Origin: a virus
DNA length: 64,000 nt
IMG/VR virus record: IMGVR_UViG_3300006790_000001
Location: 1-64,000 of that record
Reading direction: 5' to 3' (one strand)
Part shown: positions 1 to 64,000 of the stretch, one piece after another
Layout of the letters: every line of letters begins with the position of its first letter
Position numbering within the stretch: the first letter of the stretch is position 1
The notes under the pieces: model-generated
Database searches by the model: none
What the model was told of the DNA's origin: nothing
Seen by the model: the letters and a program-made list of their open reading frames with translations, nothing else
Program-made: the position numbers and the translations under genes

Positions 1-21
1 CAAGCACGACCGAGTGAACTG

Positions 22-2700
22 ATGCCGCTCTCGGTCGACTTCGTCAACAAGATCATCTACCCGGACCGCGCCGAAATGGTGCAGGTTCAGACGACGCCGA
101 TCGCCATCTATCAGATGGATCTAGACAAGCTGCATCTCGACTTGCGTGACCGGGAGGACGACGAAGACGGGATGTGGGGCCTGAAGACCCACGACTACAA
201 AGGGCCGACCACCCTCTCTGGCGTCACTTATGCGCGACTCATTGAGATCGTGAACGACTACACCGTCACCTTCCTGCCCGATGCGGCTTGGGTGGTGCAG
301 ATCGTCGGCGGCAACTCGAACGTCGGCGACCGAGTGAACCCGAACAACGTCTCGGTCCAGGTGGCGAACTCGGCAGGCTTGCAGGACGCCGAGTCGCTCC
401 AGGCTTCTTCGTTCCTGGGGTCGGTGTCGCTCGACGTCACCTCGCCATACTCCGGCACGGTGTTCCCGATCGGCACCCGCCAGTCGCCCGTCAACAATCT
501 CGCCGACGCCCGATCTATCGCGATTGAGCGTGGCCTTCGGAACATCTCGATCCTGTCGAACATGACGCTCGGCGCTGGCGACTTCTCCGACGGCTACACG
601 TTCGTCGGCGAATCGCCGATCATCACGGCGGTCACGATCGACACCGCAGCAGACGTGACGAACTGCCGGTTTCAGAACATGTTCGTGAACGGGGTGCTGG
701 ACAACAACAACGAATTCCGAGAATGCGTCGTCGGCGACCTTGAATTCTTCAACGGCGGAATCTTGCAGTGCGCTTTCGTCGGGACCGTGATACTTGGCGG
801 CGGCGTGCAAGCACAGATCTATGACTCATGGTCAGGAAACGCGGCGCACGGCTTCAACGACTACCCCGAGTTCGACCTTGGCGGCAGCGGCCAGGACCTC
901 GTGCTCCGCAACTACACCGGCGGTATACGGCTGATCAACAGCACCGGGCCGAACGACGTCTCGATGGACATCACGTCGGGCCGGGTCTTCATCGACTCGA
1001 CCGTCACCGACGGCGACATCGAGATCAGGGGCAACGCCCGCATCCAAGACGAGTCGACCGGCACGACGGTCGTCCGCAACGAGACTCTGAACCAGGCGCA
1101 AGAACTCGCAGCGTTTGAGGGTGCCGTCACGGTCGATCCAATCAACGGTACGACCGGCGAAACGGAATACCCGTTCGGCACGGCCGGGTCTCCGGTGCTG
1201 ACCCTCGCCGATGCGTTGACAATCTCGGCGAACCGCGGTCTCCCACAAATCAACTTCACATCGTCATACACCTTCGGTCCCGGCGACGACGTAACCGACA
1301 AGCTTCTATCGGGCCGCGGGCCATCGACGGTCCTCACCTTCCAGTCCGGTTCGATCACGACCCGAACGAACTTTCAATTCTGCACCGTCGAGGGCACGAT
1401 CGCCCAGTTTGGGAACTTCAGCTTCTGCCATTTCCGGCACGTCACCGACGCAACGGTCGGCACGCATGGCCTAGTGCAATTCCAGCAATGCTCGTTCGAC
1501 GGCACCTGGACGTTCGCAACGGCTCACACCATGACCCTGGAATTGCTCTACTGCGTCACCGGCGCAGCCAGCAACACGCTCAACGGAGGCGTCGCGACTC
1601 TCGACTTCAACGGTGCCGACGCCGAGGTCGCGATACGCAACTGGTCCGGCGCAATGGAACTCAAAGGCATCAGCAACGCCGCAGCCGACATCTCCGTCGA
1701 CTTCTTCTCCGGTTCGGTGAGGGTCGACCCCGACTGCACCGACGGCGCTCTGATCCTTCGCGGCGACGCCATCGTGAACGACCTGTCGAACGGTACCGAC
1801 GTCACGAACGCCACGATCCACGAGGCAACCGAGGCAGCCGCCTACGCCGGATATGTGACGGTCGACGAGACGAACCTGACCGGCGCAGCAGTGGCCGGAA
1901 CCGAGTTCCCAGCGGGCACCGACGAGAACCCCTCGAACAACATCGAAGACGCCATGGCGATCGCACGCGACCGCGGCCTCGTGGAGATGCGAGTGATCGG
2001 GCCGCTAGTTGTCGACGGCACGAACAACATCGAAGGCATGACCCTGTTCTGCCGACTCGTCGGCTCGTCGGTGAACCTTACCGACGCAGCGGCCGAGGTG
2101 AACCGCACGGCGTTCCTCAACCTCGCAGTGTTCGGCGTCCTAGAAGAGCGGTCCTCGTTCAAGGACTGCTTCGTGTTCAACTCGACCTTCGAGCGGGTAA
2201 GGCTTCGGAACTGCGGCCTGTCGCAGACGTTGACGATGACCGGCGGCGGCACCAGCGTGCTAGAGGACTGCTACTCGGGTTATCCGCTGGGCCAGAACAA
2301 CGCCGACCCGGCTGCGCCAGTGTTCGACCTGGGCGGCACTGGGCAGTCGCTGAGGATGGTCGGCTGGCGCGGTAACTGCACGATCCAGAACCTGACCGAC
2401 TCTGCCGAGTATGTGGAGATCGACTCGACGACCGGGGTGATCACGATCGACTCGACCGTCACCGCCGGGACGATCAAAGTCCGAGGGTCGGCGCAGGTGA
2501 TCGACAATTCGACCGGCACAACTGTCGTCGAGATCGAGTCCAGCCCGGACGGCACGAAGATCGACGAGATGTGGAAGCTCCAAGGGCTTGACGCATCGAA
2601 CCCGACTACAGCGACCCCGACCCAGGTCACGTCGGCAGGGATCACCGTCGACATCGCTGGCGACCCGGACGTGTCTCAGACAGCGACGAGGCAGCCATGA
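22..2700 (+). CDS. tail fiber / tailspike-like structural protein built from three tandem ~245-aa modules
   Basis: 892-aa ORF. Residues ~130-365, ~366-610 and ~611-850 are paralogous: each starts ..VTVD..(F/Y)P.GT...P...L.DA..IA..RGL and ends IDSTVT.G.I.(I/V)RG.A.(I/V).D.S.GT.V. Asn/Gly/Thr/Val-rich, beta-helix-like composition. Lies in a run of structural genes. Confidence 0.6.
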   Translation: MPLSVDFVNKIIYPDRAEMVQVQTTPIAIYQMDLDKLHLDLRDREDDEDGMWGLKTHDYKGPTTLSGVTYARLIEIVNDYTVTFLPDAAWVVQIVGGNSNVGDRVNPNNVSVQVANSAGLQDAESLQASSFLGSVSLDVTSPYSGTVFPIGTRQSPVNNLADARSIAIERGLRNISILSNMTLGAGDFSDGYTFVGESPIITAVTIDTAADVTNCRFQNMFVNGVLDNNNEFRECVVGDLEFFNGGILQCAFVGTVILGGGVQAQIYDSWSGNAAHGFNDYPEFDLGGSGQDLVLRNYTGGIRLINSTGPNDVSMDITSGRVFIDSTVTDGDIEIRGNARIQDESTGTTVVRNETLNQAQELAAFEGAVTVDPINGTTGETEYPFGTAGSPVLTLADALTISANRGLPQINFTSSYTFGPGDDVTDKLLSGRGPSTVLTFQSGSITTRTNFQFCTVEGTIAQFGNFSFCHFRHVTDATVGTHGLVQFQQCSFDGTWTFATAHTMTLELLYCVTGAASNTLNGGVATLDFNGADAEVAIRNWSGAMELKGISNAAADISVDFFSGSVRVDPDCTDGALILRGDAIVNDLSNGTDVTNATIHEATEAAAYAGYVTVDETNLTGAAVAGTEFPAGTDENPSNNIEDAMAIARDRGLVEMRVIGPLVVDGTNNIEGMTLFCRLVGSSVNLTDAAAEVNRTAFLNLAVFGVLEERSSFKDCFVFNSTFERVRLRNCGLSQTLTMTGGGTSVLEDCYSGYPLGQNNADPAAPVFDLGGTGQSLRMVGWRGNCTIQNLTDSAEYVEIDSTTGVITIDSTVTAGTIKVRGSAQVIDNSTGTTVVEIESSPDGTKIDEMWKLQGLDASNPTTATPTQVTSAGITVDIAGDPDVSQTATRQP

Positions 2701-2852
2701 TCCGCAACTTGACTCGTGGCACGCTGGGCCGCAACCATCAGATGGCGCTGGTCACTGGTGGTGTGCTCGATCTTGCCGGGGTTGTTAAGGGCGGCTTCGC
2801 TTGCCTTACCGTGTCGGCTCCTTGGGCCAAGATGCAGATGAGCAAGTGCTGA
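2697..2852 (+). CDS. hypothetical small protein (51 aa)
   Basis: Hand-translated ORF below the track cutoff (MIRNLTRGTLGRNHQMALVTGGVLDLAGVVKGGFACLTVSAPWAKMQMSKC). Its ATG overlaps the fiber stop (ATGA at 2697-2700). No other support. Confidence 0.25.
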   Translation: MIRNLTRGTLGRNHQMALVTGGVLDLAGVVKGGFACLTVSAPWAKMQMSKC

Positions 2853-3010
2853 TGAATCAACAATGCGCCAAGTTGAATCTGACGTTCGCCACAAGCGACC
2901 TCGACCTTGAAGAACCCGAAGCTCGGATGACCATCATTGAGCCAACCGTCGACCTTTCGGTCGGGTATTCGACTGCGGTGCTAACGTTGGCGATCGATAA
3001 GAACTGTTGA
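2852..3010 (+). CDS. hypothetical small protein (52 aa)
   Basis: In frame with track ORF 2801..3010. ATG 2852 shares a base with the preceding TGA (2850-2852), which suggests translational coupling. Confidence 0.25.
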   Translation: MNQQCAKLNLTFATSDLDLEEPEARMTIIEPTVDLSVGYSTAVLTLAIDKNC

Positions 3011-3017
3011 GGGAATC

Positions 3018-3320
3018 ATGGCATCGTCTGCGGCGGTTACATACGGCACAGCGCCAGTGGCGAACGTCCTGTTCTATGCGGCTGATGGTTCGTTGAGCGA
3101 TCCGACCACGGTGACGTTTCTGTTGCGGAGGCCGGACCGGACAGTGGTCACTACCGTTGCTCCCGATGCGGCCATCCAGAACCCTTCGGTGGGTAGTTGG
3201 AGCTATCAGCTCCCGGCGCTCGACCAGGAAGGGGCTTGGTTCGTTCGGGCTGAGGGCTCTGGCGCTGTGACAGCTGCGTCGGAAACCAAGATCACGGTTC
3301 GCGATTCCGAGTTCTACTGA
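3018..3320 (+). CDS. hypothetical virion-associated protein (100 aa)
   Basis: ORF with a GAGGGAA Shine-Dalgarno-like sequence before the ATG. Stop is coupled to the next gene (TGATG at 3318-3322). Beta-rich composition. Located in the structural run. Confidence 0.5.
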   Translation: MASSAAVTYGTAPVANVLFYAADGSLSDPTTVTFLLRRPDRTVVTTVAPDAAIQNPSVGSWSYQLPALDQEGAWFVRAEGSGAVTAASETKITVRDSEFY

Positions 3321-3811
3321 TGGTTCAGATAGATAACTTCGGGCAGCTCATCGCCGAGGTGGAGCAGCAGGTTGTCTGGGGCGTCAAACAGCGGACACGG
3401 GAAGCAGCAAAGCTGTTGTTGGAGCTGTTGCGAGAGAACGCCCCGGTCGACATGGACGAGCAGAACCGGAAACGGGGCCCGCACCTGGCCGACCAGATCT
3501 CTCTCAACGTGCGCGAGGTAGACGACGATTTCGAGATCATTGTCACGATGCCCGGCTACGCAAAGTTCACCGAGTTCGGAACCGAACCGCACGTCATTAC
3601 CCCGAGGGACCCCGGCGGGGTTCTGCGGTTCTTCGTGGCGGCCGAAGAGGTGTTCCGTACGATCGTGAACCATCCCGGCACCCCAGCCACTGGTTGGGTA
3701 AGCGCTTCGTTGGATGAGTGGCGGCCGATACTGCTAGACCAGCTTGCTCAGGGGCGGTTCTTGGAGCGGGCCCCGGGCCCGAAGGACTTTGAGATAAGGA
3801 TCGAGCCGTGA
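3320..3811 (+). CDS. HK97 gp10-like neck / tail-completion protein
   Basis: 163 aa. The segment ..ENAPVD...(25 aa)...MPGYAKFTEFGTEPH.. matches my memory of the gp10-family signature (aP.dTG...Ya..vEfGT). Positioned upstream of the tail chaperones. Confidence 0.5.
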   Translation: MVQIDNFGQLIAEVEQQVVWGVKQRTREAAKLLLELLRENAPVDMDEQNRKRGPHLADQISLNVREVDDDFEIIVTMPGYAKFTEFGTEPHVITPRDPGGVLRFFVAAEEVFRTIVNHPGTPATGWVSASLDEWRPILLDQLAQGRFLERAPGPKDFEIRIEP

Positions 3812-4296
3812 CTCTGCCTATCACTGATGCCGCTTGTTGCATCCGAGATGCGATCGTTGAGATGCTGGACCGAGAGTGCGGCCGTGAACGACCCAGCTGC
3901 ACCTGGGTCTCGACCAACCCCACCCCCGGCGTGGGGTGCTGCGACGCCATTCTTGTTCGCCACACCCGCATCGAGAACCTGGCCCCGGTCGGGGTTCGGA
4001 CCAGTGTCGCCAAGTTCCGCATGACGTTCGACGTCAAGGTCACCCGGTGCAAGCCAGCTATCGATTCGGATAAGGACTCGTTGTCGGTCGAGCAGGAAGA
4101 AGAGTTCGCCAACGAAGTGCTGGACGAGCGGTGGGTCCTGGCGAGCGAGCTGATGGGCTATCTGATTTCTGAGTGCGGGAGTTGTTCCACTATTCGATGC
4201 GCTGAGTACGAGGTGTCAACGATCGAGTCTTACGATGACGCTTTCTGTTCGGGTCATCAGTTCACGGTTCGCTTCGTTGCGGTGCCAGCCGAGTAG
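3808..4296 (+). CDS. hypothetical Cys-rich structural protein, at the position usually held by the major tail / tail terminator gene
   Basis: 162-aa ORF with a 4-nt start/stop overlap (GTGA) to the upstream gene. 11 Cys by hand count. Assignment is by synteny only. Confidence 0.45.
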   Translation: MTLPITDAACCIRDAIVEMLDRECGRERPSCTWVSTNPTPGVGCCDAILVRHTRIENLAPVGVRTSVAKFRMTFDVKVTRCKPAIDSDKDSLSVEQEEEFANEVLDERWVLASELMGYLISECGSCSTIRCAEYEVSTIESYDDAFCSGHQFTVRFVAVPAE

Positions 4297-4305
4297 GCTC
4301 GTCGC

Positions 4306-4710
4306 ATGTCTGAACCCAACAAGAAGAAGTCTGCTCCGAAGGTCCTTGCTGAATTCAACACGGCGTTGGCGGCGGTTAGGGCTGAGCGGGACGAGCAGCA
4401 GAATGCGATCCTCGTGGAGGTCGACGGCACCGCCTACATCTGGACCGTGGTTGACACCAATGATGTCGATTTCTACGAGTCGGTCATGATGTGGTTCGGT
4501 TATGCCGAGTTCGAAGAGCGGCGACGTCCGCTGATTCGGCAGGTGTTTGAGGCGATGCTGACTAAAGAATCTTTGGCCGAGTGGGAACGCTTGATCGAGG
4601 AACAGGGTCGGGTGCCTTTGGGCAGTGATGAGTTGACGGTCATTGTGGCTGACACGTTCATGGCGATGACCGGACTTAGTGCGGCAAAAGCAGAGTCCTC
4701 TGCCGACTAG
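4306..4710 (+). CDS. tail assembly chaperone (gpG-like)
   Basis: 134-aa acidic ORF, first of two small ORFs directly upstream of the tape measure gene. This is the canonical siphovirus arrangement. Confidence 0.5.
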   Translation: MSEPNKKKSAPKVLAEFNTALAAVRAERDEQQNAILVEVDGTAYIWTVVDTNDVDFYESVMMWFGYAEFEERRRPLIRQVFEAMLTKESLAEWERLIEEQGRVPLGSDELTVIVADTFMAMTGLSAAKAESSAD

Positions 4711-4718
4711 CTGTTGAA

Positions 4719-4973
4719 TTGTGGGGTCTCTGGGAGACCGTCCACGACATGTCGGTGGAGGACGGCCTCCGAAAGACTCTTCTTAAGATCTATTACTTGG
4801 GGCCTACCGTGTTCGCCTCTGAAGCTTGGCAAGACCTGCGTATCGACATGGGCGAATCTCCTGCTGAGATTGTCAACTACGCTTCTATTCAGGACGAGAA
4901 GAAGCGGAACGAGATGCGCAATCGGTATGTCGACATGGTGCAACGTCATCGCGAGATGGGGATTGAGTCATGA
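4719..4973 (+). CDS. tail assembly chaperone, gpT-like part (possibly made by a -1 frameshift from 4306..4710)
   Basis: ORF lies in the -1 frame relative to 4306..4710. That frame is open from 4680, overlapping the last 29 nt of the upstream gene. Only a TTG start is available at 4719. Its stop is coupled to the tape measure start (ATGA at 4970-4973). Confidence 0.4.
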   Translation: MWGLWETVHDMSVEDGLRKTLLKIYYLGPTVFASEAWQDLRIDMGESPAEIVNYASIQDEKKRNEMRNRYVDMVQRHREMGIES

Positions 4974-7762
4974 GTTTCGATGACGATTTCACGTTCAACA
5001 TCATCGGCGAACTGGGATTCGACACTGACGAGGTCAGCGTTCAAGATGTCGAGCGAACTGTTGCTCGCCTCCGTGAACAACTTGAACAGCTGAATGATCC
5101 AATACCAATTAGCGCTCAGCAGCGACGCTTTGAGGAATACCAGACCGGCTTTCTTAACTTGCTCCAGGAGCAGGAAAAGCTGGTAAGCGCTGATCAAGAG
5201 CGGGCTGCGATTCAAGAACAGATCACCTCATTGGTTGAGCGGCAGAGCGAGGTAGTTCAGCAGATTGCTGCTGAACAGAGGGAAGCTTTCTTCCCGCCTC
5301 AGCTGTCGGTCAGCGATCAAGAGCTTGATCAAATATTCAGCGTCCCCGACGTTGAAGAATCGGGGTTATCGCAGGTAATCCAGACGAGCGATCAGTTTTT
5401 GAAACGGCTGGCTCGCACCGCTGGTACTGCTGCCACTTTGCTAAACACAGTCCGAGCAATTCCTCGCGGCATCAATGCCATCGGCGAAGCAGCTAGAGAG
5501 CAAGCCGCATCCATTGCTGATTCGTTTGATCAGATCGGAGTTCCGATTCAGGAACAGGCTGATTTGATTCGCACTGATCTAATTGCTGCTCAGATAGAAG
5601 CAGAGGCTGGTTGGGGCGATTATGCGTCATCAATCGCCGCTGCTGCGATCGATTCGATTCCGTTCATCGGGAGCCTTCGTCAAGAAATTGCTCAGCTGAC
5701 GGCTGACACTGAGCTGACAGCTTTGAGCGTCGTTCCGTTTCTTCAGGACATTCAGACCGAAAGTGCTGCTGCGGCTGAAGCGTTCGGGAAATTGGTGAAT
5801 GCGGGCAGTCAAGAAGAACTTGATCGGGCCATAGCTGACATCAGAGCTTTGACAGAGGAAGAGCTGTTCGGCCAATTGGTTGACACCCCCGTACTGGAAG
5901 AAGCCCGGGCAGCTATTGAAGATTTCGTCAATGATGCGGTTCGCAACTTTGATGCCCTTGAAGAATCGAACAGGAGAGTTATTGAGGCCCAAGGCGGGTT
6001 TGAAGCTTTGACTAATGCAATCTTCAGTGAGGTTTCTCCCGCTCAAGAAGAAGCTGTAGAACTAGCTCGGGCCCTGGGCGAAACTTACTTTGAAACAGGG
6101 CAGATCAGTGAAGCGGCATTTCTGCTGTTAGAAGATGCCGCAAACGAAGCTCGCGTACCAGTTGAAACCTTGTTTGATGAGATGCGGGCTGGCCGGAACG
6201 AAGCTGAGAAAGCAGCTGAAGAGCAGGCTAGGGCTGAGGAAGAGCAAGCTAGGCGGTACGCCGAAGCTAGGGCAGCTGTGGCTGCTTCTCGAACGGCTGA
6301 TCTCCGCAACTTCGAAACTTACATTGCGGGTCTTGAGCAGGGCTACGAAGCTGTCGAAGCGAGCAGGGCGGCCGCTGAAGAGGAATTTGCAGGGGCTCTT
6401 GCTTCAGGGCTAGAGGAGCAGCGGCAGCGGATCGAAGGGCTGCTGCAGATCGACTTCAGCGTCAACACCGAAGACGCGATCGATGACTTTGAGGAACTGA
6501 CCGGGAACATCCAGACCCAGCTTGATCAGTTCAACGCTCGGGAAGCAGCAGCGTTAGAGCTGGTCCCGATTCTTGGCGCAGATTCAGAGGTCATCAAAGC
6601 TCTCCGGGCCGGGAAGCTCGACCAGTTCTTGCAAGGGGAAGGACTGGAACTGTCCGAGGTCGTGAAGCTGGAGCTTCAGCTCGATAAAGTGAATGAAGCC
6701 AAGGCGCTTGCTTTGGCCAACACGGTCGAAGGCAATATCGATCTTGCCACGAGTGCCCTGGATGAGGGTGAGATCCGGGCACTTGGTGGTGTCCCCGGCG
6801 AGTTCCTGATCGAGGGTCTTGAGCAGGCGATCCTTGACGGGGAGATGGACATCACTTCGGCGGTCTTGAGTGTTCTTCGTTCGGCCGAGGCCGCAGCTTT
6901 GGGCCCTGATGGTCTGGAAACTGGGTCGCCTTCGAAGAAGACCTACCAGTGGGGCGAGTGGATGATGGAGGGTCTCGTCAACGGGATTGACGAGAACGCT
7001 AACGCAGTCGCTGACGCTTCGGTTCGCGTGTTCGCCACGGTGGAAGAGGCGCTGGAAGGCAAGCCGCTTTTCCCGGTCGAGATCGACGCCGAAACTCAGG
7101 GGTTGCTCGATGCGATCGTGGCGCAACGGCCCGAGCCGAGTCGAGACTCGACAGCTAATTTCGCTGATTTCCTGAGCGGGCTCCAAGAGGACTTGGCCTC
7201 TGAAGCCGAAGCTGAGGCGGTGAAGCTGCAAAGGTCCGAAGCAGCTGAACGGTTGCGGGCAGCGGGCAACACGTTGTTCGGGGATCTTGTTGCTGCGGGC
7301 AACGCTGACGAGTTGTTGGATGACATCTTGCTCGCCCCGAACCAGGCGGTGTTCGATCAGATCGAGGATCAGTTGGGGATTCAGGGCCAGACGATAGGCG
7401 AAGCCTTGGTTGATGGCCTGGTTGAGGGAGTCGAGGCTTCGGAAGAAGAATACCGCAAGTCTCTGCTGACGCTCGGAGAGTCCGGGTTGCAGGCTCTGAG
7501 AGATGTCATGCTTATTCGGTCGCCGTCCAGGGTGATGTACGACATCGGCGTCAACGTTGTCGAAGGCTTACGGCTCGGCATCACCGAGAACAGCTCTTTG
7601 ATCGACGCAGCAATGACAGGACTCAGCTCGTCCATCGCTGCACCAACCGCCACGCCGGGCAGCGTCGGCGGGTCAGTGGACAACTCGCGGACCGTGAACG
7701 TCTATCCTGCAACAGTTGGCGACGACTTGATACTGGCCAAGATGATTCTCGCTGGACTGTGA
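4970..7762 (+). CDS. tape measure protein
   Basis: 930 aa, overwhelmingly Ala/Glu/Leu/Gln-rich and helical. C-terminal ..IRSPSRVMYDIGVNVVEGLRLGI.. resembles the conserved tape-measure motif. Preceded by a chaperone pair and followed by minor tail genes. Confidence 0.8.
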   Translation: MSFDDDFTFNIIGELGFDTDEVSVQDVERTVARLREQLEQLNDPIPISAQQRRFEEYQTGFLNLLQEQEKLVSADQERAAIQEQITSLVERQSEVVQQIAAEQREAFFPPQLSVSDQELDQIFSVPDVEESGLSQVIQTSDQFLKRLARTAGTAATLLNTVRAIPRGINAIGEAAREQAASIADSFDQIGVPIQEQADLIRTDLIAAQIEAEAGWGDYASSIAAAAIDSIPFIGSLRQEIAQLTADTELTALSVVPFLQDIQTESAAAAEAFGKLVNAGSQEELDRAIADIRALTEEELFGQLVDTPVLEEARAAIEDFVNDAVRNFDALEESNRRVIEAQGGFEALTNAIFSEVSPAQEEAVELARALGETYFETGQISEAAFLLLEDAANEARVPVETLFDEMRAGRNEAEKAAEEQARAEEEQARRYAEARAAVAASRTADLRNFETYIAGLEQGYEAVEASRAAAEEEFAGALASGLEEQRQRIEGLLQIDFSVNTEDAIDDFEELTGNIQTQLDQFNAREAAALELVPILGADSEVIKALRAGKLDQFLQGEGLELSEVVKLELQLDKVNEAKALALANTVEGNIDLATSALDEGEIRALGGVPGEFLIEGLEQAILDGEMDITSAVLSVLRSAEAAALGPDGLETGSPSKKTYQWGEWMMEGLVNGIDENANAVADASVRVFATVEEALEGKPLFPVEIDAETQGLLDAIVAQRPEPSRDSTANFADFLSGLQEDLASEAEAEAVKLQRSEAAERLRAAGNTLFGDLVAAGNADELLDDILLAPNQAVFDQIEDQLGIQGQTIGEALVDGLVEGVEASEEEYRKSLLTLGESGLQALRDVMLIRSPSRVMYDIGVNVVEGLRLGITENSSLIDAAMTGLSSSIAAPTATPGSVGGSVDNSRTVNVYPATVGDDLILAKMILAGL

Positions 7763-7763
7763 C

Positions 7764-10700
7764 ATGACCTACAACGTTGGGTTCCTTGAAGTCGACGGTG
7801 TCCGCATCGTGGACGGCTGCAGGTTGAAGCATTATTTGACCGCAGCCGGACCGGACCGGCCGCACCCGTCGTGGAACGCTCCCAACGATTGCCCGGATCA
7901 TTGTTGCGACGAGGACGCAGGGGTCTACGCCACTCCTTCGACGGTGTCGAATCCGGCTCCTTGGTGGGACCCTTACCAACCCGCTTCGGCTGATTTCTTC
8001 GGGGTCAACATCCGGTCGATCACGCGATCAGGCGGGTACAACACCAAGACAGAAGAAGGGAACCCGCTTCCTGCTATCCGCGAGGATACCAAGCAGTACC
8101 TGTTCATCGATGCTGAGATCGTCAGCTCGTCGTGTGAGGGGACCCGGTTCGGCGAAGAGTGGTTGAACCGGTTGTTTGCTAATTCGTGTACTGCGACCGG
8201 CGGCGCTGAGGTGACGTTCAGGCAGCATTGCGATTACGTTCGCCCGGCGACGCAGACGCTGGACGATGAGCTGCATTTCTACAGTGCTGGCGGGGCCACG
8301 ATCTATGCCAACTTCGTTCGGGACTATGACGGCACGATTACGGACACGAACCTTGGCGCAGATCTGGGGTTGACGGTTCTGACTGGTTCGTCGGAGGGCG
8401 ATGGTTCTGCTTGGGCGATCGACGGTTCTCAGAATTTGTTGTTCATCAACCCGGAGCTGGCGGTGGCGACGGTCACGTTGCCGATCGCCGGTCTGCACAC
8501 TGGGAACGTCACTGGCCTGGCTTGGTGGGGCGGCGTTCTGTACGGGATCACTTCGACGTTTGAGCTGTTGCGGTTGAATTGCACGACTGGTGTGACGACC
8601 GTGTTGGCGGGTCCGTTCACTGGGGTGGCGGCTGATCCTTGGTTGGGTGTGAACGCTGACGGGTTCTATGTGCCGAGTGCTACGGCTTCGACTATCGCCA
8701 CCATCGATAGCTCTGGCGAGACGTTGGCGGCTACCGATGTGTTCTCGGCGAGCGGGACGGTGACTTACGGGCAGTCTGCGCCGGATGGCCGGTTCTATGC
8801 TTTGATCACTGGGACCGGTTTCGCTGAGTTGATCAATCTGGCTGGCGGCGGGTTGGGTGGCGAGCTGGTGTTGGATGCTGCGCCGAACGAAACGTTGTTC
8901 GCCCCTTGGTGGCGGTCCGATCAGTTGGTGACTGTGCCATCTGAGACCGTGTACGGCAAGCGGGTGATGAGTGGCGTGCAGTTGACTCAGCCGATTCGGA
9001 TCGTGCCCGATGAGATGTTCCCTGATTGTTGTGCTGGGGGGCGGATCGAGATCGTTCTTGAGTCGAGGTTGCCGCGTTTGCATTTGCCGTCGAGGGAGTT
9101 GTGGGCGGTCGACTTGCAGTCGCCGACGTTCACTGGGGTACTTCCGAAGTTAGATCCGGCTCCGATCCCGGCGGCTGTTGAAGAGGTTTCTGCCCAGTTG
9201 AATCGGGTTGACAGGAATGTGAAGTTGTTCCGGGACGGGACTTGGTGTGATGTCAATCCTTCTTTCTCGACGGCGGATAATCCGTGTTATCGGCTGGTCG
9301 TGACTGAGTGGGAGGATTACACGTCGCCAGCGGATACCGACGAGTACGGAATCGTGGTCTACTACGATGGGCTTTCTAGGTCTCCGGGAATCTGGTCCTG
9401 GGAGCCGGTGAATGCTGCGTTGGAGTTGTCTTGCGATAAGACGGTCACGATTTCGCAGGTGCTGGTGAAGAACCCTACGTACACGCCTGAGGATAGTTCT
9501 TGCTCTGATTCTGAGCGGGCTTGTGCGGAATTGTGGGGGTTCGGCGTTGATGATGATGGGTTCCTTACGAACTTGCCGCCCCTCCTGACCAACTCTGAAA
9601 TTTGCGACGAAAACGCTTACTGGCTTTCTTCGGGGTGGACGCAGGCTGCCATCGATTACGGCTTCGACCGTTACTTCAATTATCTGGTTTGCGTTGGGGC
9701 CCAGACCGATAGAGACATAACTATCACGGACACGTTTCTGAGCACGATGAAGTCCGATTGTGCAGCTAACGGGGGCGTCGCGGGCCTCATCAAGATGAAG
9801 GTCGATGGCACTGGGGCCGTCTTATTCATTGCGAGCGGGAACTCTGGCTGCACAGGCACTTTCTGCGATCCCGAGGCCGACTGTCAGCAATATGTTATTG
9901 ATGCCCCTGGCATGAACGTCGCCGCTTCCCAATCAGGCGACAACGTCTTTGGTGGTCTCTGCGAATCGAGCGGCACTATTAACAGCGCCGGGCCGAACGC
10001 GATCCCGGCCGCTTCTGCTCTGGACCTGTCCAGCCAGCCCGATATCTGTCAACAGTGGGTCGATGTCAGCACGGGCACTAGCGGGACCCCGTTTGTTGTA
10101 GAACTCACCAACGACTCGACACCCTCCGATCTCGGTTCCTTTGCTGTTAACCCAACCTGGAACGTGAAGTCCCCGACAGACTTGGCGTTTGAGAGAACGA
10201 ACGGCCGGTTCGTCGCGAACGGTGTTTCAATTTGCACTATCAACCCTGAACTGTGCAACGAGATCGGCAACATCACGCTCACGGAAGGCCCCGACACTTG
10301 GACCGCTAACAGCTGGGGTCACGACACCTTTGCCACGTTCCCACCTGAAGGGTTCATCGGTTTCGAAGACAGCGCTCAAACTACTGCCGACTGCGACGCC
10401 ATCGTTTCTCTGACCAGGATCGAGGGCGAACCGAATTGTCAGATCTGCACCGGCCGTCTGTGTTCGGGCGGTCACCCGATCGAACCGTACCGGGAACGGC
10501 GCAGCTGTTGGGGTGCCCCATTGACCGGGAACGGGTGGGCGCAAACGTTCACGCTGGAGGGCGGCGACCTGGACCTGTACGACCTTGAATGGTCGATCGA
10601 GACCGGGTCCACGTCTCTTGATGGGACGTCGATCGAGGTCTACCCATTTGTTGAGCCGTACGGGCCTGGCCGGTTGGATTCGATCTGGTGGTACCGCCAA

Positions 10701-10973
10701 TATTCGAATCCGTGCGAGGTGATCGAGCTTTGGGGCGCTGAGCCTGACGAAACGATTTCGTTGAATGGGGCGGCCGAAGTGTTTGAAGTTTCTTGCGGGA
10801 TCGGCACTCGGGACGCTCGGTTGAATGCTCGGTCTGAGCGGGGCCGGGTCTATCGGGCTAAGACTTTGACCGGCGGCAAGTACATCGCTGTGGTCGTTGC
10901 CCCGTCCGATGCCTTTGGCGGCTCGACGGGTTCTAGGGTCGAGCTGCTTGCTCATCAGCGGACCGGGTTGTGA
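7764..10973 (+). CDS. minor tail protein (distal tail / baseplate-like), Cys-rich
   Basis: 1069-aa ORF starting 2 nt after the tape measure stop. Gly/Thr/Ser/Cys-rich beta-type composition. Assignment by synteny. Confidence 0.6.
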   Translation: MTYNVGFLEVDGVRIVDGCRLKHYLTAAGPDRPHPSWNAPNDCPDHCCDEDAGVYATPSTVSNPAPWWDPYQPASADFFGVNIRSITRSGGYNTKTEEGNPLPAIREDTKQYLFIDAEIVSSSCEGTRFGEEWLNRLFANSCTATGGAEVTFRQHCDYVRPATQTLDDELHFYSAGGATIYANFVRDYDGTITDTNLGADLGLTVLTGSSEGDGSAWAIDGSQNLLFINPELAVATVTLPIAGLHTGNVTGLAWWGGVLYGITSTFELLRLNCTTGVTTVLAGPFTGVAADPWLGVNADGFYVPSATASTIATIDSSGETLAATDVFSASGTVTYGQSAPDGRFYALITGTGFAELINLAGGGLGGELVLDAAPNETLFAPWWRSDQLVTVPSETVYGKRVMSGVQLTQPIRIVPDEMFPDCCAGGRIEIVLESRLPRLHLPSRELWAVDLQSPTFTGVLPKLDPAPIPAAVEEVSAQLNRVDRNVKLFRDGTWCDVNPSFSTADNPCYRLVVTEWEDYTSPADTDEYGIVVYYDGLSRSPGIWSWEPVNAALELSCDKTVTISQVLVKNPTYTPEDSSCSDSERACAELWGFGVDDDGFLTNLPPLLTNSEICDENAYWLSSGWTQAAIDYGFDRYFNYLVCVGAQTDRDITITDTFLSTMKSDCAANGGVAGLIKMKVDGTGAVLFIASGNSGCTGTFCDPEADCQQYVIDAPGMNVAASQSGDNVFGGLCESSGTINSAGPNAIPAASALDLSSQPDICQQWVDVSTGTSGTPFVVELTNDSTPSDLGSFAVNPTWNVKSPTDLAFERTNGRFVANGVSICTINPELCNEIGNITLTEGPDTWTANSWGHDTFATFPPEGFIGFEDSAQTTADCDAIVSLTRIEGEPNCQICTGRLCSGGHPIEPYRERRSCWGAPLTGNGWAQTFTLEGGDLDLYDLEWSIETGSTSLDGTSIEVYPFVEPYGPGRLDSIWWYRQYSNPCEVIELWGAEPDETISLNGAAEVFEVSCGIGTRDARLNARSERGRVYRAKTLTGGKYIAVVVAPSDAFGGSTGSRVELLAHQRTGL

Positions 10974-10974
10974 T

Positions 10975-13566
10975 ATGCAGTTCCGCCGATACGGGCCGGG
11001 CGCTGCCACGATCGTGGCTTCAGTATTCAACACTGAGACACTTGAAGAGTTGCCGGTTCCGACCGCCGGGACTGCCGGTTACTGGAACCGTCAGTCTTCG
11101 CGTCCGAGTTCTGCGGGCGTCTATCTGGAGACGACGCAAGACCCTGCCCAGTGCGGTATTTATGAGAATGTTCGCCGGTTCAGGGACTGGTTGATCGTCA
11201 CCCGGTACGCCGAGGAGACGAGCGAGATCTGGGGTGGGCCGATCGTTGGCCGCCGGTTAAGTAATCAGGGGATCGGCCAGTTAATAGCTAAGGACCCGTC
11301 GGAGTTCTTGCGGTACCGGTGGGCTAGGTCTCGGTTGGTTGATTCGGTTTCGGTCAACTTGGCGTTGAAGATCTTTCAGGAAGCGGACCGGGTTGATGAC
11401 ATCCGGTTGAAGTTTGCGGCGTTTCCGAATTCGCAGGGGATCCGGCAGACCGATCTTGTGGTGAATGAGTACGACCAGCTGCAGACGGTTTTGATTTCTT
11501 TGGAGGACGTGATCCGGTGGACGGTGGTGAGCGATGTTGCCTACATCCATGGGCGCGGGCCTCTGCCGGATCTGGTTCCTCTTCAGTTGTCAGAAACGAA
11601 CTGGTCTGGGGAGGAGGTTGCCATTGTTGATGACTTGGCTCTGCCGAGTCAGGTTCGGGTGGTTGGGTTGAACGGCGTTTCGGTGGTCGAGCCGATTGCT
11701 GCTGTTCCGCCGCCGGGTCAGAAACTGATTCAGACTCAGGTCACTTATCCATCGTCTTCGGCGACGGCGTTAAGGGCTCATGCTCGCGAGTTGTTGGCCG
11801 AGGAAGGTTACGACTTGCACCGGATCGCTAGCGAGAACGTGTCGTTGGTGAACGGTGCGTTCGGAATCAATGACTTGATTCCGGGGCGTTCGGTTCTGGT
11901 GGATATTTCGGCGGGGTGCAGGACCATTATTGATCAGGTCGAAGAATTGGAATCTGTCAGTGGTCGTTGGGCTGACGGGTTGGAGCGGTTTATTGGGATC
12001 ACGACGAGACCGGCGACGTTTGAGTCGGTGGTGTCTCGGTTCTCGTTGAAGCCGCAGTTGTCTGGTTCTGTTTCTTTGACGGTTGCGGGTGTTGCGACGA
12101 TTGCCAGCAAGGTCACTATTTTTGGGGTTGAGTCGACAAGTTTGACGGCTTCTGACACGGGTGCGGTCTCGTCGTTGGCGACGATCAACGGGGTCGAATC
12201 GGTTAGCTTGACCGGGTCGGATGTGGGCGTTGTCAATCCCCCCGACGTTTATGTCGAAGAGAACTTCCAGGTCACAACTACCGGCGACTTGTCAACCAGC
12301 AACCTGATTCTTGACGAGGTAGGAAACGGGTGGACCGGTGGATCACCTACCTCGTTCAGCTACGGCGCGTCCAACGAAGGCGTCGAATCCACAGTCACTT
12401 CTCAACAGTCAGCGACAATCGAAACGAACGGTCGCGAGGACGTGCAAGTCGAATGCTCGATGACGCTGTATCGGGGCACCGCCGACGCTCGTTGGCAGGG
12501 TGTCCTTCTAAGAGGGACGAGCAGCGGCGGGTTCTCAGGAGTATCTGCCTACTTCGACGGCGGCGCTACCGACCCGAATCTGGTTCTTCGTGACGGCGGG
12601 TCGGGCGGGACTTTGCTGCACACCTGGGACTTGTCGGTGTTGATGACTACGCCGCCTGACGATGGCGACACCGTCACGCTGATCATGCGCTGCAGCGGCG
12701 ACGACGTCACGCTTTACTCGATGCAAGTCAACGGCGGAACCGTCGAGACAATCAACGACACCCACACCCTGACTGGTACACCTGCCACGGATCACGGTGC
12801 AGGGAGTGGAGCCGACTGGTACGGGATCGTTACAAACGATCGAGTTGCGTCTGCTGCCGAGCGGTTCTTGTATTTCAAAGTGTCAAAGATCGCCTCAGAA
12901 TCGTCTGTTGTCGTGATCGAGGAAGACTTCACCCTCACGACCACCGGCGACCTGTCGACGAACAATCTGGCGACCGACGAATTGGGCGGCGGCTGGGGAA
13001 CTGGCAACACCGCCTTCGACTACAACGCGTCCGGCGAAGGTGTCGAATGCATTACGGCAGTCGGCACGCAAGCGTTGGTTGAGACTGATGACCGCGAAGA
13101 CGTTCAAGTCGAATGCACAATGGTGCTGGACCGAGGGGCCGCTAGCGCCAATTGGCAGGGGATCAATGTCCGCAACACGTCGCACGGCAACGCAGCGACC
13201 GGCCTATCACTTATATTCAGCGGGTCTACTACCGACCCGAATCTGGTTCTTCGTGACGGCAACTGGGCGGGGACACTGTTGCACACCTGGGACCTGTCGG
13301 CATTGATGACCACCCCCCCGGATGACGGCGACACGGTAGAATTGATCGTGACTTGCGACGGCAATGTGATCACGCTTGTGTCCATAGCTGTCAACGGGGC
13401 CGCCCCAGAATCCATCAATGACGGGTACGTGCTGACTGGTGCTGCTGCTGCGACACACGGTGCCGGATCTCGGGCAGATCATTACGGAATCATCTCCAAT
13501 GATTCCTCCACTAGCAGCTCTGAGCGGTTCGAACATTTCAAAGTGTCCACTCTCCCGGTTTCGTAA
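10975..13566 (+). CDS. minor tail protein with a duplicated C-terminal ~215-aa lectin/jelly-roll-like domain
   Basis: ATG 10975 lies 2 nt after the upstream TGA; the track ORF 10897.. is the same frame. The two C-terminal domains (about 12250-12895 and 12916-13560) are clearly paralogous and share an identical 32-nt DNA stretch. Confidence 0.6.
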   Translation: MQFRRYGPGAATIVASVFNTETLEELPVPTAGTAGYWNRQSSRPSSAGVYLETTQDPAQCGIYENVRRFRDWLIVTRYAEETSEIWGGPIVGRRLSNQGIGQLIAKDPSEFLRYRWARSRLVDSVSVNLALKIFQEADRVDDIRLKFAAFPNSQGIRQTDLVVNEYDQLQTVLISLEDVIRWTVVSDVAYIHGRGPLPDLVPLQLSETNWSGEEVAIVDDLALPSQVRVVGLNGVSVVEPIAAVPPPGQKLIQTQVTYPSSSATALRAHARELLAEEGYDLHRIASENVSLVNGAFGINDLIPGRSVLVDISAGCRTIIDQVEELESVSGRWADGLERFIGITTRPATFESVVSRFSLKPQLSGSVSLTVAGVATIASKVTIFGVESTSLTASDTGAVSSLATINGVESVSLTGSDVGVVNPPDVYVEENFQVTTTGDLSTSNLILDEVGNGWTGGSPTSFSYGASNEGVESTVTSQQSATIETNGREDVQVECSMTLYRGTADARWQGVLLRGTSSGGFSGVSAYFDGGATDPNLVLRDGGSGGTLLHTWDLSVLMTTPPDDGDTVTLIMRCSGDDVTLYSMQVNGGTVETINDTHTLTGTPATDHGAGSGADWYGIVTNDRVASAAERFLYFKVSKIASESSVVVIEEDFTLTTTGDLSTNNLATDELGGGWGTGNTAFDYNASGEGVECITAVGTQALVETDDREDVQVECTMVLDRGAASANWQGINVRNTSHGNAATGLSLIFSGSTTDPNLVLRDGNWAGTLLHTWDLSALMTTPPDDGDTVELIVTCDGNVITLVSIAVNGAAPESINDGYVLTGAAAATHGAGSRADHYGIISNDSSTSSSERFEHFKVSTLPVS

Positions 13567-13575
13567 GGGTCAGGC

Positions 13576-13821
13576 ATGAGCGACTTGTTGAAGAACCTCA
13601 CCTCCCAATCTCGTCTTTGTATCGTCGGGCGGATCTTGGTGGCTCTTGATGAAGAGTCTCGCAAGGACTTTGAGCAGTTCGCTTCTGCGCGGAGAGCTGC
13701 GCCGCATAGCGGTCCACCTACTTACTCGCAGATGATCGAAGCCCTAAAGGCCATGACCGGAATGAGTTGCTCGACCAAGTCTCTCGGGGTCCATATCCAA
13801 CAGAATTGTTGTTGCTCATGA
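13576..13821 (+). CDS. hypothetical protein (81 aa)
   Basis: ORF whose stop overlaps the next ATG (ATGA at 13818-13821). The protein ends in the C-terminal sequence NCCCS. Confidence 0.45.
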   Translation: MSDLLKNLTSQSRLCIVGRILVALDEESRKDFEQFASARRAAPHSGPPTYSQMIEALKAMTGMSCSTKSLGVHIQQNCCCS

Positions 13822-15047
13822 GCGCCCTCGGAGATCACTTAGCGGCATCGGGCGCTCAGGAAGCTGAGTTAGCGCCGTCTGGCGGTGTAGAGCAGACGGG
13901 TGACCGTCTAGTCGTAACGACGAGGCAACGCCAGGAGGAGCCGTCTGAGCGGGAGTGGCGTGCCCTCCTGGAAGAGTGGGGATACGAGTTCGACGAGTGG
14001 GTGCCCGACGTAGGCCAGACAGCGACGGTCAAAGGCTACGAGGTTGCCCACAAAGACGAAGACGGCGAAGCGGTCATCACGAAGCTGCGGTCTTGGCAGC
14101 TCCGACTTCGGAGGAGGGAACCGCACGAGGCGGACCCGATCGACGTCGACAAGCTGCGTGCTGCGATCGCCAAGAAGAAGCCACGCAAAGCAGCGGCGGC
14201 TGCGGTCACGGCGGCGGCGGTGATCGCCCTGTCCGACTGGCAGACAGGCAAAGGCGAGGGCGGCGGTTCCGCTGCCACGGTCGAGCGGGTACAGGACGCA
14301 GTGCTATCGAAGGCGGCGTGGGTCCGGTCGGTGAAACCGTCGACGGTCTGTCTCGCCACGCTCGGGGACCTAGCGGAGAACTGCACAGGCTTCTACGCTG
14401 ACCAGCTTTCCAGCATCGACCTGAACCGCCGCGAACAGATGCAGGTGAACACGTCGCTGTTGCTCTGGATCGTCGACCAGTTCATTCAGGTCCCGCGCAT
14501 CGTCATCACCGGCGTCCCGTCGAACCACGGCGAGAACCGGTCGTCGAAAGGCAAAGCGATCACGGACCCCTTCAGGGACAACCTCGACCTCGAACTGATG
14601 GACAGGGTGGGTCAGGTTCTGGCTGGCAACCCTGACCGCTACGGGCACGTCGAGCTGATCGTCCCGAACCAGGAGTTCCCGGAGGTGTGTACCGTCGAGC
14701 TTGACGGTGCGTGGCTTGCGACCCATCACGGCCACTTCCGCGGTCCCGGCTCGCGTGCTATCAGGGCGGGATCGAAGCGGATGGACACGGCGCTGAACTG
14801 GTTGGCGTTCAACTTCTTGAACAAGCGCGGCGCTGCTGGCGCTGACATGCTTCTGTTCGGGCATGGGCATCACTTGATCGTGAGCGAGGAGAGCAACGTC
14901 CCGGCGATGCAGGTACCGGCGATGGATGGCGGCAGCGAGTGGTTCTCGGCCAACACTGGGATCGAGTCGCCGCCTGGGATGGTCAGCTTCCTGTTCGGCG
15001 ACTCGCTAAGGCCGGAACGGGTGTACCGGGAAATTAGGATTGATTGA
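13818..15047 (+). CDS. calcineurin-like metallophosphoesterase
   Basis: Phosphoesterase motifs appear in order: GDLAEN (GDxxxN-like), GVPSNHGE (GNHE), HHGH, and LLFGHGHH (GHxH). Start was moved to ATG 13818, which is coupled to the upstream stop. Confidence 0.7.
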   Translation: MSALGDHLAASGAQEAELAPSGGVEQTGDRLVVTTRQRQEEPSEREWRALLEEWGYEFDEWVPDVGQTATVKGYEVAHKDEDGEAVITKLRSWQLRLRRREPHEADPIDVDKLRAAIAKKKPRKAAAAAVTAAAVIALSDWQTGKGEGGGSAATVERVQDAVLSKAAWVRSVKPSTVCLATLGDLAENCTGFYADQLSSIDLNRREQMQVNTSLLLWIVDQFIQVPRIVITGVPSNHGENRSSKGKAITDPFRDNLDLELMDRVGQVLAGNPDRYGHVELIVPNQEFPEVCTVELDGAWLATHHGHFRGPGSRAIRAGSKRMDTALNWLAFNFLNKRGAAGADMLLFGHGHHLIVSEESNVPAMQVPAMDGGSEWFSANTGIESPPGMVSFLFGDSLRPERVYREIRID

Positions 15048-15238
15048 TGGCTATCAGCAAGGCCATGGAGATGGCGATATTGCAGGACGAGCTGCGAGAC
15101 AAATTGCAGTCGTCGACTGATCTGGAGAACCCGATTACTATTGGGTCGGTCGAGATCAGAACCGGACAGAATGGTGCAGTCGAAGCTTGGCTGGTGAATC
15201 GTCAGACAGGTAACGCGATGAAACTAGGTGAAGCATGA
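15044..15238 (+). CDS. hypothetical protein (64 aa)
   Basis: ORF coupled at both ends (ATGA overlaps at 15044-15047 and 15235-15238). Confidence 0.45.
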   Translation: MMAISKAMEMAILQDELRDKLQSSTDLENPITIGSVEIRTGQNGAVEAWLVNRQTGNAMKLGEA

Positions 15239-16179
15239 GTACAAGCTGTTCCGTTTGCGGAGGATTCTCATGTGTTTGCCCACCGTCTGCTGGTTGGACA
15301 CCCCCTACTTATACGGGTCGGGGATTCGTCGTTGACAGTGATGGGACGCTGAACGTCGACCGGACCTTCGCCGCTTGTGTGGAAGACACCAATGGCGACC
15401 GGTTCACGATGATCTATGACCCAGCCACCGACTCGGCTGAGTACGAGCCGCTGGACACTACGGCCTTGACCCCTGTGGGTACTTTGATTTCGTGCGCCGG
15501 GTTCCATAACTTCGGTTGCGTCGATGATGGCGTGCAGCAGTGGCTGATCATGCCGAGTGCTGACGGGTTGAGCACTGTGTTCGTTGACCCGACGACTGGG
15601 GTGGCGGGGACTCCTGGGGCTTCGTACGCTCCATGTGGCGGGTATCCGTTGGCGTCGGATACGTCGGCGGGGATTGTTGAGTTGGCGACTGGAGCGGAGG
15701 TGGCGGCTGGGACCGACTCGACGCGTGCGGTCACGCCTGACTCTGCCAAGTCGATCGGTGCTGGCAACTTTGTTGATATTCAGAGGTTCAACCAGTCCGG
15801 TTTGGGGTTGACTCACACGACATTGATGGGCGCTTACGCCCAAGCGGGGGTCACTCAGACGTGGAACAGGCCGACGGGTTGGAACACTTACGATCTCCAC
15901 GTCCTTAGCGGCCAAGCCGAAGTGAATATCACGCTTGCCGATCAGTTCTACGTGGGTGTGAGAATTAATAGCGACACGACTTCTTACGGTTTGAATGACA
16001 ATTGGCGAGGGTCTTCTAGCTCCCAGACCATAGGGCTTATTCATACTCCTGTGTTGGGAGAGTCGGCAGCTACTTACAACTTTGACATGGAGTACAGGCT
16101 GTTAGCCATTGCTGGTACTAGCCCAACGTTTACGTTCTCTAGTTACGACTTCTTAGTACTTGCGATAAGGCAGTCGTGA
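15235..16179 (+). CDS. tail fiber-like protein
   Basis: Contains GIVELATGAEVAAGTDSTRAVTP (about 15670-15738), a motif I recognise from many phage tail fiber proteins. N-terminus is Cys-rich (CSVCGGFSCVC). Confidence 0.55.
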   Translation: MSTSCSVCGGFSCVCPPSAGWTPPTYTGRGFVVDSDGTLNVDRTFAACVEDTNGDRFTMIYDPATDSAEYEPLDTTALTPVGTLISCAGFHNFGCVDDGVQQWLIMPSADGLSTVFVDPTTGVAGTPGASYAPCGGYPLASDTSAGIVELATGAEVAAGTDSTRAVTPDSAKSIGAGNFVDIQRFNQSGLGLTHTTLMGAYAQAGVTQTWNRPTGWNTYDLHVLSGQAEVNITLADQFYVGVRINSDTTSYGLNDNWRGSSSSQTIGLIHTPVLGESAATYNFDMEYRLLAIAGTSPTFTFSSYDFLVLAIRQS

Positions 16180-16185
16180 TGCCTT

Positions 16186-16464
16186 ATGGATCCGTTTCTG
16201 TTAACTGCAGCAGCCACTGTTGTTTCTGCAGCTTTGTCGGCTTGGGGAGCGACTCGTAAATACGCGTTAAAGCGCGAACAAATGATTGATGAAAGATCTC
16301 ATATTCAGTTTGAACGGGCAGAAAGAGAGCGCGCAGAATTGAAAGACAGGATTCAAGAACTTTCTGAACGGGTAGAAGCGCTGGAGAAAGAACGCAATGA
16401 GATGGTTCAATGGATGGCTTGGAACCAGATCAGTTGGCCGCCACCAGAAGACTGGGGACTTTAG
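16186..16464 (+). CDS. membrane-anchored coiled-coil protein in the lysis cassette
   Basis: 92 aa. N-terminal hydrophobic helix (FLLTAAATVVSAALSAWGA) followed by a charged coiled-coil segment. Adjacent to the endolysin. Confidence 0.45.
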   Translation: MDPFLLTAAATVVSAALSAWGATRKYALKREQMIDERSHIQFERAERERAELKDRIQELSERVEALEKERNEMVQWMAWNQISWPPPEDWGL

Positions 16465-16466
16465 GA

Positions 16467-16748
16467 ATGATTATTATGGACACGTTTAAGCGATTGAGTT
16501 CACCTCGCTCTGATGACAGCGTCGCTGTTATTCGGACGGTCACGCCCCTGGTCTGGGCTGCTGTGATCGATCTCGTTCTCCGAGCGACCGGCGTTGACTT
16601 GTCGTCATTGAATGACGACCTGGAGCGCTACGTGGTGGTAGTTCTTGGCGTGGCGCTGTATCTGGTCGGCAAGTTCCGGCCCGGCTTGATCGAGCGGATC
16701 CTGTTGATGGTCAAGGTCGACGGCACCAGCTACGAACGGACACCATGA
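16467..16748 (+). CDS. membrane protein, holin candidate
   Basis: 93 aa from ATG 16467 (same frame as track ORF 16410..). At least two hydrophobic segments (VTPLVWAAVIDLVL, VVVVLGVALYLVG). Its stop overlaps the endolysin start. Confidence 0.45.
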   Translation: MIIMDTFKRLSSPRSDDSVAVIRTVTPLVWAAVIDLVLRATGVDLSSLNDDLERYVVVVLGVALYLVGKFRPGLIERILLMVKVDGTSYERTP

Positions 16749-17320
16749 TGATCGGCGTCGACCATTCTCGGGCCGAATGGGGGGCTGAGCCGCGACGCGG
16801 TTCTCCTAAGCGAATGGTCGACCCTCAGCATCTGGTCGTTCACCACACCGCCGGTAGCCGACCGAGCGGGGTGACCCAAGCGTTCGCGGTCATGCGAGAG
16901 GTGCAGCGGATGCACCAAGATGATCGGGGCTGGACAGACGCTGCCTACAATTTCTTTGTGTTGCCCGATGGCAGCATCGCTGAGGGTCGGGGGGTCGCCT
17001 ATCAGAACGGGGCGAATTCTCCGAAGAACCGGGACACGCTATCGGTTTGCTTGCTCGGGAACTTTCAGCGGGACAACTTCAACGATATGGAGAAGGCCGG
17101 GCTCGTCAAGTTGAGCAATGCGCTGAAGCTTCCGATGATTCCCCACTCGGAAGTGAGTTCAACCAGCTGCCCTGGTGACGAAGTTCGGAACTGGCTCTCT
17201 GCGGGGATTTCGGCTAAGCCGGTCGAGGCCGATCAGGCTGAACTGATTCGGTCGGCGAGCGAGCTTGTCGAGTTGGCCAGGGAAGCGTTGCACAAGTTGA
17301 TCGAGGCGCTTAAGAGCTGA
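16745..17320 (+). CDS. endolysin, N-acetylmuramoyl-L-alanine amidase (amidase_2 / PGRP fold)
   Basis: LVVHHTAG, W.DAAYNFFVLPDGSIAEGRG, and IPHSEVSSTSCPGD match the Zn-amidase_2/PGRP signature (H..., AYNF..dG...GRG, H....T.CPG). Confidence 0.85.
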   Translation: MMIGVDHSRAEWGAEPRRGSPKRMVDPQHLVVHHTAGSRPSGVTQAFAVMREVQRMHQDDRGWTDAAYNFFVLPDGSIAEGRGVAYQNGANSPKNRDTLSVCLLGNFQRDNFNDMEKAGLVKLSNALKLPMIPHSEVSSTSCPGDEVRNWLSAGISAKPVEADQAELIRSASELVELAREALHKLIEALKS

Positions 17321-17750
17321 GGCCGGGCAGGATGTCGTCGCCCGACCAGTCGGGGAGCGGGCCGGTCCAGAGTTGGAGCGCATCGTTCTGAACCCATTGG
17401 GCGTTCGCGTCGTAGAACACCAAGGACCTGTTGTCGCCGTCGGCCTGAGCGATGATTCTGCCGACCGGTTCGGTCGTTCCGACTTGGACGACCCAGTCAC
17501 CTGTCGCTAGGTCGAAGCCGTAGCTGTCGATGATCTGTTGACGTTCGGTTTCGGTCGCCGCTCCGAGAGCTTGGAGGAGCGCTGTCTCTTGGGCCGGGTC
17601 GAGGTCGATTCGGACGGTCCGGTTCAGTTCCGGGTGTTGGTCAGAGACCAACACCATCATGCAGTACATGTCGGTGAAGGTGTCGTTGTCGTTGGCGTCG
17701 GTGCTGCGGGTGAGGCGCAGCTCGTATCTGGTGTCGATCGGCACATGCAT
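17310..17750 (-). CDS. hypothetical protein (146 aa), divergent from the replication module
   Basis: One of only five minus-strand ORFs called here. Its 3' end overlaps the endolysin 3' end by 11 nt. Confidence 0.5.
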   Translation of the reverse strand: MHVPIDTRYELRLTRSTDANDNDTFTDMYCMMVLVSDQHPELNRTVRIDLDPAQETALLQALGAATETERQQIIDSYGFDLATGDWVVQVGTTEPVGRIIAQADGDNRSLVFYDANAQWVQNDALQLWTGPLPDWSGDDILPGLSS

Positions 17751-17758
17751 GAGGGGCA

Positions 17759-17784
17759 GGCTATCATTTGCACCAATGTGGGTC
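17759..17784 (+). promoter_or_regulatory. promoter-like element with a GCACC-N5-GGGT dyad, 5 nt upstream of ATG 17790
   Basis: GGCTATCATTTGCACCAATGTGGGTC has the same layout as the ECF-like promoters at 28.1-33.8 kb (GGAAT-N18-GTT), but with degenerate -35 (GGCTA) and -10 (GTC) elements. It lies in the 39-nt gap between divergent genes. Confidence 0.3.
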
Positions 17785-17789
17785 TACGG

Positions 17790-18092
17790 ATGAAGCTCAA
17801 CGACGTGTTGTTGGCGATCGGGATTAGTCACACGCAGCTTTATCGGATCCGGCACGCTAAGCGGTTGCCATCGTTCGGTGCGTTCGCTCGGTTGTGTGAG
17901 GTGTTGGAGATGGACAGCGCCGATGTTGTCGATCTCATGGTGGGGCTGATGTATCAGGACATGGAGCTGGTCGATGCTGTTCTGCGTAAATACATTCACA
18001 ACCTGAAGCCATTGAATACTGACGCCTTGAATCGCGGGTGGGAGAAAGAGTCCGGGAAGAATCGAGTGCAGAGGTGGGTCAATGTTGACTGA
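17790..18092 (+). CDS. helix-turn-helix DNA-binding protein
   Basis: 100 aa from ATG 17790. LNDVLLAIGISHTQLYRIRHAKRLPSFGAFARL reads as an XRE-like HTH. First gene of the rightward replication operon. Confidence 0.55.
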   Translation: MKLNDVLLAIGISHTQLYRIRHAKRLPSFGAFARLCEVLEMDSADVVDLMVGLMYQDMELVDAVLRKYIHNLKPLNTDALNRGWEKESGKNRVQRWVNVD

Positions 18093-19431
18093 AGACGATC
18101 TGTACCCATACCAAGCGGATGGGGTTGCGTGGCTGCGTCAAGGGGGGCGTCGTCTGCTTGGTGACGACCCTGGGTTGGGGAAGACGCCGCAGGCGTTGAT
18201 CGCTGCGAAGGGTCCTTGTTTGGTGGTGGCCCGGTCGACGTTGCACGGCCAGTGGGCCGAGGAGGCTGAGCGGTGGAGGCCCGACCTGGAGCTGACCATC
18301 GCCACGTATCAGGGCACTGCTTTGCGGGATGGGCGAAGGATCGTTAAGGGCCGGATCCGGGCGGATTTAGATCGGGAGTGGGGGACGATCATCTTTGATG
18401 AGGCGACGGCCTTGAAGGGGCGGAAGGCCAATGTCGCCAAGGTCGCCGAGAAGCTGGTGGAGCGGACCGAGAACGCTTACCTGTTGAGCGGGACGCCGAT
18501 CCCGAATTGGGCGCATGAGTGGTTTCAGTTGTTGAGGATCATGCGGCCTGAGGGGGTTGATGTCGGTTCGTATTGGCGATGGGTTGGCCATTGGTTCGAT
18601 CAGCACGAGGTGACGTTTCAGCGGGGCAAGCGGCCGACGAAGATTATTGGGGGGTTGCAGTCTCGGTGGACGTGGGATGACTTCATCACTCAGAACAGTT
18701 TGGACAAAGTCTATTTGGGGCGTCGGAAGGAGGATCATTTGCCGGGGTTGCCGCCGTTGACGGTGACGCCGATGGCCATTGAGATGCCACCGGCTCAGCG
18801 GAAGCTGTATGAGTCGTTGAAGAAGGATTATGTGGCTTGGGTTGAGGAGACCGGCGAAGAGGTTTCGGCTTGGTCGTCGGGGGGGTTGCACACCAAGTTG
18901 CGGAAGGCTGCAACTGGGGTTCCGGTTGTTGCGCCGGATTCTCCTGGCCCGGCGGCCAAGGTGCAGGCTGCGATCGACTTAGCGGTTGACCAGTTGCCGG
19001 TGGTGATGTTCTGCCATTACCGCCGGTCGGTTGAGTTCACTGCGGCTGAGGCTGAGCGGCAGGGGTTGAAGGCCCGATCGATTATGGGCGGGATGAAGGC
19101 CGATGAGATCGACGAGGTTCGTCAGGCGTTTCAGTCGGGTGAGGTCGATGTGTTGGTGGGGACGTTTGAGATGATGTCGGAGGGGCTGACCTTGCATCGG
19201 GCAAATTTGGGGATCATGATCGAGAAGAGCTTTCGGCCTGATCTGAATCAGCAGGCCATGGACCGGTTGCATCGGATTGGGCAGGGTCGTCCGGTGACCA
19301 TTGTTGATCTGTATTCGGCGGGGACTGTGGACGAGGGTCAGCGGAAGTTGTTGGATGAGAAGTTGGCTGAGACGGGGGCGTTGATGGGGGAGCTGAGGTT
19401 GAGCGCCGGGAAATTTTTGGCTCTGATCTAA
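18082..19431 (+). CDS. SNF2/RAD54-family helicase
   Basis: DDPGLGKTPQAL (motif I), FDEATALKG (DEAx box), LLSGTPIPN (motif III), and C-terminal ..DRLHRIGQGRPVTIVDL (motif VI). Confidence 0.85.
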   Translation: MLTEDDLYPYQADGVAWLRQGGRRLLGDDPGLGKTPQALIAAKGPCLVVARSTLHGQWAEEAERWRPDLELTIATYQGTALRDGRRIVKGRIRADLDREWGTIIFDEATALKGRKANVAKVAEKLVERTENAYLLSGTPIPNWAHEWFQLLRIMRPEGVDVGSYWRWVGHWFDQHEVTFQRGKRPTKIIGGLQSRWTWDDFITQNSLDKVYLGRRKEDHLPGLPPLTVTPMAIEMPPAQRKLYESLKKDYVAWVEETGEEVSAWSSGGLHTKLRKAATGVPVVAPDSPGPAAKVQAAIDLAVDQLPVVMFCHYRRSVEFTAAEAERQGLKARSIMGGMKADEIDEVRQAFQSGEVDVLVGTFEMMSEGLTLHRANLGIMIEKSFRPDLNQQAMDRLHRIGQGRPVTIVDLYSAGTVDEGQRKLLDEKLAETGALMGELRLSAGKFLALI

Positions 19432-19442
19432 CCCATGGAGAG

Positions 19443-19473
19443 TTGCCACCCGGTGCGATCTATCTGTTAGGGT
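19443..19473 (+). promoter_or_regulatory. possible sigma-70-type promoter for a leaderless transcript
   Basis: TTGCCA-N19-TAGGGT, then 7 nt to ATG 19481. The spacer is long. It contains CACC-C-GGTG. Confidence 0.25.
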
Positions 19474-19672
19474 GTCAGCCATGAGACCTGTCAGGTGGGA
19501 AACCATCGCCGCTATCAAGAAAGCGAAGAGCGGCGACCCCTACCTTCTGACCGAACGCAACGGGAAGCAACGCAAGGTCCCGGTCGACGCTGAAACGGCG
19601 AACGCCATCGTCGCTTTGCGACGCCAATTCGAAGACCTATCCATCCCGTCACACCCCCCTGTCAATATCTAA
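19472..19672 (+). CDS. hypothetical protein (about 63-66 aa)
   Basis: Track ORF with a GTG start at 19472. ATG 19481 is an alternative start. Confidence 0.45.
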   Translation: MSAMRPVRWETIAAIKKAKSGDPYLLTERNGKQRKVPVDAETANAIVALRRQFEDLSIPSHPPVNI

Positions 19673-19674
19673 CT

Positions 19675-20517
19675 ATGCAAACACACATCAGTTACAGCGA
19701 AATATCGGACTGGCGACAGTGCAAACTGAAGCACCGGCTCGGCTGGGTCGATCGATGGCGAAAGATCGAACCGGCCGATGCGCTCACCATCGGGACCCTG
19801 TGGCACGAGATCATGGAGGCCCACTACGCCTATGACGGCGGCAAGGTCGCCGAGCTTCTCGATCAGGGCGAATCAATCGAGGGCGGCCTCCTGGAAGGGA
19901 TCGAGGTCGGCCACGCCGGACTGCTGAACTGGATGTTCGACGGCTACATGGACCATTACAAGCCCGACGGCCTAGACGACTTCGAAGTGGTCGCCAACGA
20001 GGAAACGTGGCTGATCGAGCTGCCCAACCCGAGGACCGAGGTCACCCATCTGAAGGTGAAGCTCGACCTGCTGATCGAGGACGACGACGGGTTTGCCGTC
20101 ATGGACCACAAGTCTGGGAAGAACCGGTTGAAGCCCGACACCCTGGAACTCGACCCGCAGTTCGCTTTCTACGTTTGGGCAGCGAGATCTAAGGGCCACG
20201 ACGTGAAGCGGGCCATCCGGTCCTGGTCATGCACCAAGAAACTGAAGCGCGACATGACCTTAGAAGAGCGCTTTGAGCGGCACACCATCCGGTTCACGCC
20301 AACCATGGTCGACCGTGCGATTGCCGACCTCCAAGACGACCTAGAGCTGATGGCTCAGATGCGCGATACCCGGTCCCCGAGCGGCGATTGTTCGTGGAAG
20401 TGCAGCTTCCGCGAAGCTTGCCTGGCCAGTTATCGGCGACCGAAGCTTGAGGTTCCGGTGCTTGTCGAGACCGGCCACGAGCAAGACATGGAGAAGCTAA
20501 ATGCTGCTTTGGGTTGA
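19675..20517 (+). CDS. PD-(D/E)xK nuclease, Cas4/RecB-exonuclease-like
   Basis: An N-terminal Cys (SDWRQCKLK) plus the C-terminal GDCSWKCSFREAC cluster resemble a four-Cys Fe-S arrangement. The ..DLLIEDDDGFAVMDHKSGK.. core matches the D...(D/E)xK signature. Confidence 0.7.
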   Translation: MQTHISYSEISDWRQCKLKHRLGWVDRWRKIEPADALTIGTLWHEIMEAHYAYDGGKVAELLDQGESIEGGLLEGIEVGHAGLLNWMFDGYMDHYKPDGLDDFEVVANEETWLIELPNPRTEVTHLKVKLDLLIEDDDGFAVMDHKSGKNRLKPDTLELDPQFAFYVWAARSKGHDVKRAIRSWSCTKKLKRDMTLEERFERHTIRFTPTMVDRAIADLQDDLELMAQMRDTRSPSGDCSWKCSFREACLASYRRPKLEVPVLVETGHEQDMEKLNAALG

Positions 20518-21055
20518 TATCGCCACGACCGGGCTGGACTGGACCCGTCATCACCTATTGGAGGTGGCGGTCGTTCCGACCACCGACCAGTTGCAGTTCA
20601 TCCTTGACACCCCTGAGAGGGGCTGGCACTACGTCGTCGCTCCCCCGGTCGACCCGTGGGAAACGTGGGACCTGACCGACGACCATGACCAGGCCATCGC
20701 CTTTGAACACAACGAGAGCGGCCTGCTGGAAGCCATCAATTCGCACGGGGCCCCGTCCTGGTGGGTCGACAACGACTTGTCCGACCGGGTCAGCAACCTG
20801 ACACTCGGCGAACAAGTCACGCTCGCTGGGGCCGACATTGCCCGGTTCGATTCGCACTGGCTCAGCTGGCACCTGCCGAAAGTGTCGCAGTTCATCAACC
20901 CGTTCACCATCGACGTCATGGAGGTTGGCCGAGCGTTAGCGGCCTTCACTGGCGACGACTTGGGATTGCGCGTTGAAGCTAGCCGGGCGGGAGACAGGGC
21001 ACTGGAAGCAGTGGACCTGGGCCGACAACTCCGGTCGTATCTGCTCGGCCCATGA
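20501..21055 (+). CDS. DnaQ/oligoribonuclease-like exonuclease fold protein (motif I degenerate)
   Basis: N-terminus LLWVDIATTGLD..HHLLEVAVV resembles the Orn/DEDD Exo I region, but reads D-I-A rather than D-x-E. A later ..GADIARFDSHWL.. is Exo III-like. Confidence 0.4.
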   Translation: MLLWVDIATTGLDWTRHHLLEVAVVPTTDQLQFILDTPERGWHYVVAPPVDPWETWDLTDDHDQAIAFEHNESGLLEAINSHGAPSWWVDNDLSDRVSNLTLGEQVTLAGADIARFDSHWLSWHLPKVSQFINPFTIDVMEVGRALAAFTGDDLGLRVEASRAGDRALEAVDLGRQLRSYLLGP

Positions 21056-21390
21056 CTTTGCCGCAAGTGTGCGAGACAGCCCACGAGCTGTCAGCGATGG
21101 CCGGACCGCGGCTGAATTATCACGCAGCTCTGGCCCTGTGGCGATTCGTCGTAGCCGACGAATCAGCGGCGACCATCTGGTTCGACTACCACGACGACGG
21201 GGTCCGATGCCTCGTCGTGAACGGACTGCCGAACGCCATCGAGGGGTTGGACGACCCGGACCTGTGCGTCGGCGAATGGTGGGACAAGCACATGGGCAGC
21301 AACCGGCTCGCCTCATTTGTCGACCTCCGATACCTGCGGGATCGACTATCGACCGAAACCAACGTTAGGATTACACCCGATGCAAACTAA
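21052..21390 (+). CDS. hypothetical protein (112 aa)
   Basis: ORF coupled to the upstream gene (ATGA overlap). Confidence 0.45.
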   Translation: MTLPQVCETAHELSAMAGPRLNYHAALALWRFVVADESAATIWFDYHDDGVRCLVVNGLPNAIEGLDDPDLCVGEWWDKHMGSNRLASFVDLRYLRDRLSTETNVRITPDAN

Positions 21391-21399
21391 GACGGTCCG

Positions 21400-22260
21400 A
21401 TGAAACCGCTCAACGAACGCAAGAACATGGCCGAAGACGACGAGGAAGAATTCACTCGGGTCCTGTACTACAGCCACCCGAAGGTCGGCAAGACGACCTT
21501 CGCAGCGCACGCAACGAGCGTCGCTGACCATGTCCTATGGGTCGAAGCTGAGCCGGGCCTCAAGCGCAAAGCAATGGAACAGTGGGACGGCGTCGACCTT
21601 CAACGCATCATCCGCATCGGCACCAATGAGATCACGTTCGACAACCTCCAAGAGATATTTGGGCAAGTCGACGACCGTTGCGAACTCGGCGAGTCATGGT
21701 GCATCGTCATCGACACCATCACCAATCTCCAATCGCTGCTTCTCACGCAAACCGTTGACGAGCGAGCGAAACGCGACGGGGCGAAGCGGAACATGGACCC
21801 CACCAAGCCCGAGCTGCAGGATTACGGCACGAACACCGAGCACCTTCGGCGGCTGATGCGCCAAGCGGTCGGCACTAACTGCCACCTCGTCGTCACGGCG
21901 CACGTCCGCGACGCCGTCGACCCGGAAACCAAGGTCCCGACCGGCGAGATGATCCCGGCGACCACCGAGAAATTCGGCGAGACCCTGTTCGGGCTGGTCG
22001 ATGTCGTCATGTACGTCGACAATGTGAAAGGCACCCGCACCGGGTTCCTCGTGCCGACATCAGAACGTCGAGCAGGCGACCGGTACGGGCTGCTGCCCGT
22101 GGTGTGCCCCGACCCTACATTTGATCGTGTTCACGGCTACCTGACGGGAGCCATGACCCCGAAGGAAGACCCGGTCTACCGGGAGTTCCGCAAGGCCAAC
22201 CAGCCGCTCATCCAGAAGGAAGAGCGGCGGGCGGGCATAACCCAAGAAACCAAGGAATAA
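21400..22260 (+). CDS. RecA-fold AAA ATPase (Sak4-like recombination protein)
   Basis: Walker A (YSHPKVGKTTF) and Walker B (WCIVIDTITNL). Followed by an SSB-like gene, as in Sak4/DUF669 pairs. Confidence 0.65.
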   Translation: MKPLNERKNMAEDDEEEFTRVLYYSHPKVGKTTFAAHATSVADHVLWVEAEPGLKRKAMEQWDGVDLQRIIRIGTNEITFDNLQEIFGQVDDRCELGESWCIVIDTITNLQSLLLTQTVDERAKRDGAKRNMDPTKPELQDYGTNTEHLRRLMRQAVGTNCHLVVTAHVRDAVDPETKVPTGEMIPATTEKFGETLFGLVDVVMYVDNVKGTRTGFLVPTSERRAGDRYGLLPVVCPDPTFDRVHGYLTGAMTPKEDPVYREFRKANQPLIQKEERRAGITQETKE

Positions 22261-22264
22261 GAAA

Positions 22265-22717
22265 TTGCCAGTACTACCCAAGCAACTCCGCACACCATCG
22301 AAGATCGATGAGGCACGCGACGGCAACACAGACTATGCCCCCATCCCCGAGGGGAACTATGTGGTCGAGCTGGTCAACATCAGTCAGCGCACCTCAGCGG
22401 CCGGTAACGAGCGGCTCAACTTCGAACTGAAGGTGGTGGAAGACACCAACGGCGACGACGAATACAACAATCGGCGGGTGTTCTACGGCTCCAATATCAA
22501 CGAGCAGGGCGCACCGTGGCTGATCCGCGGTTTCGATGCGTTCGGCATCCCCCATGACGCCGACATCGACGACATGGAGGACTACTACGGCACCGAGGCT
22601 AAGGCCCGAGTCGCGATCACCGAATACAAGGGCGAGGAACGCAACGACGTCCGATCGCTCACCCCGATGAGCGTTGCGGCCGCTACGGCTGACGACGACG
22701 ACGACTGGGATGCCTGA
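22265..22717 (+). CDS. DUF669-like single-strand DNA-binding protein candidate
   Basis: 150 aa with a TTG start. Has an OB-like core and an acidic tail (ATADDDDDWDA) typical of SSB C-termini. Assignment is by synteny with the ATPase. Confidence 0.5.
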   Translation: MPVLPKQLRTPSKIDEARDGNTDYAPIPEGNYVVELVNISQRTSAAGNERLNFELKVVEDTNGDDEYNNRRVFYGSNINEQGAPWLIRGFDAFGIPHDADIDDMEDYYGTEAKARVAITEYKGEERNDVRSLTPMSVAAATADDDDDWDA

Positions 22718-23091
22718 TGCCGCTCGCACGATCCTTTCGAGTCGACCCGAACGAACTAGCTGCTCTCGTCGAACAGCTAGAAGCTGCTGTCGAAGTCGTG
22801 GGCAGCAGGACCCGAGACATCCATGATGTCCTCCCCGAAACCGTCGCCAACGTCGGGATCACCCTCGTCAGCCTTTCTAGGGTGACAGGCATCAAGTCGG
22901 GTCGGATCGCTGACATCGTCAACGGCAAGCAAACAGCCACCCCCGACGAGGCGGTCCGGCTGGCTCATTGGATGCGGGACTCGTTCACCGACAGCGGCGA
23001 ACCGATCCCCTTCTCTGCCGATCGGAAACCGAAACCGGCCAAGCGGAAGCTTGAACCGGTCCGGGATCTCGACGAGGAGGAGTGGGAGTAG
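22717..23091 (+). CDS. putative DNA-binding protein (HTH)
   Basis: 124 aa. LVSLSRVTGIKSGRIADIVNGKQTATPDEAVRLAHWM is HTH-like. Confidence 0.45.
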   Translation: MPLARSFRVDPNELAALVEQLEAAVEVVGSRTRDIHDVLPETVANVGITLVSLSRVTGIKSGRIADIVNGKQTATPDEAVRLAHWMRDSFTDSGEPIPFSADRKPKPAKRKLEPVRDLDEEEWE

Positions 23092-23113
23092 GTTAAGTTG
23101 CTCCCGACCAGGA

Positions 23114-23156
23114 GGGGCGAAGGGAGCGGTTAACCCCCCCGCCGTCCTTTCGCCCC
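23114..23156 (+). terminator. 12-bp GC-rich hairpin after gene 22717..23091
   Basis: GGGGCGAAGGGA (23114-23125) pairs with TCCTTTCGCCCC (23145-23156) with one G-U pair. There is no strong T-run, so terminator function is uncertain. Confidence 0.35.
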
Positions 23157-23207
23157 TTCTGGTCAATGCCCCCGTCCGCCCCGTCAACCCCTGGAAAGGA
23201 ACCCACC

Positions 23208-23444
23208 ATGGCGCGAGGTGTCCATCGCGACAAATTCAGACCGACAGAACAGCAGGCAGCGCTCATTGAATCGTTCCGGGCGGCTGTCATGCAGATCGCC
23301 GACAATCGTCAGATCGTTCGCTACGCCCAAGCGGAAGCGAGAACCATCGGGTTGGAAGCGTTGCAAGCGGGAGTGCCCCGAGTGATCCTGGCCGACGCTG
23401 TCGGGTCTCGCGGCGCTGTCAACCGCATCCTGCACGCCGACTGA
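23208..23444 (+). CDS. hypothetical protein (78 aa)
   Basis: ATG 23208 is preceded by GAAAGGA. Same frame as track ORF 23166... Confidence 0.45.
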   Translation: MARGVHRDKFRPTEQQAALIESFRAAVMQIADNRQIVRYAQAEARTIGLEALQAGVPRVILADAVGSRGAVNRILHAD

Positions 23445-23447
23445 TCG

Positions 23448-25475
23448 GTGACCGATGCCGCTGAAGCGGCTGTAGACCTCTCGGACCAGCTCGGCGGGGC
23501 GTCTGTGTTCCCTATCGAGCCGGGAACCAAGGGCGGCCACTACGGGCGATCCTGGGCAAAGGCTGCTTCGAATGACCCCGAAACCATTCGGCAACGCTTC
23601 GCGAAAGCGCAAGAATTCAACCGCAAACGAGGCTTGCAGGGCGATTGCAATATCGGCATCGCCTGCAAGCCGTCCGGGCTGGTCGTCGTAGACATAGACG
23701 ACAAGGGCAACAAGGACGGGTCTGCTACGTGGGCGGCGTTGACCGAAACCATAAACATCACTACCCGGACCCACACGACCCCGACCGGTGGCCGTCATGT
23801 GTTCTTCCACAGCGACGTTGACCTGCCGAACGCTGTCAACTGGGCACCCGGCCTCGATTTGCGAGCGAGCGGCGGCAGCCATGGCGGCTACGTTCTCGTC
23901 GGCGAGGTAGACGGTTCCGAACTAGGCGAGGGCTACGAACCGGGCCGAAGGTATGCGTACAGCGTCGACAACGACTGGCCCGTCGCCGCTTTGCCGACGA
24001 CCCTCTATCGGGTCATCGAGGCCCAGCTCAACGCTGCACCCGGGAACCATGCCGAGACCGCTCACTACTCGGAACTCGTCGACCGGCTCCACGAGATGAC
24101 CGACGGCGACGGCCGGAACAACACGTTCGCCGCTATCTGCGGGTACCTTCGCAACTGGATCCCTCACGATGACGCCTATCGGGCGACGGCGTGGCTGATC
24201 GGGTCGACGGCCCCGCACCCTCTCCCCGAGAAAGAATTGACGGCGACCATCCGGTCCTTGGAGAAAGCGGACCGGAAAGAGATCGCCGAAACGATCGCCG
24301 ATGTCGGCGACCGGGAGCCGACGTGGGCGGCGGTCACGGCTGAGCACATGCTCGACGTGTTCGAAGGGAACGTTTCGACGGTCGAGCCGGACGTGCTGGC
24401 CCGCTCGGACGGGGTTCACGCTATGTACACGGGCGAGACCCACATCTTCTTCGGGGAGGCGGCCATCGGCAAGTCGTGGGTGTTGATGGAAGCGTGCCGC
24501 CAAGAACTCATGAAGGGTAACGGGGTCGTTTACTTCGACCCGGAGAGCAGCGCCCGAGTGTTCACCATGAGGCTCCGATCGTTGGGTCTTCTCGACTACG
24601 TGGACCAGGACGGCGAGGTTCACCCGGGGGCGGTGGCTCCGGCCGAGTTGGCCGAGATCTGCGCCTTTGTGCGGCCCGAAACGCCGGTCGGTGTCAAGCC
24701 TGACGGCACGATCGACGGGCACCATGTCATCGATGATCTGTACGCCACGATTGAGCGGGTCGAACCTTCTCTGGTGGTGATCGACGGGTTGACGAACGCT
24801 TTCATGGCTGAGGGGTTGCAGATAAACGCAGCCGACGAGGTCGGCGCTTACTATAAGGCGTTCACTGAGCCGATCGCTCGGACGTTCGGGTGCGCAGTGG
24901 CTGCCATTGACCATGTCACCAAGGACCGGGAGCGGCGGGCAGAGGCGCTCGGTTCGCAACATAAGACGTCCGGTGTGACCGGCGCAGCTTATGGCGTGCT
25001 CGGCACGCCCGGCCAGCAGAGGGTCGGGAAGAACACGGCTGCTGACTTGTTCATGATCGGCCGGAAGGACCGGTTGGGCGGCGCTCAGGATGACATGCCG
25101 ATGGACGCTTTCGGGCAGCCGGTGTGGGCGATCGCGAGGTTGTCGCCGGTGAAGGGGAAGATGGCCATCAGGTTCGACCCGTTTGTTGTTGACCAGTTGG
25201 AGGTGATTCGGCGTCAGAATCCGCATGTGGCGATGGCTGAGCGGCTGTCTGACCAGCTCGACGAGGCGGTCAGTGTGGAAACGGCGCTGACCCGTGACGA
25301 TATCTTTCGGCGGGTCCAGGGCCAGGAGAGATACAAGAAGGACGGGCTCGATTATCTGTTGGGTTACGGGTACGCCGAACAGGTCGGGACCCGTCCCGCC
25401 CGTTACGTGCAGTTGCGGCCTTACAGGATCCATTCTGACCCGTTGTTCGAAAGAGAACCCGGCCTGGCCGGGTGA
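23448..25475 (+). CDS. bifunctional primase-polymerase (prim-pol) fused to a RepA/DnaB-like helicase ATPase
   Basis: N-terminus: FPIEPGTKGG, GLVVVDIDDK, TPTGGRHVFF, GLDLRASGG.GGYVLV (bifunctional primase/polymerase signature). C-terminus: Walker A FFGEAAIGKSWV and Walker B LVVIDGL. Confidence 0.85.
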   Translation: MTDAAEAAVDLSDQLGGASVFPIEPGTKGGHYGRSWAKAASNDPETIRQRFAKAQEFNRKRGLQGDCNIGIACKPSGLVVVDIDDKGNKDGSATWAALTETINITTRTHTTPTGGRHVFFHSDVDLPNAVNWAPGLDLRASGGSHGGYVLVGEVDGSELGEGYEPGRRYAYSVDNDWPVAALPTTLYRVIEAQLNAAPGNHAETAHYSELVDRLHEMTDGDGRNNTFAAICGYLRNWIPHDDAYRATAWLIGSTAPHPLPEKELTATIRSLEKADRKEIAETIADVGDREPTWAAVTAEHMLDVFEGNVSTVEPDVLARSDGVHAMYTGETHIFFGEAAIGKSWVLMEACRQELMKGNGVVYFDPESSARVFTMRLRSLGLLDYVDQDGEVHPGAVAPAELAEICAFVRPETPVGVKPDGTIDGHHVIDDLYATIERVEPSLVVIDGLTNAFMAEGLQINAADEVGAYYKAFTEPIARTFGCAVAAIDHVTKDRERRAEALGSQHKTSGVTGAAYGVLGTPGQQRVGKNTAADLFMIGRKDRLGGAQDDMPMDAFGQPVWAIARLSPVKGKMAIRFDPFVVDQLEVIRRQNPHVAMAERLSDQLDEAVSVETALTRDDIFRRVQGQERYKKDGLDYLLGYGYAEQVGTRPARYVQLRPYRIHSDPLFEREPGLAG

Positions 25476-25702
25476 GCAAATATTGGAAGGAAGTAGTCAT
25501 GTCTGAATCTGACAGTCGAGGGCGGCCTGACACGGCCGACGAGGTGATTCGGTTCCAAGCGTTGAAACGTGCGGAACACTTCGGGGCGGCCGCTGAGCGG
25601 TCGCTGCACGAACGGCCCGACGATTTGGAGCGGGCCCGTATCTTTGCGTCGATTTGTGCGGCGTTCGCCAAGCTCGCTACTGATCCTGGAGGGATCCGAT
25701 GA
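25472..25702 (+). CDS. hypothetical protein (76 aa)
   Basis: ORF coupled to its neighbours (GTGA overlap upstream, ATGA overlap downstream). Confidence 0.4.
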   Translation: MSKYWKEVVMSESDSRGRPDTADEVIRFQALKRAEHFGAAAERSLHERPDDLERARIFASICAAFAKLATDPGGIR

Positions 25703-25905
25703 CCATGAGCGTTTGTCAGTGTTGCAACGACCGGCGGGCCGAGGTCCGTCTGGAGGGGATAGCTCAGTCTGATCTTGATCGGGTCGCTGGGGTCGTGTTG
25801 GTGTGCGATCGGATGGACTGTTACTGGGACGGTTGCGGCCGCATCAAGTCGCTGATCCGTAAGCCATTCGTTCGTTTGGTGGCGCTCGACGATGTCGAGC
25901 AGTGA
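25699..25905 (+). CDS. hypothetical Cys-containing protein (68 aa)
   Basis: Coupled ORF. The pairs CQCC ... C..MDC could be metal-binding. Confidence 0.4.
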   Translation: MTMSVCQCCNDRRAEVRLEGIAQSDLDRVAGVVLVCDRMDCYWDGCGRIKSLIRKPFVRLVALDDVEQ

Positions 25906-26290
25906 CGCCGCCGCCGCCGCCGCCGCTTCCGCTGCCGCTGCTGGCGGTGGCGGTGGGGCAGGCGGTGACGGGGTGAATGAGTTGACGGTCGTCTGGTCGA
26001 CGCACGAGGAAGCGATGCGGACCGGCGAGTTCACGGTTTGGGTACGGAGCGGGACCCATGTTGTTGGCGGTCCGTGGCGGTTCGCTTTCGACGATGCGGC
26101 CAGATTCTTCGACGATTACGTGGCGATGATCGGCGGCCGCATGCTCGGCGTCGTTTCGGCCGTCCACGAGACTCAAGCAGCGGCAGCCATGGAAGCACGG
26201 CTCGACAAACTCGCCGAGGACCGCGAAGTCGACGAGGTCATCGGCTCAGACTCAGCGTGGCTGAAATGGTTCAACAGCGGCGAACTCTGA
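25892..26290 (+). CDS. hypothetical protein with an Ala/Gly-rich N-terminus
   Basis: 132-aa ORF. The N-terminus is encoded by a (GCC)6 microsatellite followed by GCT/GGC repeats. Confidence 0.45.
   Translation: MSSSDAAAAAAASAAAAGGGGGAGGDGVNELTVVWSTHEEAMRTGEFTVWVRSGTHVVGGPWRFAFDDAARFFDDYVAMIGGRMLGVVSAVHETQAAAAMEARLDKLAEDREVDEVIGSDSAWLKWFNSGEL
25907..25924 (+). repeat. (GCC)6 trinucleotide microsatellite inside a CDS
   Basis: Six perfect GCC units counted directly from the sequence. Confidence 0.9.
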
Positions 26291-26391
26291 TCTGTCGGTC
26301 CGGGTGCGGACATCGGGGTCATCGCCCGGACCGACAACCATCCAACCGTCCCCGAAATAGGGCAAAGGAACGCAATTGTATGGTGCCACCC

Positions 26392-26419
26392 TTGACAGAC
26401 TTGACACGGCTAGTAGACT
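26392..26419 (+). promoter_or_regulatory. sigma-70/SigA-type promoter upstream of the A+C-rich block
   Basis: TTGACA (26392-26397), 16-nt spacer, TAGACT (26414-26419). The -10 overlaps the left arm of a 12-bp inverted repeat: CTAGTAGACTCC at 26410-26421 and GGAGTCTACTAG at 26474-26485. Confidence 0.5.
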
Positions 26420-26531
26420 CCCGGCGAAGAGCGCTGCGCAGCCTTCCGCGGAGCGGCGGCTCGCACGCCTTCTGGAGTCTACTAGAAACGTCGAACAAAC
26501 GTTCTGGGGGCGTACAAATGGACCGGGAACC

Positions 26532-26987
26532 ATGAAACAAATAATCGGAATCGACCCAGGCGAAACCACCGGCATAGCCATCCTCACACTCAACGAGGAT
26601 GGCTCAATCGCGCACAAACAAACACACACAATCCAACAAACAACCCCACCCGAAATAGCAGCCGCAACCTGGCTACAAACCTGGCTAACACAATCAACAA
26701 ACCGCCAAATCACACACACAACCGTAATAATCGAAGACTACAAACTCCGACTAGAAACAGCCTCACTACACATAAACCAACCACTCACAACAGCCGAAAC
26801 AATCGGCGCACTACAACACACCACCTCACAACACCCCAACACCACAACCCACAAACAACAACCCACAATCAAGAAACCAACAACCCGACAACTACACGCA
26901 CGAAACATCCCACTAACCGGAAACAACCGACACGAAAAAGACGCCGAACTACACGCCCACTACCACCACCTAAGAAACCACCAATGA
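26532..26987 (+). CDS. RuvC-like Holliday junction resolvase (extreme A+C-rich codons)
   Basis: 151 aa from ATG 26532. IIGIDPGETTGIA (catalytic Asp motif), VIIEDY (Glu), and NRHEKDAELHA (H..D) match the order of RuvC catalytic residues. Confidence 0.6.
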   Translation: MKQIIGIDPGETTGIAILTLNEDGSIAHKQTHTIQQTTPPEIAAATWLQTWLTQSTNRQITHTTVIIEDYKLRLETASLHINQPLTTAETIGALQHTTSQHPNTTTHKQQPTIKKPTTRQLHARNIPLTGNNRHEKDAELHAHYHHLRNHQ

Positions 26988-27211
26988 CCCAACTCACCTA
27001 CTTCCTACTAGGCACCACATACGGCACCGTCGCAGGAATCACCGGACTAGACCACTGGAACACCCACGGCAAACCAGCCAACCCCAGATACACCCTCCTC
27101 TGGACACGCCGCTCAATCTGGGCAGCCACCACATGGCCCATAGGACTCCTCTACTGGACCACCCTCAAACTCACCCAACACTGGACACAACACACACGAG
27201 ACAACCAATGA
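26984..27211 (+). CDS. small membrane protein (75 aa)
   Basis: Two hydrophobic segments (YFLLGTTYGTVAGITGL and IWAATTWPIGLLYWTTL). ATGA-coupled at both ends. Lies in the A+C-rich block. Confidence 0.45.
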   Translation: MTQLTYFLLGTTYGTVAGITGLDHWNTHGKPANPRYTLLWTRRSIWAATTWPIGLLYWTTLKLTQHWTQHTRDNQ

Positions 27212-27615
27212 ACCCCACCACACCCACAACCCTCACCACACTCACCACACTCGGCCTAGCCACATGGCGACTCACCCAACTATGGCAACAAGACACCATC
27301 ACACAACCACTACGAAACAAACTCACACACTGGCTACAACACACACAACCCGACGGCACCCCACACTGGATCACACACAACCCCGACGGCACAACACAGA
27401 TCGACCCACAAAAACAAAGACCCACACAACTACAAGACCTCGCAAACTGGGCACAAGAACTACACACCTGCACACGCTGCCTCTCAGTCTGGATAGCCGC
27501 CACACTCACACTCGCACAACACAAACGACCCCACCCCACACAACTACTCACAACAGCACTCGCAGCAGCCGCAATAAACAACCTCCTAGAAACCACCCCA
27601 CCCCCCACAAACTGA
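27208..27615 (+). CDS. DUF1360-like membrane protein
   Basis: LATWRLTQLWQQDTITQPLR ... CTRCLSVWIAATL resembles the DUF1360 pattern (a.yRlt.L...D.It.P.R ... C.wC.svW.a) from memory. Lies in the A+C-rich block. Confidence 0.45.
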   Translation: MNPTTPTTLTTLTTLGLATWRLTQLWQQDTITQPLRNKLTHWLQHTQPDGTPHWITHNPDGTTQIDPQKQRPTQLQDLANWAQELHTCTRCLSVWIAATLTLAQHKRPHPTQLLTTALAAAAINNLLETTPPPTN

Positions 27616-27645
27616 CCCCACAGGAACACACACAACACAGTGCGC

Positions 27646-27664
27646 TCGGGCGCTTTGCGCCCGG
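27646..27664 (+). terminator. hairpin at the end of the A+C-rich operon
   Basis: GGGCGC-TTT-GCGCCC, extendable by one C-G pair and one U-G pair. Followed by a G/T-rich tract rather than a clean T-run. Confidence 0.3.
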
Positions 27665-27665
27665 C

Positions 27666-27743
27666 TGGGGTGTTGTGGTTTGTCGCGGGTTGGTGCGGGT
27701 TGGGGCGGGCGAGTCTTTGCGGGGCGGCTAGGGAGGGGCGGGG
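27666..27743 (+). repeat. G-tract cluster (nine runs of G3-G4 within 78 nt)
   Basis: GGGG or GGG at 27667, 27687, 27697, 27702, 27707, 27721, 27731, 27735 and 27740. In 27661-27720 I counted 1 A and 10 C out of 60 nt. Confidence 0.8.
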
Positions 27744-27765
27744 CGGCGCAGTCTTGCGAGGCGCT

Positions 27766-27845
27766 GAATTCTTCGCGGCTCGCCGGACCCCCGCCGGGCT
27801 CGAGAATTCTGCGGCGCGACTCGGAAATTCTTGCGGCGCTCGACC
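27766..27845 (+). repeat. three iteron-like direct repeats, consensus (G/A)AATTCT(T)GCGGCGC
   Basis: GAATTCTTCGCGGCTCGCC (27766-27784), GAATTCTGCGGCGCGACTC (27804-27822), and AAATTCTTGCGGCGCTCGACC (27825-27845). Confidence 0.6.
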
Positions 27846-27930
27846 CCCCGGCTGCGCGTGCGCCCTTTCGTGGAGCCACCGCCGAAACCCCGGACAGGGT
27901 GTTCTCGGTATTTAGGGTGTTTCCCTCCGT

Positions 27931-27959
27931 TTGACGTTGCACCGGCCGGGTGCTAGGAT
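27931..27959 (+). promoter_or_regulatory. sigma-70/SigA-type promoter driving a leaderless transcript
   Basis: TTGACG (27931-27936), 17-nt spacer, TAGGAT (27954-27959), then 6 nt to ATG 27966. The spacer contains the dyad GCACC-GGCCG-GGTG. Confidence 0.6.
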
Positions 27960-27965
27960 CGGGCC

Positions 27966-28127
27966 ATGAGTAACGACACTTCAGACTCCCTCGTCGCGGT
28001 TTCCCCTACGACCGGCAGGACGTTTGCTGAGACCGAGGCCGAGCTGCGGCGGGTTTTCAAGATTGCCGTCGATTCGCTGGACCCGGGTTCGAGCGTGGCG
28101 GAGCGAACTCACCCGTGGTGGCGCTGA
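27966..28127 (+). CDS. small leaderless ORF (53 aa)
   Basis: Hand translation: MSNDTSDSLVAVSPTTGRTFAETEAELRRVFKIAVDSLDPGSSVAERTHPWWR. It starts 6 nt after the -10 and ends 2 nt before a T9 run. Confidence 0.35.
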   Translation: MSNDTSDSLVAVSPTTGRTFAETEAELRRVFKIAVDSLDPGSSVAERTHPWWR

Positions 28128-28129
28128 GA

Positions 28130-28138
28130 TTTTTTTTT
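28130..28138 (+). terminator. T9 run (possible intrinsic terminator tail)
   Basis: Nine consecutive T in a high-GC genome. The upstream stem (CTCA..TGAG plus a few pairs) is weak. Confidence 0.35.
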
Positions 28139-28153
28139 CGGGGTGTCGCCGCT

Positions 28154-28179
28154 GGAATACATTGCACCGCTCTGGTGTT
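28154..28179 (+). promoter_or_regulatory. ECF (SigR/SigH-type)-like promoter P1
   Basis: GGAATACATTGCACCGCTCTGGTGTT is an exact GGAAT-N18-GTT. It is intergenic and followed by a GGAGAGG Shine-Dalgarno sequence and ATG 28229. Confidence 0.55.
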
Positions 28180-28228
28180 GGCTTAGTTGCAGCGTTCGGA
28201 AGTGCCGGGCGGTGCGGAGAGGTTCCCT

Positions 28229-28534
28229 ATGTCTGTTCCCTGTTCCAGCGTCGGCTGCAGCGGCGACGCTGAGTTCGACGTCTACACCCACGCCAACTAC
28301 GGCTCCGGCCCCACCGCCGGGGCTTACTGTGTTGGCTGCATTCCCCTGTTCCTCAACGACAACTGGAACTCGCACCCGGCGTACCGGGTGATCGCTTTCG
28401 ACCACACCAATTTCTGGATCAGCCACGGCCTCCTCGCCGTCGGCTCGACCTATGTGGTCGACCCTGTCACGGTCCCCGGTGCCCACGGCCCCGGCGTCGC
28501 CCTCCCCCACAAGATTCACGAGGTGAACGCCTGA
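28229..28534 (+). CDS. hypothetical Cys-containing protein (101 aa)
   Basis: ATG 28229 is preceded by GGAGAGG. Same frame as track ORF 28187... Confidence 0.5.
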   Translation: MSVPCSSVGCSGDAEFDVYTHANYGSGPTAGAYCVGCIPLFLNDNWNSHPAYRVIAFDHTNFWISHGLLAVGSTYVVDPVTVPGAHGPGVALPHKIHEVNA

Positions 28535-28818
28535 TGACCCGCATCCCCGCCAAGGACCTGAAGCCGGGCGACTTGGTCCGTGTCCACTCGATGGAGTGCA
28601 AGGTCCTCGCCGCCGAGCCCGCTTTCGACGGCCGGGTCCGGCTCACCATGGAGTGCGTCGCCGAGTGGGGCGGCGACCCGAGCGACATCGGCTGGGTCTA
28701 CACCTACTCGATCGGCCCGAACGTCATGTACATGCCGGGCGACGGCACGACCGGTTCGATCCCCACTGTCGGCGAGGCGCTCGCCGATCTGCTCGACAAC
28801 AAGGAAGGTTCCCGATGA
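28534..28818 (+). CDS. hypothetical protein (94 aa)
   Basis: Coupled ORF. The C-terminal DNKEGSR is encoded by the 29-nt junction repeat. Confidence 0.5.
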   Translation: MTRIPAKDLKPGDLVRVHSMECKVLAAEPAFDGRVRLTMECVAEWGGDPSDIGWVYTYSIGPNVMYMPGDGTTGSIPTVGEALADLLDNKEGSR

Positions 28819-28821
28819 GCA
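28793..28821 (+). repeat. 29-nt exact junction repeat, copy 1
   Basis: TCGACAACAAGGAAGGTTCCCGATGAGCA is identical to 29029-29057. It spans the C-terminal codons, a Shine-Dalgarno sequence (AAGGAAGG) and the ATGA start/stop overlap. Confidence 0.9.
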
Positions 28822-29054
28822 TTACTTTCACTTCACTGGGCGGCACCCGCCCCCTCTACCTCGTCGAAGCCGACGGCGAGACGGTCGGGATCGTCGGCAA
28901 GACCGAGACGGCCACCCGGTCCTACTGGTACGCCCTCGATGCGGACCACAAGAGGATCGACCATCCCCGGTTCGACGCCGACGGCTACGAGATCGACCGC
29001 ACCCGTAAGCGGGTGACGAAAGCTCTGATCGACAACAAGGAAGGTTCCCGATGA
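28815..29054 (+). CDS. hypothetical protein (79 aa)
   Basis: ATG 28815 lies within an ATGA overlap. The protein also ends DNKEGSR. Confidence 0.5.
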   Translation: MSITFTSLGGTRPLYLVEADGETVGIVGKTETATRSYWYALDADHKRIDHPRFDADGYEIDRTRKRVTKALIDNKEGSR

Positions 29055-29057
29055 GCA
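29029..29057 (+). repeat. 29-nt exact junction repeat, copy 2
   Basis: Identical to 28793-28821. Confidence 0.9.
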
Positions 29058-29659
29058 CCCCCACCACCTATGTCCCTGGCGATGAGGTCGTCACCCCCGA
29101 CGGCCGTGTCGTAACCGTCGTTCGGGTCCATCCCGACTTTCACACCCTGACCCCGGCGACCGCCCACCATGTCTGGGTGATCGATGCCCCGGACCGTTCG
29201 ACGCCGGAGCACTACGACCCGGACGACCTGCGGCCGGACCTCCCGCTGCTCGACTCCGAGCTGGATGCCCGTGAGGGCTGGCGGAACCACGTCTTCGCCG
29301 CTTCCGACGACTGGGTCCGCAACGAGGTTCGGGGCGGCGTCACTCGGATGCGCCCGTGGTGGAAGGTCGAACTTGCCCTGGCCGAGTTGAACCGCCGGGG
29401 CCTCTCGGCGGAAGAGGTCGTCGCTGCGAAGGGTCTGCGCCGGGGCGACAAGATCACCGGCTTCCCCGACGCCACGCTCTCCCCGCCCCTCCCGTTGTTC
29501 GTCCACGAGGTCGACGCCGAGGCCGAGACGCTGAGCGACGGTGTGTTCCGGTCCGCCATCGTCGTCACTGTCGATTCGTTCGACCCCGGCGAGGGGTGGC
29601 ACGGTGACCGGTCGACCATCTCCCTCCCGCCCGACGTGAAGGTGGAGGTGGAGCGATGA
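29051..29659 (+). CDS. hypothetical protein (202 aa)
   Basis: Track ORF, coupled at both ends. Confidence 0.55.
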   Translation: MSTPTTYVPGDEVVTPDGRVVTVVRVHPDFHTLTPATAHHVWVIDAPDRSTPEHYDPDDLRPDLPLLDSELDAREGWRNHVFAASDDWVRNEVRGGVTRMRPWWKVELALAELNRRGLSAEEVVAAKGLRRGDKITGFPDATLSPPLPLFVHEVDAEAETLSDGVFRSAIVVTVDSFDPGEGWHGDRSTISLPPDVKVEVER

Positions 29660-29922
29660 TCGATCCGATCGATTTTCACAACCCGTCGACTCGTCCGCTC
29701 CGGCGGATCGAGGTCACGGTCCGCAACGATGACCGGCTCAACGCCGAGGCGTACCGGCTGCGGGAGTACTTGTACTCGAACTTCTCGGTCTTCTCCGTGG
29801 AGGAGACTGACTCTGCTTGGGCGACGATCGTCGTGACGGGCCGGGACAGGGCCGGGTTCACGGCCGAGGCGGTCGCTGCTCGGCTCGGGTCCGGCAGTTT
29901 CGGTGCGAAGGTGGTGGCCTGA
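29656..29922 (+). CDS. hypothetical protein (88 aa)
   Basis: Track ORF, coupled at both ends. Confidence 0.5.
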   Translation: MIDPIDFHNPSTRPLRRIEVTVRNDDRLNAEAYRLREYLYSNFSVFSVEETDSAWATIVVTGRDRAGFTAEAVAARLGSGSFGAKVVA

Positions 29923-30227
29923 TGGCGAGCGAACCGAAGACCAGTGGTGACGAGATCGGCGAGGCTCTCGATCGAGCCCCGTCCGACACCGAGGTCATCG
30001 TGATGACCGGCAGCCCACACGGCCACTGGGCCGTCGGCTCGACCGAAGAGGAAGCACTCGAAACGCTACATCGGGTCTGCGGCTGCACCGACCCCGAGGA
30101 GAAGGCCATCGGCCGGTTCTCCGAGCCGGTTTCCGTGGTGGTCGACATTCTCGGTCGCCCGTGGTGGAAGCCCGGCACTGCGACCCTCGAATGGGACGAC
30201 ACTGACGAACTGGAAGGGAGACTGTGA
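29922..30227 (+). CDS. hypothetical protein (101 aa)
   Basis: ATG 29922 shares a base with the upstream TGA. Same frame as track ORF 29817... Confidence 0.5.
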   Translation: MASEPKTSGDEIGEALDRAPSDTEVIVMTGSPHGHWAVGSTEEEALETLHRVCGCTDPEEKAIGRFSEPVSVVVDILGRPWWKPGTATLEWDDTDELEGRL

Positions 30228-30300
30228 CGGCGCACGATTGGGTCGATGTGGCCGTCGCTGCCCTGGCTCTTGGATTGATTTTTTGGTGGGGTTTCCCACG

Positions 30301-30326
30301 GGAATAGATCGCACCGGTCCGGTGTT
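30301..30326 (+). promoter_or_regulatory. ECF (SigR/SigH-type)-like promoter P2
   Basis: GGAATAGATCGCACCGGTCCGGTGTT matches GGAAT-N18-GTT, with a perfect 13-bp palindrome CACCGG-T-CCGGTG in the spacer. A T6 run lies upstream at 30279-30284. Confidence 0.55.
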
Positions 30327-30362
30327 GACCCGAGTGGCCACCTACCGAAAGGACACCCCGCA

Positions 30363-30707
30363 ATGAACACCTACCGAATCCTTCGAGACACCGGCAAGGG
30401 CGACGAAGTCCACGCCGAAGGATGCCGAGACATCGCCCGGACCGCCGCCCGCTACGGCGAAACCGGCTGGACGTTCACCGCCGAGCCCGGCGCCGACCTG
30501 GCCTACGAAGCGGCTCGCGACACGTACGAGGACCACATCAGCGACTACGGCTACGAGTACGACTCGCCCGAGGCCGTCCACTACTGGCGAGAGTGCGCCC
30601 ACGGGTTCAAAGTCCACAACTGCGCCCACAAGCTGAACACCGTGCCCGAGATGCCCGACTTCAGCGACGACGACGAGGTCGACTTCACACGAGAGGTGGT
30701 CCGATGA
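30363..30707 (+). CDS. hypothetical protein (114 aa)
   Basis: Track ORF with a GAAAGGA Shine-Dalgarno sequence upstream. Confidence 0.55.
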   Translation: MNTYRILRDTGKGDEVHAEGCRDIARTAARYGETGWTFTAEPGADLAYEAARDTYEDHISDYGYEYDSPEAVHYWRECAHGFKVHNCAHKLNTVPEMPDFSDDDEVDFTREVVR

Positions 30708-30952
30708 CCATGATGAAGTGCGGCCACGCCGCCAACGCCACCGAAGCCGGTAAGCCGGTCTGCGTTGTCTGCTACGGGATCGTCCCCGGCGCTGACGAGA
30801 TCGACACCGACGCCCCCGACCTGACCGGTCGAGAGTCGAAGTGTGGGTACTGCCGGAACGTCGAGCCGTCGTCCCCCCGCCTTGCGTACTTCCGCCACGC
30901 ACCCGATCGGCCTCGCGACTCGCATTACTGCGGGTGCCGGGGCTGGAACTGA
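30704..30952 (+). CDS. hypothetical Cys-rich (zinc-ribbon-like) protein (82 aa)
   Basis: ATG 30704 lies within an ATGA overlap. The Cys pairs CVVC ... CGYC ... CGC suggest metal binding. Confidence 0.5.
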   Translation: MTMMKCGHAANATEAGKPVCVVCYGIVPGADEIDTDAPDLTGRESKCGYCRNVEPSSPRLAYFRHAPDRPRDSHYCGCRGWN

Positions 30953-30987
30953 TCAACCCAACCCAACCCAACCCACGGAGGTTCCAC

Positions 30988-31737
30988 ATGACAGAGAAGA
31001 CCAAGCTCGCCGACAAGATCCGAGCCCTGTTCGCCAAGGCCCGGCACGAGCTGACCGGCGAAGCCGAGGCCCGAGCGTTCGAAGCGAAGGCCAACGACCT
31101 GATGGCCAAGCACATGATCGAGATGGCCGAGATCACGGGCCGGGTCGACGGCCACGAGTTCGTCGGCAGGCTCTACTACCACGGGCCGACCGGCCCCCGA
31201 GGCGTGCGGCTGTCGGCCCTGATGGGTTCGATCGCTCGACCGCACGGCGTTCACCACATGGTGACGTCGATGACCTGGGGGTTCAAGGTCCCGGCCAGCT
31301 GGAATCTGGTCGAGTCCGGCGAGGTCGTCAAGAAGGGCCGGTACTCGCTGCTGTATGGCCGAGCTGAGATCGTCGAGGGCGTGATCGCCTTGTTTGAGCG
31401 GCTCAGTATCGACGCCTTGGCTGGTGCCAGCGACGTGAAGGGCTACGATGCTGCTGACACGAAGCGGATGCGGAACAACTTCTTGGACAGCTACGGCGAT
31501 GCGGTCGAGGGTCGGCTTATGAAGTTGAATCGGGCTCGGGACGAGGAGACCGAGGGCCGGTTCTTGCCGGTGCTCCGCTCTGATCGGGAGCGGGCTGCAG
31601 AGATCGCCCCGAACGGGAGCCGGGGCTCTGGCTACAGCAGCTGGGGCGGCGGTCACGCTGAGGGGGCTGCGGCTGGTGGCCGGGCGAACTTGGCGGGTCG
31701 TTCGATGCCGAACGCTAGGAGGGCGCTCAATGCCTGA
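30988..31737 (+). CDS. DUF2786-like protein
   Basis: N-terminus KIRALFAKARHELTGEAEARAFEAKANDLMAKHMIE matches the DUF2786 helical hairpin pattern from memory. ATG 30988 is preceded by the conserved CAACC/GGAGG junction. Confidence 0.5.
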   Translation: MTEKTKLADKIRALFAKARHELTGEAEARAFEAKANDLMAKHMIEMAEITGRVDGHEFVGRLYYHGPTGPRGVRLSALMGSIARPHGVHHMVTSMTWGFKVPASWNLVESGEVVKKGRYSLLYGRAEIVEGVIALFERLSIDALAGASDVKGYDAADTKRMRNNFLDSYGDAVEGRLMKLNRARDEETEGRFLPVLRSDRERAAEIAPNGSRGSGYSSWGGGHAEGAAAGGRANLAGRSMPNARRALNA

Positions 31738-32107
31738 TCCGAAGCGACGGGCTTTCACGGCTCCGGTCAGGGAGCCGATGAGCGACGAGCAGTACCTGCG
31801 GTGCGCTCTTGGCATGTTCGATGTCATCCAGTGGCACGATGGCACTACCGAGGTGGCCGACCTCGACCTACGACGTGAGGCCATCCTCGGCCTGGCCGAC
31901 CGGTTCGGGCACAGCCCGATCTGGTTCTTCATCGTCCTGCGGTACTGCTTTGAGTTCAACGAGATGACGCCTGCAGAGGCCGAGCCCGTGGTCGCCGCCG
32001 CGATCAAACGGTTCGACCCGAACCATTCGGCCAACCCCGCCGACTGGCTCGGCGAGCACTACGGCGGGGGCGCGGGCGCACCCGGCGAGCAGTGGGAGTC
32101 GTTCTGA
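31730..32107 (+). CDS. hypothetical protein (125 aa)
   Basis: ATG 31730 overlaps the upstream gene by 8 nt. Same frame as track ORF 31676... Confidence 0.5.
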   Translation: MPDPKRRAFTAPVREPMSDEQYLRCALGMFDVIQWHDGTTEVADLDLRREAILGLADRFGHSPIWFFIVLRYCFEFNEMTPAEAEPVVAAAIKRFDPNHSANPADWLGEHYGGGAGAPGEQWESF

Positions 32108-32113
32108 TGACCG

Positions 32114-32139
32114 GGAATACTTCGCACCGGGGAGGTGTT
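32114..32139 (+). promoter_or_regulatory. ECF (SigR/SigH-type)-like promoter P3 (near-leaderless)
   Basis: GGAATACTTCGCACCGGGGAGGTGTT matches GGAAT-N18-GTT. TTG 32147 and ATG 32150 follow 7-10 nt after GTT with no Shine-Dalgarno sequence. Confidence 0.55.
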
Positions 32140-32149
32140 GACTTAGTTG

Positions 32150-32542
32150 ATGACTTACGACTTCGACTTCCGCAGCTTCGACACCGACACTGACGCTCGC
32201 GAGGGCGTCATCGCCTACTGGGACGCAGTCATCGCCGACACCCACGAGGCGCTCCGCCTTGTGATCGACAACGCTCTCGCCGCTGGCAAGCGTGGCGACG
32301 ACCCCACCGTTGCCCCCACTCTGGCCATGTTCCGGGCGATGCTCGCCGAGGCTGAGGACAACCGCCACACCAGCAACGTCATGCGCTTCAGCACTCGCAA
32401 GATGCTCGCCACCAAGGCTGCTGAGAAGGCTGCCATCGCCGCCAAGGACGACGACAGCTGCCCCTTCTGCATCAACGGCTACATCCGTGAGTTCGCCCAT
32501 GTCGCCAACGGCATCTGCTTCCGCTGCGATGGCCGCGGCTGA
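32150..32542 (+). CDS. hypothetical protein with a C-terminal Cys4 motif (130 aa)
   Basis: The protein ends with the motif CPFCINGY......CFRCDGRG. The start is ATG 32150; the track lists TTG 32147. Confidence 0.5.
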   Translation: MTYDFDFRSFDTDTDAREGVIAYWDAVIADTHEALRLVIDNALAAGKRGDDPTVAPTLAMFRAMLAEAEDNRHTSNVMRFSTRKMLATKAAEKAAIAAKDDDSCPFCINGYIREFAHVANGICFRCDGRG

Positions 32543-32573
32543 TCCAACCACCAACCACAGAAAGAGGTTCCAC

Positions 32574-32774
32574 ATGACCAAGCGCCGGACCTACGTCCGC
32601 AAGCATGAAGGCTACGGCCTGACCGCCGACGGCGAACTCTGGAAGATGGGACGACACGGCTACCTCGCCGGTTACGTCTCGCACCCGGACAACATCGCCA
32701 CGGCCGTCGACAACCACGAAGAAGAGATGCGAATCCTGCGGGCAGATGCCATGCGGGAGTTCGGACTGAGCTGA
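32574..32774 (+). CDS. hypothetical protein (66 aa)
   Basis: ATG 32574 is preceded by the conserved CAACC/AGAGG junction. Same frame as track ORF 32292... Confidence 0.45.
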   Translation: MTKRRTYVRKHEGYGLTADGELWKMGRHGYLAGYVSHPDNIATAVDNHEEEMRILRADAMREFGLS

Positions 32775-32800
32775 CCAACCCAACCACCTGGAGGTTTCCA

Positions 32801-33007
32801 ATGACCCTGACCGTTTCCCCCGCCTACGGCCGTGACTACAAGTCCCGGGACGCAGTCCTTGAGGACTGGCACGACAACAAGGACTTCATTGTCGAGTCCT
32901 TCGGCCCGCACATGGGCCGCTACATCAACAAGGCCGACGCTGAGGCCAACCTCGTTGGCCCGGTCGAGATCCGCTACGCCAAGCTCACCAAGGCGGTGAT
33001 CGTCTGA
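32801..33007 (+). CDS. hypothetical protein (68 aa)
   Basis: Track ORF preceded by the conserved CAACC/GGAGG junction. Confidence 0.5.
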   Translation: MTLTVSPAYGRDYKSRDAVLEDWHDNKDFIVESFGPHMGRYINKADAEANLVGPVEIRYAKLTKAVIV

Positions 33008-33222
33008 TGAAGACCACGCGAAGCTACGTGCAGCCGTGCAGCTACACCGAGGCCGTTGAGCACTGCACCGAGATGTGCCGGAACAGCCCGGAGGTTGTCG
33101 GCGGCACCTACTTGATCGCCTTCCCCCAGGAGGACGGCAGCACCATTGTGCGGGAGATCATGCTGCGGTACAACGACGACCTCGACCTCGTGCGGCCCGA
33201 CTACTACGACCGCTTGGATTGA
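33007..33222 (+). CDS. hypothetical protein (71 aa)
   Basis: Track ORF. The upstream stop abuts its start (TGATG). Confidence 0.5.
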   Translation: MKTTRSYVQPCSYTEAVEHCTEMCRNSPEVVGGTYLIAFPQEDGSTIVREIMLRYNDDLDLVRPDYYDRLD

Positions 33223-33321
33223 TGATCAAGTAGTCGATCGTGGGGGCGGGGAGTTCGTGGAACCTCCTCCCCGCTCCCACCCCCAACCAGCTAGCACCAT
33301 CCCGGTGTATACTCGATTGAA

Positions 33322-33621
33322 ATGAAACTTGGAGACACAATGATTCTTGAACTAAACGACACCGACGGATACAACGGCTGGACCAACCGAGACACCTGGC
33401 TCGTCAACCTGTGGCTCGACAACGACTACGGCAGCTACGCCGCAAAGCTCGACCGCATCGCTGCCGAGACCAGCCCGATCGACGCAGCTGCAGCTCGCCG
33501 CATCTTCGACGATCTCGGGGCGTCTGACATCATCGGCGACGAGTTCTCGATCGAGAACGTCAACTTCGACGAGATCGCAGTCTCGTGGGAAGATGACCGC
33601 CTAGAAGGGCGATCGCTGTAG
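33322..33621 (+). CDS. hypothetical protein (99 aa; alternative start 33340)
   Basis: Track ORF. Last gene of cassette 3, followed by nested hairpins and a terminator. Confidence 0.5.
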   Translation: MKLGDTMILELNDTDGYNGWTNRDTWLVNLWLDNDYGSYAAKLDRIAAETSPIDAAAARRIFDDLGASDIIGDEFSIENVNFDEIAVSWEDDRLEGRSL

Positions 33622-33697
33622 CCTGACCTAGCGCCTCTCGGGATGTGCCCATAGGGCACCGGCCCATAGGGCGAGGGGCGCTGCCCTGGTGGGGCTG

Positions 33698-33745
33698 GCC
33701 CCTGCCGACGACCCGGACCCGTCGGCGGGGGCCAATTTCTTTTTT
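33698..33745 (+). terminator. strong intrinsic terminator
   Basis: A 13-bp stem: GCCCCTGCCGACG (33698-33710) pairs with CGTCGGCGGGGGC (33720-33732), with one G-U pair. The loop is 9 nt. The stem is followed by CAATTTCTTTTTT. Confidence 0.75.
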
Positions 33746-33755
33746 CCCCACCCCC

Positions 33756-33781
33756 GGAATAGATCGCACCAAGCCGATGTT
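33756..33781 (+). promoter_or_regulatory. ECF (SigR/SigH-type)-like promoter P4 (near-leaderless)
   Basis: GGAATAGATCGCACCAAGCCGATGTT matches GGAAT-N18-GTT. GTG 33787 and ATG 33793 follow 5-11 nt after GTT with no Shine-Dalgarno sequence. Confidence 0.55.
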
Positions 33782-33792
33782 GACCCGTGTGT

Positions 33793-35151
33793 ATGACTCC
33801 CTTCGCCGCCACCACCACCACCGTCGAGGTCACCGACCTCCCCAAGATTCGCAAGCGTTTCGAGAAGCTCGCCGCCAAGGCGGGCTCTCTTGACGTTGCG
33901 GCCCCGGTCCTGGAGGTCAGCGCCCCTCGCGAGATCGACGTCAACGGTTGGGCCGTCGAGGTCGCCGACGTCACTGTCGTGATCCCTGAGACGGTCGTGA
34001 TCCCCGGCGGCTGGCGACTGGTCGCCGCCATCGACGTGACCGAGGCGGGCAACGTGATCCGCAGCTTCCGGCCCGAGGTCCCGGCGTCGCTCCACTACGT
34101 GGCGGGCACCCGCTGCGACCACTGCCACCGCTCGATCAAGCGGAAGTTCCTGGTCGCCCTTGAGTCCGCGGTCGGCGAGCTTGTCGTCATCGGCAAGACC
34201 TGCTCGGCCGAGTTCATCGGCCTCGACCTCGACGCCCTGCTCGCCTGGTACGGCTTCGGCTGGGCCATCGAGCCCTTCACCCCCGACGAGGAGGGTTTCG
34301 ACGGCAGCGGTGGCGGGGGCAAGGTCTGGACCGCTCGGTTCGTGGACGCCGCCGCCGAGGCGATCAACTACTTCGGCTACAGCAAGGCCAGCAACTGGGA
34401 CACGTCGACCAAGTCCGACGCTCTCGCCGCTTACCGGCCGAGCCGCCACTGGATGGAGGCCATCGAGGGCCTGGAGATGAAGGGCTCGATCTCGGGCGCT
34501 GAGGCTCTGGCCTGGGCCAAGGCGATCGAGCCCCGCAACGATTTCGAGTCGAACCTGCGGGTGGTCGCCCACAGCTCGACCCTCGACCCCCGCTGGTACG
34601 GCATCGCCGCCTTCATCCCCGAGGGCTACCGCCGTCACATCGAGGCCGAAGCGGTTCGGATCGAGAAGGCCAAGAACGAGGCCCCCAAGGTTCGGGTCCC
34701 TGACTTCGACGGTCGGGCCACGATCGAGGGTGTCGTGATCTCCACCAAGACGGTCGAGAACGACTTCGGCATCAGCTACAAGATGCTGGTCGAGGTCGCC
34801 GCCGAGGGTGGCGCTTTCCGCCTCTTCGGCACCGAGCCCCGAGGTCTCGACGTTGAGGCCGGTGACCGGGTCCGGTTCACCGCTCGGGTCGAGCGCTCGG
34901 ATCGGGACGAGACCTTCGGCTTCTTCTCCCGCCCGACCAAGGCTGTTAACCTGACCGCCGAGGCGCTGCTCGCTGACCGCATCGCCAAGGGCATGCCGGA
35001 GATGGCCTGCGGTCACACCGCCGACTCGCTCAGCCGGGACGAGAGCGGCCCCAACGGCATCGCCGTTTACTGCTCCCGCTGCCTCTGCTACGTCGGTGCT
35101 CCCACTGTCGAAGAGAGGGCGGCCCGGGCACGCTTGCTGGAGAACGCATGA
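33793..35151 (+). CDS. hypothetical protein (452 aa) with a Cys/His cluster and an OB-fold-like C-terminal region
   Basis: Largest ORF in the early block. It contains the motif HCDHCHRSIKRK....GKTCSAEF. The start could be GTG 33787 or ATG 33793. Confidence 0.55.
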   Translation: MTPFAATTTTVEVTDLPKIRKRFEKLAAKAGSLDVAAPVLEVSAPREIDVNGWAVEVADVTVVIPETVVIPGGWRLVAAIDVTEAGNVIRSFRPEVPASLHYVAGTRCDHCHRSIKRKFLVALESAVGELVVIGKTCSAEFIGLDLDALLAWYGFGWAIEPFTPDEEGFDGSGGGGKVWTARFVDAAAEAINYFGYSKASNWDTSTKSDALAAYRPSRHWMEAIEGLEMKGSISGAEALAWAKAIEPRNDFESNLRVVAHSSTLDPRWYGIAAFIPEGYRRHIEAEAVRIEKAKNEAPKVRVPDFDGRATIEGVVISTKTVENDFGISYKMLVEVAAEGGAFRLFGTEPRGLDVEAGDRVRFTARVERSDRDETFGFFSRPTKAVNLTAEALLADRIAKGMPEMACGHTADSLSRDESGPNGIAVYCSRCLCYVGAPTVEERAARARLLENA

Positions 35152-35183
35152 ATCGGAACAACCCAACAAGAGAGGAACCACAC

Positions 35184-35486
35184 ATGGAAACTGAAACCTT
35201 CACACCGCGAGAGCACTCCGCACCCGAGAGGTGGCCCGCACCGGGCGACAATCTCGGCGAGGGAAGGACCGTGCTCGACTTCCGACCCATCTACAGCGGT
35301 GGCCCTGGGTCGTACGCTTACGGCACCGGGCTCTTCGTCCGGGAAGGCAAGCGCGTCCATCCGTTCGCGATCTGGTCGAGCGTCGTCTGGAACGACGACC
35401 GCGAGGAGTGGGTCATGGAGAGCGGCTCGTACTTCCACTCCCTGACCGAGGCGGTCCGCAGCTTCAGCGATCGGAACGACCGATGA
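35184..35486 (+). CDS. hypothetical protein (100 aa; alternative ATGA-coupled start 35148)
   Basis: ATG 35184 is preceded by the conserved CAACC/AGAGAGG junction. Confidence 0.5.
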   Translation: METETFTPREHSAPERWPAPGDNLGEGRTVLDFRPIYSGGPGSYAYGTGLFVREGKRVHPFAIWSSVVWNDDREEWVMESGSYFHSLTEAVRSFSDRNDR

Positions 35487-35848
35487 GCGTTCTCGCTGTT
35501 CTTCATCCGAGCGGCGAGTGGTCGCTCCCCGAGGTCCCCGACGGTCCGGTCAGTCTCGCCACGACGCAAGAACTGGTCGGCGGGCTGGTCGAGGTCGTCG
35601 GCACGATCCTTGAACATGCCCTGCCCGAAGGGGTCGAGATGCTCATGAATGAGGAAGGGTTATTGATCGGCCTAGAGGAGAACGTGTTCGTTCCCGAGTG
35701 GACCGGGCACACCAACTTCGGCGCAGGTTTCCGAGGCCCGCTAGCGTTCGTTCGCTTCGACCTGGAGACCGGCAATCACTTGCCGCTGACCGAGGGCGAC
35801 GTCGAGTTTCTGCGCCGCCGAGAGATCGAGCTGGCGGCGCTCCGTTAG
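35483..35848 (+). CDS. DUF3846-like protein
   Basis: 121 aa. The pattern ..LATTQELVGGLVEVV.....MLMNEEGLLIGLEEN.. resembles DUF3846 from memory. ATG 35483 lies within an ATGA overlap. Confidence 0.45.
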   Translation: MSVLAVLHPSGEWSLPEVPDGPVSLATTQELVGGLVEVVGTILEHALPEGVEMLMNEEGLLIGLEENVFVPEWTGHTNFGAGFRGPLAFVRFDLETGNHLPLTEGDVEFLRRREIELAALR

Positions 35849-36324
35849 TTGGAGCTGACGTCAATCGAGGTGGCCCGAAGGGCAGCCTTCTCCGCAAGCC
35901 GCTCCAGAATCGCAATCTGATTCTGGGCGGCTTCTTGCGGTTCTTGCGTGATCTGAAGAGCGTGGACCGTCGTCGGATCTCCGAGGACAGACAGCATCGA
36001 GTCGTTCGCAAGCTTCGCAGCCCGCATCAGCCGCTCGATGTCTTCCGCCGTGTAATCGGCGACCTGCCCGGCCAAGCAAGCGAGGATCCGATCCTGGATC
36101 GCTTCGATCGTGTCGGCGTAGCCTGCAGCGATTCCGGCTTTGCGGCCGACAACTTGGCGGAAGCCGACCATCGCGTTGACGGCGTTGACTTCGTGCATCC
36201 GATCGATATCGCCGGTCCGACTCATCAGAGCCGTTAGCGCCAGCTCTTTGCCGCGCGAAAGTCCTTTCGGGATCTCTCCCGTTTCCACGGCTTTCGCAGC
36301 AAGAATCTCTAGCTCGTCGCTCAT
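35845..36324 (-). CDS. hypothetical helical protein (159 aa), minus strand
   Basis: Track ORF. Its stop (TAA, complement of 35845-35847) overlaps the TAG (35846-35848) of the convergent + gene. Coupled to the upstream minus-strand ORF. Confidence 0.5.
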   Translation of the reverse strand: MSDELEILAAKAVETGEIPKGLSRGKELALTALMSRTGDIDRMHEVNAVNAMVGFRQVVGRKAGIAAGYADTIEAIQDRILACLAGQVADYTAEDIERLMRAAKLANDSMLSVLGDPTTVHALQITQEPQEAAQNQIAILERLAEKAALRATSIDVSSN

Positions 36325-36833
36325 GGCAATATCAAACCAGGCGTCTTCGCTTCGGCAGCTGATTTCGTTGCCGCAAGAGTTCCGGCTTCCCGCTCCTTCA
36401 CGATCAGCGCACGAATTTCTTCGACCATCGGCGTCTCGATCGCCCCGGCCTCAGCGACAGCCGTAGTGAAGTCCATCAACGACATCTGCAAAGCAACCTT
36501 CAGGCCGTCAAGCGTCACCGAGCCCTGAGCCGCAGCGCCGGTCATAACGTCCCGTCGAGCAGTGTTCTCAATCACAACGCCGACCGTCTTGATGATCGAC
36601 GGCATGAACTGAATCAACGCATCCACCGCATCGAATTCAAGAAGCTTCTCCAGTTCCCGCATCACGGAATGGGGCGGCTGATTAGCGTGATAGATCGACT
36701 CGCCTTCGGTTAGGGCAAGGCCAGAAGCCTTTGACGAACTAGCCAGGGCAACGGTCGTCCCCCGGACAGTTCCCTCTTCCTCGACAGATGTAGTTGGGTT
36801 GTCCATGAAGGCGAGGTTAGACGTTGAATGCAT
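36321..36833 (-). CDS. hypothetical helical protein (170 aa; alternative start 36806), minus strand
   Basis: Track ORF with a 4-nt overlap to 35845..36324. Divergent from the structural operon. Confidence 0.45.
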   Translation of the reverse strand: MHSTSNLAFMDNPTTSVEEEGTVRGTTVALASSSKASGLALTEGESIYHANQPPHSVMRELEKLLEFDAVDALIQFMPSIIKTVGVVIENTARRDVMTGAAAQGSVTLDGLKVALQMSLMDFTTAVAEAGAIETPMVEEIRALIVKEREAGTLAATKSAAEAKTPGLILP

Positions 36834-36879
36834 GCTTAACTAGATGCGATCATGTAGGTCGATGCCGAGGAGGGCGTCC

Positions 36880-38124
36880 ATGACCATTAACTTCTCTTTC
36901 CCCGGCACTTGCGGAACCGATGCCGGGCCGAACTCTGACGGCGTCCTTGTCGGCTCTCTCGCAGAGTCGGCGATCGCAACGGCGCTTCTTGAATCCCGTG
37001 CGGGCAGCTCGCTTGTCATCACCGATGACGGCGGGCTCTACGTCAATGAAACGACCCCGGCCAACGAAGCAACGGCCGACGACGTCGAGATCGTCGGAGC
37101 CACCCTGGCCGCCAACGATGCGATCTATTTCGGCGCTTCGGCCGAGTTCACCGAGATCCTCATCAACATCACGACCCAGGGCGACTACACGGACCCGGTA
37201 TGGGCGTGGGAGTACTGGAACGGAACGGCATGGACGGCCGTAGCGAACCTCGTTGACGGCACCAGCTTCTGGGAGGCCGCAGCAGGAACGGTTCAGGTCA
37301 GCTACGACGCCCCGACCGACTGGGCTCAGAACACCGTCGACAACGTTCTCGCCTACTGGGTGCGGGCCAACTGCACGTCGGTCACAGCGACCGTTACACA
37401 GTGCCTCATCGGCCAGGTGTGGATCGTCGGAGCGACCCCCGCTTTCACGAACGACACGGTCGACATCAACGACGCTGACGTCGGCGACGTCGATGCGCTC
37501 CCGGCTACCGCAGCTCTCAACGACGCCTTCTACTACGGCATGGGAGAGAAGTTCTGCAAGCTGAAGATCACGACATCGCAGGCCCGCACCGGCACGGCGA
37601 CTCTCACCTGGGAGTACTGGAACGGCTCCGCATGGGCCGCTCTCGCCACCGTCGAAGACAAGTCGGACGGCTACGCTGCGACGGCCGGAACCCACATGGT
37701 TTCGTTCGCCCCGCCCAGCGACTGGGCGGCCAACACCGCAGCCAACGGCCCTGACGGCGAAGCCGGGTTCTTTGTGCGGTCCCGCCTGTCGGCGTTCACT
37801 TCGGTGACTCAGCAGCCGCTCATCACCCAGGCGTTCGCTTTCCCTGTCAGCACCGGAGCGGTCGGCGTGCCCCGCAACGTCGGCGGTCAGGTCACTGACG
37901 TGACTTGCGACGCCATCACTGTTTCAGGCGCTAACAACGACAGCGTGTTCCTTCTGATCAATGCCGACACGGGCGCTTCGGAAGAGTTCACCTGGACCCA
38001 GGCGACCAAGACCGTGGCGAGTGCCATGAGCATCTTCAACTCTCCAGGCGCTTCCTATGTTGTCGCCCAGATCGTTGAAGACGGCACGACTGAATTTGCT
38101 TCGGTGTCGTTCTACGTCCGATAG
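36880..38124 (+). CDS. hypothetical protein with two tandem ~110-aa W-x-YWNG-type beta-sandwich-like repeats, in the slot normally held by the small terminase
   Basis: ATG 36880 is preceded by GAGGAGGG. Repeat 1 is DAIYFGASAEF..ILINI....VWAWEYWNGTAWTAV..LVDGT......GTVQVSYDAPTDWA....YWVRA. Repeat 2 is DAFYYGMGEKF..LKITT....LTWEYWNGSAWAAL..VEDKS......GTHMVSFAPPSDWA....FFVRSRL. Confidence 0.55.
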   Translation: MTINFSFPGTCGTDAGPNSDGVLVGSLAESAIATALLESRAGSSLVITDDGGLYVNETTPANEATADDVEIVGATLAANDAIYFGASAEFTEILINITTQGDYTDPVWAWEYWNGTAWTAVANLVDGTSFWEAAAGTVQVSYDAPTDWAQNTVDNVLAYWVRANCTSVTATVTQCLIGQVWIVGATPAFTNDTVDINDADVGDVDALPATAALNDAFYYGMGEKFCKLKITTSQARTGTATLTWEYWNGSAWAALATVEDKSDGYAATAGTHMVSFAPPSDWAANTAANGPDGEAGFFVRSRLSAFTSVTQQPLITQAFAFPVSTGAVGVPRNVGGQVTDVTCDAITVSGANNDSVFLLINADTGASEEFTWTQATKTVASAMSIFNSPGASYVVAQIVEDGTTEFASVSFYVR

Positions 38125-39699
38125 ATGACAGCGGTTCAAGTCGATAGCGGGCTGTACCTGCCCGACGGTCGCCTTGACTTGGAAGCCGCAAGAGCGCATG
38201 GCGAATTTCTCCTTGGGTTGATGAAGGAAGCTTCGTCACCCGAGGAGATCGCCGCTGTCCAGGCCGCTATCCGAAAGCACGCCCATGTGGTGGCGTTCGA
38301 TTCTCCAGCTCGGCTGGCTGAAGCGACCGACCCGGAGTGGCAGTCAGCGCCTCATCTGGAGCTGATCAGCGACACGATCCGGCGGTCGTTGACCGAACGC
38401 GTGACGGCCATCATCGAGGTGCCGGTCCGTCACGGGAAGAGCGAACTGATCAGCGCTCACGGACCTGCCTGGTATTTAGAGAATGTTCCGAACGGCAAGG
38501 TCATCAGCCTCAGCCACTCGCTTTCCCTTGCGGAGGAATGGGGGCAGCGGAATCGCGACCTGATCGAAGACAACCCAGATCTGTTCTGGGCTGCTCAGGT
38601 CCGGTCAGACAGTCGCCGGATTCAGCAATGGAAGACAACTGCGGGTGGCGTGATGATCAGCGTCGGCGCTCGGGGATCGATCACTGGTAAGGGTGCCAAC
38701 CTGATGCTGGTAGACGACCCCGTGAAAGACGCTGAGCAGGCGTTCAGCCCTGCCTATCGGGAGAAGTTCCGGCGATGGTGGCAGATGACGATCCGTACCC
38801 GCATGCAGCGAGGGGGGTCGATCGTGATCGTGCAGGCTCGTTGGTGCGAGGATGATCTGGCTGGCTGGCTGCAAGAGCATGCGGCTGAGAATCGGTTCGC
38901 TACCCAGTGGGAAGTGATCAGTCTCCCTGCTTTGGCTGAGCCTGGGCCTGAAGAAGCTGAGGCTGATGGTTTCGATCCGCGAAAGTGGCGGGACCCTGTC
39001 GGTCGGAAGATCGGCGATCCGTTGTGGCCTGAGATGTGGAGTGCTGACGAGCTAGAGGTGGCTAAGGCTGACGTCGGCCGGTTGGCTTGGCGGGCGCTCT
39101 ATCAGCAGAAGCCAGTTGATGCTGAAGGGACGTTGTTCCCTGTTGAATCGTGGACGTACGTCGATTCGACCAAGGTCCCGTCGCTCGTGTCGATTATCCG
39201 CAAGTGGGACCTTGCTGCGACGATGGACGAAAGTTCTGACCCTGACTGGACGTGTGGCGTCTTGTTTGGGAGGGACATCCAGGGGTTCAGTTACGTTCTG
39301 GATGTGGTGCGGTTTCGGCAGGGTCCGGCGGCGACTGACCGGATGATTGCTGCGACGGCGAAGCGGGACGGGCTTCAAGTGCCTATCAGCTTTGATCAGG
39401 ATCCGGGTTCGGCTGGTAAGCGAGATGCTGCTTATTTGGCTCGTGAGGTCGTCCCTGGGCACACTGTGAGCTTCGAACCGCCACGGGGTAAGAAGATGGC
39501 TCGGGGGTTTGCTGGTCAGGTGCAGCTTGGGAATGTGCGTCTGGTGAGGGCTGGTTGGAATTATGAGTTCGTGACTGAGCATTCAAAGTTTCCGGGTGGG
39601 CGTCACGATGACATGGTGGATGCCGCTGCTGCAGCGTTTGCGAACACTGTCGATGGGCTTGCTGTGGGTGGGGCGGTCGGCAGCTCGGTTCGCAGCTGA
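38125..39699 (+). CDS. terL: terminase large subunit
   Basis: ATPase motifs: VPVRHGKSEL (Walker A-like) and LMLVDDPVKD (Walker B). Also QARWCEDDLAGWL. C-terminal nuclease motifs: WDLAAT... and GGRHDDMVDAAAAAF. Confidence 0.9.
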   Translation: MTAVQVDSGLYLPDGRLDLEAARAHGEFLLGLMKEASSPEEIAAVQAAIRKHAHVVAFDSPARLAEATDPEWQSAPHLELISDTIRRSLTERVTAIIEVPVRHGKSELISAHGPAWYLENVPNGKVISLSHSLSLAEEWGQRNRDLIEDNPDLFWAAQVRSDSRRIQQWKTTAGGVMISVGARGSITGKGANLMLVDDPVKDAEQAFSPAYREKFRRWWQMTIRTRMQRGGSIVIVQARWCEDDLAGWLQEHAAENRFATQWEVISLPALAEPGPEEAEADGFDPRKWRDPVGRKIGDPLWPEMWSADELEVAKADVGRLAWRALYQQKPVDAEGTLFPVESWTYVDSTKVPSLVSIIRKWDLAATMDESSDPDWTCGVLFGRDIQGFSYVLDVVRFRQGPAATDRMIAATAKRDGLQVPISFDQDPGSAGKRDAAYLAREVVPGHTVSFEPPRGKKMARGFAGQVQLGNVRLVRAGWNYEFVTEHSKFPGGRHDDMVDAAAAAFANTVDGLAVGGAVGSSVRS

Positions 39700-39729
39700 T
39701 GCCCAATTTGGGGGAACTTGCACCGGGTG

Positions 39730-39754
39730 GGAACATACCGGGCGCTGCGGTGTT
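39730..39754 (+). promoter_or_regulatory. ECF (SigH/SigE-type)-like promoter P5
   Basis: GGAACATACCGGGCGCTGCGGTGTT matches GGAAC-N17-GTT. It lies 31 nt after the TerL stop, upstream of a ~0.9-kb ORF-poor region. Confidence 0.4.
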
Positions 39755-40653
39755 GTACCAAGTGACTGCGGGGGCCCGGCCCCCGGGGCGGCGCTCCGTG
39801 CGCCTCCCGGCCGCCGGTCCGTAGTCCACAAGAAGCCCTTCGGGCCCCGAGCGTCCGCTTCGGCGGGTGCAAGGAGTGAGGCCAGAGGTGCCGGTAGGAG
39901 TCCGGCAGCGAGGGGTGGACATGAGATCGAGGGATCGGGTGAGCGCCGAGTGCGTGAGCCCGACACCACGACCCACGGTGCGCACCAAGGCGATTGAGCC
40001 TGGCGCTCCGTCGACCGCCTAGGGCACCGACCGGCTGACGCCGCGTTCTGACACCGGGGGCACCAAAGAGTCGACGGCTAGAGCGTCAGCAGCCGAGCGG
40101 ACACCAACGGTCAGGTGTGATCGGCAGACTCGCCGCTCACCCGATTCCTCGACAGAGATCGATCCCCGGCGATCCGGGGATCGAGGATCGACCGCTCATC
40201 GAGCAACCCGCTGTCGTGATAGCGGCGGGCCAGCCGTAAGCGTCGAAGGAGATCCCATTCGGGCCACTGGCAACTGGTAAGACCAAGCAGCGCCGACGAC
40301 GCAATCCGAGCACTGCTTCATCACGGGTGAGCGGTCGATCCATCGATCTCAGGAGGTAGTGCCCTGCTCCCCGCTCCGGGCTCGGAGAACCGAGCGCCGT
40401 AGAAGCCGGACAGGGTCGGGGCCCAAGAGGCCACCGCCAAACCGAGGGTGCCAATCCCACCACCTCCATTGATCGGCGTTGCAGGGCGTGGCTGCCCTGA
40501 TGGCTGAGGTGAAAGGTCAGCACGGGTCCGGCCGACCCAGGAAGGCGAAAGCCGACGCAAGTTGAAGTTCGCCCGAACCTCTCAGCCCCCGCTTGAAAGG
40601 GGGAGTCCCAGGGCCCAAACAGGGACTCGCATCGGGCTTGATCAAGACAAGAA
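39755..40653 (+). ncRNA. candidate large structured noncoding RNA (class unknown)
   Basis: No credible ORF on either strand; all six-frame ORFs here are Arg/Gly/Pro/Ser-rich and overlap each other. Stable hairpins are dense, including UUCG- and GAAA-type loops. The region is bounded by promoter P5 and a 12-bp terminator hairpin. Confidence 0.35.
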
Positions 40654-40685
40654 GAGACCCGCTCCCCGGGAAAGGAGCGGGTCTC
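40654..40685. terminator. bidirectional intrinsic terminator hairpin
   Basis: GAGACCCGCTCC (40654-40665) pairs perfectly with GGAGCGGGTCTC (40674-40685). The hairpin is flanked by A-rich sequence upstream and TTT downstream. It can serve the + strand region and the minus-strand gene 40739..41257. Confidence 0.6.
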
Positions 40686-40702
40686 TTTGGCATGTTGGTA
40701 GG

Positions 40703-40724
40703 CCAGCCCCCTTGGAAAGGCTGG
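40703..40724 (-). terminator. hairpin just downstream of the minus-strand secreted-protein gene
   Basis: CCAGCC (40703-40708) pairs with GGCTGG (40719-40724), with a 10-nt loop. It lies 15 nt after the stop codon. Confidence 0.35.
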
Positions 40725-40738
40725 TCTCACAACTGTAG

Positions 40739-41257
40739 TCAACCAGTGAACGCCGGAACGGGAGCCGCCACAGGGGCAGGAGTCGCTGTAGGCACCGGGG
40801 TCGCCGTAGGCACCGGCACCACATACATCACCGTCTGGCACAGACCAGTCTCGATGTCGCCATTCGTGTACCGGGTGTAGCAACTAATGACCGGACGATC
40901 CGAATCGTACGGAGCGACTGGAACAGCCTTCTCATGCCCAACGAACAAACAATGCGTATCGCGCAGCGGCGGCCACGGACCGATCGTCTCGTTGTACGAC
41001 AGGTCGCTTGAAGTCCGAAACACGGCGCTGGGCTTCAAGCCAACCGGACACCGCCACCGCTCGCCGGTCTCAATGCACTCAGGACCATCTGCTCCATGAA
41101 GCTCAGTGCATTGCGGAGGCGAGATGTGAACATCAAAGGTGTTCTGCGCTGGCTGCTCCGACAAGGGAGGCGGCTCTGGCGTCTGAGCGACAGCGTTGCT
41201 GACGCCGACGGCCAGAAGCGCAACGCTCAGCGCTGAAAGAATCATGGACTTAATCAT
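40739..41257 (-). CDS. secreted Cys-containing protein with a C-terminal Pro/Thr/Ala repeat (moron candidate)
   Basis: ATG 41257 is preceded by AAGGAGA. Signal peptide: MIKSMILSALSVALLAVGVSNAVA/QT (AxA cleavage site). 8 Cys. C-terminal repeat: PVPTATPVPTATPAPVAAPVP. Codon usage has more T-ending codons than the surrounding genes. Confidence 0.7.
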   Translation of the reverse strand: MIKSMILSALSVALLAVGVSNAVAQTPEPPPLSEQPAQNTFDVHISPPQCTELHGADGPECIETGERWRCPVGLKPSAVFRTSSDLSYNETIGPWPPLRDTHCLFVGHEKAVPVAPYDSDRPVISCYTRYTNGDIETGLCQTVMYVVPVPTATPVPTATPAPVAAPVPAFTG

Positions 41258-41711
41258 CCGGGGATGTCTCCTTGTTTGATGACGCATCAACGGTACCCGG
41301 AGCGAAGCTAAGGTGGTTGCAATGGTACGAAATGGCGCTGGCAGCTCCATCCGAAACGATCTTGAGCAAAGCCCCGCCGGACCCAACGAAGTTCGCGTGC
41401 AAGACATCACTGTCGACGTGTACGACAAGAACCAGGGCTGCGCTTGGGAAGAGACCCTGGGCGGTGTAAGCCATCGGTGCAGTGGCCCCCCGGACTGGAA
41501 ATACAACCACCGCTGGTGGTGCCTGACCCACATCGACCAGAAGCTTTGCTGCGGATCGCGATTGAGCAACTCTCAACGCCGATCGATCCTGACCAACCCC
41601 AAGCGCAACCATTGGCTCGCCAGGCAACGGCATCTCGCTGGCAAAGAGCAGACAGCAATCGACGAGTTCGAAACTCAATTCCCCAGCACAATCAATGACC
41701 CAGAGGAGCAC
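41250..41711 (-). CDS. hypothetical protein (153 aa, GTG start), possibly co-transcribed with the secreted protein gene
   Basis: Normal Ala/Gly/Val/Leu-rich composition, G-rich first codon positions, and an 8-nt overlap with the downstream minus-strand gene. It competes with the + strand ORF 41313..41747, which has higher GC3 but an odd N/Q/R/C/W/H-rich composition. Confidence 0.3.
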   Translation of the reverse strand: MLLWVIDCAGELSFELVDCCLLFASEMPLPGEPMVALGVGQDRSALRVAQSRSAAKLLVDVGQAPPAVVVFPVRGATAPMAYTAQGLFPSAALVLVVHVDSDVLHANFVGSGGALLKIVSDGAASAISYHCNHLSFAPGTVDASSNKETSPDD

Positions 41712-41743
41712 ACATTCTCATGGCGCGAATACCAGGCGAGGCA

Positions 41744-42547
41744 ATGAGTAGCCTCAACCCTGAAGACCTGATCTTGCCGGGGCAGAAATCCGAACAAGAC
41801 ATCGCCGAGATGCTGGCCGGGAACGACGCCAAGGTCGACCCGAAGTTGGATCTCTGGAACCTCGTCGGCCAGCACCAACAGGGCGGTCTGCCAGATAAGA
41901 CCGCACCCGATTACGTCGCCCGAAACACAAGCGCCGAGATCCACAACTACGGGCTGCTGACCCTGATCAACGTCATCGTGTTCGCCCCGGCTGGGGTCCT
42001 GCTCGGAGCCTTGAAAGACAAAGCGACGGGCGTGATCGTCGGGTGGAACTTGTTGCCCTACGAGGGCAACGAGCTGACGGTCGAGCAGGTCAAGCAAGCT
42101 CGGACAGCAGTCGAGCAGAAATGGCCGGGCCTGCAGCAAATGCTGATGGACCACCATCAGATGGCGTCCCGGATCAACCTGATCGAAGTCGAACAGATGG
42201 AGATGGATAACCCCGAGTGGGGGCCGACGCCGAGAGAGCAGGATCGGGCTCAAGGCATCGAGAAGACCGAACGATCGGTGAAGCAGGTGTTCACCGAAGT
42301 GGGTGGCCAGATGGTCGAGACCACGTTCGAAGAACAACCGGTCGATGGCAGCACGTTGATGTGCGCTGTCTGCAACTTGGTTCCGATCGTCGGGGACCTG
42401 ATGCAGTACGAGCCGATCGAGATTGAAGACGGCGGGGGGTTCCGGTGCCCGACGTGTCAGCAATCTCATGTCGAGTCGGAGATGGAAGCAATAGACGCTG
42501 AATATCGACGCAAGAGGGAAGCGGCTGGTTCTGACGCTGATGGCTGA
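41744..42547 (+). CDS. hypothetical protein with a C-terminal zinc-ribbon-like motif
   Basis: ATG 41744 is preceded by GGCGAGG; the track ORF starts at 41720. Motif: CAVC....(26 aa)....CPTC. Confidence 0.5.
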   Translation: MSSLNPEDLILPGQKSEQDIAEMLAGNDAKVDPKLDLWNLVGQHQQGGLPDKTAPDYVARNTSAEIHNYGLLTLINVIVFAPAGVLLGALKDKATGVIVGWNLLPYEGNELTVEQVKQARTAVEQKWPGLQQMLMDHHQMASRINLIEVEQMEMDNPEWGPTPREQDRAQGIEKTERSVKQVFTEVGGQMVETTFEEQPVDGSTLMCAVCNLVPIVGDLMQYEPIEIEDGGGFRCPTCQQSHVESEMEAIDAEYRRKREAAGSDADG

Positions 42548-42803
42548 GAGACCCCGATGCCCAGAATGCTTTAACTTCGAAATATTCTGTGTTTGCGCTA
42601 ACCACTTGTTCGACGAACTAAACGAATCGTTTCAAGAGATACTGGAAGAGTACGAAGAAACACATATCCGAGAACGTCTTATAGACGCTATGGATCGCAA
42701 TGTCGTGATCGTATTCTTTCCTAACGGCGACACTTACGAAGTAAGTCCGCACTGTAACTGCGACGTCTGCGACGAGGTAGTTCATCGGCTCGGGTGGACC
42801 TGA
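42540..42803 (+). CDS. hypothetical Cys-rich protein (87 aa), lower-GC gene
   Basis: Track ORF. It carries three Cys clusters, in order: CPEC, CVC, and CNCDVC. It looks AT-richer than its neighbours. Confidence 0.45.
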   Translation: MAERPRCPECFNFEIFCVCANHLFDELNESFQEILEEYEETHIRERLIDAMDRNVVIVFFPNGDTYEVSPHCNCDVCDEVVHRLGWT

Positions 42804-42844
42804 GGTGTAGCATTCGCAAGCATCGACCCGAGGAAGAGCGCCAC

Positions 42845-44458
42845 ATGGTATCGATCCCCGAGCGACGGCGTCCAACACGCTATGACTTGCCCGTCGACCT
42901 AACTTCTCATCCGCTCGCCGCTAAGACAGCAGCGGTCGCCCCTCTGACGACCTTCACGAGTGTCCACGAAGCGGTCGCTCAGCAAGAGTGGCAGAGGAAG
43001 ATCATGGACTGGGTCGTAGAGGGACCTGGCGTCTTGGGTTTCGCCCTGAACCTTAAAGCGACTGTTTGCGCACTCGGTCGTTGGTATGTGGCCGAGCCGG
43101 ATTCGAGCGGCGGTTGGCGCAGGGTCCAGTCGGCTAAGGAACAGGCGATTCTTCACGCTTATCGCGGCGTCAACGGCGAACCGCGAGAAGAGCTGTTTCG
43201 GCAGCAGATGTTCACGACTGAATCAATCGGCGAGTTCTTGCTGGCCACCCACAACACAGACCACGGGCCGCGATACGAGCTTCTGCAGATGAATCAGATC
43301 GCCGCTGACCGGGTCGGGTCCGGCGATTACCTTGCGATCCAGGACACCCCGGCGCAGCGGCGTCAAGACACCGAGAACGACAATGACTATCTCCGCTACC
43401 TGCCGAAGGACCAAGTCGTCCGCATATGGCAACGGAACCCGTGGTGGCCTAACCTAGCTCACAGCCAGATGCAGCGAGCCGTGCCAGATATTGAGCGGCT
43501 CATCAGCTCGACCAGACGCATCAAGCGGCTGTCCGACTCTCGTCTGGTCAATAACGACATAGTGTGGCTAGCTGCCGAAGCTGCCATGCAGTACGCCGGG
43601 CTGGGCGACGAGCAGCGGCGAGCAGACTTCCACCGCGATTTCCGCAACCATGCTCAGAAGACTTTCACCGAGTATGGCGGCGTCGCCGAGGTCGCCCCGT
43701 TCACGCTTTCGACCGGCTACCAGTGGGGGCCGCCGATGCGGATCGACATGGGCGATCCGATCGAGGAATATGACCTTGCTGCCGAAGACTCTGGTTACAA
43801 GGCGATCGGCCGTGCGCTCGATCTGCCGATGCGAGTGTTCTTCGAATCCGAACAGGGCGGCAACCACTGGTCGGATTGGTTGACCGAATCGCAGTTCATT
43901 CGCACAAGCGCCGAGCCTTCAGGCCAGAAAGGTTTAGACCAGCTGACAATCTCGTGGCTCCGACCCATGTACGAGTTCTTGCAGTCGGTCGGCTGGCTGC
44001 CCGACCAGATCGATCCCCAGAACCGGCGGATCATGCTGGACATGTCTGGCGTCCTCAAGAACCCCGACGAGTCAAAGGCGCTTCTTGAGGCGTACCGGTA
44101 CGGCATCCCGAGCAGGGACACTGTCGCCAAGCGAGGACTCAACCTCACCGAGGACGAGATCATGGAGATGCCGTCCGACTATGACGATTTCCGAACCTGG
44201 GCCGAGTTCGTTGCCCGCCCTGTCGGCGGGAAGCCGATGGGGCCGGACGCTTTCGCCGATTCGAAACCACCAGAGCAGGCACGCCTGGCATCTGCGTTGA
44301 GTGCTGGCCAAGAGAACAACATCCCGCCCCAGCTGCTCGGTCTCGCTCTCAGGTCAGTTGAGCTGGAACCGGACGACTCGATCAGGAAAGCCGAAGAGGT
44401 CGTCTATCTGGATCATGACGCATACGCCGAAGACTCTGACCTTCTGGAGCTGCTGTGA
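42845..44458 (+). CDS. portal protein
   Basis: 537 aa from ATG 42845, preceded by GAGGAAGAG. The size, the position between terminase and the MuF-like gene, and the acidic C-terminus all fit a portal protein. Family not determined. Confidence 0.65.
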   Translation: MVSIPERRRPTRYDLPVDLTSHPLAAKTAAVAPLTTFTSVHEAVAQQEWQRKIMDWVVEGPGVLGFALNLKATVCALGRWYVAEPDSSGGWRRVQSAKEQAILHAYRGVNGEPREELFRQQMFTTESIGEFLLATHNTDHGPRYELLQMNQIAADRVGSGDYLAIQDTPAQRRQDTENDNDYLRYLPKDQVVRIWQRNPWWPNLAHSQMQRAVPDIERLISSTRRIKRLSDSRLVNNDIVWLAAEAAMQYAGLGDEQRRADFHRDFRNHAQKTFTEYGGVAEVAPFTLSTGYQWGPPMRIDMGDPIEEYDLAAEDSGYKAIGRALDLPMRVFFESEQGGNHWSDWLTESQFIRTSAEPSGQKGLDQLTISWLRPMYEFLQSVGWLPDQIDPQNRRIMLDMSGVLKNPDESKALLEAYRYGIPSRDTVAKRGLNLTEDEIMEMPSDYDDFRTWAEFVARPVGGKPMGPDAFADSKPPEQARLASALSAGQENNIPPQLLGLALRSVELEPDDSIRKAEEVVYLDHDAYAEDSDLLELL

Positions 44459-47283
44459 CCACGATCCCGATCGGTGTTCTCCGAGCCTCTAAAGCAGCAC
44501 AGCAAGTAGCGGAGCCGACATCCGAAATCGTTGAACGCCTGTTGCAGGCATTCGAACGAGGCGAGCTGTCCGAGAAAGAACAGCAGGCTTACGCCGTCTG
44601 GATGGCTCGCCACGACGGCGAGAGCGGCACCCCGAACTTTGAGCTGATGGGCGGCGAAACTGGTGTCCGTTGGCTCGACGGGATGATGGAGGCCAAAGCG
44701 GCCTCGCTGCAGGCAGAACCCGAAGAAGATCTCGGCCCGACTCGGGAAGACATCATCGCTGGCGCTGTCGAGTATCTGAACATCAAAGACCATGCGACGT
44801 TCATGCGGATCTGGACGGTGCTGGAGATGGCCGCCAAGAACGCTCTGCGCCGGTCAGTAGCAAAGGCAAAGGGGACGATCCGCAACGAAGATCTCAAGGT
44901 CAAGATGGCCGCAGCTGACAGGCCGCTCAATGAGATCCCCGACAATGTTTGGGAGTCAGCGAAGCTGGACACGTCGACCCGCCACATCCTGGAATCCTCG
45001 ATCGCTGAAGCGATCGAAGAGGTGCGGGGGATCTTCTTGGAAGACTCGACGCTGCTGCCGCGCATGGCCGAGATCGTCCAATCGCCGGTCACTGCCGAGC
45101 TGCTCCAGTCGCAAGAAGAAGCAATCGAAGAAGCGGTCCGGTGCCTCGACGGCGAGCTGCTCGACTCGTTCGAAAGTTGGGTCCGGCCGCGCGATGGCGA
45201 ACCGGATTGGATCGTGGCTCCCGGCATCGTCCGGCGGGCGATGCTCATAGCGGGGGGCGCTGATTCGAACGGCCCCACAATCAACGGGTTCCCTTGCAGG
45301 CGAGGCCGGGGCGTAGCTTCTGGTTTCGGGATGCTGAACGGCCCGTTGGCGTTTGAGATGCTTCGGTCCCCGTCGACTAGGGCGGCGGCCGTCGAGATCC
45401 CAGAGAACTTGGCCCCGTTGCTTTACCGCTGGCGGCACGGGTATCTCCGTCAGCCGAAGAAACCGTTTACCCCTCATAAGAATTTGAACGGCCGGACGTT
45501 CAAATTGGGCAACTGGGAGAAACTGCTTTCCCGGCGCAAAGACATCAACGAGTGGCCTTATGTCGACCCGGCAGACGAAGACCTCGACCTGGATCTGTAC
45601 CGGCCAGGCGATCACGACGGCTGTACCTGCGCAGTCTTGCCAGTGGTCGCAGGACGGGGCCGCATAAAGCTCGGCGCAGAATGGTTCGATGCGCAGCTCG
45701 CCGGTCGGTCCCCTGAAGCGCGAGCGGCGTTGTTCAACCCGAGGCAGCCCCGGTGCCCGAAGGGGACCGGTATCACTGCTGGGCGGTTCTCAAACGAAGA
45801 GTTGACGAACTGCAACCCGATGGTCGAGCAGCTCCACACCGAATCTTTGCAAGGCCGAATCGATGAGCTTCAAGCAGAACTAGGCGACAGCCCTTCTCGC
45901 GAGAAGAGGGAGAAACTGGTTGAAGAGCTGAAGATCGCCCAGCTTGAAATGGAGCGCCGTCTCCAGGGCGGGGAGATCGAAGGTCCGGGCGTCACCGACG
46001 ACGTCACTCAGGTCACGGCGGCTGAACCGGACTACGGGGTCCCGATCGATGAGCTAGCTGAACTGGTCGATGAAACAGGAGGCTTCACGGTTCGATCGGA
46101 GGTCGACACGCCCGAATCTGGGTTTGTGGTCGCTGATCCCGAGTTCGCCACGGTCATCTCGGACTGGGACTCGTTGACCGACCAAGAGAAGGACTCGGTC
46201 ATCATCGAATACTTGCTTCGGAACGAGCAGGCGCTGATCGACAATCCCGAAGTGTTCGTAGGGGCTTGGCGGGACTCGGAGACGGGCAAGCTTCACCTCG
46301 ACATGGTGAACCATTTCACCGACCAGTCCGAGGCAGAAAGACTTGGTTCGGAACGGAATCAAATAGCAGTCTTTGACCTTGGAACATTCGATGAGATCCC
46401 AACCGGAGGTACTGGCAATGTCGCAGAAGAAGTCACAGGAGCAGAGTTTGTTTCGACCACGGTCGGGCGAATCCGTGAGTCAGATGGCTCGTCGGCTGAG
46501 GGAGGAACTGGACCGGCGTGGCGGTTCGACCCCGAAGTCGCAAAGAAACTCGTAGCTGAGGGTTGGCGGTACAGCGATCCGTTCCCAGACCCGATTATCG
46601 AATCTCAGATTCAGCAGGCAGCTACTGCTGTGCGGGACGGGGCGTTGCGTGAAGCTGCCGCGGTCCGAGGCAATTTGATCGATATCGCTGCGGCCACTTC
46701 GGGTGAGGTGTTGGGTCTTCAAGAGGACGGCACGATCGAATTTGAGGTGAAGGGTATTGATTCGACTGCTCGCAAGATGAGGGACCGCCACGTCGAGCGG
46801 GGCAAGCCGATGTCTGAGCTGCCTGCGGCGATCAAGGACAGCTTGCGGTACACCTACATTCATGACGACAACAACTACACGTTGGGCGTGCAGCGAACTT
46901 TCGACACGTTGCAACAACGGGGTTGGGAGGTCGTGGAGGTCGACAACTATTGGTCGCCGGGTGACGCTTATTCGGGGATCAACTCGGTCTTGAGGACCCC
47001 TGAAGGTCGGATGGTTGAGCTTCAGTTCCACACGCCGATCAGTTTCTCAATCAAGCAAGACATCCACCTGGAGTACGAGCTTTATCGGGAACTTCCGGCG
47101 ATTGATCCGCAAGCTTGGGATCTTTGGGAATCCATGTCTGAGCGTTGGGACAATGTCAGGGGCCCTGTTGGTTGGCCGCCGATTAATTTGAACACGTTCG
47201 GGGGGTTGGCTCATTTGAGGTTTGATCAGGGGCCGAATCCGAACGAGTTCGAACGAGAAGTTCAGGTCGGCGTGGGCAGATGA
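44455..47283 (+). CDS. MuF-like head morphogenesis protein fused to a Cys-module, coiled coil and RelA/SpoT-like nucleotidyltransferase-like C-terminal domain
   Basis: 942 aa. The MuF C-terminal signature ..HKNLNGRTF......YRPGDHDGCTCAVLP lies at about 45480-45640. The Cys-module is at 45733-45834. The C-terminal 46741-47097 carries an RSH-like motif order. GTGA-coupled to the portal gene. Confidence 0.65.
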   Translation: MTTIPIGVLRASKAAQQVAEPTSEIVERLLQAFERGELSEKEQQAYAVWMARHDGESGTPNFELMGGETGVRWLDGMMEAKAASLQAEPEEDLGPTREDIIAGAVEYLNIKDHATFMRIWTVLEMAAKNALRRSVAKAKGTIRNEDLKVKMAAADRPLNEIPDNVWESAKLDTSTRHILESSIAEAIEEVRGIFLEDSTLLPRMAEIVQSPVTAELLQSQEEAIEEAVRCLDGELLDSFESWVRPRDGEPDWIVAPGIVRRAMLIAGGADSNGPTINGFPCRRGRGVASGFGMLNGPLAFEMLRSPSTRAAAVEIPENLAPLLYRWRHGYLRQPKKPFTPHKNLNGRTFKLGNWEKLLSRRKDINEWPYVDPADEDLDLDLYRPGDHDGCTCAVLPVVAGRGRIKLGAEWFDAQLAGRSPEARAALFNPRQPRCPKGTGITAGRFSNEELTNCNPMVEQLHTESLQGRIDELQAELGDSPSREKREKLVEELKIAQLEMERRLQGGEIEGPGVTDDVTQVTAAEPDYGVPIDELAELVDETGGFTVRSEVDTPESGFVVADPEFATVISDWDSLTDQEKDSVIIEYLLRNEQALIDNPEVFVGAWRDSETGKLHLDMVNHFTDQSEAERLGSERNQIAVFDLGTFDEIPTGGTGNVAEEVTGAEFVSTTVGRIRESDGSSAEGGTGPAWRFDPEVAKKLVAEGWRYSDPFPDPIIESQIQQAATAVRDGALREAAAVRGNLIDIAAATSGEVLGLQEDGTIEFEVKGIDSTARKMRDRHVERGKPMSELPAAIKDSLRYTYIHDDNNYTLGVQRTFDTLQQRGWEVVEVDNYWSPGDAYSGINSVLRTPEGRMVELQFHTPISFSIKQDIHLEYELYRELPAIDPQAWDLWESMSERWDNVRGPVGWPPINLNTFGGLAHLRFDQGPNPNEFEREVQVGVGR

Positions 47284-49415
47284 CTGCGGTTGTTGTTAGC
47301 GGCAACGAGTCGGGCAACCCGTACCACTGCCCGGCCGGTACCGGTCTGACCGCCGGGAGGTTCACGAACGAGATCGGTGGGTCCTGTCACCCCGCGACCG
47401 AGCAGCTGTCCGATGCGGGCCTGGAGCAGCGGAAGAAGGCGCTTCAGGATGCACTCAACGGGGAAGGGCTCAGCGCTGACCGTCAGGAGAAGCTGAACGA
47501 GGAGATGGCCCTCGTTCGCGCCGAGGAAGCCCGACGGGCCGGGTCGGCCGAAGGGGACTTCGACATCGACCCCCTTGCCCCCAGCCTCGCTGACCCGTTC
47601 GACCCGAACATCCACACCGACATCCCGAAGCTCGCCGACTGGGCCCCGGACGGGCTCCCGATGATCGACCCGGGCCACGGCCTACCTGAGGTCCCCGACC
47701 TGAGCGGTCTCGCCAGGTGGGCTGATGGGCGACTGCGGATGAACGGTCTTCTTGAGGAGACCGAGGTCACGGCTGAGGATCTTGTCAAGATGCGAGAGGC
47801 TCTGGCAGCGCATCTGGCGAATCCTCAGGGGGAGTGGCTGCAGGCGACCATCCTGGCGAAGCGGGCGATCATGGCGGCGAACGGGGGGGACATCCCGGAA
47901 GACCTGACGTCGGGTCCAACAGCGGAGCACCCGGACAGAAAGCACTTCACCGATATGGACGACTTCGGGGAGGTGGCTCTACGCGAACTGGACAGGTACC
48001 TGGAGGAGCTTGGAAAGGGAGAGCCTCTTCTGTACCGAGGTCGCAACAAGGGCCACAACCCCGAACAGATCGCCGTGTGGAAGGAGCAAGGCAACCGCCC
48101 GATGGTGTGGGCAGACCTGCTCCCCCGGAGCATGGACTCTGAGGAGTTCGGGTACTACAGCGACTGGGAGCAGGCCGGAGTCTTCCCCCCTGGGTCCGCC
48201 CTGCGCGGCAACGGGCGTTCTGCCAGGCAGCTCGTGAGGTACTGGGAAGCGGTCGAGCAGCTGCAGATGCCAGAGAGCGAACTGCTCAACCCGGACAAGC
48301 ACTACTTCAACTCGGCCCAGAGCTTGGCTGGCGTCCTTAGCCAGCTCCCGGCCAAGCTCGGCGGTGGCGGGTACACGCGTACCGCCGGACTCTCCCGAGA
48401 CACAGCGTGGGGAAAGGCGTGGTTTGACGAACTCACCAAGATGGCCCGTCGGGCGTGGCCGATAACGCCGACCCCGATCCCCGACTTCGAGATCATCCCC
48501 GACCAGATCGATATCCGCCCAACGCCGGACCCGAAGTTCTGGGAGAACACGCCCCGAGGTTTCTCCCCGACACAAGAGGTAATCAGGGGACCGGACATCG
48601 GCCCCGACGCCGAGTCGTTCAACAAGCATCGCATCGTGGCCGACCTGGCTGCCGCAACCGGCGTCGAATACGAGACCGTCGACTCGGTTATTGCCGGATG
48701 GGCGTCGATGGATCACCGGTTCTACTCGATTCAGGCCACCGCCGACAAGATCCTTGGCGGCAACGGAACGCACGATTCTGGGTACGGGAAGTTCGCCTAC
48801 GACAGGGACTCTCTTGAAGAGCTTGGGCTGGACTCGTTCTCGTACAAGCAGGTCCGCCACCCCGAAGAGACTGAGAAGATCTTGCGGGCCATGTACTCAC
48901 AGACCCAGGGCTTCCTGGAGGGGGCCGGGGTCGACACGCTGCAGCTTCACCGCGGGGCCGGATGGAGCATCAATTCGGACGGCGACAACCGGAGGATCCC
49001 TCATCAGATTCGGGACATTGTGCTGAACGCCAGCGATGAAGAACTGGCGGCGAACCGGATCACCGTCACTGGTGAGTGGGATCGGAACCCGATGACCTCT
49101 TGGTCTTCGGACTATGACATGGCCGACCAGTTTGCCGCCACCGGATCGAACACCTTCGCTGTCATCCAGTCCGTTGACGCACCGAGGGAGGCCGTCATCG
49201 GCAGTTGTCGAACCGGCGTCGGTTGTCTCAGGGAATCAGAGTTCGTTCTCCTCGACACGGGCGGCGACGCTCACTTTGAGGTCTTCCTGCGTCCACCTGG
49301 CACCAGCTCGCGAGAGGAGCCGAGGTCGATGACTCGGGCCGAGTGGGAAGCAGTGTTCGACAGAATCGAGTTTGAGACCGGGAGAGACTTCGATTCGGAG
49401 ATGGAGGCAGCATGA
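47280..49415 (+). CDS. large virion-associated effector candidate with a C-terminal ADP-ribosyltransferase-like domain
   Basis: 711 aa. The Cys-module at 47313-47408 is followed by a coiled coil. An R-S-E pattern is present: LQLHRG (R at 48951-48953), TSWSSD (49098-49109), and RESEFVLL (E-S-E at 49233-49241). Confidence 0.55.
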   Translation: MTAVVVSGNESGNPYHCPAGTGLTAGRFTNEIGGSCHPATEQLSDAGLEQRKKALQDALNGEGLSADRQEKLNEEMALVRAEEARRAGSAEGDFDIDPLAPSLADPFDPNIHTDIPKLADWAPDGLPMIDPGHGLPEVPDLSGLARWADGRLRMNGLLEETEVTAEDLVKMREALAAHLANPQGEWLQATILAKRAIMAANGGDIPEDLTSGPTAEHPDRKHFTDMDDFGEVALRELDRYLEELGKGEPLLYRGRNKGHNPEQIAVWKEQGNRPMVWADLLPRSMDSEEFGYYSDWEQAGVFPPGSALRGNGRSARQLVRYWEAVEQLQMPESELLNPDKHYFNSAQSLAGVLSQLPAKLGGGGYTRTAGLSRDTAWGKAWFDELTKMARRAWPITPTPIPDFEIIPDQIDIRPTPDPKFWENTPRGFSPTQEVIRGPDIGPDAESFNKHRIVADLAAATGVEYETVDSVIAGWASMDHRFYSIQATADKILGGNGTHDSGYGKFAYDRDSLEELGLDSFSYKQVRHPEETEKILRAMYSQTQGFLEGAGVDTLQLHRGAGWSINSDGDNRRIPHQIRDIVLNASDEELAANRITVTGEWDRNPMTSWSSDYDMADQFAATGSNTFAVIQSVDAPREAVIGSCRTGVGCLRESEFVLLDTGGDAHFEVFLRPPGTSSREEPRSMTRAEWEAVFDRIEFETGRDFDSEMEAA

Positions 49416-51754
49416 CTGACGTATTTGAAACATGGGACCGAGACAGGTTCGAAGACGCCTGGGGCCCGATAGCTTCACCGACCGCCGAAGAGATCGCCGA
49501 AGCGTTCGCCTCGCAGATCTCAACAGCGGTCAAGTACTACTCGTTCCTTGAAGCCGGTGGCCAAACCGAAGGACTCTTTCGCGTCACCTGGCTCTCCCAC
49601 CCCAACTACCGACGCCCCATACCCGGACGCAGCGAACTGATGGTCGACGACGAATGGGTCGAATGGCCAGCACTGACCCGGCACTTCGTGCCTGGAGGGC
49701 TCGGCCTCCAAGGCTACGAAGAATCATCCGATCGCGTCATAGAAGTCGAGCCCCCGATCAGCGCAGCAATCACCATCACCGAAGGCGGCCGGGGCGGCAA
49801 CCCTTACCACTGTCCGCCAGGGACCGGGATCACCGCCGGTCGGTTCACAGACAAAGACGGCTCCCACTGCCACCCCCAGACGCAGCAGCTGTCAACCGAC
49901 GGCATCAGCCTGCGCGTCAACCAGTTGCTAGCGAAACGCACACGGGACGGCAACTCAAAGTTGATCGAACGCGAACTGCGAATCGCCATGGAAGTTCTCA
50001 GCGAACGATCCGAGAACAGGCCCGGCAAGAACCCAGAGAAATTAGGGGCCAGCGCCAAGATCGAGATGGAATCGCTCGGGTTCGTGATGGGAGACTCGGC
50101 GGAAGTCGAAACCGCTGGCCGGATGGAAGACCTCGGCGACGAGTTCTGGAACGATGTTCAACCCTCGACGGTGAACCTTGAAGAACTCAGCCAGCAAGGC
50201 CGCCTCGTGGTCACTGAAGACCATGTGTGGTCTAAGCCGATTTCGAAGGTCGTGTGGGGCGACGAGAAACTGAGAGGCGGATACTTCATCCTTCTCTACG
50301 AGAACAAGGACAACAATTACGTTGTTGTTGACGGCCACCATCGAGTGGCCATGCACACCTTGCTCGGGACAAAGAACGTGCCCGTCAGGATCGCTCCCGT
50401 GATCCCAGTGACGGCAGCGTTCGACACCGCTCCGTACGCAAAGGAAGTCCCCCCAGGTGACCTTGGGGTCCCTGGCTTTGCCGAAAGTTTGAAGCGCGGA
50501 TACAACCCGTACCGTTGCCCGGCGGGTACCGGTCTGAGCGCCGGGCAATTCACTGACGCTGCAGGATCGACTTGTCACCCGCAGACCAAGCTGCTGGAAA
50601 CTGATTCGATCTATGACCGGTACAACGACATTGCCCGGGCGATGTCAAATACAGACGACCCCGAACGGCTACGGGACCTCGCAGCGGAACGCTCTCTCGC
50701 TATAGACGAGCTGCGCAAACGAGGCGCTATGAAACCGGGTGACCGGGTCAGGGCCAAAGGCGAGTTCTTTACGCTGGACGAAGAAGGCTGGCCGGTCGAT
50801 CAGGACCGAGAAGGAACCATCGCTCAGATCTTCATCTCGAAAGACAACCGGCCCAGCCACGCCACTGTCTATTTCGATGACCGGACTCGCGGCGTGATGC
50901 TCCTCGACCGGATGGAGCTGGCCCCTTACAAGACGCCCGCATCCGAGCGGCACGCAGAGACTTCGCACAGTTCGCTGGAAGATGCGTTTGCTTGGAATGA
51001 ACCCAACCAGACCGCCAGCCTGGCGCTCTCGTCCTTGGGGTTGACGGAGTTCATGCCGGATGAAGAGATCGCCGCAACTTACGAGTCGGCGATCCGAGGC
51101 GCTTACGAGTCGAGCGAGATGCTGCAAGAACTGGCGTCCGAGTACGGGTACCCAGACTTCAGGTTGATGAGGAGCGACTGGAACCAGTTCTCTGAAGCTA
51201 GGGCTCTGGAGAGGAAGACTGGTCGGGTCGGCGGCGTGACCACGTTCTTGAGCGCCGGGGCAAACATGGACCCGTACCCGGATTACGCCCCGTTTGTCGC
51301 TCTTCACCGGAACGTTTTCGTGGGATTCCAAGCAGAAGAGGGTTGGGACAATCCGACTGAGGCGTGGCCCCTGGAGAGGGCTTCGGACGCCGGGCTTCCG
51401 CGACAGCTACGAGATCCCGACAGGTTCGATTCGACAATTGTTGACCCGTCGATCACCGGGACCGTGGTGCATGAGTTGGCGCACTATTACGAGCGGCGGA
51501 TAGCTGAAACAAAGCCGAGACCGGTCCCTGAATCCCGGTTGCAAGACAATCCTGAACTCCAGAGCTGGATGGACAGAGGTCGTCGGGCAATCAGCAACGA
51601 CGTGTCGCCTTATGCTTCCGAGTCGGCCACTGAGCTGGTCGCTGAGTTGTTCACAGCGATGACTCACGAAGACTTTGATCAGGAAGAGTGGCGAAAGAAC
51701 GGCCCGGTGGGGATCTCTAAGATCTTCGACAAGGTGAGGGAGTACTACTCATGA
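49412..51754 (+). CDS. large virion-associated effector candidate with a ParB-like nuclease domain and an HExxH metallopeptidase motif
   Basis: 780 aa with two Cys-modules (49796-49891 and 50501-50596). YVVVDGHHRVAMHTLLGTKNVPV is the ParB/Srx signature (DGHHR at 50330-50344). VHELAHY gives HELAH at 51470-51484. Confidence 0.6.
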   Translation: MTDVFETWDRDRFEDAWGPIASPTAEEIAEAFASQISTAVKYYSFLEAGGQTEGLFRVTWLSHPNYRRPIPGRSELMVDDEWVEWPALTRHFVPGGLGLQGYEESSDRVIEVEPPISAAITITEGGRGGNPYHCPPGTGITAGRFTDKDGSHCHPQTQQLSTDGISLRVNQLLAKRTRDGNSKLIERELRIAMEVLSERSENRPGKNPEKLGASAKIEMESLGFVMGDSAEVETAGRMEDLGDEFWNDVQPSTVNLEELSQQGRLVVTEDHVWSKPISKVVWGDEKLRGGYFILLYENKDNNYVVVDGHHRVAMHTLLGTKNVPVRIAPVIPVTAAFDTAPYAKEVPPGDLGVPGFAESLKRGYNPYRCPAGTGLSAGQFTDAAGSTCHPQTKLLETDSIYDRYNDIARAMSNTDDPERLRDLAAERSLAIDELRKRGAMKPGDRVRAKGEFFTLDEEGWPVDQDREGTIAQIFISKDNRPSHATVYFDDRTRGVMLLDRMELAPYKTPASERHAETSHSSLEDAFAWNEPNQTASLALSSLGLTEFMPDEEIAATYESAIRGAYESSEMLQELASEYGYPDFRLMRSDWNQFSEARALERKTGRVGGVTTFLSAGANMDPYPDYAPFVALHRNVFVGFQAEEGWDNPTEAWPLERASDAGLPRQLRDPDRFDSTIVDPSITGTVVHELAHYYERRIAETKPRPVPESRLQDNPELQSWMDRGRRAISNDVSPYASESATELVAELFTAMTHEDFDQEEWRKNGPVGISKIFDKVREYYS

Positions 51755-53649
51755 CGGTCCCGGTCGGCGGCGACAAGATCTATATCAAGCCAAGCGACTT
51801 TGAGTTCTCTGGCCATGCGAGTGTTCCTGATCTGATTCAGTTCGACGCAGAAGAGCAGGCCAAGGTCGATGCTTGGTTGTTGTCTCAGGTGGCTCGGACT
51901 GCTGCGGTCGTGGTGTCTGAGGGGGGCAGTGGCAATCCTTATCATTGTCCTGCCGGAACCGGTCTCACATCGGGGCGGTTCACAGACAGCATTGGTTCTT
52001 CGTGTAACCCGATGGTGAACCAGCTTTCAAGCAAGGGTCTTGAGTCCCGCATGTCTCAGTTGCAGAAGGCGCTGAAGGCTGATGGAGTGAGCAATGAGCG
52101 GCGAGCCAGGCTGGAAGAAGAGATGCGTCTGGTCGAGGTCGAGGCTGCTCGCCGGGCTGACCCGAACCAACCCGAAGGCATGGGTATCTCGGTGGAGCCG
52201 AACGAGGTTCCGATCGCCACTGTCGGGACCCGACTGCCGGACAGCAGCGCCAAGTCGAAGGAGGCTCAGAATCTTCCCCGGAGCCTCGACCCCGGCCTCA
52301 TCATCGACTTCGAAGACGAGAAGACCAGGGCGCTGCTGGAGAAGTGGTTCGGTCAGTACGCACAGTCGGTCCCCGGCCTTCAAGGCATGGGCTTCGATGA
52401 GGCGATGAAGTTCTACGAGGACAACTTGGTCGCAGTGTTTGAGTCCGGCCTCGACCGGTACATGATGGCCGAGATGATCGACGGTGCGCCCCACACGCCG
52501 TTGGCAACCCTCGATGAGGCGCTCGACCGGATCGGCGTGGACAGCATGTGGTACCCGGCCGCTCACAACTACGCCCGGGACCTGGCGCTCGACTTCGACG
52601 TCCCGCCAGCTGTAGCGGTCCAAGCCATTGCAGTGCTCAGCCCGACCTCGGACTGGGACACCAACGTGGTAAACGCCGAGCGCACCCTCCGGGCGATCAC
52701 GGAGGACTGGGCAATCACTGACGCCGATGCCGAGCTGGTCAACGTCGAACTGGGCTATGCGGCCGTGGAGGAAGGGATGCGCCTCTCCGAGATGGACGCG
52801 ATGGTCGCTGGCCGGTCGATCGCTTCGATGTTCCGGGGCCGGGTCGAGACCGACAAGGGGGTCGTGCTCCGAGAGCGGACAGGGAGCCGGTACCAAGATG
52901 AGCACGCTCTCGTTGACTCGATGGTCGTGCTCCCGGGTGGGGACTACAAGTTCGTGGAGCGGTTGACGAACAAGGGTGAGCAGATGTTCGCTGCCTCGAA
53001 ATCGTCACGGGAGTACGAGTCCGTTGTCCGCACGATGCGGGTGGTCCAGGACGAGGACGCGACCCCTGAAGACATGTTGACCGAGATCAGCCGCGGGCTC
53101 GGCCTCGGCCACAAGGTTCGAACCTTCTACCGGAACATCGCCGACCCCTGGACCATGACCGATCAGACCGTGACCATCGACTCGCACAGTTTCAGTTCCG
53201 GGCTCGGCTACGGGATCGGGTCCGGCACCGAGATCCTGCGGCCCGAAGCGTTGGGGGGCATGGTCGGCCCGCAGCGGGATCGGGTTCCGGGCGATGAGAA
53301 GGTGAACATGTACAAGAGCCTCGGGCAGTTCGGGACCAACGTCAACGGGTTCCAGTCGACCTACGGTATGATGCAGGAGGCCATGGTCCGAGCGACGGAT
53401 CGCATCAACGAGCAGTACGGCACCGAGTTCCGACCGAGTCAGATGCAGTCCATGACCTGGGTCGAGCACCGACGCCGATGGCCATCCGATGCTAGGAGCG
53501 AGGCGTCCACCGCCGAGATGGCGGCGCTCATGTTTGAGTGGGAGCAGTCCGGCCACGACCCCGAGGTGGGGGAACGGGTCTGGGCCGAGATCGATGAGAT
53601 TCGCTTGCGCGACATAGCAGCTATGGAGGAGCGTGCCAATGCCAACTGA
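51751..53649 (+). CDS. large virion-associated protein of unknown function carrying the Cys-module
   Basis: 632 aa. The Cys-module at 51931-52026 is followed by a coiled coil. The remainder is unrecognised. ATGA-coupled to the upstream ORF. Confidence 0.5.
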   Translation: MTVPVGGDKIYIKPSDFEFSGHASVPDLIQFDAEEQAKVDAWLLSQVARTAAVVVSEGGSGNPYHCPAGTGLTSGRFTDSIGSSCNPMVNQLSSKGLESRMSQLQKALKADGVSNERRARLEEEMRLVEVEAARRADPNQPEGMGISVEPNEVPIATVGTRLPDSSAKSKEAQNLPRSLDPGLIIDFEDEKTRALLEKWFGQYAQSVPGLQGMGFDEAMKFYEDNLVAVFESGLDRYMMAEMIDGAPHTPLATLDEALDRIGVDSMWYPAAHNYARDLALDFDVPPAVAVQAIAVLSPTSDWDTNVVNAERTLRAITEDWAITDADAELVNVELGYAAVEEGMRLSEMDAMVAGRSIASMFRGRVETDKGVVLRERTGSRYQDEHALVDSMVVLPGGDYKFVERLTNKGEQMFAASKSSREYESVVRTMRVVQDEDATPEDMLTEISRGLGLGHKVRTFYRNIADPWTMTDQTVTIDSHSFSSGLGYGIGSGTEILRPEALGGMVGPQRDRVPGDEKVNMYKSLGQFGTNVNGFQSTYGMMQEAMVRATDRINEQYGTEFRPSQMQSMTWVEHRRRWPSDARSEASTAEMAALMFEWEQSGHDPEVGERVWAEIDEIRLRDIAAMEERANAN

Positions 53650-53965
53650 TGGGGTCCGAGAAGGACGACGAGAAGGACGTCAGCGGGAACAAGTCCCGAT
53701 CGAGACGGTCGGCCAGGTCGTCCCGACCTCGGAGACGAGCGGGGTCGACCTTGAATTCGCCGCTGTTGATGAGATGATCGCCCGAGGTGAGACGTGGGAA
53801 GACGACCGTCTGAAGTTCGGCCGGTACTACTCTGAACCGGAAGCCGAGACCGAGGGGACCGAGGTCGAAGAGCCGAGGCTGAAGGAGGCCGAAGATGAAG
53901 CTGGCACCGATCAAACCGCCGAAGAAATGGTTTCTGGAGAAGCCGAAGGATCTGAAGCCGAATAG
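53633..53965 (+). CDS. acidic hypothetical protein (110 aa), possible scaffold-like protein
   Basis: Track ORF. It overlaps the upstream gene by 17 nt and the protease gene by 71 nt, so it is doubtful. Confidence 0.25.
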   Translation: MPMPTDGVREGRREGRQREQVPIETVGQVVPTSETSGVDLEFAAVDEMIARGETWEDDRLKFGRYYSEPEAETEGTEVEEPRLKEAEDEAGTDQTAEEMVSGEAEGSEAE

Positions 53966-54956
53966 CGCCAAGTACATCGGCTCCGAGGCGACCGGTGACC
54001 AGGGGCGGATCGCCGCTTACTACTTCACCTGGGACCAGTGCCTGGAAGAGGGCAACGGTTCTTGCTGGAAGCCAGAGAAGTCTCAGAACGATTACCAGAT
54101 GTTTCATCAGGGGACGGTCGAGACAGCTGAGGGCGAGGTGCTTTCGGTCGGCACTGTTGGCGCTGGCGGGGGTCATGCCCCGTTCACGTTGGACGCCAAG
54201 ACCGCTGCAGCGGTCTACGCCAACACCGACAACCAGCGGTTCATCGCTCGGCTCTACGAGGACGAGGTCGGCGGCTACTTGCTAGGGGCTTTCGTCCCTG
54301 AAGTCACCGAGGAGCAGGTTGCTGAGGTTCGGCGTTCGCCGCTGTCGGCCGATTTCCGGTGGCGTAAGAAGGCTCCGCGATCCAGCGGTGGCCACTTCAC
54401 CGGATACGACAACATCGGGCCGTGGCTGGTGACTCGGCCGGGCTTTCCTCTCGCCCGGGCCGCTTCACTGGCCACGGCTCTAGAACAGCATGAGCCGATG
54501 ACGACGGCCCCGCTCGGCGACGAGCCGTGCTGCGAGGGGTGCGCCACCAAGACGGCTGCCGTACATTCGAATCAGGATTCCAGCGGGCCCGGCTCGCTCC
54601 CTGGCGGGCTCCAGGTTGGTGCTCAGCTCCCGACGGGCGAACCTTTCCAGGGGTTCGAAGACGGACCGGTCGGCCCGCAGATGGAAGCCATGGGTCTGAC
54701 CCCTGGCGGCGGGCAGCCTGAAGCGGCGGCGGGCCCGGACCCGGCTCACGAAGCCCAGATGCAGCAGATGCAAGCAGACATCCGCACCCTTATGAAGCGT
54801 GTTGATGAACTCGAAGGGCTGATGACCGGTCAGATTCTGACCAGTGCTGAAGCACCTGATCTGATCCTTAACGAGGAATCAATGATGCAGGTCGAAGAAT
54901 TCGATGACGCCATGTTCGGCGGTTACCACGTTTACGAGGACGCATCTGCTCGATGA
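53895..54956 (+). CDS. capsid maturation protease
   Basis: N-terminus ..PPKKWF....GRIAAYYFTWDQC......CWKPEKSQNDYQMFHQGTVETAEGEVLSVGTV..GGGHA resembles the actinobacteriophage prohead protease signature from memory (pP..WF...GrvfGH.A.W..CH....C..PP.S...Y..FH.G.v.t.dG....vG). Located upstream of the capsid gene. Confidence 0.6.
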   Translation: MKLAPIKPPKKWFLEKPKDLKPNSAKYIGSEATGDQGRIAAYYFTWDQCLEEGNGSCWKPEKSQNDYQMFHQGTVETAEGEVLSVGTVGAGGGHAPFTLDAKTAAAVYANTDNQRFIARLYEDEVGGYLLGAFVPEVTEEQVAEVRRSPLSADFRWRKKAPRSSGGHFTGYDNIGPWLVTRPGFPLARAASLATALEQHEPMTTAPLGDEPCCEGCATKTAAVHSNQDSSGPGSLPGGLQVGAQLPTGEPFQGFEDGPVGPQMEAMGLTPGGGQPEAAAGPDPAHEAQMQQMQADIRTLMKRVDELEGLMTGQILTSAEAPDLILNEESMMQVEEFDDAMFGGYHVYEDASAR

Positions 54957-55066
54957 GCCATCAGGTCGAGATAACTGAAGTCGAGTACATGCAGGTTGGG
55001 GACGCCTTCTGGTACGGCAAGGAATTGTTCACAATTCAAAGAATTCTTCCTCCGCAACCGGGTTGA
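54953..55066 (+). CDS. possible micro-ORF (37 aa)
   Basis: Hand translation: MSHQVEITEVEYMQVGDAFWYGKELFTIQRILPPQPG. Its ATG lies in an ATGA overlap with the protease stop. No other support. Confidence 0.2.
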   Translation: MSHQVEITEVEYMQVGDAFWYGKELFTIQRILPPQPG

Positions 55067-55311
55067 CTTCGGAACCTGATTACGTTCGACGTGATCGAAC
55101 GTCCGCGACATGTGAGCTTCTCCAAGAAGGCAAGAGTCGCTAAAGCGTTGGATGCTTGAAACAACGTTTAGTTAATGGTTACCCTTCTGGGTAATCGCCA
55201 CCTCGCTCCTTGCGGACAGGGGTCGTTAGACCAAGGGTCTGCGACCAGGCTCACAGAGCAATAAAGTTCCGTTAACGGAACTATTTAAACCTGAATCGCG
55301 AGGAGCGAACA

Positions 55312-57081
55312 ATGGAGAAGTGGGAAGAGCTGCTCCCCGAAGGGTGGCGGCAGATGGACGGGGACGGCGTTAAGTCGCTGTTCCTTGGTCTCAAGGAGAA
55401 GCACCTTGACCTCCAGAAGAAGGCGACGACCTTCGAAGAGGCCATGGTCGTGCGTCAGCACATGCAGGCGATGCAGGGCATCAATGAGCACCTGACTGAG
55501 CAGCGCGAGAAGATCGCTGAGTACCAGGCGGCTACGACTGAAGAAGCCCCCAGCTTCATCGATGACGTGGTTGAGGAAGAAGCTCAGCCGACTGAAGAGC
55601 CTGTGACTGAGGCTGCTGGCGACGGCGACGATGGCGGCATCGAGCCGCCCGCTGCACCTGAGGCTTCCGACGACTTTGAGCCCGAGAACGAGCTGGCCGA
55701 GCTTCTGGCTAAGGCCGCATCGCTCGGTCTCGTTGTCAAGACCGAAGGCGGCGACGTCGTGGCCGACGACGGCGAGGTTAGCCATGAGCTGCATCGCGAC
55801 GGGTTCCGCGCTCCGAGCAAGGACGGCATCGGTTCGCAGCTGACCGACGAGCAGTTCTTCAAGCGTTGGGCGGATCAGATGAGCAGCGATGCTCCTGGTC
55901 GTCACACCATCGCCACGATCAACAAGTTCGACCCGGAGACCACCCTCTCCGATGGTCGCGCTCTCGGCGGCGGCGGTCCTGAGTTCAACACCAAGCTGAT
56001 CCACGACACGCCTGAGCCCTACATCGAGGGCATGGCGTCGGCAGACGGCTACGACGTGGCCCCGGACCCGAAGCTCGCTTCGTTCTGCGGCCCGTTTGAG
56101 ACGATCTACGCCATCCCGGACTGCGTCACTGACGAGCGCAAGGTTCGGTCGCTGTTCCGTCGCATCCCGGCTCGCCGAGGCAACGTGGAGTTCTTCCGCT
56201 CGCTCGGCCTGACCGACGTGTCGGCTCTCAGCGGCATCGCCGAAACTTGGAGCGACGTCGACCAGGGCAACATTGTCGAAGGCGATTTCTCCACCTACAA
56301 GGCTTGCGCCCAGGTGGCTTGCATCAGCGTCGACACCACTGCGCTGGAGCGGCTCTACAGCTGCATCCAGGTAGAGATTCTGCTCGACTACGGTTCGCCC
56401 GAGATCGTGCAGATGTACATGAATCTCATCAGCGCAGCGCACGCTCGTGCCGCTGAAGAGCTTCTACTCTGCCGGATTCGCGAAGAGTCTGTTGCGTACC
56501 AGTGGACGGGCAACTACGGCTCGACTCCGGCGCTCGCTGCTGGCCTCATTCATCTTGTGGCTGTCAGCCAGTTCCGTGGTCGCCTTACCCGTGGCCGCTA
56601 CATCGCTCTGGTCCCGCAGGGTCTTCTCCAGAAGATGGACGCTGTGGATCGTGGCGCTACCGGCGAGATGGGTCAGCCCGATCTTCGGGAGCTGCTCGGT
56701 CGTGCTGGCATTGGCCTCGATGAGCTGATCGATGCTTGCGATCCGGCCAACTCGATGCCTGCTGCGTACACCAGTGCGCTCCCGGCCGTTGGTTACCCGG
56801 GCGTCGGCGTCGCTCCGACTCTTGCGGCGACCGCTGTTTACGGTGCCGAGACTTACCCGGTTCACCTGATCACGCCTTCGGACGGTTTCTACTTTGAGCT
56901 TCCGGCCATCGACACCGGCTTGGTGTCGTCGCCGGAACTGGCACGGCAGAACAGCCGCCAGATGTTCATGGAGACGTTTGAGGGCCTGGACAAGAACGGT
57001 TGCAGCCCTTGGTTCTACGTCGAGGCCACTGTGTGCCACGACAGCGACCGGGCTGGCTTCAACACCGTTAACTGCACCTGA
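55312..57081 (+). CDS. major capsid protein (HK97-fold type) with a long acidic N-terminal extension
   Basis: 589 aa. GAGGAGCGAACAATG provides the RBS. The first ~190 aa are coiled-coil and acidic (scaffold/delta-domain-like). The remainder (..ASFCGPFETIYAIPDC..RKVRSLFRRIPARRGNVEFF..) looks like actinophage capsid proteins. Located downstream of the protease. Confidence 0.7.
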   Translation: MEKWEELLPEGWRQMDGDGVKSLFLGLKEKHLDLQKKATTFEEAMVVRQHMQAMQGINEHLTEQREKIAEYQAATTEEAPSFIDDVVEEEAQPTEEPVTEAAGDGDDGGIEPPAAPEASDDFEPENELAELLAKAASLGLVVKTEGGDVVADDGEVSHELHRDGFRAPSKDGIGSQLTDEQFFKRWADQMSSDAPGRHTIATINKFDPETTLSDGRALGGGGPEFNTKLIHDTPEPYIEGMASADGYDVAPDPKLASFCGPFETIYAIPDCVTDERKVRSLFRRIPARRGNVEFFRSLGLTDVSALSGIAETWSDVDQGNIVEGDFSTYKACAQVACISVDTTALERLYSCIQVEILLDYGSPEIVQMYMNLISAAHARAAEELLLCRIREESVAYQWTGNYGSTPALAAGLIHLVAVSQFRGRLTRGRYIALVPQGLLQKMDAVDRGATGEMGQPDLRELLGRAGIGLDELIDACDPANSMPAAYTSALPAVGYPGVGVAPTLAATAVYGAETYPVHLITPSDGFYFELPAIDTGLVSSPELARQNSRQMFMETFEGLDKNGCSPWFYVEATVCHDSDRAGFNTVNCT

Positions 57082-57150
57082 GACCAGATTCGGAGGGGGC
57101 TGCCCAGTCGTTGGGTTCTGGGCAGCCCCCTTTGAGCAGGAGGACTGAAT

Positions 57151-58113
57151 ATGGGCACCTTTCGGGGACCGGAGAACATTTCGGCCGGGATCAGCACTTG
57201 GACTTCGGGTGCCCGTGCTGGGATTCCGACGTTGGCCACAGCTGTCAACCAGCGGTGGAACGGGGTCGGAGGCGTCAAGTTCACGCCGGACGGTCCTCTG
57301 ACCGCTTTCGGGTGGCCGTCTCTTAGGGATTCGTCTCTTGACCCGGCTCCCCAGAAAGCTCTTCAAGGCGAACAGGATGAGGTCTATTTCTCAAGCATCG
57401 GCATCTACTCGTCGGTTCGTTCTGAGAACGGTTGGCATCCTGAGATTCCTGACTGGCAGGAACGTGCGGCGCGTGCGCTTCGGAACAGTTGGCGGTTCAC
57501 GCTTTGCGAAGAAGTCATGGACGGCGTTTGGTCGGACTTGGCTGGCGCTGAAGACAATGTGGCAGTTTCGGTCAATGGGGCGACCCCGAAGATTTCGAAC
57601 CTGGCAAACGGGAACACGATCCGGGCACGCGCAACGACGCTGCCGGGCGCTGTATCGCTGAAGAAGGGCATTGAGGCTCTGATCCGCGAATGGCGGCGAG
57701 GTTCGATTGTTGACTATTCGGACCCTGAGGGTGCTGCTCGTGGCGCTCGTCAGGCTGTCACGCCGGTCATCCACGTTCCTGATCACGCTCTCAATTATTT
57801 GCCCGAGCATGGCAGCTACGTTCGCGGTCGAGAGATTTGGACGAACCATGGGACCGCTCTGATCGCTCCGGGCCCCGGTTACTCGGGGAACCCTCCTGGT
57901 ACGGCCGCTCCAACGGATATGCCTGCAGGGAATTTCTGGATCTATGTGACTGGACCGTTGGCGTTTGATGTGTCGACTCTTCCGGCTTTCGATGACTTCG
58001 CTGAAGAGTTTGACGAGCGGACGAATACGCAGACGCCGATCAGTGAGATGAACGCTATTGCCATATTCGATCCGACGGTCGTCTACGGTATCGAAGTAGT
58101 GCAGGAGAGCTGA
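57151..58113 (+). CDS. hypothetical head-associated structural protein (320 aa)
   Basis: Track ORF immediately after the capsid gene, preceded by GCAGGAGGA. Confidence 0.5.
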   Translation: MGTFRGPENISAGISTWTSGARAGIPTLATAVNQRWNGVGGVKFTPDGPLTAFGWPSLRDSSLDPAPQKALQGEQDEVYFSSIGIYSSVRSENGWHPEIPDWQERAARALRNSWRFTLCEEVMDGVWSDLAGAEDNVAVSVNGATPKISNLANGNTIRARATTLPGAVSLKKGIEALIREWRRGSIVDYSDPEGAARGARQAVTPVIHVPDHALNYLPEHGSYVRGREIWTNHGTALIAPGPGYSGNPPGTAAPTDMPAGNFWIYVTGPLAFDVSTLPAFDDFAEEFDERTNTQTPISEMNAIAIFDPTVVYGIEVVQES

Positions 58114-58628
58114 TGGCTTACACTCAGGCGACCCCAATTAACTGGCTCTCCAACAATATGCTTGTTCAGCAGTTGTCGACTAATGGCGACGGGACTGGAA
58201 CTGTTGAGGCCATCGGCGATTATTCAGTAGCGGCTGAAGAGTTCTATATCGAGGCGACTAGGCACTGCCATCTTGAACAGCTGACTATCAAGATCGAGGA
58301 CGTTGGCTCTTTCGATTCTGGTTTCTATGGCAACAATGTCACGTTGACTAACGGCATTGTCGTCGAAAAGCGGAACGCAGCCGACGTTGTTCAGTTCAAT
58401 TTGACGCCCTTTCCGATTATGAAGACGGCCGACTGGGCGGCATATTGCTACGACTTGACGCTGTTCTCTTGGGGGGCTGGCAACGAGACGGCTGCAGCGC
58501 GTTGGCAATTCTCTTCGTTTGTGAAGGACGGCGTGCAGCTGTCTGCTGGAGAGAAGTTTGTTGTTAGGTTCAACGATGACTTCTCGGGTCTTGTCCGTCA
58601 TGAGTTCTTGATTGAAGGCAATTACTAG
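58113..58628 (+). CDS. hypothetical structural protein (171 aa)
   Basis: Track ORF, coupled to the upstream gene (TGATG). Confidence 0.5.
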   Translation: MAYTQATPINWLSNNMLVQQLSTNGDGTGTVEAIGDYSVAAEEFYIEATRHCHLEQLTIKIEDVGSFDSGFYGNNVTLTNGIVVEKRNAADVVQFNLTPFPIMKTADWAAYCYDLTLFSWGAGNETAAARWQFSSFVKDGVQLSAGEKFVVRFNDDFSGLVRHEFLIEGNY

Positions 58629-58637
58629 GAGATCTAA

Positions 58638-58955
58638 ATGTCTGACCATCGTCCCGGGTATGAGCGAATTGGAAACAGTTGGCGGCGTGTCAGTGACACG
58701 GCGATGGCTGATGTTGCTCGTCGCAATGATGCTGAGTTCCGGGCTGAGGCTGGCAGTGACGAAGCGTTCATTGCGACTCATGTTCCTTCGGTTGAGGAAG
58801 CCGTGTCTGGGCCTGAGCCTGTGGACATCGACAAGATGACGAAGCAGGAGCTTGTTGACTTTGCTTCTGAGCATGAGATCGATGTCGATGAGGGTTCCAA
58901 GAAAGACGACATCCGTGATCACATTCATGCCGTGATGGATACGGCGGGCGAGTGA
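58638..58955 (+). CDS. hypothetical protein with a Rho-N/SAP-like helix-extended-helix motif
   Basis: KMTKQELVDFASEHEIDVDEGSKKDDIRDHI resembles the Rho_N/SAP motif that is often seen in phage head-module proteins. Confidence 0.45.
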   Translation: MSDHRPGYERIGNSWRRVSDTAMADVARRNDAEFRAEAGSDEAFIATHVPSVEEAVSGPEPVDIDKMTKQELVDFASEHEIDVDEGSKKDDIRDHIHAVMDTAGE

Positions 58956-59272
58956 TGCCGAAAGTGATGACTGTTGTGGCTTCTTTGTCGACTTCTTTGG
59001 GGGATGCGAATCTGCCTTTCGAAGTTGAAGAAGGGACTGCTGAGTGGGACGACGCTATGGACATGATTAAGCGTGGCCTTGCTAGAACGATGTTGGTCAC
59101 TGAAGTGGACGTGATGCGTGCCGGGGCCGAGCGTCCGCTGATCGAAGTCCTTGAAGGGCTTGCGGAGCCGCTCACCTTTGATATTTCCGCTGCTGTTTCT
59201 GAAGATCGTGAAGAAGATTCGATGGACCCCGAAAGTATCGGGACCTACGACTATGAGGAAGGAGGGGAGTAG
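58952..59272 (+). CDS. acidic hypothetical protein (106 aa)
   Basis: Track ORF, ATGA-coupled to the upstream gene. Confidence 0.45.
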   Translation: MMPKVMTVVASLSTSLGDANLPFEVEEGTAEWDDAMDMIKRGLARTMLVTEVDVMRAGAERPLIEVLEGLAEPLTFDISAAVSEDREEDSMDPESIGTYDYEEGGE

Positions 59273-59274
59273 CC

Positions 59275-60417
59275 ATGGCACTTCCCGAAGTGATTACTCA
59301 GTGCTTCTCGCCTCTTGATGTTTGCGGCGCTCAGCTGAACCGGCTGGGCTGCAACGGCGAGATCTTGCAGGGCACCGATGACGTCAAGATCGCTTGCGAT
59401 CTTCTCGATATCTCCCTGACCCCGAACACTACGCCATCTCGGTCGGACGTTGCCCGCAACGGCGGCCAGGTCAAGGTGGCTGAGCGTGTGCTGCCTAGCG
59501 TCACCGAGGACTACTCGTTGACGATGAACTTGTCGCCCAGGATCGACGTCGGTCTGCTGGAGCTGATGGGCACCCATGAGGCGATTGTCGATGACCTTGG
59601 GGTCTACGACTGGCAGTCTCCTGGCAGCCGGATCGGTATCAAGCCTTACGCTGCAGGCGAGCAGGGCTGCGCATGCACCAATACGCAGACTTGCGATAAC
59701 GGCGTTTCGCTGCTGGTCTGGTTCAACAACACGGCTCTGCCGACCAATGAGAAGGCACCGTACGTGGTGTTTGCTTTCCCGATGGTGAAGTTCGCTCCGA
59801 ACGGATCGTGGGACATCAGCGATACGTACAGCAACCGTCAGTACATCGGGACACCGGAGACGAACGCTCACTGGATCGACCCGACGGTTTACGACGATCA
59901 GGCTCTGGTCGCTGCTCGGGGTCCTGGTTTCATCTTCCCCGAGTCGATCGGTCTTGATGTTCCGTGGGCAGCTTGGGTTACTGCGACCCCGGCTCCGGGT
60001 GGTTGCGACTGCACCAGCTGCAACTACGAGTACACCTCGTCGGCTGCTCTTGGTGGGGTTGTTGATACCGAGGAGATCGGTATCGCTGTCACTCCGTCGA
60101 CGACCTTCACGGGCGGCGGCGGCGAGGCTCAGCCTGCTGACACGATCGATTTCGACTACTCGATCAGCAATCCGTCCTCTACTGATGGGCTCACCTCGAT
60201 CCTGGTCAATGATGCCGTTGCTGGTGTCACTGACTTGGCCGTTGCTGACATCGCTGGTGGCGCTGGCCCCACGTCGACTGGTGCGCAGACCTACTCGGTC
60301 ACGGCGGCTGATGTTGCTCGTGGATTCGTGACCACCTTTGCGGTGGTGACGGCTCTCAATGTGAACGGTCGAGAGGTCAGCAACAGTGTTGTGACTACTG
60401 TGGACCTGACCCCCTGA
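59275..60417 (+). CDS. structural protein with a C-terminal Ig-like/DUF11-like domain
   Basis: 380 aa. The C-terminal ~110 aa (..TPSTTFTGGGGEAQPADTIDFDYSISNPS...YSVTAADVARGFV..TVDLTP) look like a bacterial Ig-like domain. Confidence 0.5.
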   Translation: MALPEVITQCFSPLDVCGAQLNRLGCNGEILQGTDDVKIACDLLDISLTPNTTPSRSDVARNGGQVKVAERVLPSVTEDYSLTMNLSPRIDVGLLELMGTHEAIVDDLGVYDWQSPGSRIGIKPYAAGEQGCACTNTQTCDNGVSLLVWFNNTALPTNEKAPYVVFAFPMVKFAPNGSWDISDTYSNRQYIGTPETNAHWIDPTVYDDQALVAARGPGFIFPESIGLDVPWAAWVTATPAPGGCDCTSCNYEYTSSAALGGVVDTEEIGIAVTPSTTFTGGGGEAQPADTIDFDYSISNPSSTDGLTSILVNDAVAGVTDLAVADIAGGAGPTSTGAQTYSVTAADVARGFVTTFAVVTALNVNGREVSNSVVTTVDLTP

Positions 60418-60430
60418 TTAAGGAGCGCCG

Positions 60431-61264
60431 ATGGGTAGCTGGGCCACGCTCGCTGACCTATTTGATTGCTGCCCATCTGGCGACTTTCAGAAGCAAACAG
60501 GGATCACGCTGCCCAGCAACTGGGACGGCGTGGTCCCTGCGCCTTCTGGCGGCGCTCACGAGGCTTGGTGGACGTCTCTGAACACTGCGCAGCAGAACTC
60601 GCTTCTGGCTGCTCAGGACGTTCTGGACGCCGCTCAGCAGTGGCTGCACCAGAAGACGTGTCACAAGTGGCCTGGGATCACGACTAGAACGATCTGGTTG
60701 GATCCTGAGTGCAGGTATGACCCGATTGATCTGAGTCTTGAGCTTGGTCGGGTCGAGTCAATTGTTCAGGTCGTTGAGTATGTCGAGCCTGTTGTTTCGG
60801 GGACCACTGGCACGGTCAGTGTGGTGGACTCGGATACGTACCGGCTTGAGGATCATGCTGTTCTGGTTCGTCAGGCGACTGACAGTAAGCCGGATCCTTG
60901 GCCGGAACAGGACGGCGATTTGCCGTTGGGTTATCCGGGGACTTGGAACGTTCAGTTGCAACTTGGGGAGATGCCGGGGAAGCTGCACACGTTGGCGGTC
61001 GCTCAGTTGGGTTGCGATCTTCTTAGCGTTTGTTTGCTGACGCCTTCGGCGTGTGACACGTTGCCTGAAGGTGTCACGTCGATGAACCGTAATGGGGTTA
61101 CGTTGACGGTGCGTTCGATGCTTGAGGCGCTTCAGGCTGGCGGAACCAATAATGAGTTCACTGATATGTTCTTGAACGCTTATGGCTGTGATCGTGGTGA
61201 CTATGCCGGGATGAGAGATCCGGCTGATGTGTCTCCGTTTATAGCTGTAGGCGATGCTGAATGA
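60431..61264 (+). CDS. hypothetical structural protein (277 aa)
   Basis: Track ORF in the structural run. Confidence 0.5.
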   Translation: MGSWATLADLFDCCPSGDFQKQTGITLPSNWDGVVPAPSGGAHEAWWTSLNTAQQNSLLAAQDVLDAAQQWLHQKTCHKWPGITTRTIWLDPECRYDPIDLSLELGRVESIVQVVEYVEPVVSGTTGTVSVVDSDTYRLEDHAVLVRQATDSKPDPWPEQDGDLPLGYPGTWNVQLQLGEMPGKLHTLAVAQLGCDLLSVCLLTPSACDTLPEGVTSMNRNGVTLTVRSMLEALQAGGTNNEFTDMFLNAYGCDRGDYAGMRDPADVSPFIAVGDAE

Positions 61265-61275
61265 GAGGGAAGTAA

Positions 61276-61665
61276 ATGGCATCTCCAAATTGGTCGGACC
61301 TTGTGTTTGACGGGGCTCTTGATGTGATTGCCGACAATTGCACTCGTGTCGATATTTGTGGCACTGAGCCGACGACTTATGCTGAGGCGACGAGCACTTA
61401 TACGCTTGCGAATTACACGTTGACTGCGGGCGATGGTCTTGGAGATTGGGTTATCGCTAATGGCGATACTTCTGGCCGTAAGTTGACCATGAATCAGCAG
61501 ACCGGGAACACGGCGACTGGTACTGGTAATGGCAACTTTCTTGCGTTTACTGATGGGTCTTCCGTGCTGTACGGAGTCATTGATGGCGATGGCGGTTCTG
61601 TTGCTGTGGGTGTGGCTGTAGATATTTCTGCAGTTGATGTTCTTGAGATTCGAGATCCGAGCTGA
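61276..61665 (+). CDS. hypothetical structural protein (129 aa)
   Basis: Track ORF in the structural run. Confidence 0.5.
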   Translation: MASPNWSDLVFDGALDVIADNCTRVDICGTEPTTYAEATSTYTLANYTLTAGDGLGDWVIANGDTSGRKLTMNQQTGNTATGTGNGNFLAFTDGSSVLYGVIDGDGGSVAVGVAVDISAVDVLEIRDPS

Positions 61666-61710
61666 TCCGAGCGCCTATCATCTCTGCATTGATGATCTGA
61701 GGAGTTAGAA

Positions 61711-63621
61711 ATGGCAATCGTCGACGCTGACTGGTCATTCGACAACGCAACCGGAAACATTCGGTATATCGGGGACGACCACAACGGAGCCGCCCCGTCC
61801 TACGCCACGGTCATCGAGCTTCACCGCTGGCTTCAGGACCTCGCCGACGACGCAGTGTTCAGCGGCGACGACGAACTCGACATCACGGTCGTCAACCCGT
61901 CGTCTCGTTCGACCGACAACATCATCACCCTTATCGGGTCGGCGAACATCGACGACGCCAGCAGCGAGCACCTGTACGACGGGTCGATCATCCAGGCGTC
62001 CGGCGCGGAGATCTACGACGGCATCGTCAACTTTGGCAACCCGCAAGTACAGATTCAGGTCCACCAGGACGGCGCAGTGCTGGCCGACGACTGGTGGAAC
62101 AAGTCGATCGGCGGAACCCACGACGGCGCAGCCGACGCTTCGGTTCTGACCGACTCTGGTGAAGCTTGGACGACCGACCAGTTCGTCGACTACACGATTT
62201 ACAACGTGACGGACGGGTCGTCGGGCATCATCACCGCCAACACTGCGACCACTATCACGGCGACGCTCGCTGGTGGCACCGACGACGACTGGGACATCGG
62301 CGACGCCTACGTGATCGGCGTACCGCTGAACGCCGACGCCAACCAGGGCATCTCTCACCGGTTCATGCTGAAGGTCCGCACCGGCGGATCGGACACCGAC
62401 GGCCGTCGCCTCCTCGGCACCTCCCGTCGGTTCGGGAAGACCTACAGCGAGTTCTCGATCAACGGCACCTCGCGTGGCAACAACGTCCTCGCCCTGAACG
62501 ACGCCGACGACCTCAACAACGCAACCGCCGAAGCGACCGTCGCAGGTTGGACCACGATCGTCAACCAGACCGAGGGCTACGTCGGCCTCGACGTCGACGG
62601 CAACGGCTCCGACGAGTTCTACTACTCCGAGTGGGACCGGGCTGCGCTCTCGATCAACTCGCTCTACGAGCGCACGAAGTACCTGAGCCGCGACGGCTCG
62701 GCCTCGACCCTCTACGGGCTGAACGGCGAACTGTTCCGCGGCATCACCCACGAGATCGACGTCGACACACCGACCGGCACCTTCGCCGCAGTCGAAGCCG
62801 TCTCATGGACTGGCGGCACTGGCCAGCTCCTCGCCATCGACTCGACGACCGCCCCGACGAAGATGTGGATTCAGTTGCTCACCGGAACGGTGCCAGGCGA
62901 CGGAGTCACCATCACCGGCGCATCGACGGCGACCGCCGACGTCAACGTCACCGTCACGGCACGGACCCTGTCGACCCCGTTCATCGGCGCATCGACCGGG
63001 TCGGCGATCATCGGGTCCTACGGCTTGGGCATCCAGCCGACCGACCTGACCCAGAACGACCTTCTGTTCGACCTGACCAACACGTCGAACCAGCCGCCGA
63101 ACAACGTGACCTTCACGGTGGGCGGTCTCGTGTCGACCGAGGACCGGGTCCTCGTGTTCCCATGGGACGGCGTTTCGCTCGACGCCGAGAACAACCCCGC
63201 GATCGACGTCGACCAGCTTTCGCTGAACACGACACTGAGCGCAGCGGGCCAGACGTCGGTAGTCGTCACCACGACGATCCCGTCCGACACGCCATCGTCG
63301 GGCACGATCCGGGTGCAGTTGGACGACGGCCGGTACCGTCGAGTCCCGTACACCAGTTACACGGGCTCGACGTTCACGACGGCCTCGACCAACTGGAGCG
63401 ATCCCGACGACGCGACGGCGGGCAACAACGTGTGGATCTCCTACATCGACGAGACCGCTTCGGGCACTAGCGCCAGCTACACGGCGGTGTACTCGACCGA
63501 CCGCGACCTTGGCGTGCTTGTGCGTGACGGCGGCGGCACCCCGATCAAGCAGTACATCACGTCCGCAGTGTTCGGTTCCGCTGACTCGACGACGACAGCG
63601 ATCCGCACCACCGACGAATGA
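61711..63621 (+). CDS. large hypothetical structural protein (636 aa)
   Basis: Track ORF with Thr/Gly/Asp/Val-rich beta-type composition. Confidence 0.5.
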   Translation: MAIVDADWSFDNATGNIRYIGDDHNGAAPSYATVIELHRWLQDLADDAVFSGDDELDITVVNPSSRSTDNIITLIGSANIDDASSEHLYDGSIIQASGAEIYDGIVNFGNPQVQIQVHQDGAVLADDWWNKSIGGTHDGAADASVLTDSGEAWTTDQFVDYTIYNVTDGSSGIITANTATTITATLAGGTDDDWDIGDAYVIGVPLNADANQGISHRFMLKVRTGGSDTDGRRLLGTSRRFGKTYSEFSINGTSRGNNVLALNDADDLNNATAEATVAGWTTIVNQTEGYVGLDVDGNGSDEFYYSEWDRAALSINSLYERTKYLSRDGSASTLYGLNGELFRGITHEIDVDTPTGTFAAVEAVSWTGGTGQLLAIDSTTAPTKMWIQLLTGTVPGDGVTITGASTATADVNVTVTARTLSTPFIGASTGSAIIGSYGLGIQPTDLTQNDLLFDLTNTSNQPPNNVTFTVGGLVSTEDRVLVFPWDGVSLDAENNPAIDVDQLSLNTTLSAAGQTSVVVTTTIPSDTPSSGTIRVQLDDGRYRRVPYTSYTGSTFTTASTNWSDPDDATAGNNVWISYIDETASGTSASYTAVYSTDRDLGVLVRDGGGTPIKQYITSAVFGSADSTTTAIRTTDE

Positions 63622-63671
63622 TCGGGCCGCACGACACAAGGTTCTAGCTGCGAGCAGGAGGGCAGCATCGA

Positions 63672-64000
63672 ATGGCCGTCACTTCTCTGCTCACCAGTCT
63701 GGAAGATTTCGAGGCACCCGGCGCGACCTTCACCGGCATCAACTCGGGTCCCGGCGCATCCGACAACGGCGACATCTTCATCGAAGGCGCTCAGTCTGGT
63801 GGCCGTCGTGTAGACAATGCCACCGACAAAGGCTTCCTCGTGTCTGTGCCGAGCACGGACCTGTCGGGCGCTGGAGAGCACATCAAGCACTGGGTCTTCG
63901 TGACGCAGTGGCCTCAGGTCACAGCGCTCAACATCCGGTTCGGCTCCGGCACCGGCACAGCAGACACCGACGATCACTCGTTGCCGGTCGCCGAGTTCCC
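63672..64000 (+). CDS. hypothetical structural protein, 5' partial (runs off the window)
   Basis: ATG 63672. The frame stays open to the window end with high GC3 by hand translation (MAVTSLLTSLEDFEAPGATFTGINSGPGASDNGDIFIEGAQSGG...). It is absent from the track because no stop codon is reached. Confidence 0.5.
   Translation, partial: MAVTSLLTSLEDFEAPGATFTGINSGPGASDNGDIFIEGAQSGGRRVDNATDKGFLVSVPSTDLSGAGEHIKHWVFVTQWPQVTALNIRFGSGTGTADTDDHSLPVAEF

Follow-up and report, generated by a model that had tools for sequence, protein, structure and literature searches.

A cysteine-containing module shared by five cargo units of a tailed-phage head operon is a candidate handle for procapsid incorporation

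Introduction

The internal proteins of phage T4, as well as Alt, carry an N-terminal capsid-targeting sequence, which is removed by the gp21 prohead protease. This signal is short and common to unrelated proteins, an ART among them, and cleavage takes place after the Glu residue of an h-x-E site. Unrelated cargo also reaches the inside surface of an HK97-fold shell by means of a short conserved peptide, as with encapsulin cargo-loading peptides, or a helical hairpin, as with the helix-turn-helix of the P22 scaffolding protein.

Polyvalent proteins are described as large late-gene proteins combining disparate enzymatic domains (Iyer et al., 2017, PMC5512222). Their hub domains include the metallopeptidase, ART, DdrB-ParB, and MuF domains, and RelA/SpoT domains have also been reported (PMC5512222). 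Packaging into the head has been predicted for polyvalent and MuF proteins (PMC5512222, PMC5576092), and injection for polyvalent proteins (PMC5512222). A polyvalent protein of 2811 aa has been detected in virions of phi24B (bioRxiv 10.64898/2026.04.10.717836). Term searches of PMC5512222 turned up no shared handle, no occurrence of the word 'cysteine', and no mention of a motif or linker. The same paper presents the P1 Dar proteins DarB and DdrB as head-packaged anti-restriction proteins with a ParB-like domain and a C-terminal metallopeptidase processed before packaging (PMC5512222). MuF polymorphic toxins, including MuF-RelA/Apk2 (Jamet et al., 2017, PMC5576092; Paulet et al., 2025, PMC12226406; Zhang et al., 2012, PMC3482391), frequently carry RelA-like, ART, and metallopeptidase domains as cargo.

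Results

The window (the whole 64-kb stretch of viral DNA analyzed) contains four ORFs, designated A (44455..47283, 942 aa, GTG start), B (47280..49415, 711 aa), C (49412..51754, 780 aa), and D (51751..53649, 632 aa), which overlap their neighbors by 4 nucleotides. These ORFs, and all features located below, are on the plus strand. The junctions are GTGA or ATGA overlaps: the stop codon of the portal gene overlaps the GTG start of A, and the starts of B, C, and D overlap the preceding stop codons. ORF coordinates and junction sequences thus bear out the chain of four overlapping ORFs reported in a preliminary description of this DNA. The gene order is that of a head module, with A to D preceded by the gene of a portal protein (42794..44458; phrog_776, E 1.6e-19) and followed by genes for a prohead protease-like protein (53895..54956; phrog_18402 head maturation protease, E 5.7e-18, and related PHROGs) and for a major capsid protein with a long N-terminal extension (55312..57081; phrog_777, E 8.4e-15). 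As judged from the sequence, the locus is the internal-cargo section of a tailed-phage head-assembly operon of the polyvalent-protein/MuF-toxin type. Its four coupled genes hold five predicted cargo units, namely an alarmone synthetase (after a domain designated X), ART-like, ParB-like, and zincin-like units, and DUF7178. Among the cargo domains previously proposed, RelA/SpoT-like was supported by profile and structure-database matches, whereas the ART-like, ParB-like, and HExxH assignments stand at the level of motifs.

ORF A consists of an N-terminal region of ~420 aa, a copy of the cysteine (Cys) module described below, a helical part, the X domain, and a RelA/SpoT-type small alarmone synthetase domain (aa 761-887, 46735..47115). 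The latter matched SaSAS (PDB 8vx3_A, E 5.9e-12), the C-terminal region of XopAD (NF041399, E 5.7e-20), and phrog_7625 head morphogenesis (E 7.5e-16). The predicted synthetase may be specific for (p)ppApp, (p)ppGpp, or tRNA. The X domain (aa 532-664, 46048..46446; phrog_3170) had phmmer matches in loci L029, L038, L066, and L027 (E 4e-13 to 2e-5), and in unrelated phages it lies directly after a canonical NPYHD motif. The MuF/SPP1-gp7-like domain previously placed at the start of A found no statistical support: there was no Pfam match at E<=10, BLASTP gave an E value of 1.5, hhalign a probability of 0.4-5%, and the AlphaFold2 model was too poor to be of use. The sole element aligning with the MuF H-P-x-C-R-C signature, PGDHDGCTC (45604..45630), did so without significance (BLASTP, hhalign). 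Only synteny and this H-x-x-C-x-C motif favor the MuF reading.

ORF B begins with the module at its N-terminal extreme, followed by a helical hairpin, a variable middle part, and a conserved ART-like C-terminal domain (aa 525-705, 48852..49394). The latter contains R558-G559, T-S607-W-S, and E652-S-E, and the corresponding R / S-x-S / E-x-E triad was constant in an alignment of six homologues, although no significant match in Pfam and no significant fold match in the PDB was found. Foldseek comparison with BFVD retrieved proteins of SP-15 and HSE3 and a 1390-aa 'head morphogenesis domain-containing' protein (E 5e-10 to 8e-8).

In ORF C, an N-terminal pre-domain, a module, and helices precede a ParB-like domain, which is followed by a second module, helices, and an HExxH domain. 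The ParB/Srx-like segment (50288..50392) contains VVVDGHHRVAMH, and the DGHHR motif together with three matches over the same 35 residues speaks for a ParB-like domain, although all three are sub-threshold (phrog_4715 ParB-like, E 0.006; NCBIfam SerK, 0.011, and SbnI, 0.075). The zincin-like region (50987..51679; HELAH at nt 51470-51484) had no significant Pfam match and, as a metallopeptidase, offers nothing beyond the motif. Homology extends to the C-terminal end of a fused 1692-aa protein in one relative (L005, below) and to the end of an ORF in another (L006) (blastp, 26% over 236 aa, E 2e-11; 30% over 81 aa, E 8e-5). ORF D comprises a 50-aa leader, the sequence RTAAVVVSEGG, the module, a hairpin, and a cargo containing DUF7178 (PF23802; best stretch 52546..52710, E 8.8e-17, 62 bits against a cutoff of 27). 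The Pfam LPD, ART-PolyVal, and DdrB-ParB models did not match any of the products of A to D.

Relatives of the locus displayed the cargo units in other arrangements. In locus L005, the portal gene is followed by genes for a 1692-aa protein, a 657-aa D-like protein, the protease, and the capsid protein. The 1692-aa protein joins an A-type part, the B-type C-terminal domain, the module, and the C-type HExxH domain, which directly supports the proposal that a polyvalent protein has been split into coupled ORFs. Locus L006 contains an ORF with an HExxH end, an 802-aa B-like protein, the protease, and the capsid protein. Among relatives, cargo units are reshuffled from ORF to ORF. In a closer relative, L003 (~92% DNA identity), blastn and blastp comparisons with the window revealed replacement of the segment 47431..49501: homology ends 7 codons past the module of B and reappears 30 codons inside ORF C, limiting the cargo exchange to ORF B.

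The Cys module follows the consensus N-P-x(2-4)-C-P-x-G-T-G-x-[ST]-x-G-[RQ]-F-x(8)-C-x-P. Its five copies translate exactly as previously quoted: A (FNPRQPRCPKGTGITAGRFSNEELTNCNPMVEQL, 45733..45834, ~35 aa past the CxC motif), B (GNPYHCPAGTGLTAGRFTNEIGGSCHPATEQL, 47313..47408), C1 (49796..49891), C2 (YNPYRCPAGTGLSAGQFT..., 50501..50596), and D (51931..52026). They are the sole matches to the expression C[PA].GTG...G.F in a six-frame translation of the window, and neither the portal, the protease, nor the capsid protein of the window has the module. Twelve columns (N, P, C, P, G, T, G, G, F, C, P, L) are constant in all five copies and N-P-Y-H is present in three; copy A is a degenerate N-P-x-x-x-x form lacking His, which is also absent from C2. 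An exhaustive profile search of 1.84 billion proteins extended the conservation of the module past this genome, the Cys form being found in only three further contigs. Proteins left out of profile building scored E values of 1e-26, 3e-13, and 1e-12, indicating that the recurrence of the module is not due to chance. Both Cys residues are invariant in the 13 copies from the four contigs, a number that leaves low comparative power, and Pro is missing from the first copy of protein P0004. Within each orthologous pair, no other part is as well conserved as the module (67-94% identity versus 20-53% elsewhere). No named family of Pfam, PHROG, or NCBIfam was matched, in agreement with the initial impression. 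AlphaFold2 gave no confident fold for the module (pLDDT 28-40).

The conserved unit, put at ~32 aa in the preliminary description, in fact spans ~95 aa: a handle made of the Cys module and a helical hairpin, with a P-E-G-x-G-like end, stands at the start of all five cargo units. The hairpin pattern is conserved in all units. In B (47412..47543), AlphaFold2 predicted helices at aa 45-59 and 66-88 (pLDDT 65-85), and a helix-turn-helix hairpin fits better than the coiled coil proposed earlier. The (V/I).(V/I)(S/T)EGG sequence said to precede the module is exact in two of the five cases, within SAAITITEGG before C1 (49760..49789) and RTAAVVVSEGG before D (51895..51927); it is approximate in B (VVVSGNES) and does not hold for A and C2. 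The start of B coincides with the pre-module motif of D (MTAVVVSGNES versus RTAAVVVSEGGS). In the long ORFs of the window, [ST]EGG was found before C1, before D, and in the N-terminal extension of the capsid protein (LVVKTEGG, nt 55732-55755), and nowhere else. Motif scans also detected KTAAV in the portal protein (aa 44-48, nt 42923-42937), and the protease-like protein contains KTAAAV at ~aa 101 and KTAAV at ~aa 219. In L005, KTAA[VI]GGG stands before the modules in place of the E↓GG site, and Q replaces the E of this site in the capsid protein.

At the sequence level, the Cys module is a clade-specific, rare, loop-expanded form of a widespread motif, K-F-N-P-Y-H-D-x-x-G-R-F, for which no description was found in the literature. 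Intermediates are graded (NPYHD-xx-GRF, NPYH-APPGTGG-GQF, NPYH-EPRGTRIG-GRF, and NPYH-CPAGTGLTA-GRF), both forms are located after a CxC motif, and the same cargo (X, alarmone synthetase, ART-like, and DUF7178) follows the canonical form. The latter was present in at least 186 copies at at least 120 IMG/VR loci; among the matches listed, there were up to 5 copies per locus, and 42% of the copies lay no more than 60 aa from the first Met. A Pfam census of 83 carriers among these matches comprised 16 portals, 9 MuF proteins, 9 XkdF proteases, 13 ARTs, and 4 Zeta toxins, in addition to Gln-deamidase, NUDIX, and 2H domains. In other phages, the motif has two settings. On a head anchor (portal, MuF, or XkdF protease) it sits where the anchor passes into a C-terminal extension, in portals directly past the portal domain; in stand-alone effectors it lies close to the N-terminus. 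Among the matches listed, it is the sole feature common to otherwise unrelated stand-alone effectors, as expected of an address label. The canonical motif marks phage proteins expected to reside inside the capsid. Its Asn is constant in every variant seen and its Pro is replaceable (NHNHD, NENHD, NSYHD); neither the motif nor the intermediates contain Cys. The kinship between module and motif had escaped the preliminary description.

Discussion

Our preferred reading, to which we give about an even chance, is that the handle acts in procapsid incorporation and is flanked by protease sites. Through it, each cargo unit would dock to some part of the procapsid during assembly: the capsid protein (by its inner face or its N-terminal extension), the portal, and an anchor in ORF A are the candidates. 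The prohead protease would then trim near the handle, at K-T-A-A-V-like sites and at h-x-h-(S/T)-E↓GG, a candidate site type that precedes modules C1 and D and recurs in the N-terminal extension of the capsid protein. The freed enzymes would exit together with the DNA when the phage infects, and would act on the host. Position and coupling within the head module, fused and split relatives, conservation of the module, its kinship with the canonical motif, distribution of the motif, the candidate protease sites, and the literature on head packaging of polyvalent and MuF proteins argue for this scheme; the lack of E↓GG in L005, the absence of a confident AlphaFold2 fold for the module, the small number of contigs with the Cys form, the unconfirmed MuF identity of A, and the absence of the module from the portal and protease of the window count against it.

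The locus resembles polyvalent proteins in that its L005 relative unites the same parts in one polypeptide, and differs by its division into four coupled ORFs with a common handle on every unit. It shares with MuF toxins a gene directly after the portal gene and a RelA/SpoT-type C-terminal domain in A, but the N-terminus of A failed all MuF sequence tests and, unlike in MuF polymorphic toxins, no immunity gene was identified. The ParB-like and metallopeptidase pairing of ORF C parallels that of the P1 Dar proteins, although there is no detectable sequence similarity and the P1 proteins are not reported to have a repeated tag in common. With T4, the locus has in common a short sequence borne by unrelated cargo proteins, an adjoining protease-site candidate (h-x-E is comparable to V-x-V-S-E↓GG) and ART-like cargo. 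The sequences are, however, dissimilar, the motif considered here is longer, also internal, and found on portals and on the protease itself, and targeting and cleavage are putative. The analogy with encapsulins and P22 is functional only, the handle having no sequence relation to their signals and its binding being putative.

The main alternative, which we regard as rather unlikely, is that module and motif form a processing site separating cargo from an anchor or leader, either as a target of the prohead protease or through succinimide-mediated self-cleavage at the invariant Asn, as in the N↓PTH loop of FlhB, YscU, and SpaS. We take the likeness of N-P-Y-H to N↓PTH as a lead and claim no homology. 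The motif lies exactly at the portal-extension, MuF-cargo, and protease-extension junctions; where it is joined immediately to a portal or MuF domain no address is needed, and cleavage or release therefore fits better. The constant Asn beside a changeable Pro is in line with this alternative, as is the start of B at the pre-module motif of D, as if ORF boundaries mimicked cleavage products. N-P-Y-H, in module and canonical motif alike, resembles the autocleavage loop of FlhB, YscU, SpaS, and Spa40, an N-P-x-H tetrapeptide with an essential Asn (PMC4620466, PMC2615192). However, NPTH cleavage requires a folded domain context that differs from the setting found here, where AlphaFold2 predicts none, and the missing His and Pro residues of certain copies do not fit. 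Furthermore, typical protease sites are short, unlike a motif in which at least 12 residues are strongly conserved over very different phages. The capsid protein, expected to be the main protease substrate, is devoid of the module, and stand-alone effectors retain the motif with only 10-50 aa of leader to be released from.

It appears improbable that, with no role in targeting or cleavage, the Cys pair forms a metal or disulphide knuckle, binding nucleic acid or pairing chains via the hairpin and thus tethering cargo to packaged DNA, to give one example. C-P-x-G resembles zinc-knuckle turns, the two Cys are constant in every copy, the H-C-P and C-H-P flanks give up to four ligands in B and C1, and dimerization of the hairpin could supply four Cys. 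Two invariant ligands are nevertheless too few for a classical zinc knuckle, no fold was predicted for the module, and the core function cannot depend on Cys since the canonical motif and the intermediates lack it.

Finally, it is very improbable that the proteins are unpackaged, late cytoplasmic anti-defence proteins or toxins, with the repeat a leftover of duplication or a DNA recombination linker for cassette shuffling: packaging is deduced from gene position only, the L003 cassette was exchanged beside a module, and units are shuffled between ORFs in relatives, but module copies are poor recombination substrates because their DNA identity is only 57-72% and no identical run exceeds 13 nt, the amino acid sequence of the module is more conserved than its flanks, and the canonical motif is tied to the portal, MuF, and prohead protease domains of procapsid components.

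Four coupled ORFs in the head-gene region

The genes for the large terminase (38125-39699), the portal (42794-44458; phrog_776), a prohead-protease-like protein (53895-54956), and the major capsid protein, which has a long N-terminal extension (55312-57081), are found in this order, with four long plus-strand ORFs inserted between the portal and protease genes. ORF A (44455-47283; 942 aa, GTG start), ORF B (47280-49415; 711 aa), ORF C (49412-51754; 780 aa), and ORF D (51751-53649; 632 aa) are chained by GTGA or ATGA overlaps as stated in the preliminary description, the first overlap (4 nt) being with the stop codon of the portal gene located directly upstream. The window also encodes a tape-measure-like protein, an exonuclease, a helicase, and a primase-polymerase, and looks like a tailed-phage genome. 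The terminase shared no more than 39% identity with known phage terminases, and an 18-kb megablast query had no match among GenBank phages, indicating the absence of a close phage at the DNA level in this database. An identical contig is present in Logan SRR11048275.

A Cys-bearing module within a conserved handle

Five copies of a Cys-bearing module of ~32 aa, starting at nucleotides 45733 (copy A), 47313 (B), 49796 (C1), 50501 (C2), and 51931 (D), were recovered with translations exactly as originally quoted. Twelve columns are invariant in the five copies, and the core pattern C[PA].GTG...G.F matched only these copies in the six frames of the whole window. At the DNA level, the copies share only 57-72% identity, and no identical run exceeds 13 nt. 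Conservation therefore operates at the protein level, and the possibility that the copies are DNA recombination repeats was dropped on the same grounds.

The module is part of a conserved unit of ~95 aa, referred to as the handle, which opens with a T-A-A-h or G-G-rich prefix. The module is followed by a helix, a G-D-(I/L)-S turn, a second helix (R-R-x-R-L-E-E-E-x-R-L-V-E), and a P-E-G-x-G-like end. The prefix V-x-V-(S/T)-E-G-G, thought to precede most modules, is exact before C1 and D but not before the other copies. The segment following the module, previously considered to be a coiled coil, is predicted to form a helix-turn-helix hairpin (residues 45-59 and 66-88 of ORF B; AlphaFold2 pLDDT 65-85). 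AlphaFold2 modeling of ORF B did not provide a confident fold for the module, nor was there a significant PDB match, the structure models being poor because homologues are few.

Only two Cys residues are invariant in the module, and the flanking His is replaced by Arg or Asn in copies A, C2, and D. The module is thus not a classical zinc knuckle or ribbon, which has three to four conserved ligands. Furthermore, a zinc or disulphide knuckle, as initially proposed, cannot be the core function since the common form of the motif (see below) is devoid of Cys. The Cys pair may stabilize an enlarged loop in this clade.

Conservation of the module beyond this genome was established by searching 1.84 billion representative proteins exhaustively with HMMER, the Cys module being detected on only three other contigs. 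The Cys form is therefore known from four contigs in total. The module profile had no match in a word-indexed search of 5.8 billion proteins. At the DNA level, a degenerate pattern of the Cys module had no match in IMG/VR or in JGI metagenome contigs, and two chance matches, both with in-frame stops, in GTDB genomes.

Cargo domains

The RelA/SpoT-like cargo attributed to ORF A was confirmed, as residues 761-887 matched SaSAS (PDB 8vx3_A; E 5.9e-12) and the C-terminal region of XopAD (E 5.7e-20). On the basis of these matches, the assignment to RelA/SpoT-type small alarmone synthetase domains is solid. XopAD-type effectors contain RelA/SpoT-related toxin domains according to Zhang et al. (PMC3482391). 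Residues 532-664 of ORF A, designated the X domain, are solidly assigned to a family, phrog_3170.

The MuF domain proposed for the N-terminus of ORF A (residues 1-420) was not confirmed by any sequence test and is favored by motif and synteny alone. No Pfam match to MuF/SPP1 gp7 (PF04233) was obtained at E ≤ 10, and BLASTP comparison with a true MuF protein gave an E value of 1.5. A custom HMM built from 20 MuF sequences did not match ORF A and gave an E value of 0.22 for P0004, a 1692-aa fusion protein of the related contig L005, for an E value of 7e-6 with the positive control, the MuF protein P0010. The probability returned by hhalign was 0.4-5%. In the latter two analyses, only the PGDHDGCTC sequence of ORF A was aligned with the MuF signature HPxCRC. 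The region has a C-terminal H-x-x-C-x-C signature, and the module is located ~35 aa downstream. In true MuF proteins, the NPYHD motif likewise comes after the signature. The AlphaFold2 model of residues 1-427 was too poor to be used (mean pLDDT of 44, less than 35 for residues 273-412), and its comparison with BFVD by Foldseek gave nothing below an E value of 0.8.

The proposal that ORF B is ART-like was borne out by the order of the R-S-E motifs, and no significant Pfam or PDB match was obtained for the fold. R558-G559, T-S607-W-S, and E652-S-E occupy invariant columns in an alignment with six homologues (20-34% identical to ORF B), and residues 525-705 may be considered as ART-like at the motif level. 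The C-terminal domain had no Pfam match. Its best non-designed PDB matches in Foldseek, PARP13, of the ART-type fold, and IcmQ, presumably of the same type, were not significant (E 2.6-4.7). The BFVD matches that reached significance were exclusively phage proteins devoid of annotation, one of them a 1390-aa 'head morphogenesis domain-containing' protein. Among GenBank phages, ORF B matched only two hypothetical proteins of Bacillus phages, both devoid of any Pfam domain, and a search of IMG/VR for related loci with ORF B returned nothing. No match was obtained by tblastn against GenBank phages with the N-terminus of ORF A or with ORF C.

ORF C had been described as combining ParB-like and HExxH motifs. 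The sequence VVVDGHHR is present, and three independent sub-threshold matches (E 0.006-0.075) cover residues 292-327, which appear ParB-like at the motif level but had no Pfam match. The HELAH sequence (residues 687-691) is conserved in P0004 and in the related contig L006, but the sole profile hint for a zincin is a weak match of P0004 to a BSP peptidase (E 0.15). Residues 526-756, which are homologous to the C-termini of P0004 and of an ORF of L006, may thus be regarded as zincin-like, again at the motif level. Nine sub-domains of the locus were compared with Pfam at E ≤ 10, and the only match was to DUF7178 (PF23802), at residues 266-320 of ORF D (62.1 bits for a Pfam gathering cutoff of 27), a solid assignment. 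P0008, the D-like protein of L005, scored 65.5 bits for the same family.

Disparate domains are combined in single polypeptides, the X domain with the synthetase in ORF A and the ParB-like motif with HExxH in ORF C, and the ORFs are located among late and packaging genes. In these two respects, the locus corresponds to the definition of polyvalent proteins (Iyer et al., 2017), which are predicted to be delivered into the host with the DNA.

Fused, split, and swapped units in related contigs

In L005 (ENA ERZ21849173), the portal gene is followed by genes encoding P0004, the 657-aa P0008, the protease, and the capsid protein. P0004 comprises, in this order, an A-like N-terminus, a module, helices, the X domain, an alarmone synthetase, a B-type ART-like domain, a second module, helices, and a C-type HExxH domain. 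The presence of the same units in fused form in L005 and in split form in the window supports the idea of a split polyvalent protein. In L006, an ORF ending with the HExxH domain and an 802-aa B-like protein precede the protease and the capsid protein.

The DNA of a third contig, L003, is ~92% identical to that of the window across the portal gene, ORF A, ORF C, and the beginning of ORF D. ORF B is replaced in L003 from 7 codons past the module to 30 codons into ORF C (window 47431-49501; L003 4020-6256). The divergent version present in L003 (768 aa versus 711 aa) is 65% identical to ORF B over the handle and 32% over the C-terminal domain. A cassette has thus been swapped recently, with the module as its boundary. 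The module was the best-conserved segment of all orthologous pairs (67-94% identity versus 20-53% elsewhere). Across these fused, split, and swapped arrangements, the handle remains constant while the cassettes are exchanged. The domain preceding the module in ORF C (49412-49790, residues 1-126; homology at residues 42-120) is homologous to the leader of P0008 (L005 15218-15460), with 34% identity over 187 aa including the handle, indicating that the leaders, in addition to the cargo, are shuffled between units.

Relationship of the module to a motif of phage head proteins

P0010, a weaker match of the module profile, was recognized by Pfam as a true polyvalent protein of the MuF-ART-2H type and contains three Cys-less copies of the sequence G-N-P-Y-H-E-P-R-G-T-R-I-G-G-R-F-A. 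A DNA-pattern scan of IMG/VR for the canonical motif, N-P-Y-H-D-x-x-G-R-F, identified at least 120 loci, a census biased by the exact pattern used. The matches listed comprised 186 copies in 154 ORFs, with up to five copies per locus. Judging by how much information the pattern contains, a handful of matches would be expected by chance. The extended consensus was h-x-K-F-N-P-Y-H-D-E-L-G-R-F-T-(T/S)-A. Variants within the matched loci retain N, H, and G-[RK]-F, and the Pro residue can be lost.

The number of residues between the His and the Gly of G-[RQ]-F is 3 in NPYH-Dxx-GRF, 7 in NPYH-APPGTGG-GQF, 8 in NPYH-EPRGTRIG-GRF, and 9 in the NPYH-CPAGTGLTA-GRF sequence of this window. At the sequence level, these loop-length intermediates link the canonical motif to the Cys module. 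The Cys module falls in the same class, with N, G, and F invariant in all copies and the same cargo domains downstream. The X domain and synthetase of ORF A, the ART-like domain of ORF B, and the domain of ORF D all recur in carriers of the canonical motif, the X domain directly following the motif. The position of the motif after a CxC motif is also the same in ORF A and in canonical-motif proteins.

Pfam domains were recorded for 83 carrier proteins from among the matches listed. Portal families (three combined) accounted for 16 carriers, ART families (three combined) for 13, Phage_Mu_F and XkdF prohead protease for nine each, Zeta toxin for four, and Gln deamidase, 2H/Acb1-like, and NUDIX domains for fewer. 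In portal proteins, the motif is located 15-40 aa past the portal domain, before an extension of 100-200 aa. In MuF proteins, it is located ~20 aa after the HPNCRC signature, a layout also found in ORF A. Among the matches listed, 42% of the canonical copies were at most 60 aa from the first Met. None of the Pfam families covered the motif in the proteins scanned. Term searches of the key papers on polyvalent proteins and MuF toxins did not reveal any mention of the motif.

An independent example of neighboring genes each tagged with the motif is provided by the locus L066 (IMG/VR 3300008738_000041, 9441-14388, minus strand), in which three consecutive head-module ORFs (491 aa, DUF3626-like; 553 aa, XkdF protease; 512 aa, ParB-like and X domain) share five canonical NPYHD motifs. 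The sequence NGTHDSGYGKFA in ORF B (nt 48762, residue ~495), just upstream of the ART-like domain, resembles the Cys-less motif (N-x-x-H-D-x3-G-K-F-A). It is not conserved in the homologues of ORF B and was discarded as probably due to chance.

Candidate protease sites

In the long ORFs of the window, [ST]-E-G-G occurs only three times, before C1, before D, and in the N-terminal extension of the capsid protein. The latter occurrence, LVVKTEGG (nt 55732-55755, capsid residues ~141-148), fits the V-x-V-S/T-E-G-G prefix of C1 and D and lies in a conserved island, LAELLAKAASLGLVVKTEGG, of an otherwise variable extension. LVVKTEGG may be a maturation cleavage site of the capsid protein. Within real genes, [KR]-T-A-A was only found at the N-terminus of the portal protein, at two sites of the protease, and ahead of module D, as K-T-A-A-(A)-V in the portal (residues 44-48, 42923-42937) and the protease (54198 and 54549) and as R-T-A-A-V before module D. 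The relatives have P-K-T-A-A-(V/I) immediately before their modules. This sequence could be a shared recognition or cleavage site. The first of the two protease copies lies within the catalytic domain, where it is conserved, and may have a purely structural role.

T4-type proheads use h-x-E↓ cleavage sites. The E-G-G and T-A-A motifs look like shared protease sites, a thin resemblance against which it should be noted that the capsid protein of L005 has VVKTQGG, with Gln in place of Glu, at the LVVKTEGG site, and that the modules of L005 lack the E-G-G prefix. The sequence at this site is VIHVEGD in L006. The protease had no match among PDB sequences from which its cleavage specificity could have been deduced.

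Possible roles of the handle

It would be most economical to suppose that the motif, here in the form of the Cys handle, brings otherwise unrelated proteins into the procapsid. No other feature is common to the stand-alone effectors, the portal extensions, the MuF proteins, and the proteases. Among the carriers, portal proteins, MuF proteins, and prohead proteases belong to the procapsid, and packaging is predicted for effectors of the kinds found here. The helical hairpin of this clade recalls the helix-turn-helix by which the scaffolding protein of P22 binds to the coat protein. Trimming at adjacent sites would be followed by ejection with the DNA, according to the precedents of T4 Alt and IP and P1 Dar proteins (PMC5512222). 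A large polyvalent protein was detected in phi24B virions (bioRxiv 10.64898/2026.04.10.717836). We consider that the chances of this address model, with or without adjacent cleavage, are evenly balanced.

It is possible, if rather doubtful, that N-x-x-H-D-x-x-G-R-F and its Cys derivative act as a general label for loading into tailed-phage procapsids, possibly combined with self- or protease-mediated release. The motif would then be a phage counterpart of encapsulin cargo-loading peptides or of the T4 capsid-targeting sequence, and its presence in a protein would imply packaging of that protein and its delivery along with the DNA.

As the main rival, the motif could be a pure processing site, ensuring release, since it is located at anchor-cargo junctions, where an address is not needed; this appears less likely than the address model. 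Self-cleavage would be consistent with the invariant Asn and with the similarity of N-P-x-H to the N↓PTH loop at which FlhB/YscU proteins cleave themselves, but the His and Pro residues are not universal (N-P-Y-H in copies B, C1, and D, NPYR in C2, NPRQ in A, and NSQQ in P0004), a folded context was not predicted by AlphaFold2, and the capsid protein is devoid of the module. Other readings share the remaining probability.

It is widely predicted that polyvalent proteins and MuF toxins travel inside phage heads (PMC5512222; PMC5576092), raising the question of how enzymes so unrelated are chosen for packaging and subsequently released. The locus is an unusually modular new form of this theme and shows unusually plainly that cargo units are interchangeable, being fused in one phage, split in another, and swapped in a third. 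Packaging, cleavage, and enzymatic activities of the cargo are predictions. More interesting than the locus itself is the link between its constant short handle and a motif present in portals, MuF proteins, prohead proteases, and effectors of at least 120 viral contigs; we found no description of this motif in open-access text. If the motif is a packaging or release signal, it would provide a direct and testable answer on cargo selection and release, a sequence rule predicting injected phage proteins, and possibly a tag with which foreign proteins could be loaded into phage capsids. Otherwise, the locus is still a clean new polyvalent effector arsenal from a poorly sampled phage lineage.

Additional ORFs of the window

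A tRNA-Thr gene (CGT, 15589-15668) falls within a 314-aa ORF (15235-16179) that was listed mechanically and is probably not a real gene. A 110-aa acidic ORF (53633-53965) overlaps ORF D at its end and the protease gene at its start, and L005 has a 63-aa ORF at the same position; conservation of a small ORF at this site was rejected (BLASTP E 1.6). Long antisense ORFs (292-385 aa) are present opposite the cargo and capsid genes (47979-48860, 52027-52905, and 55285-56442, minus strand). They are absent from the gene calls of the identical public contig, are typical of sequences of ~60% G+C, and are most likely spurious.
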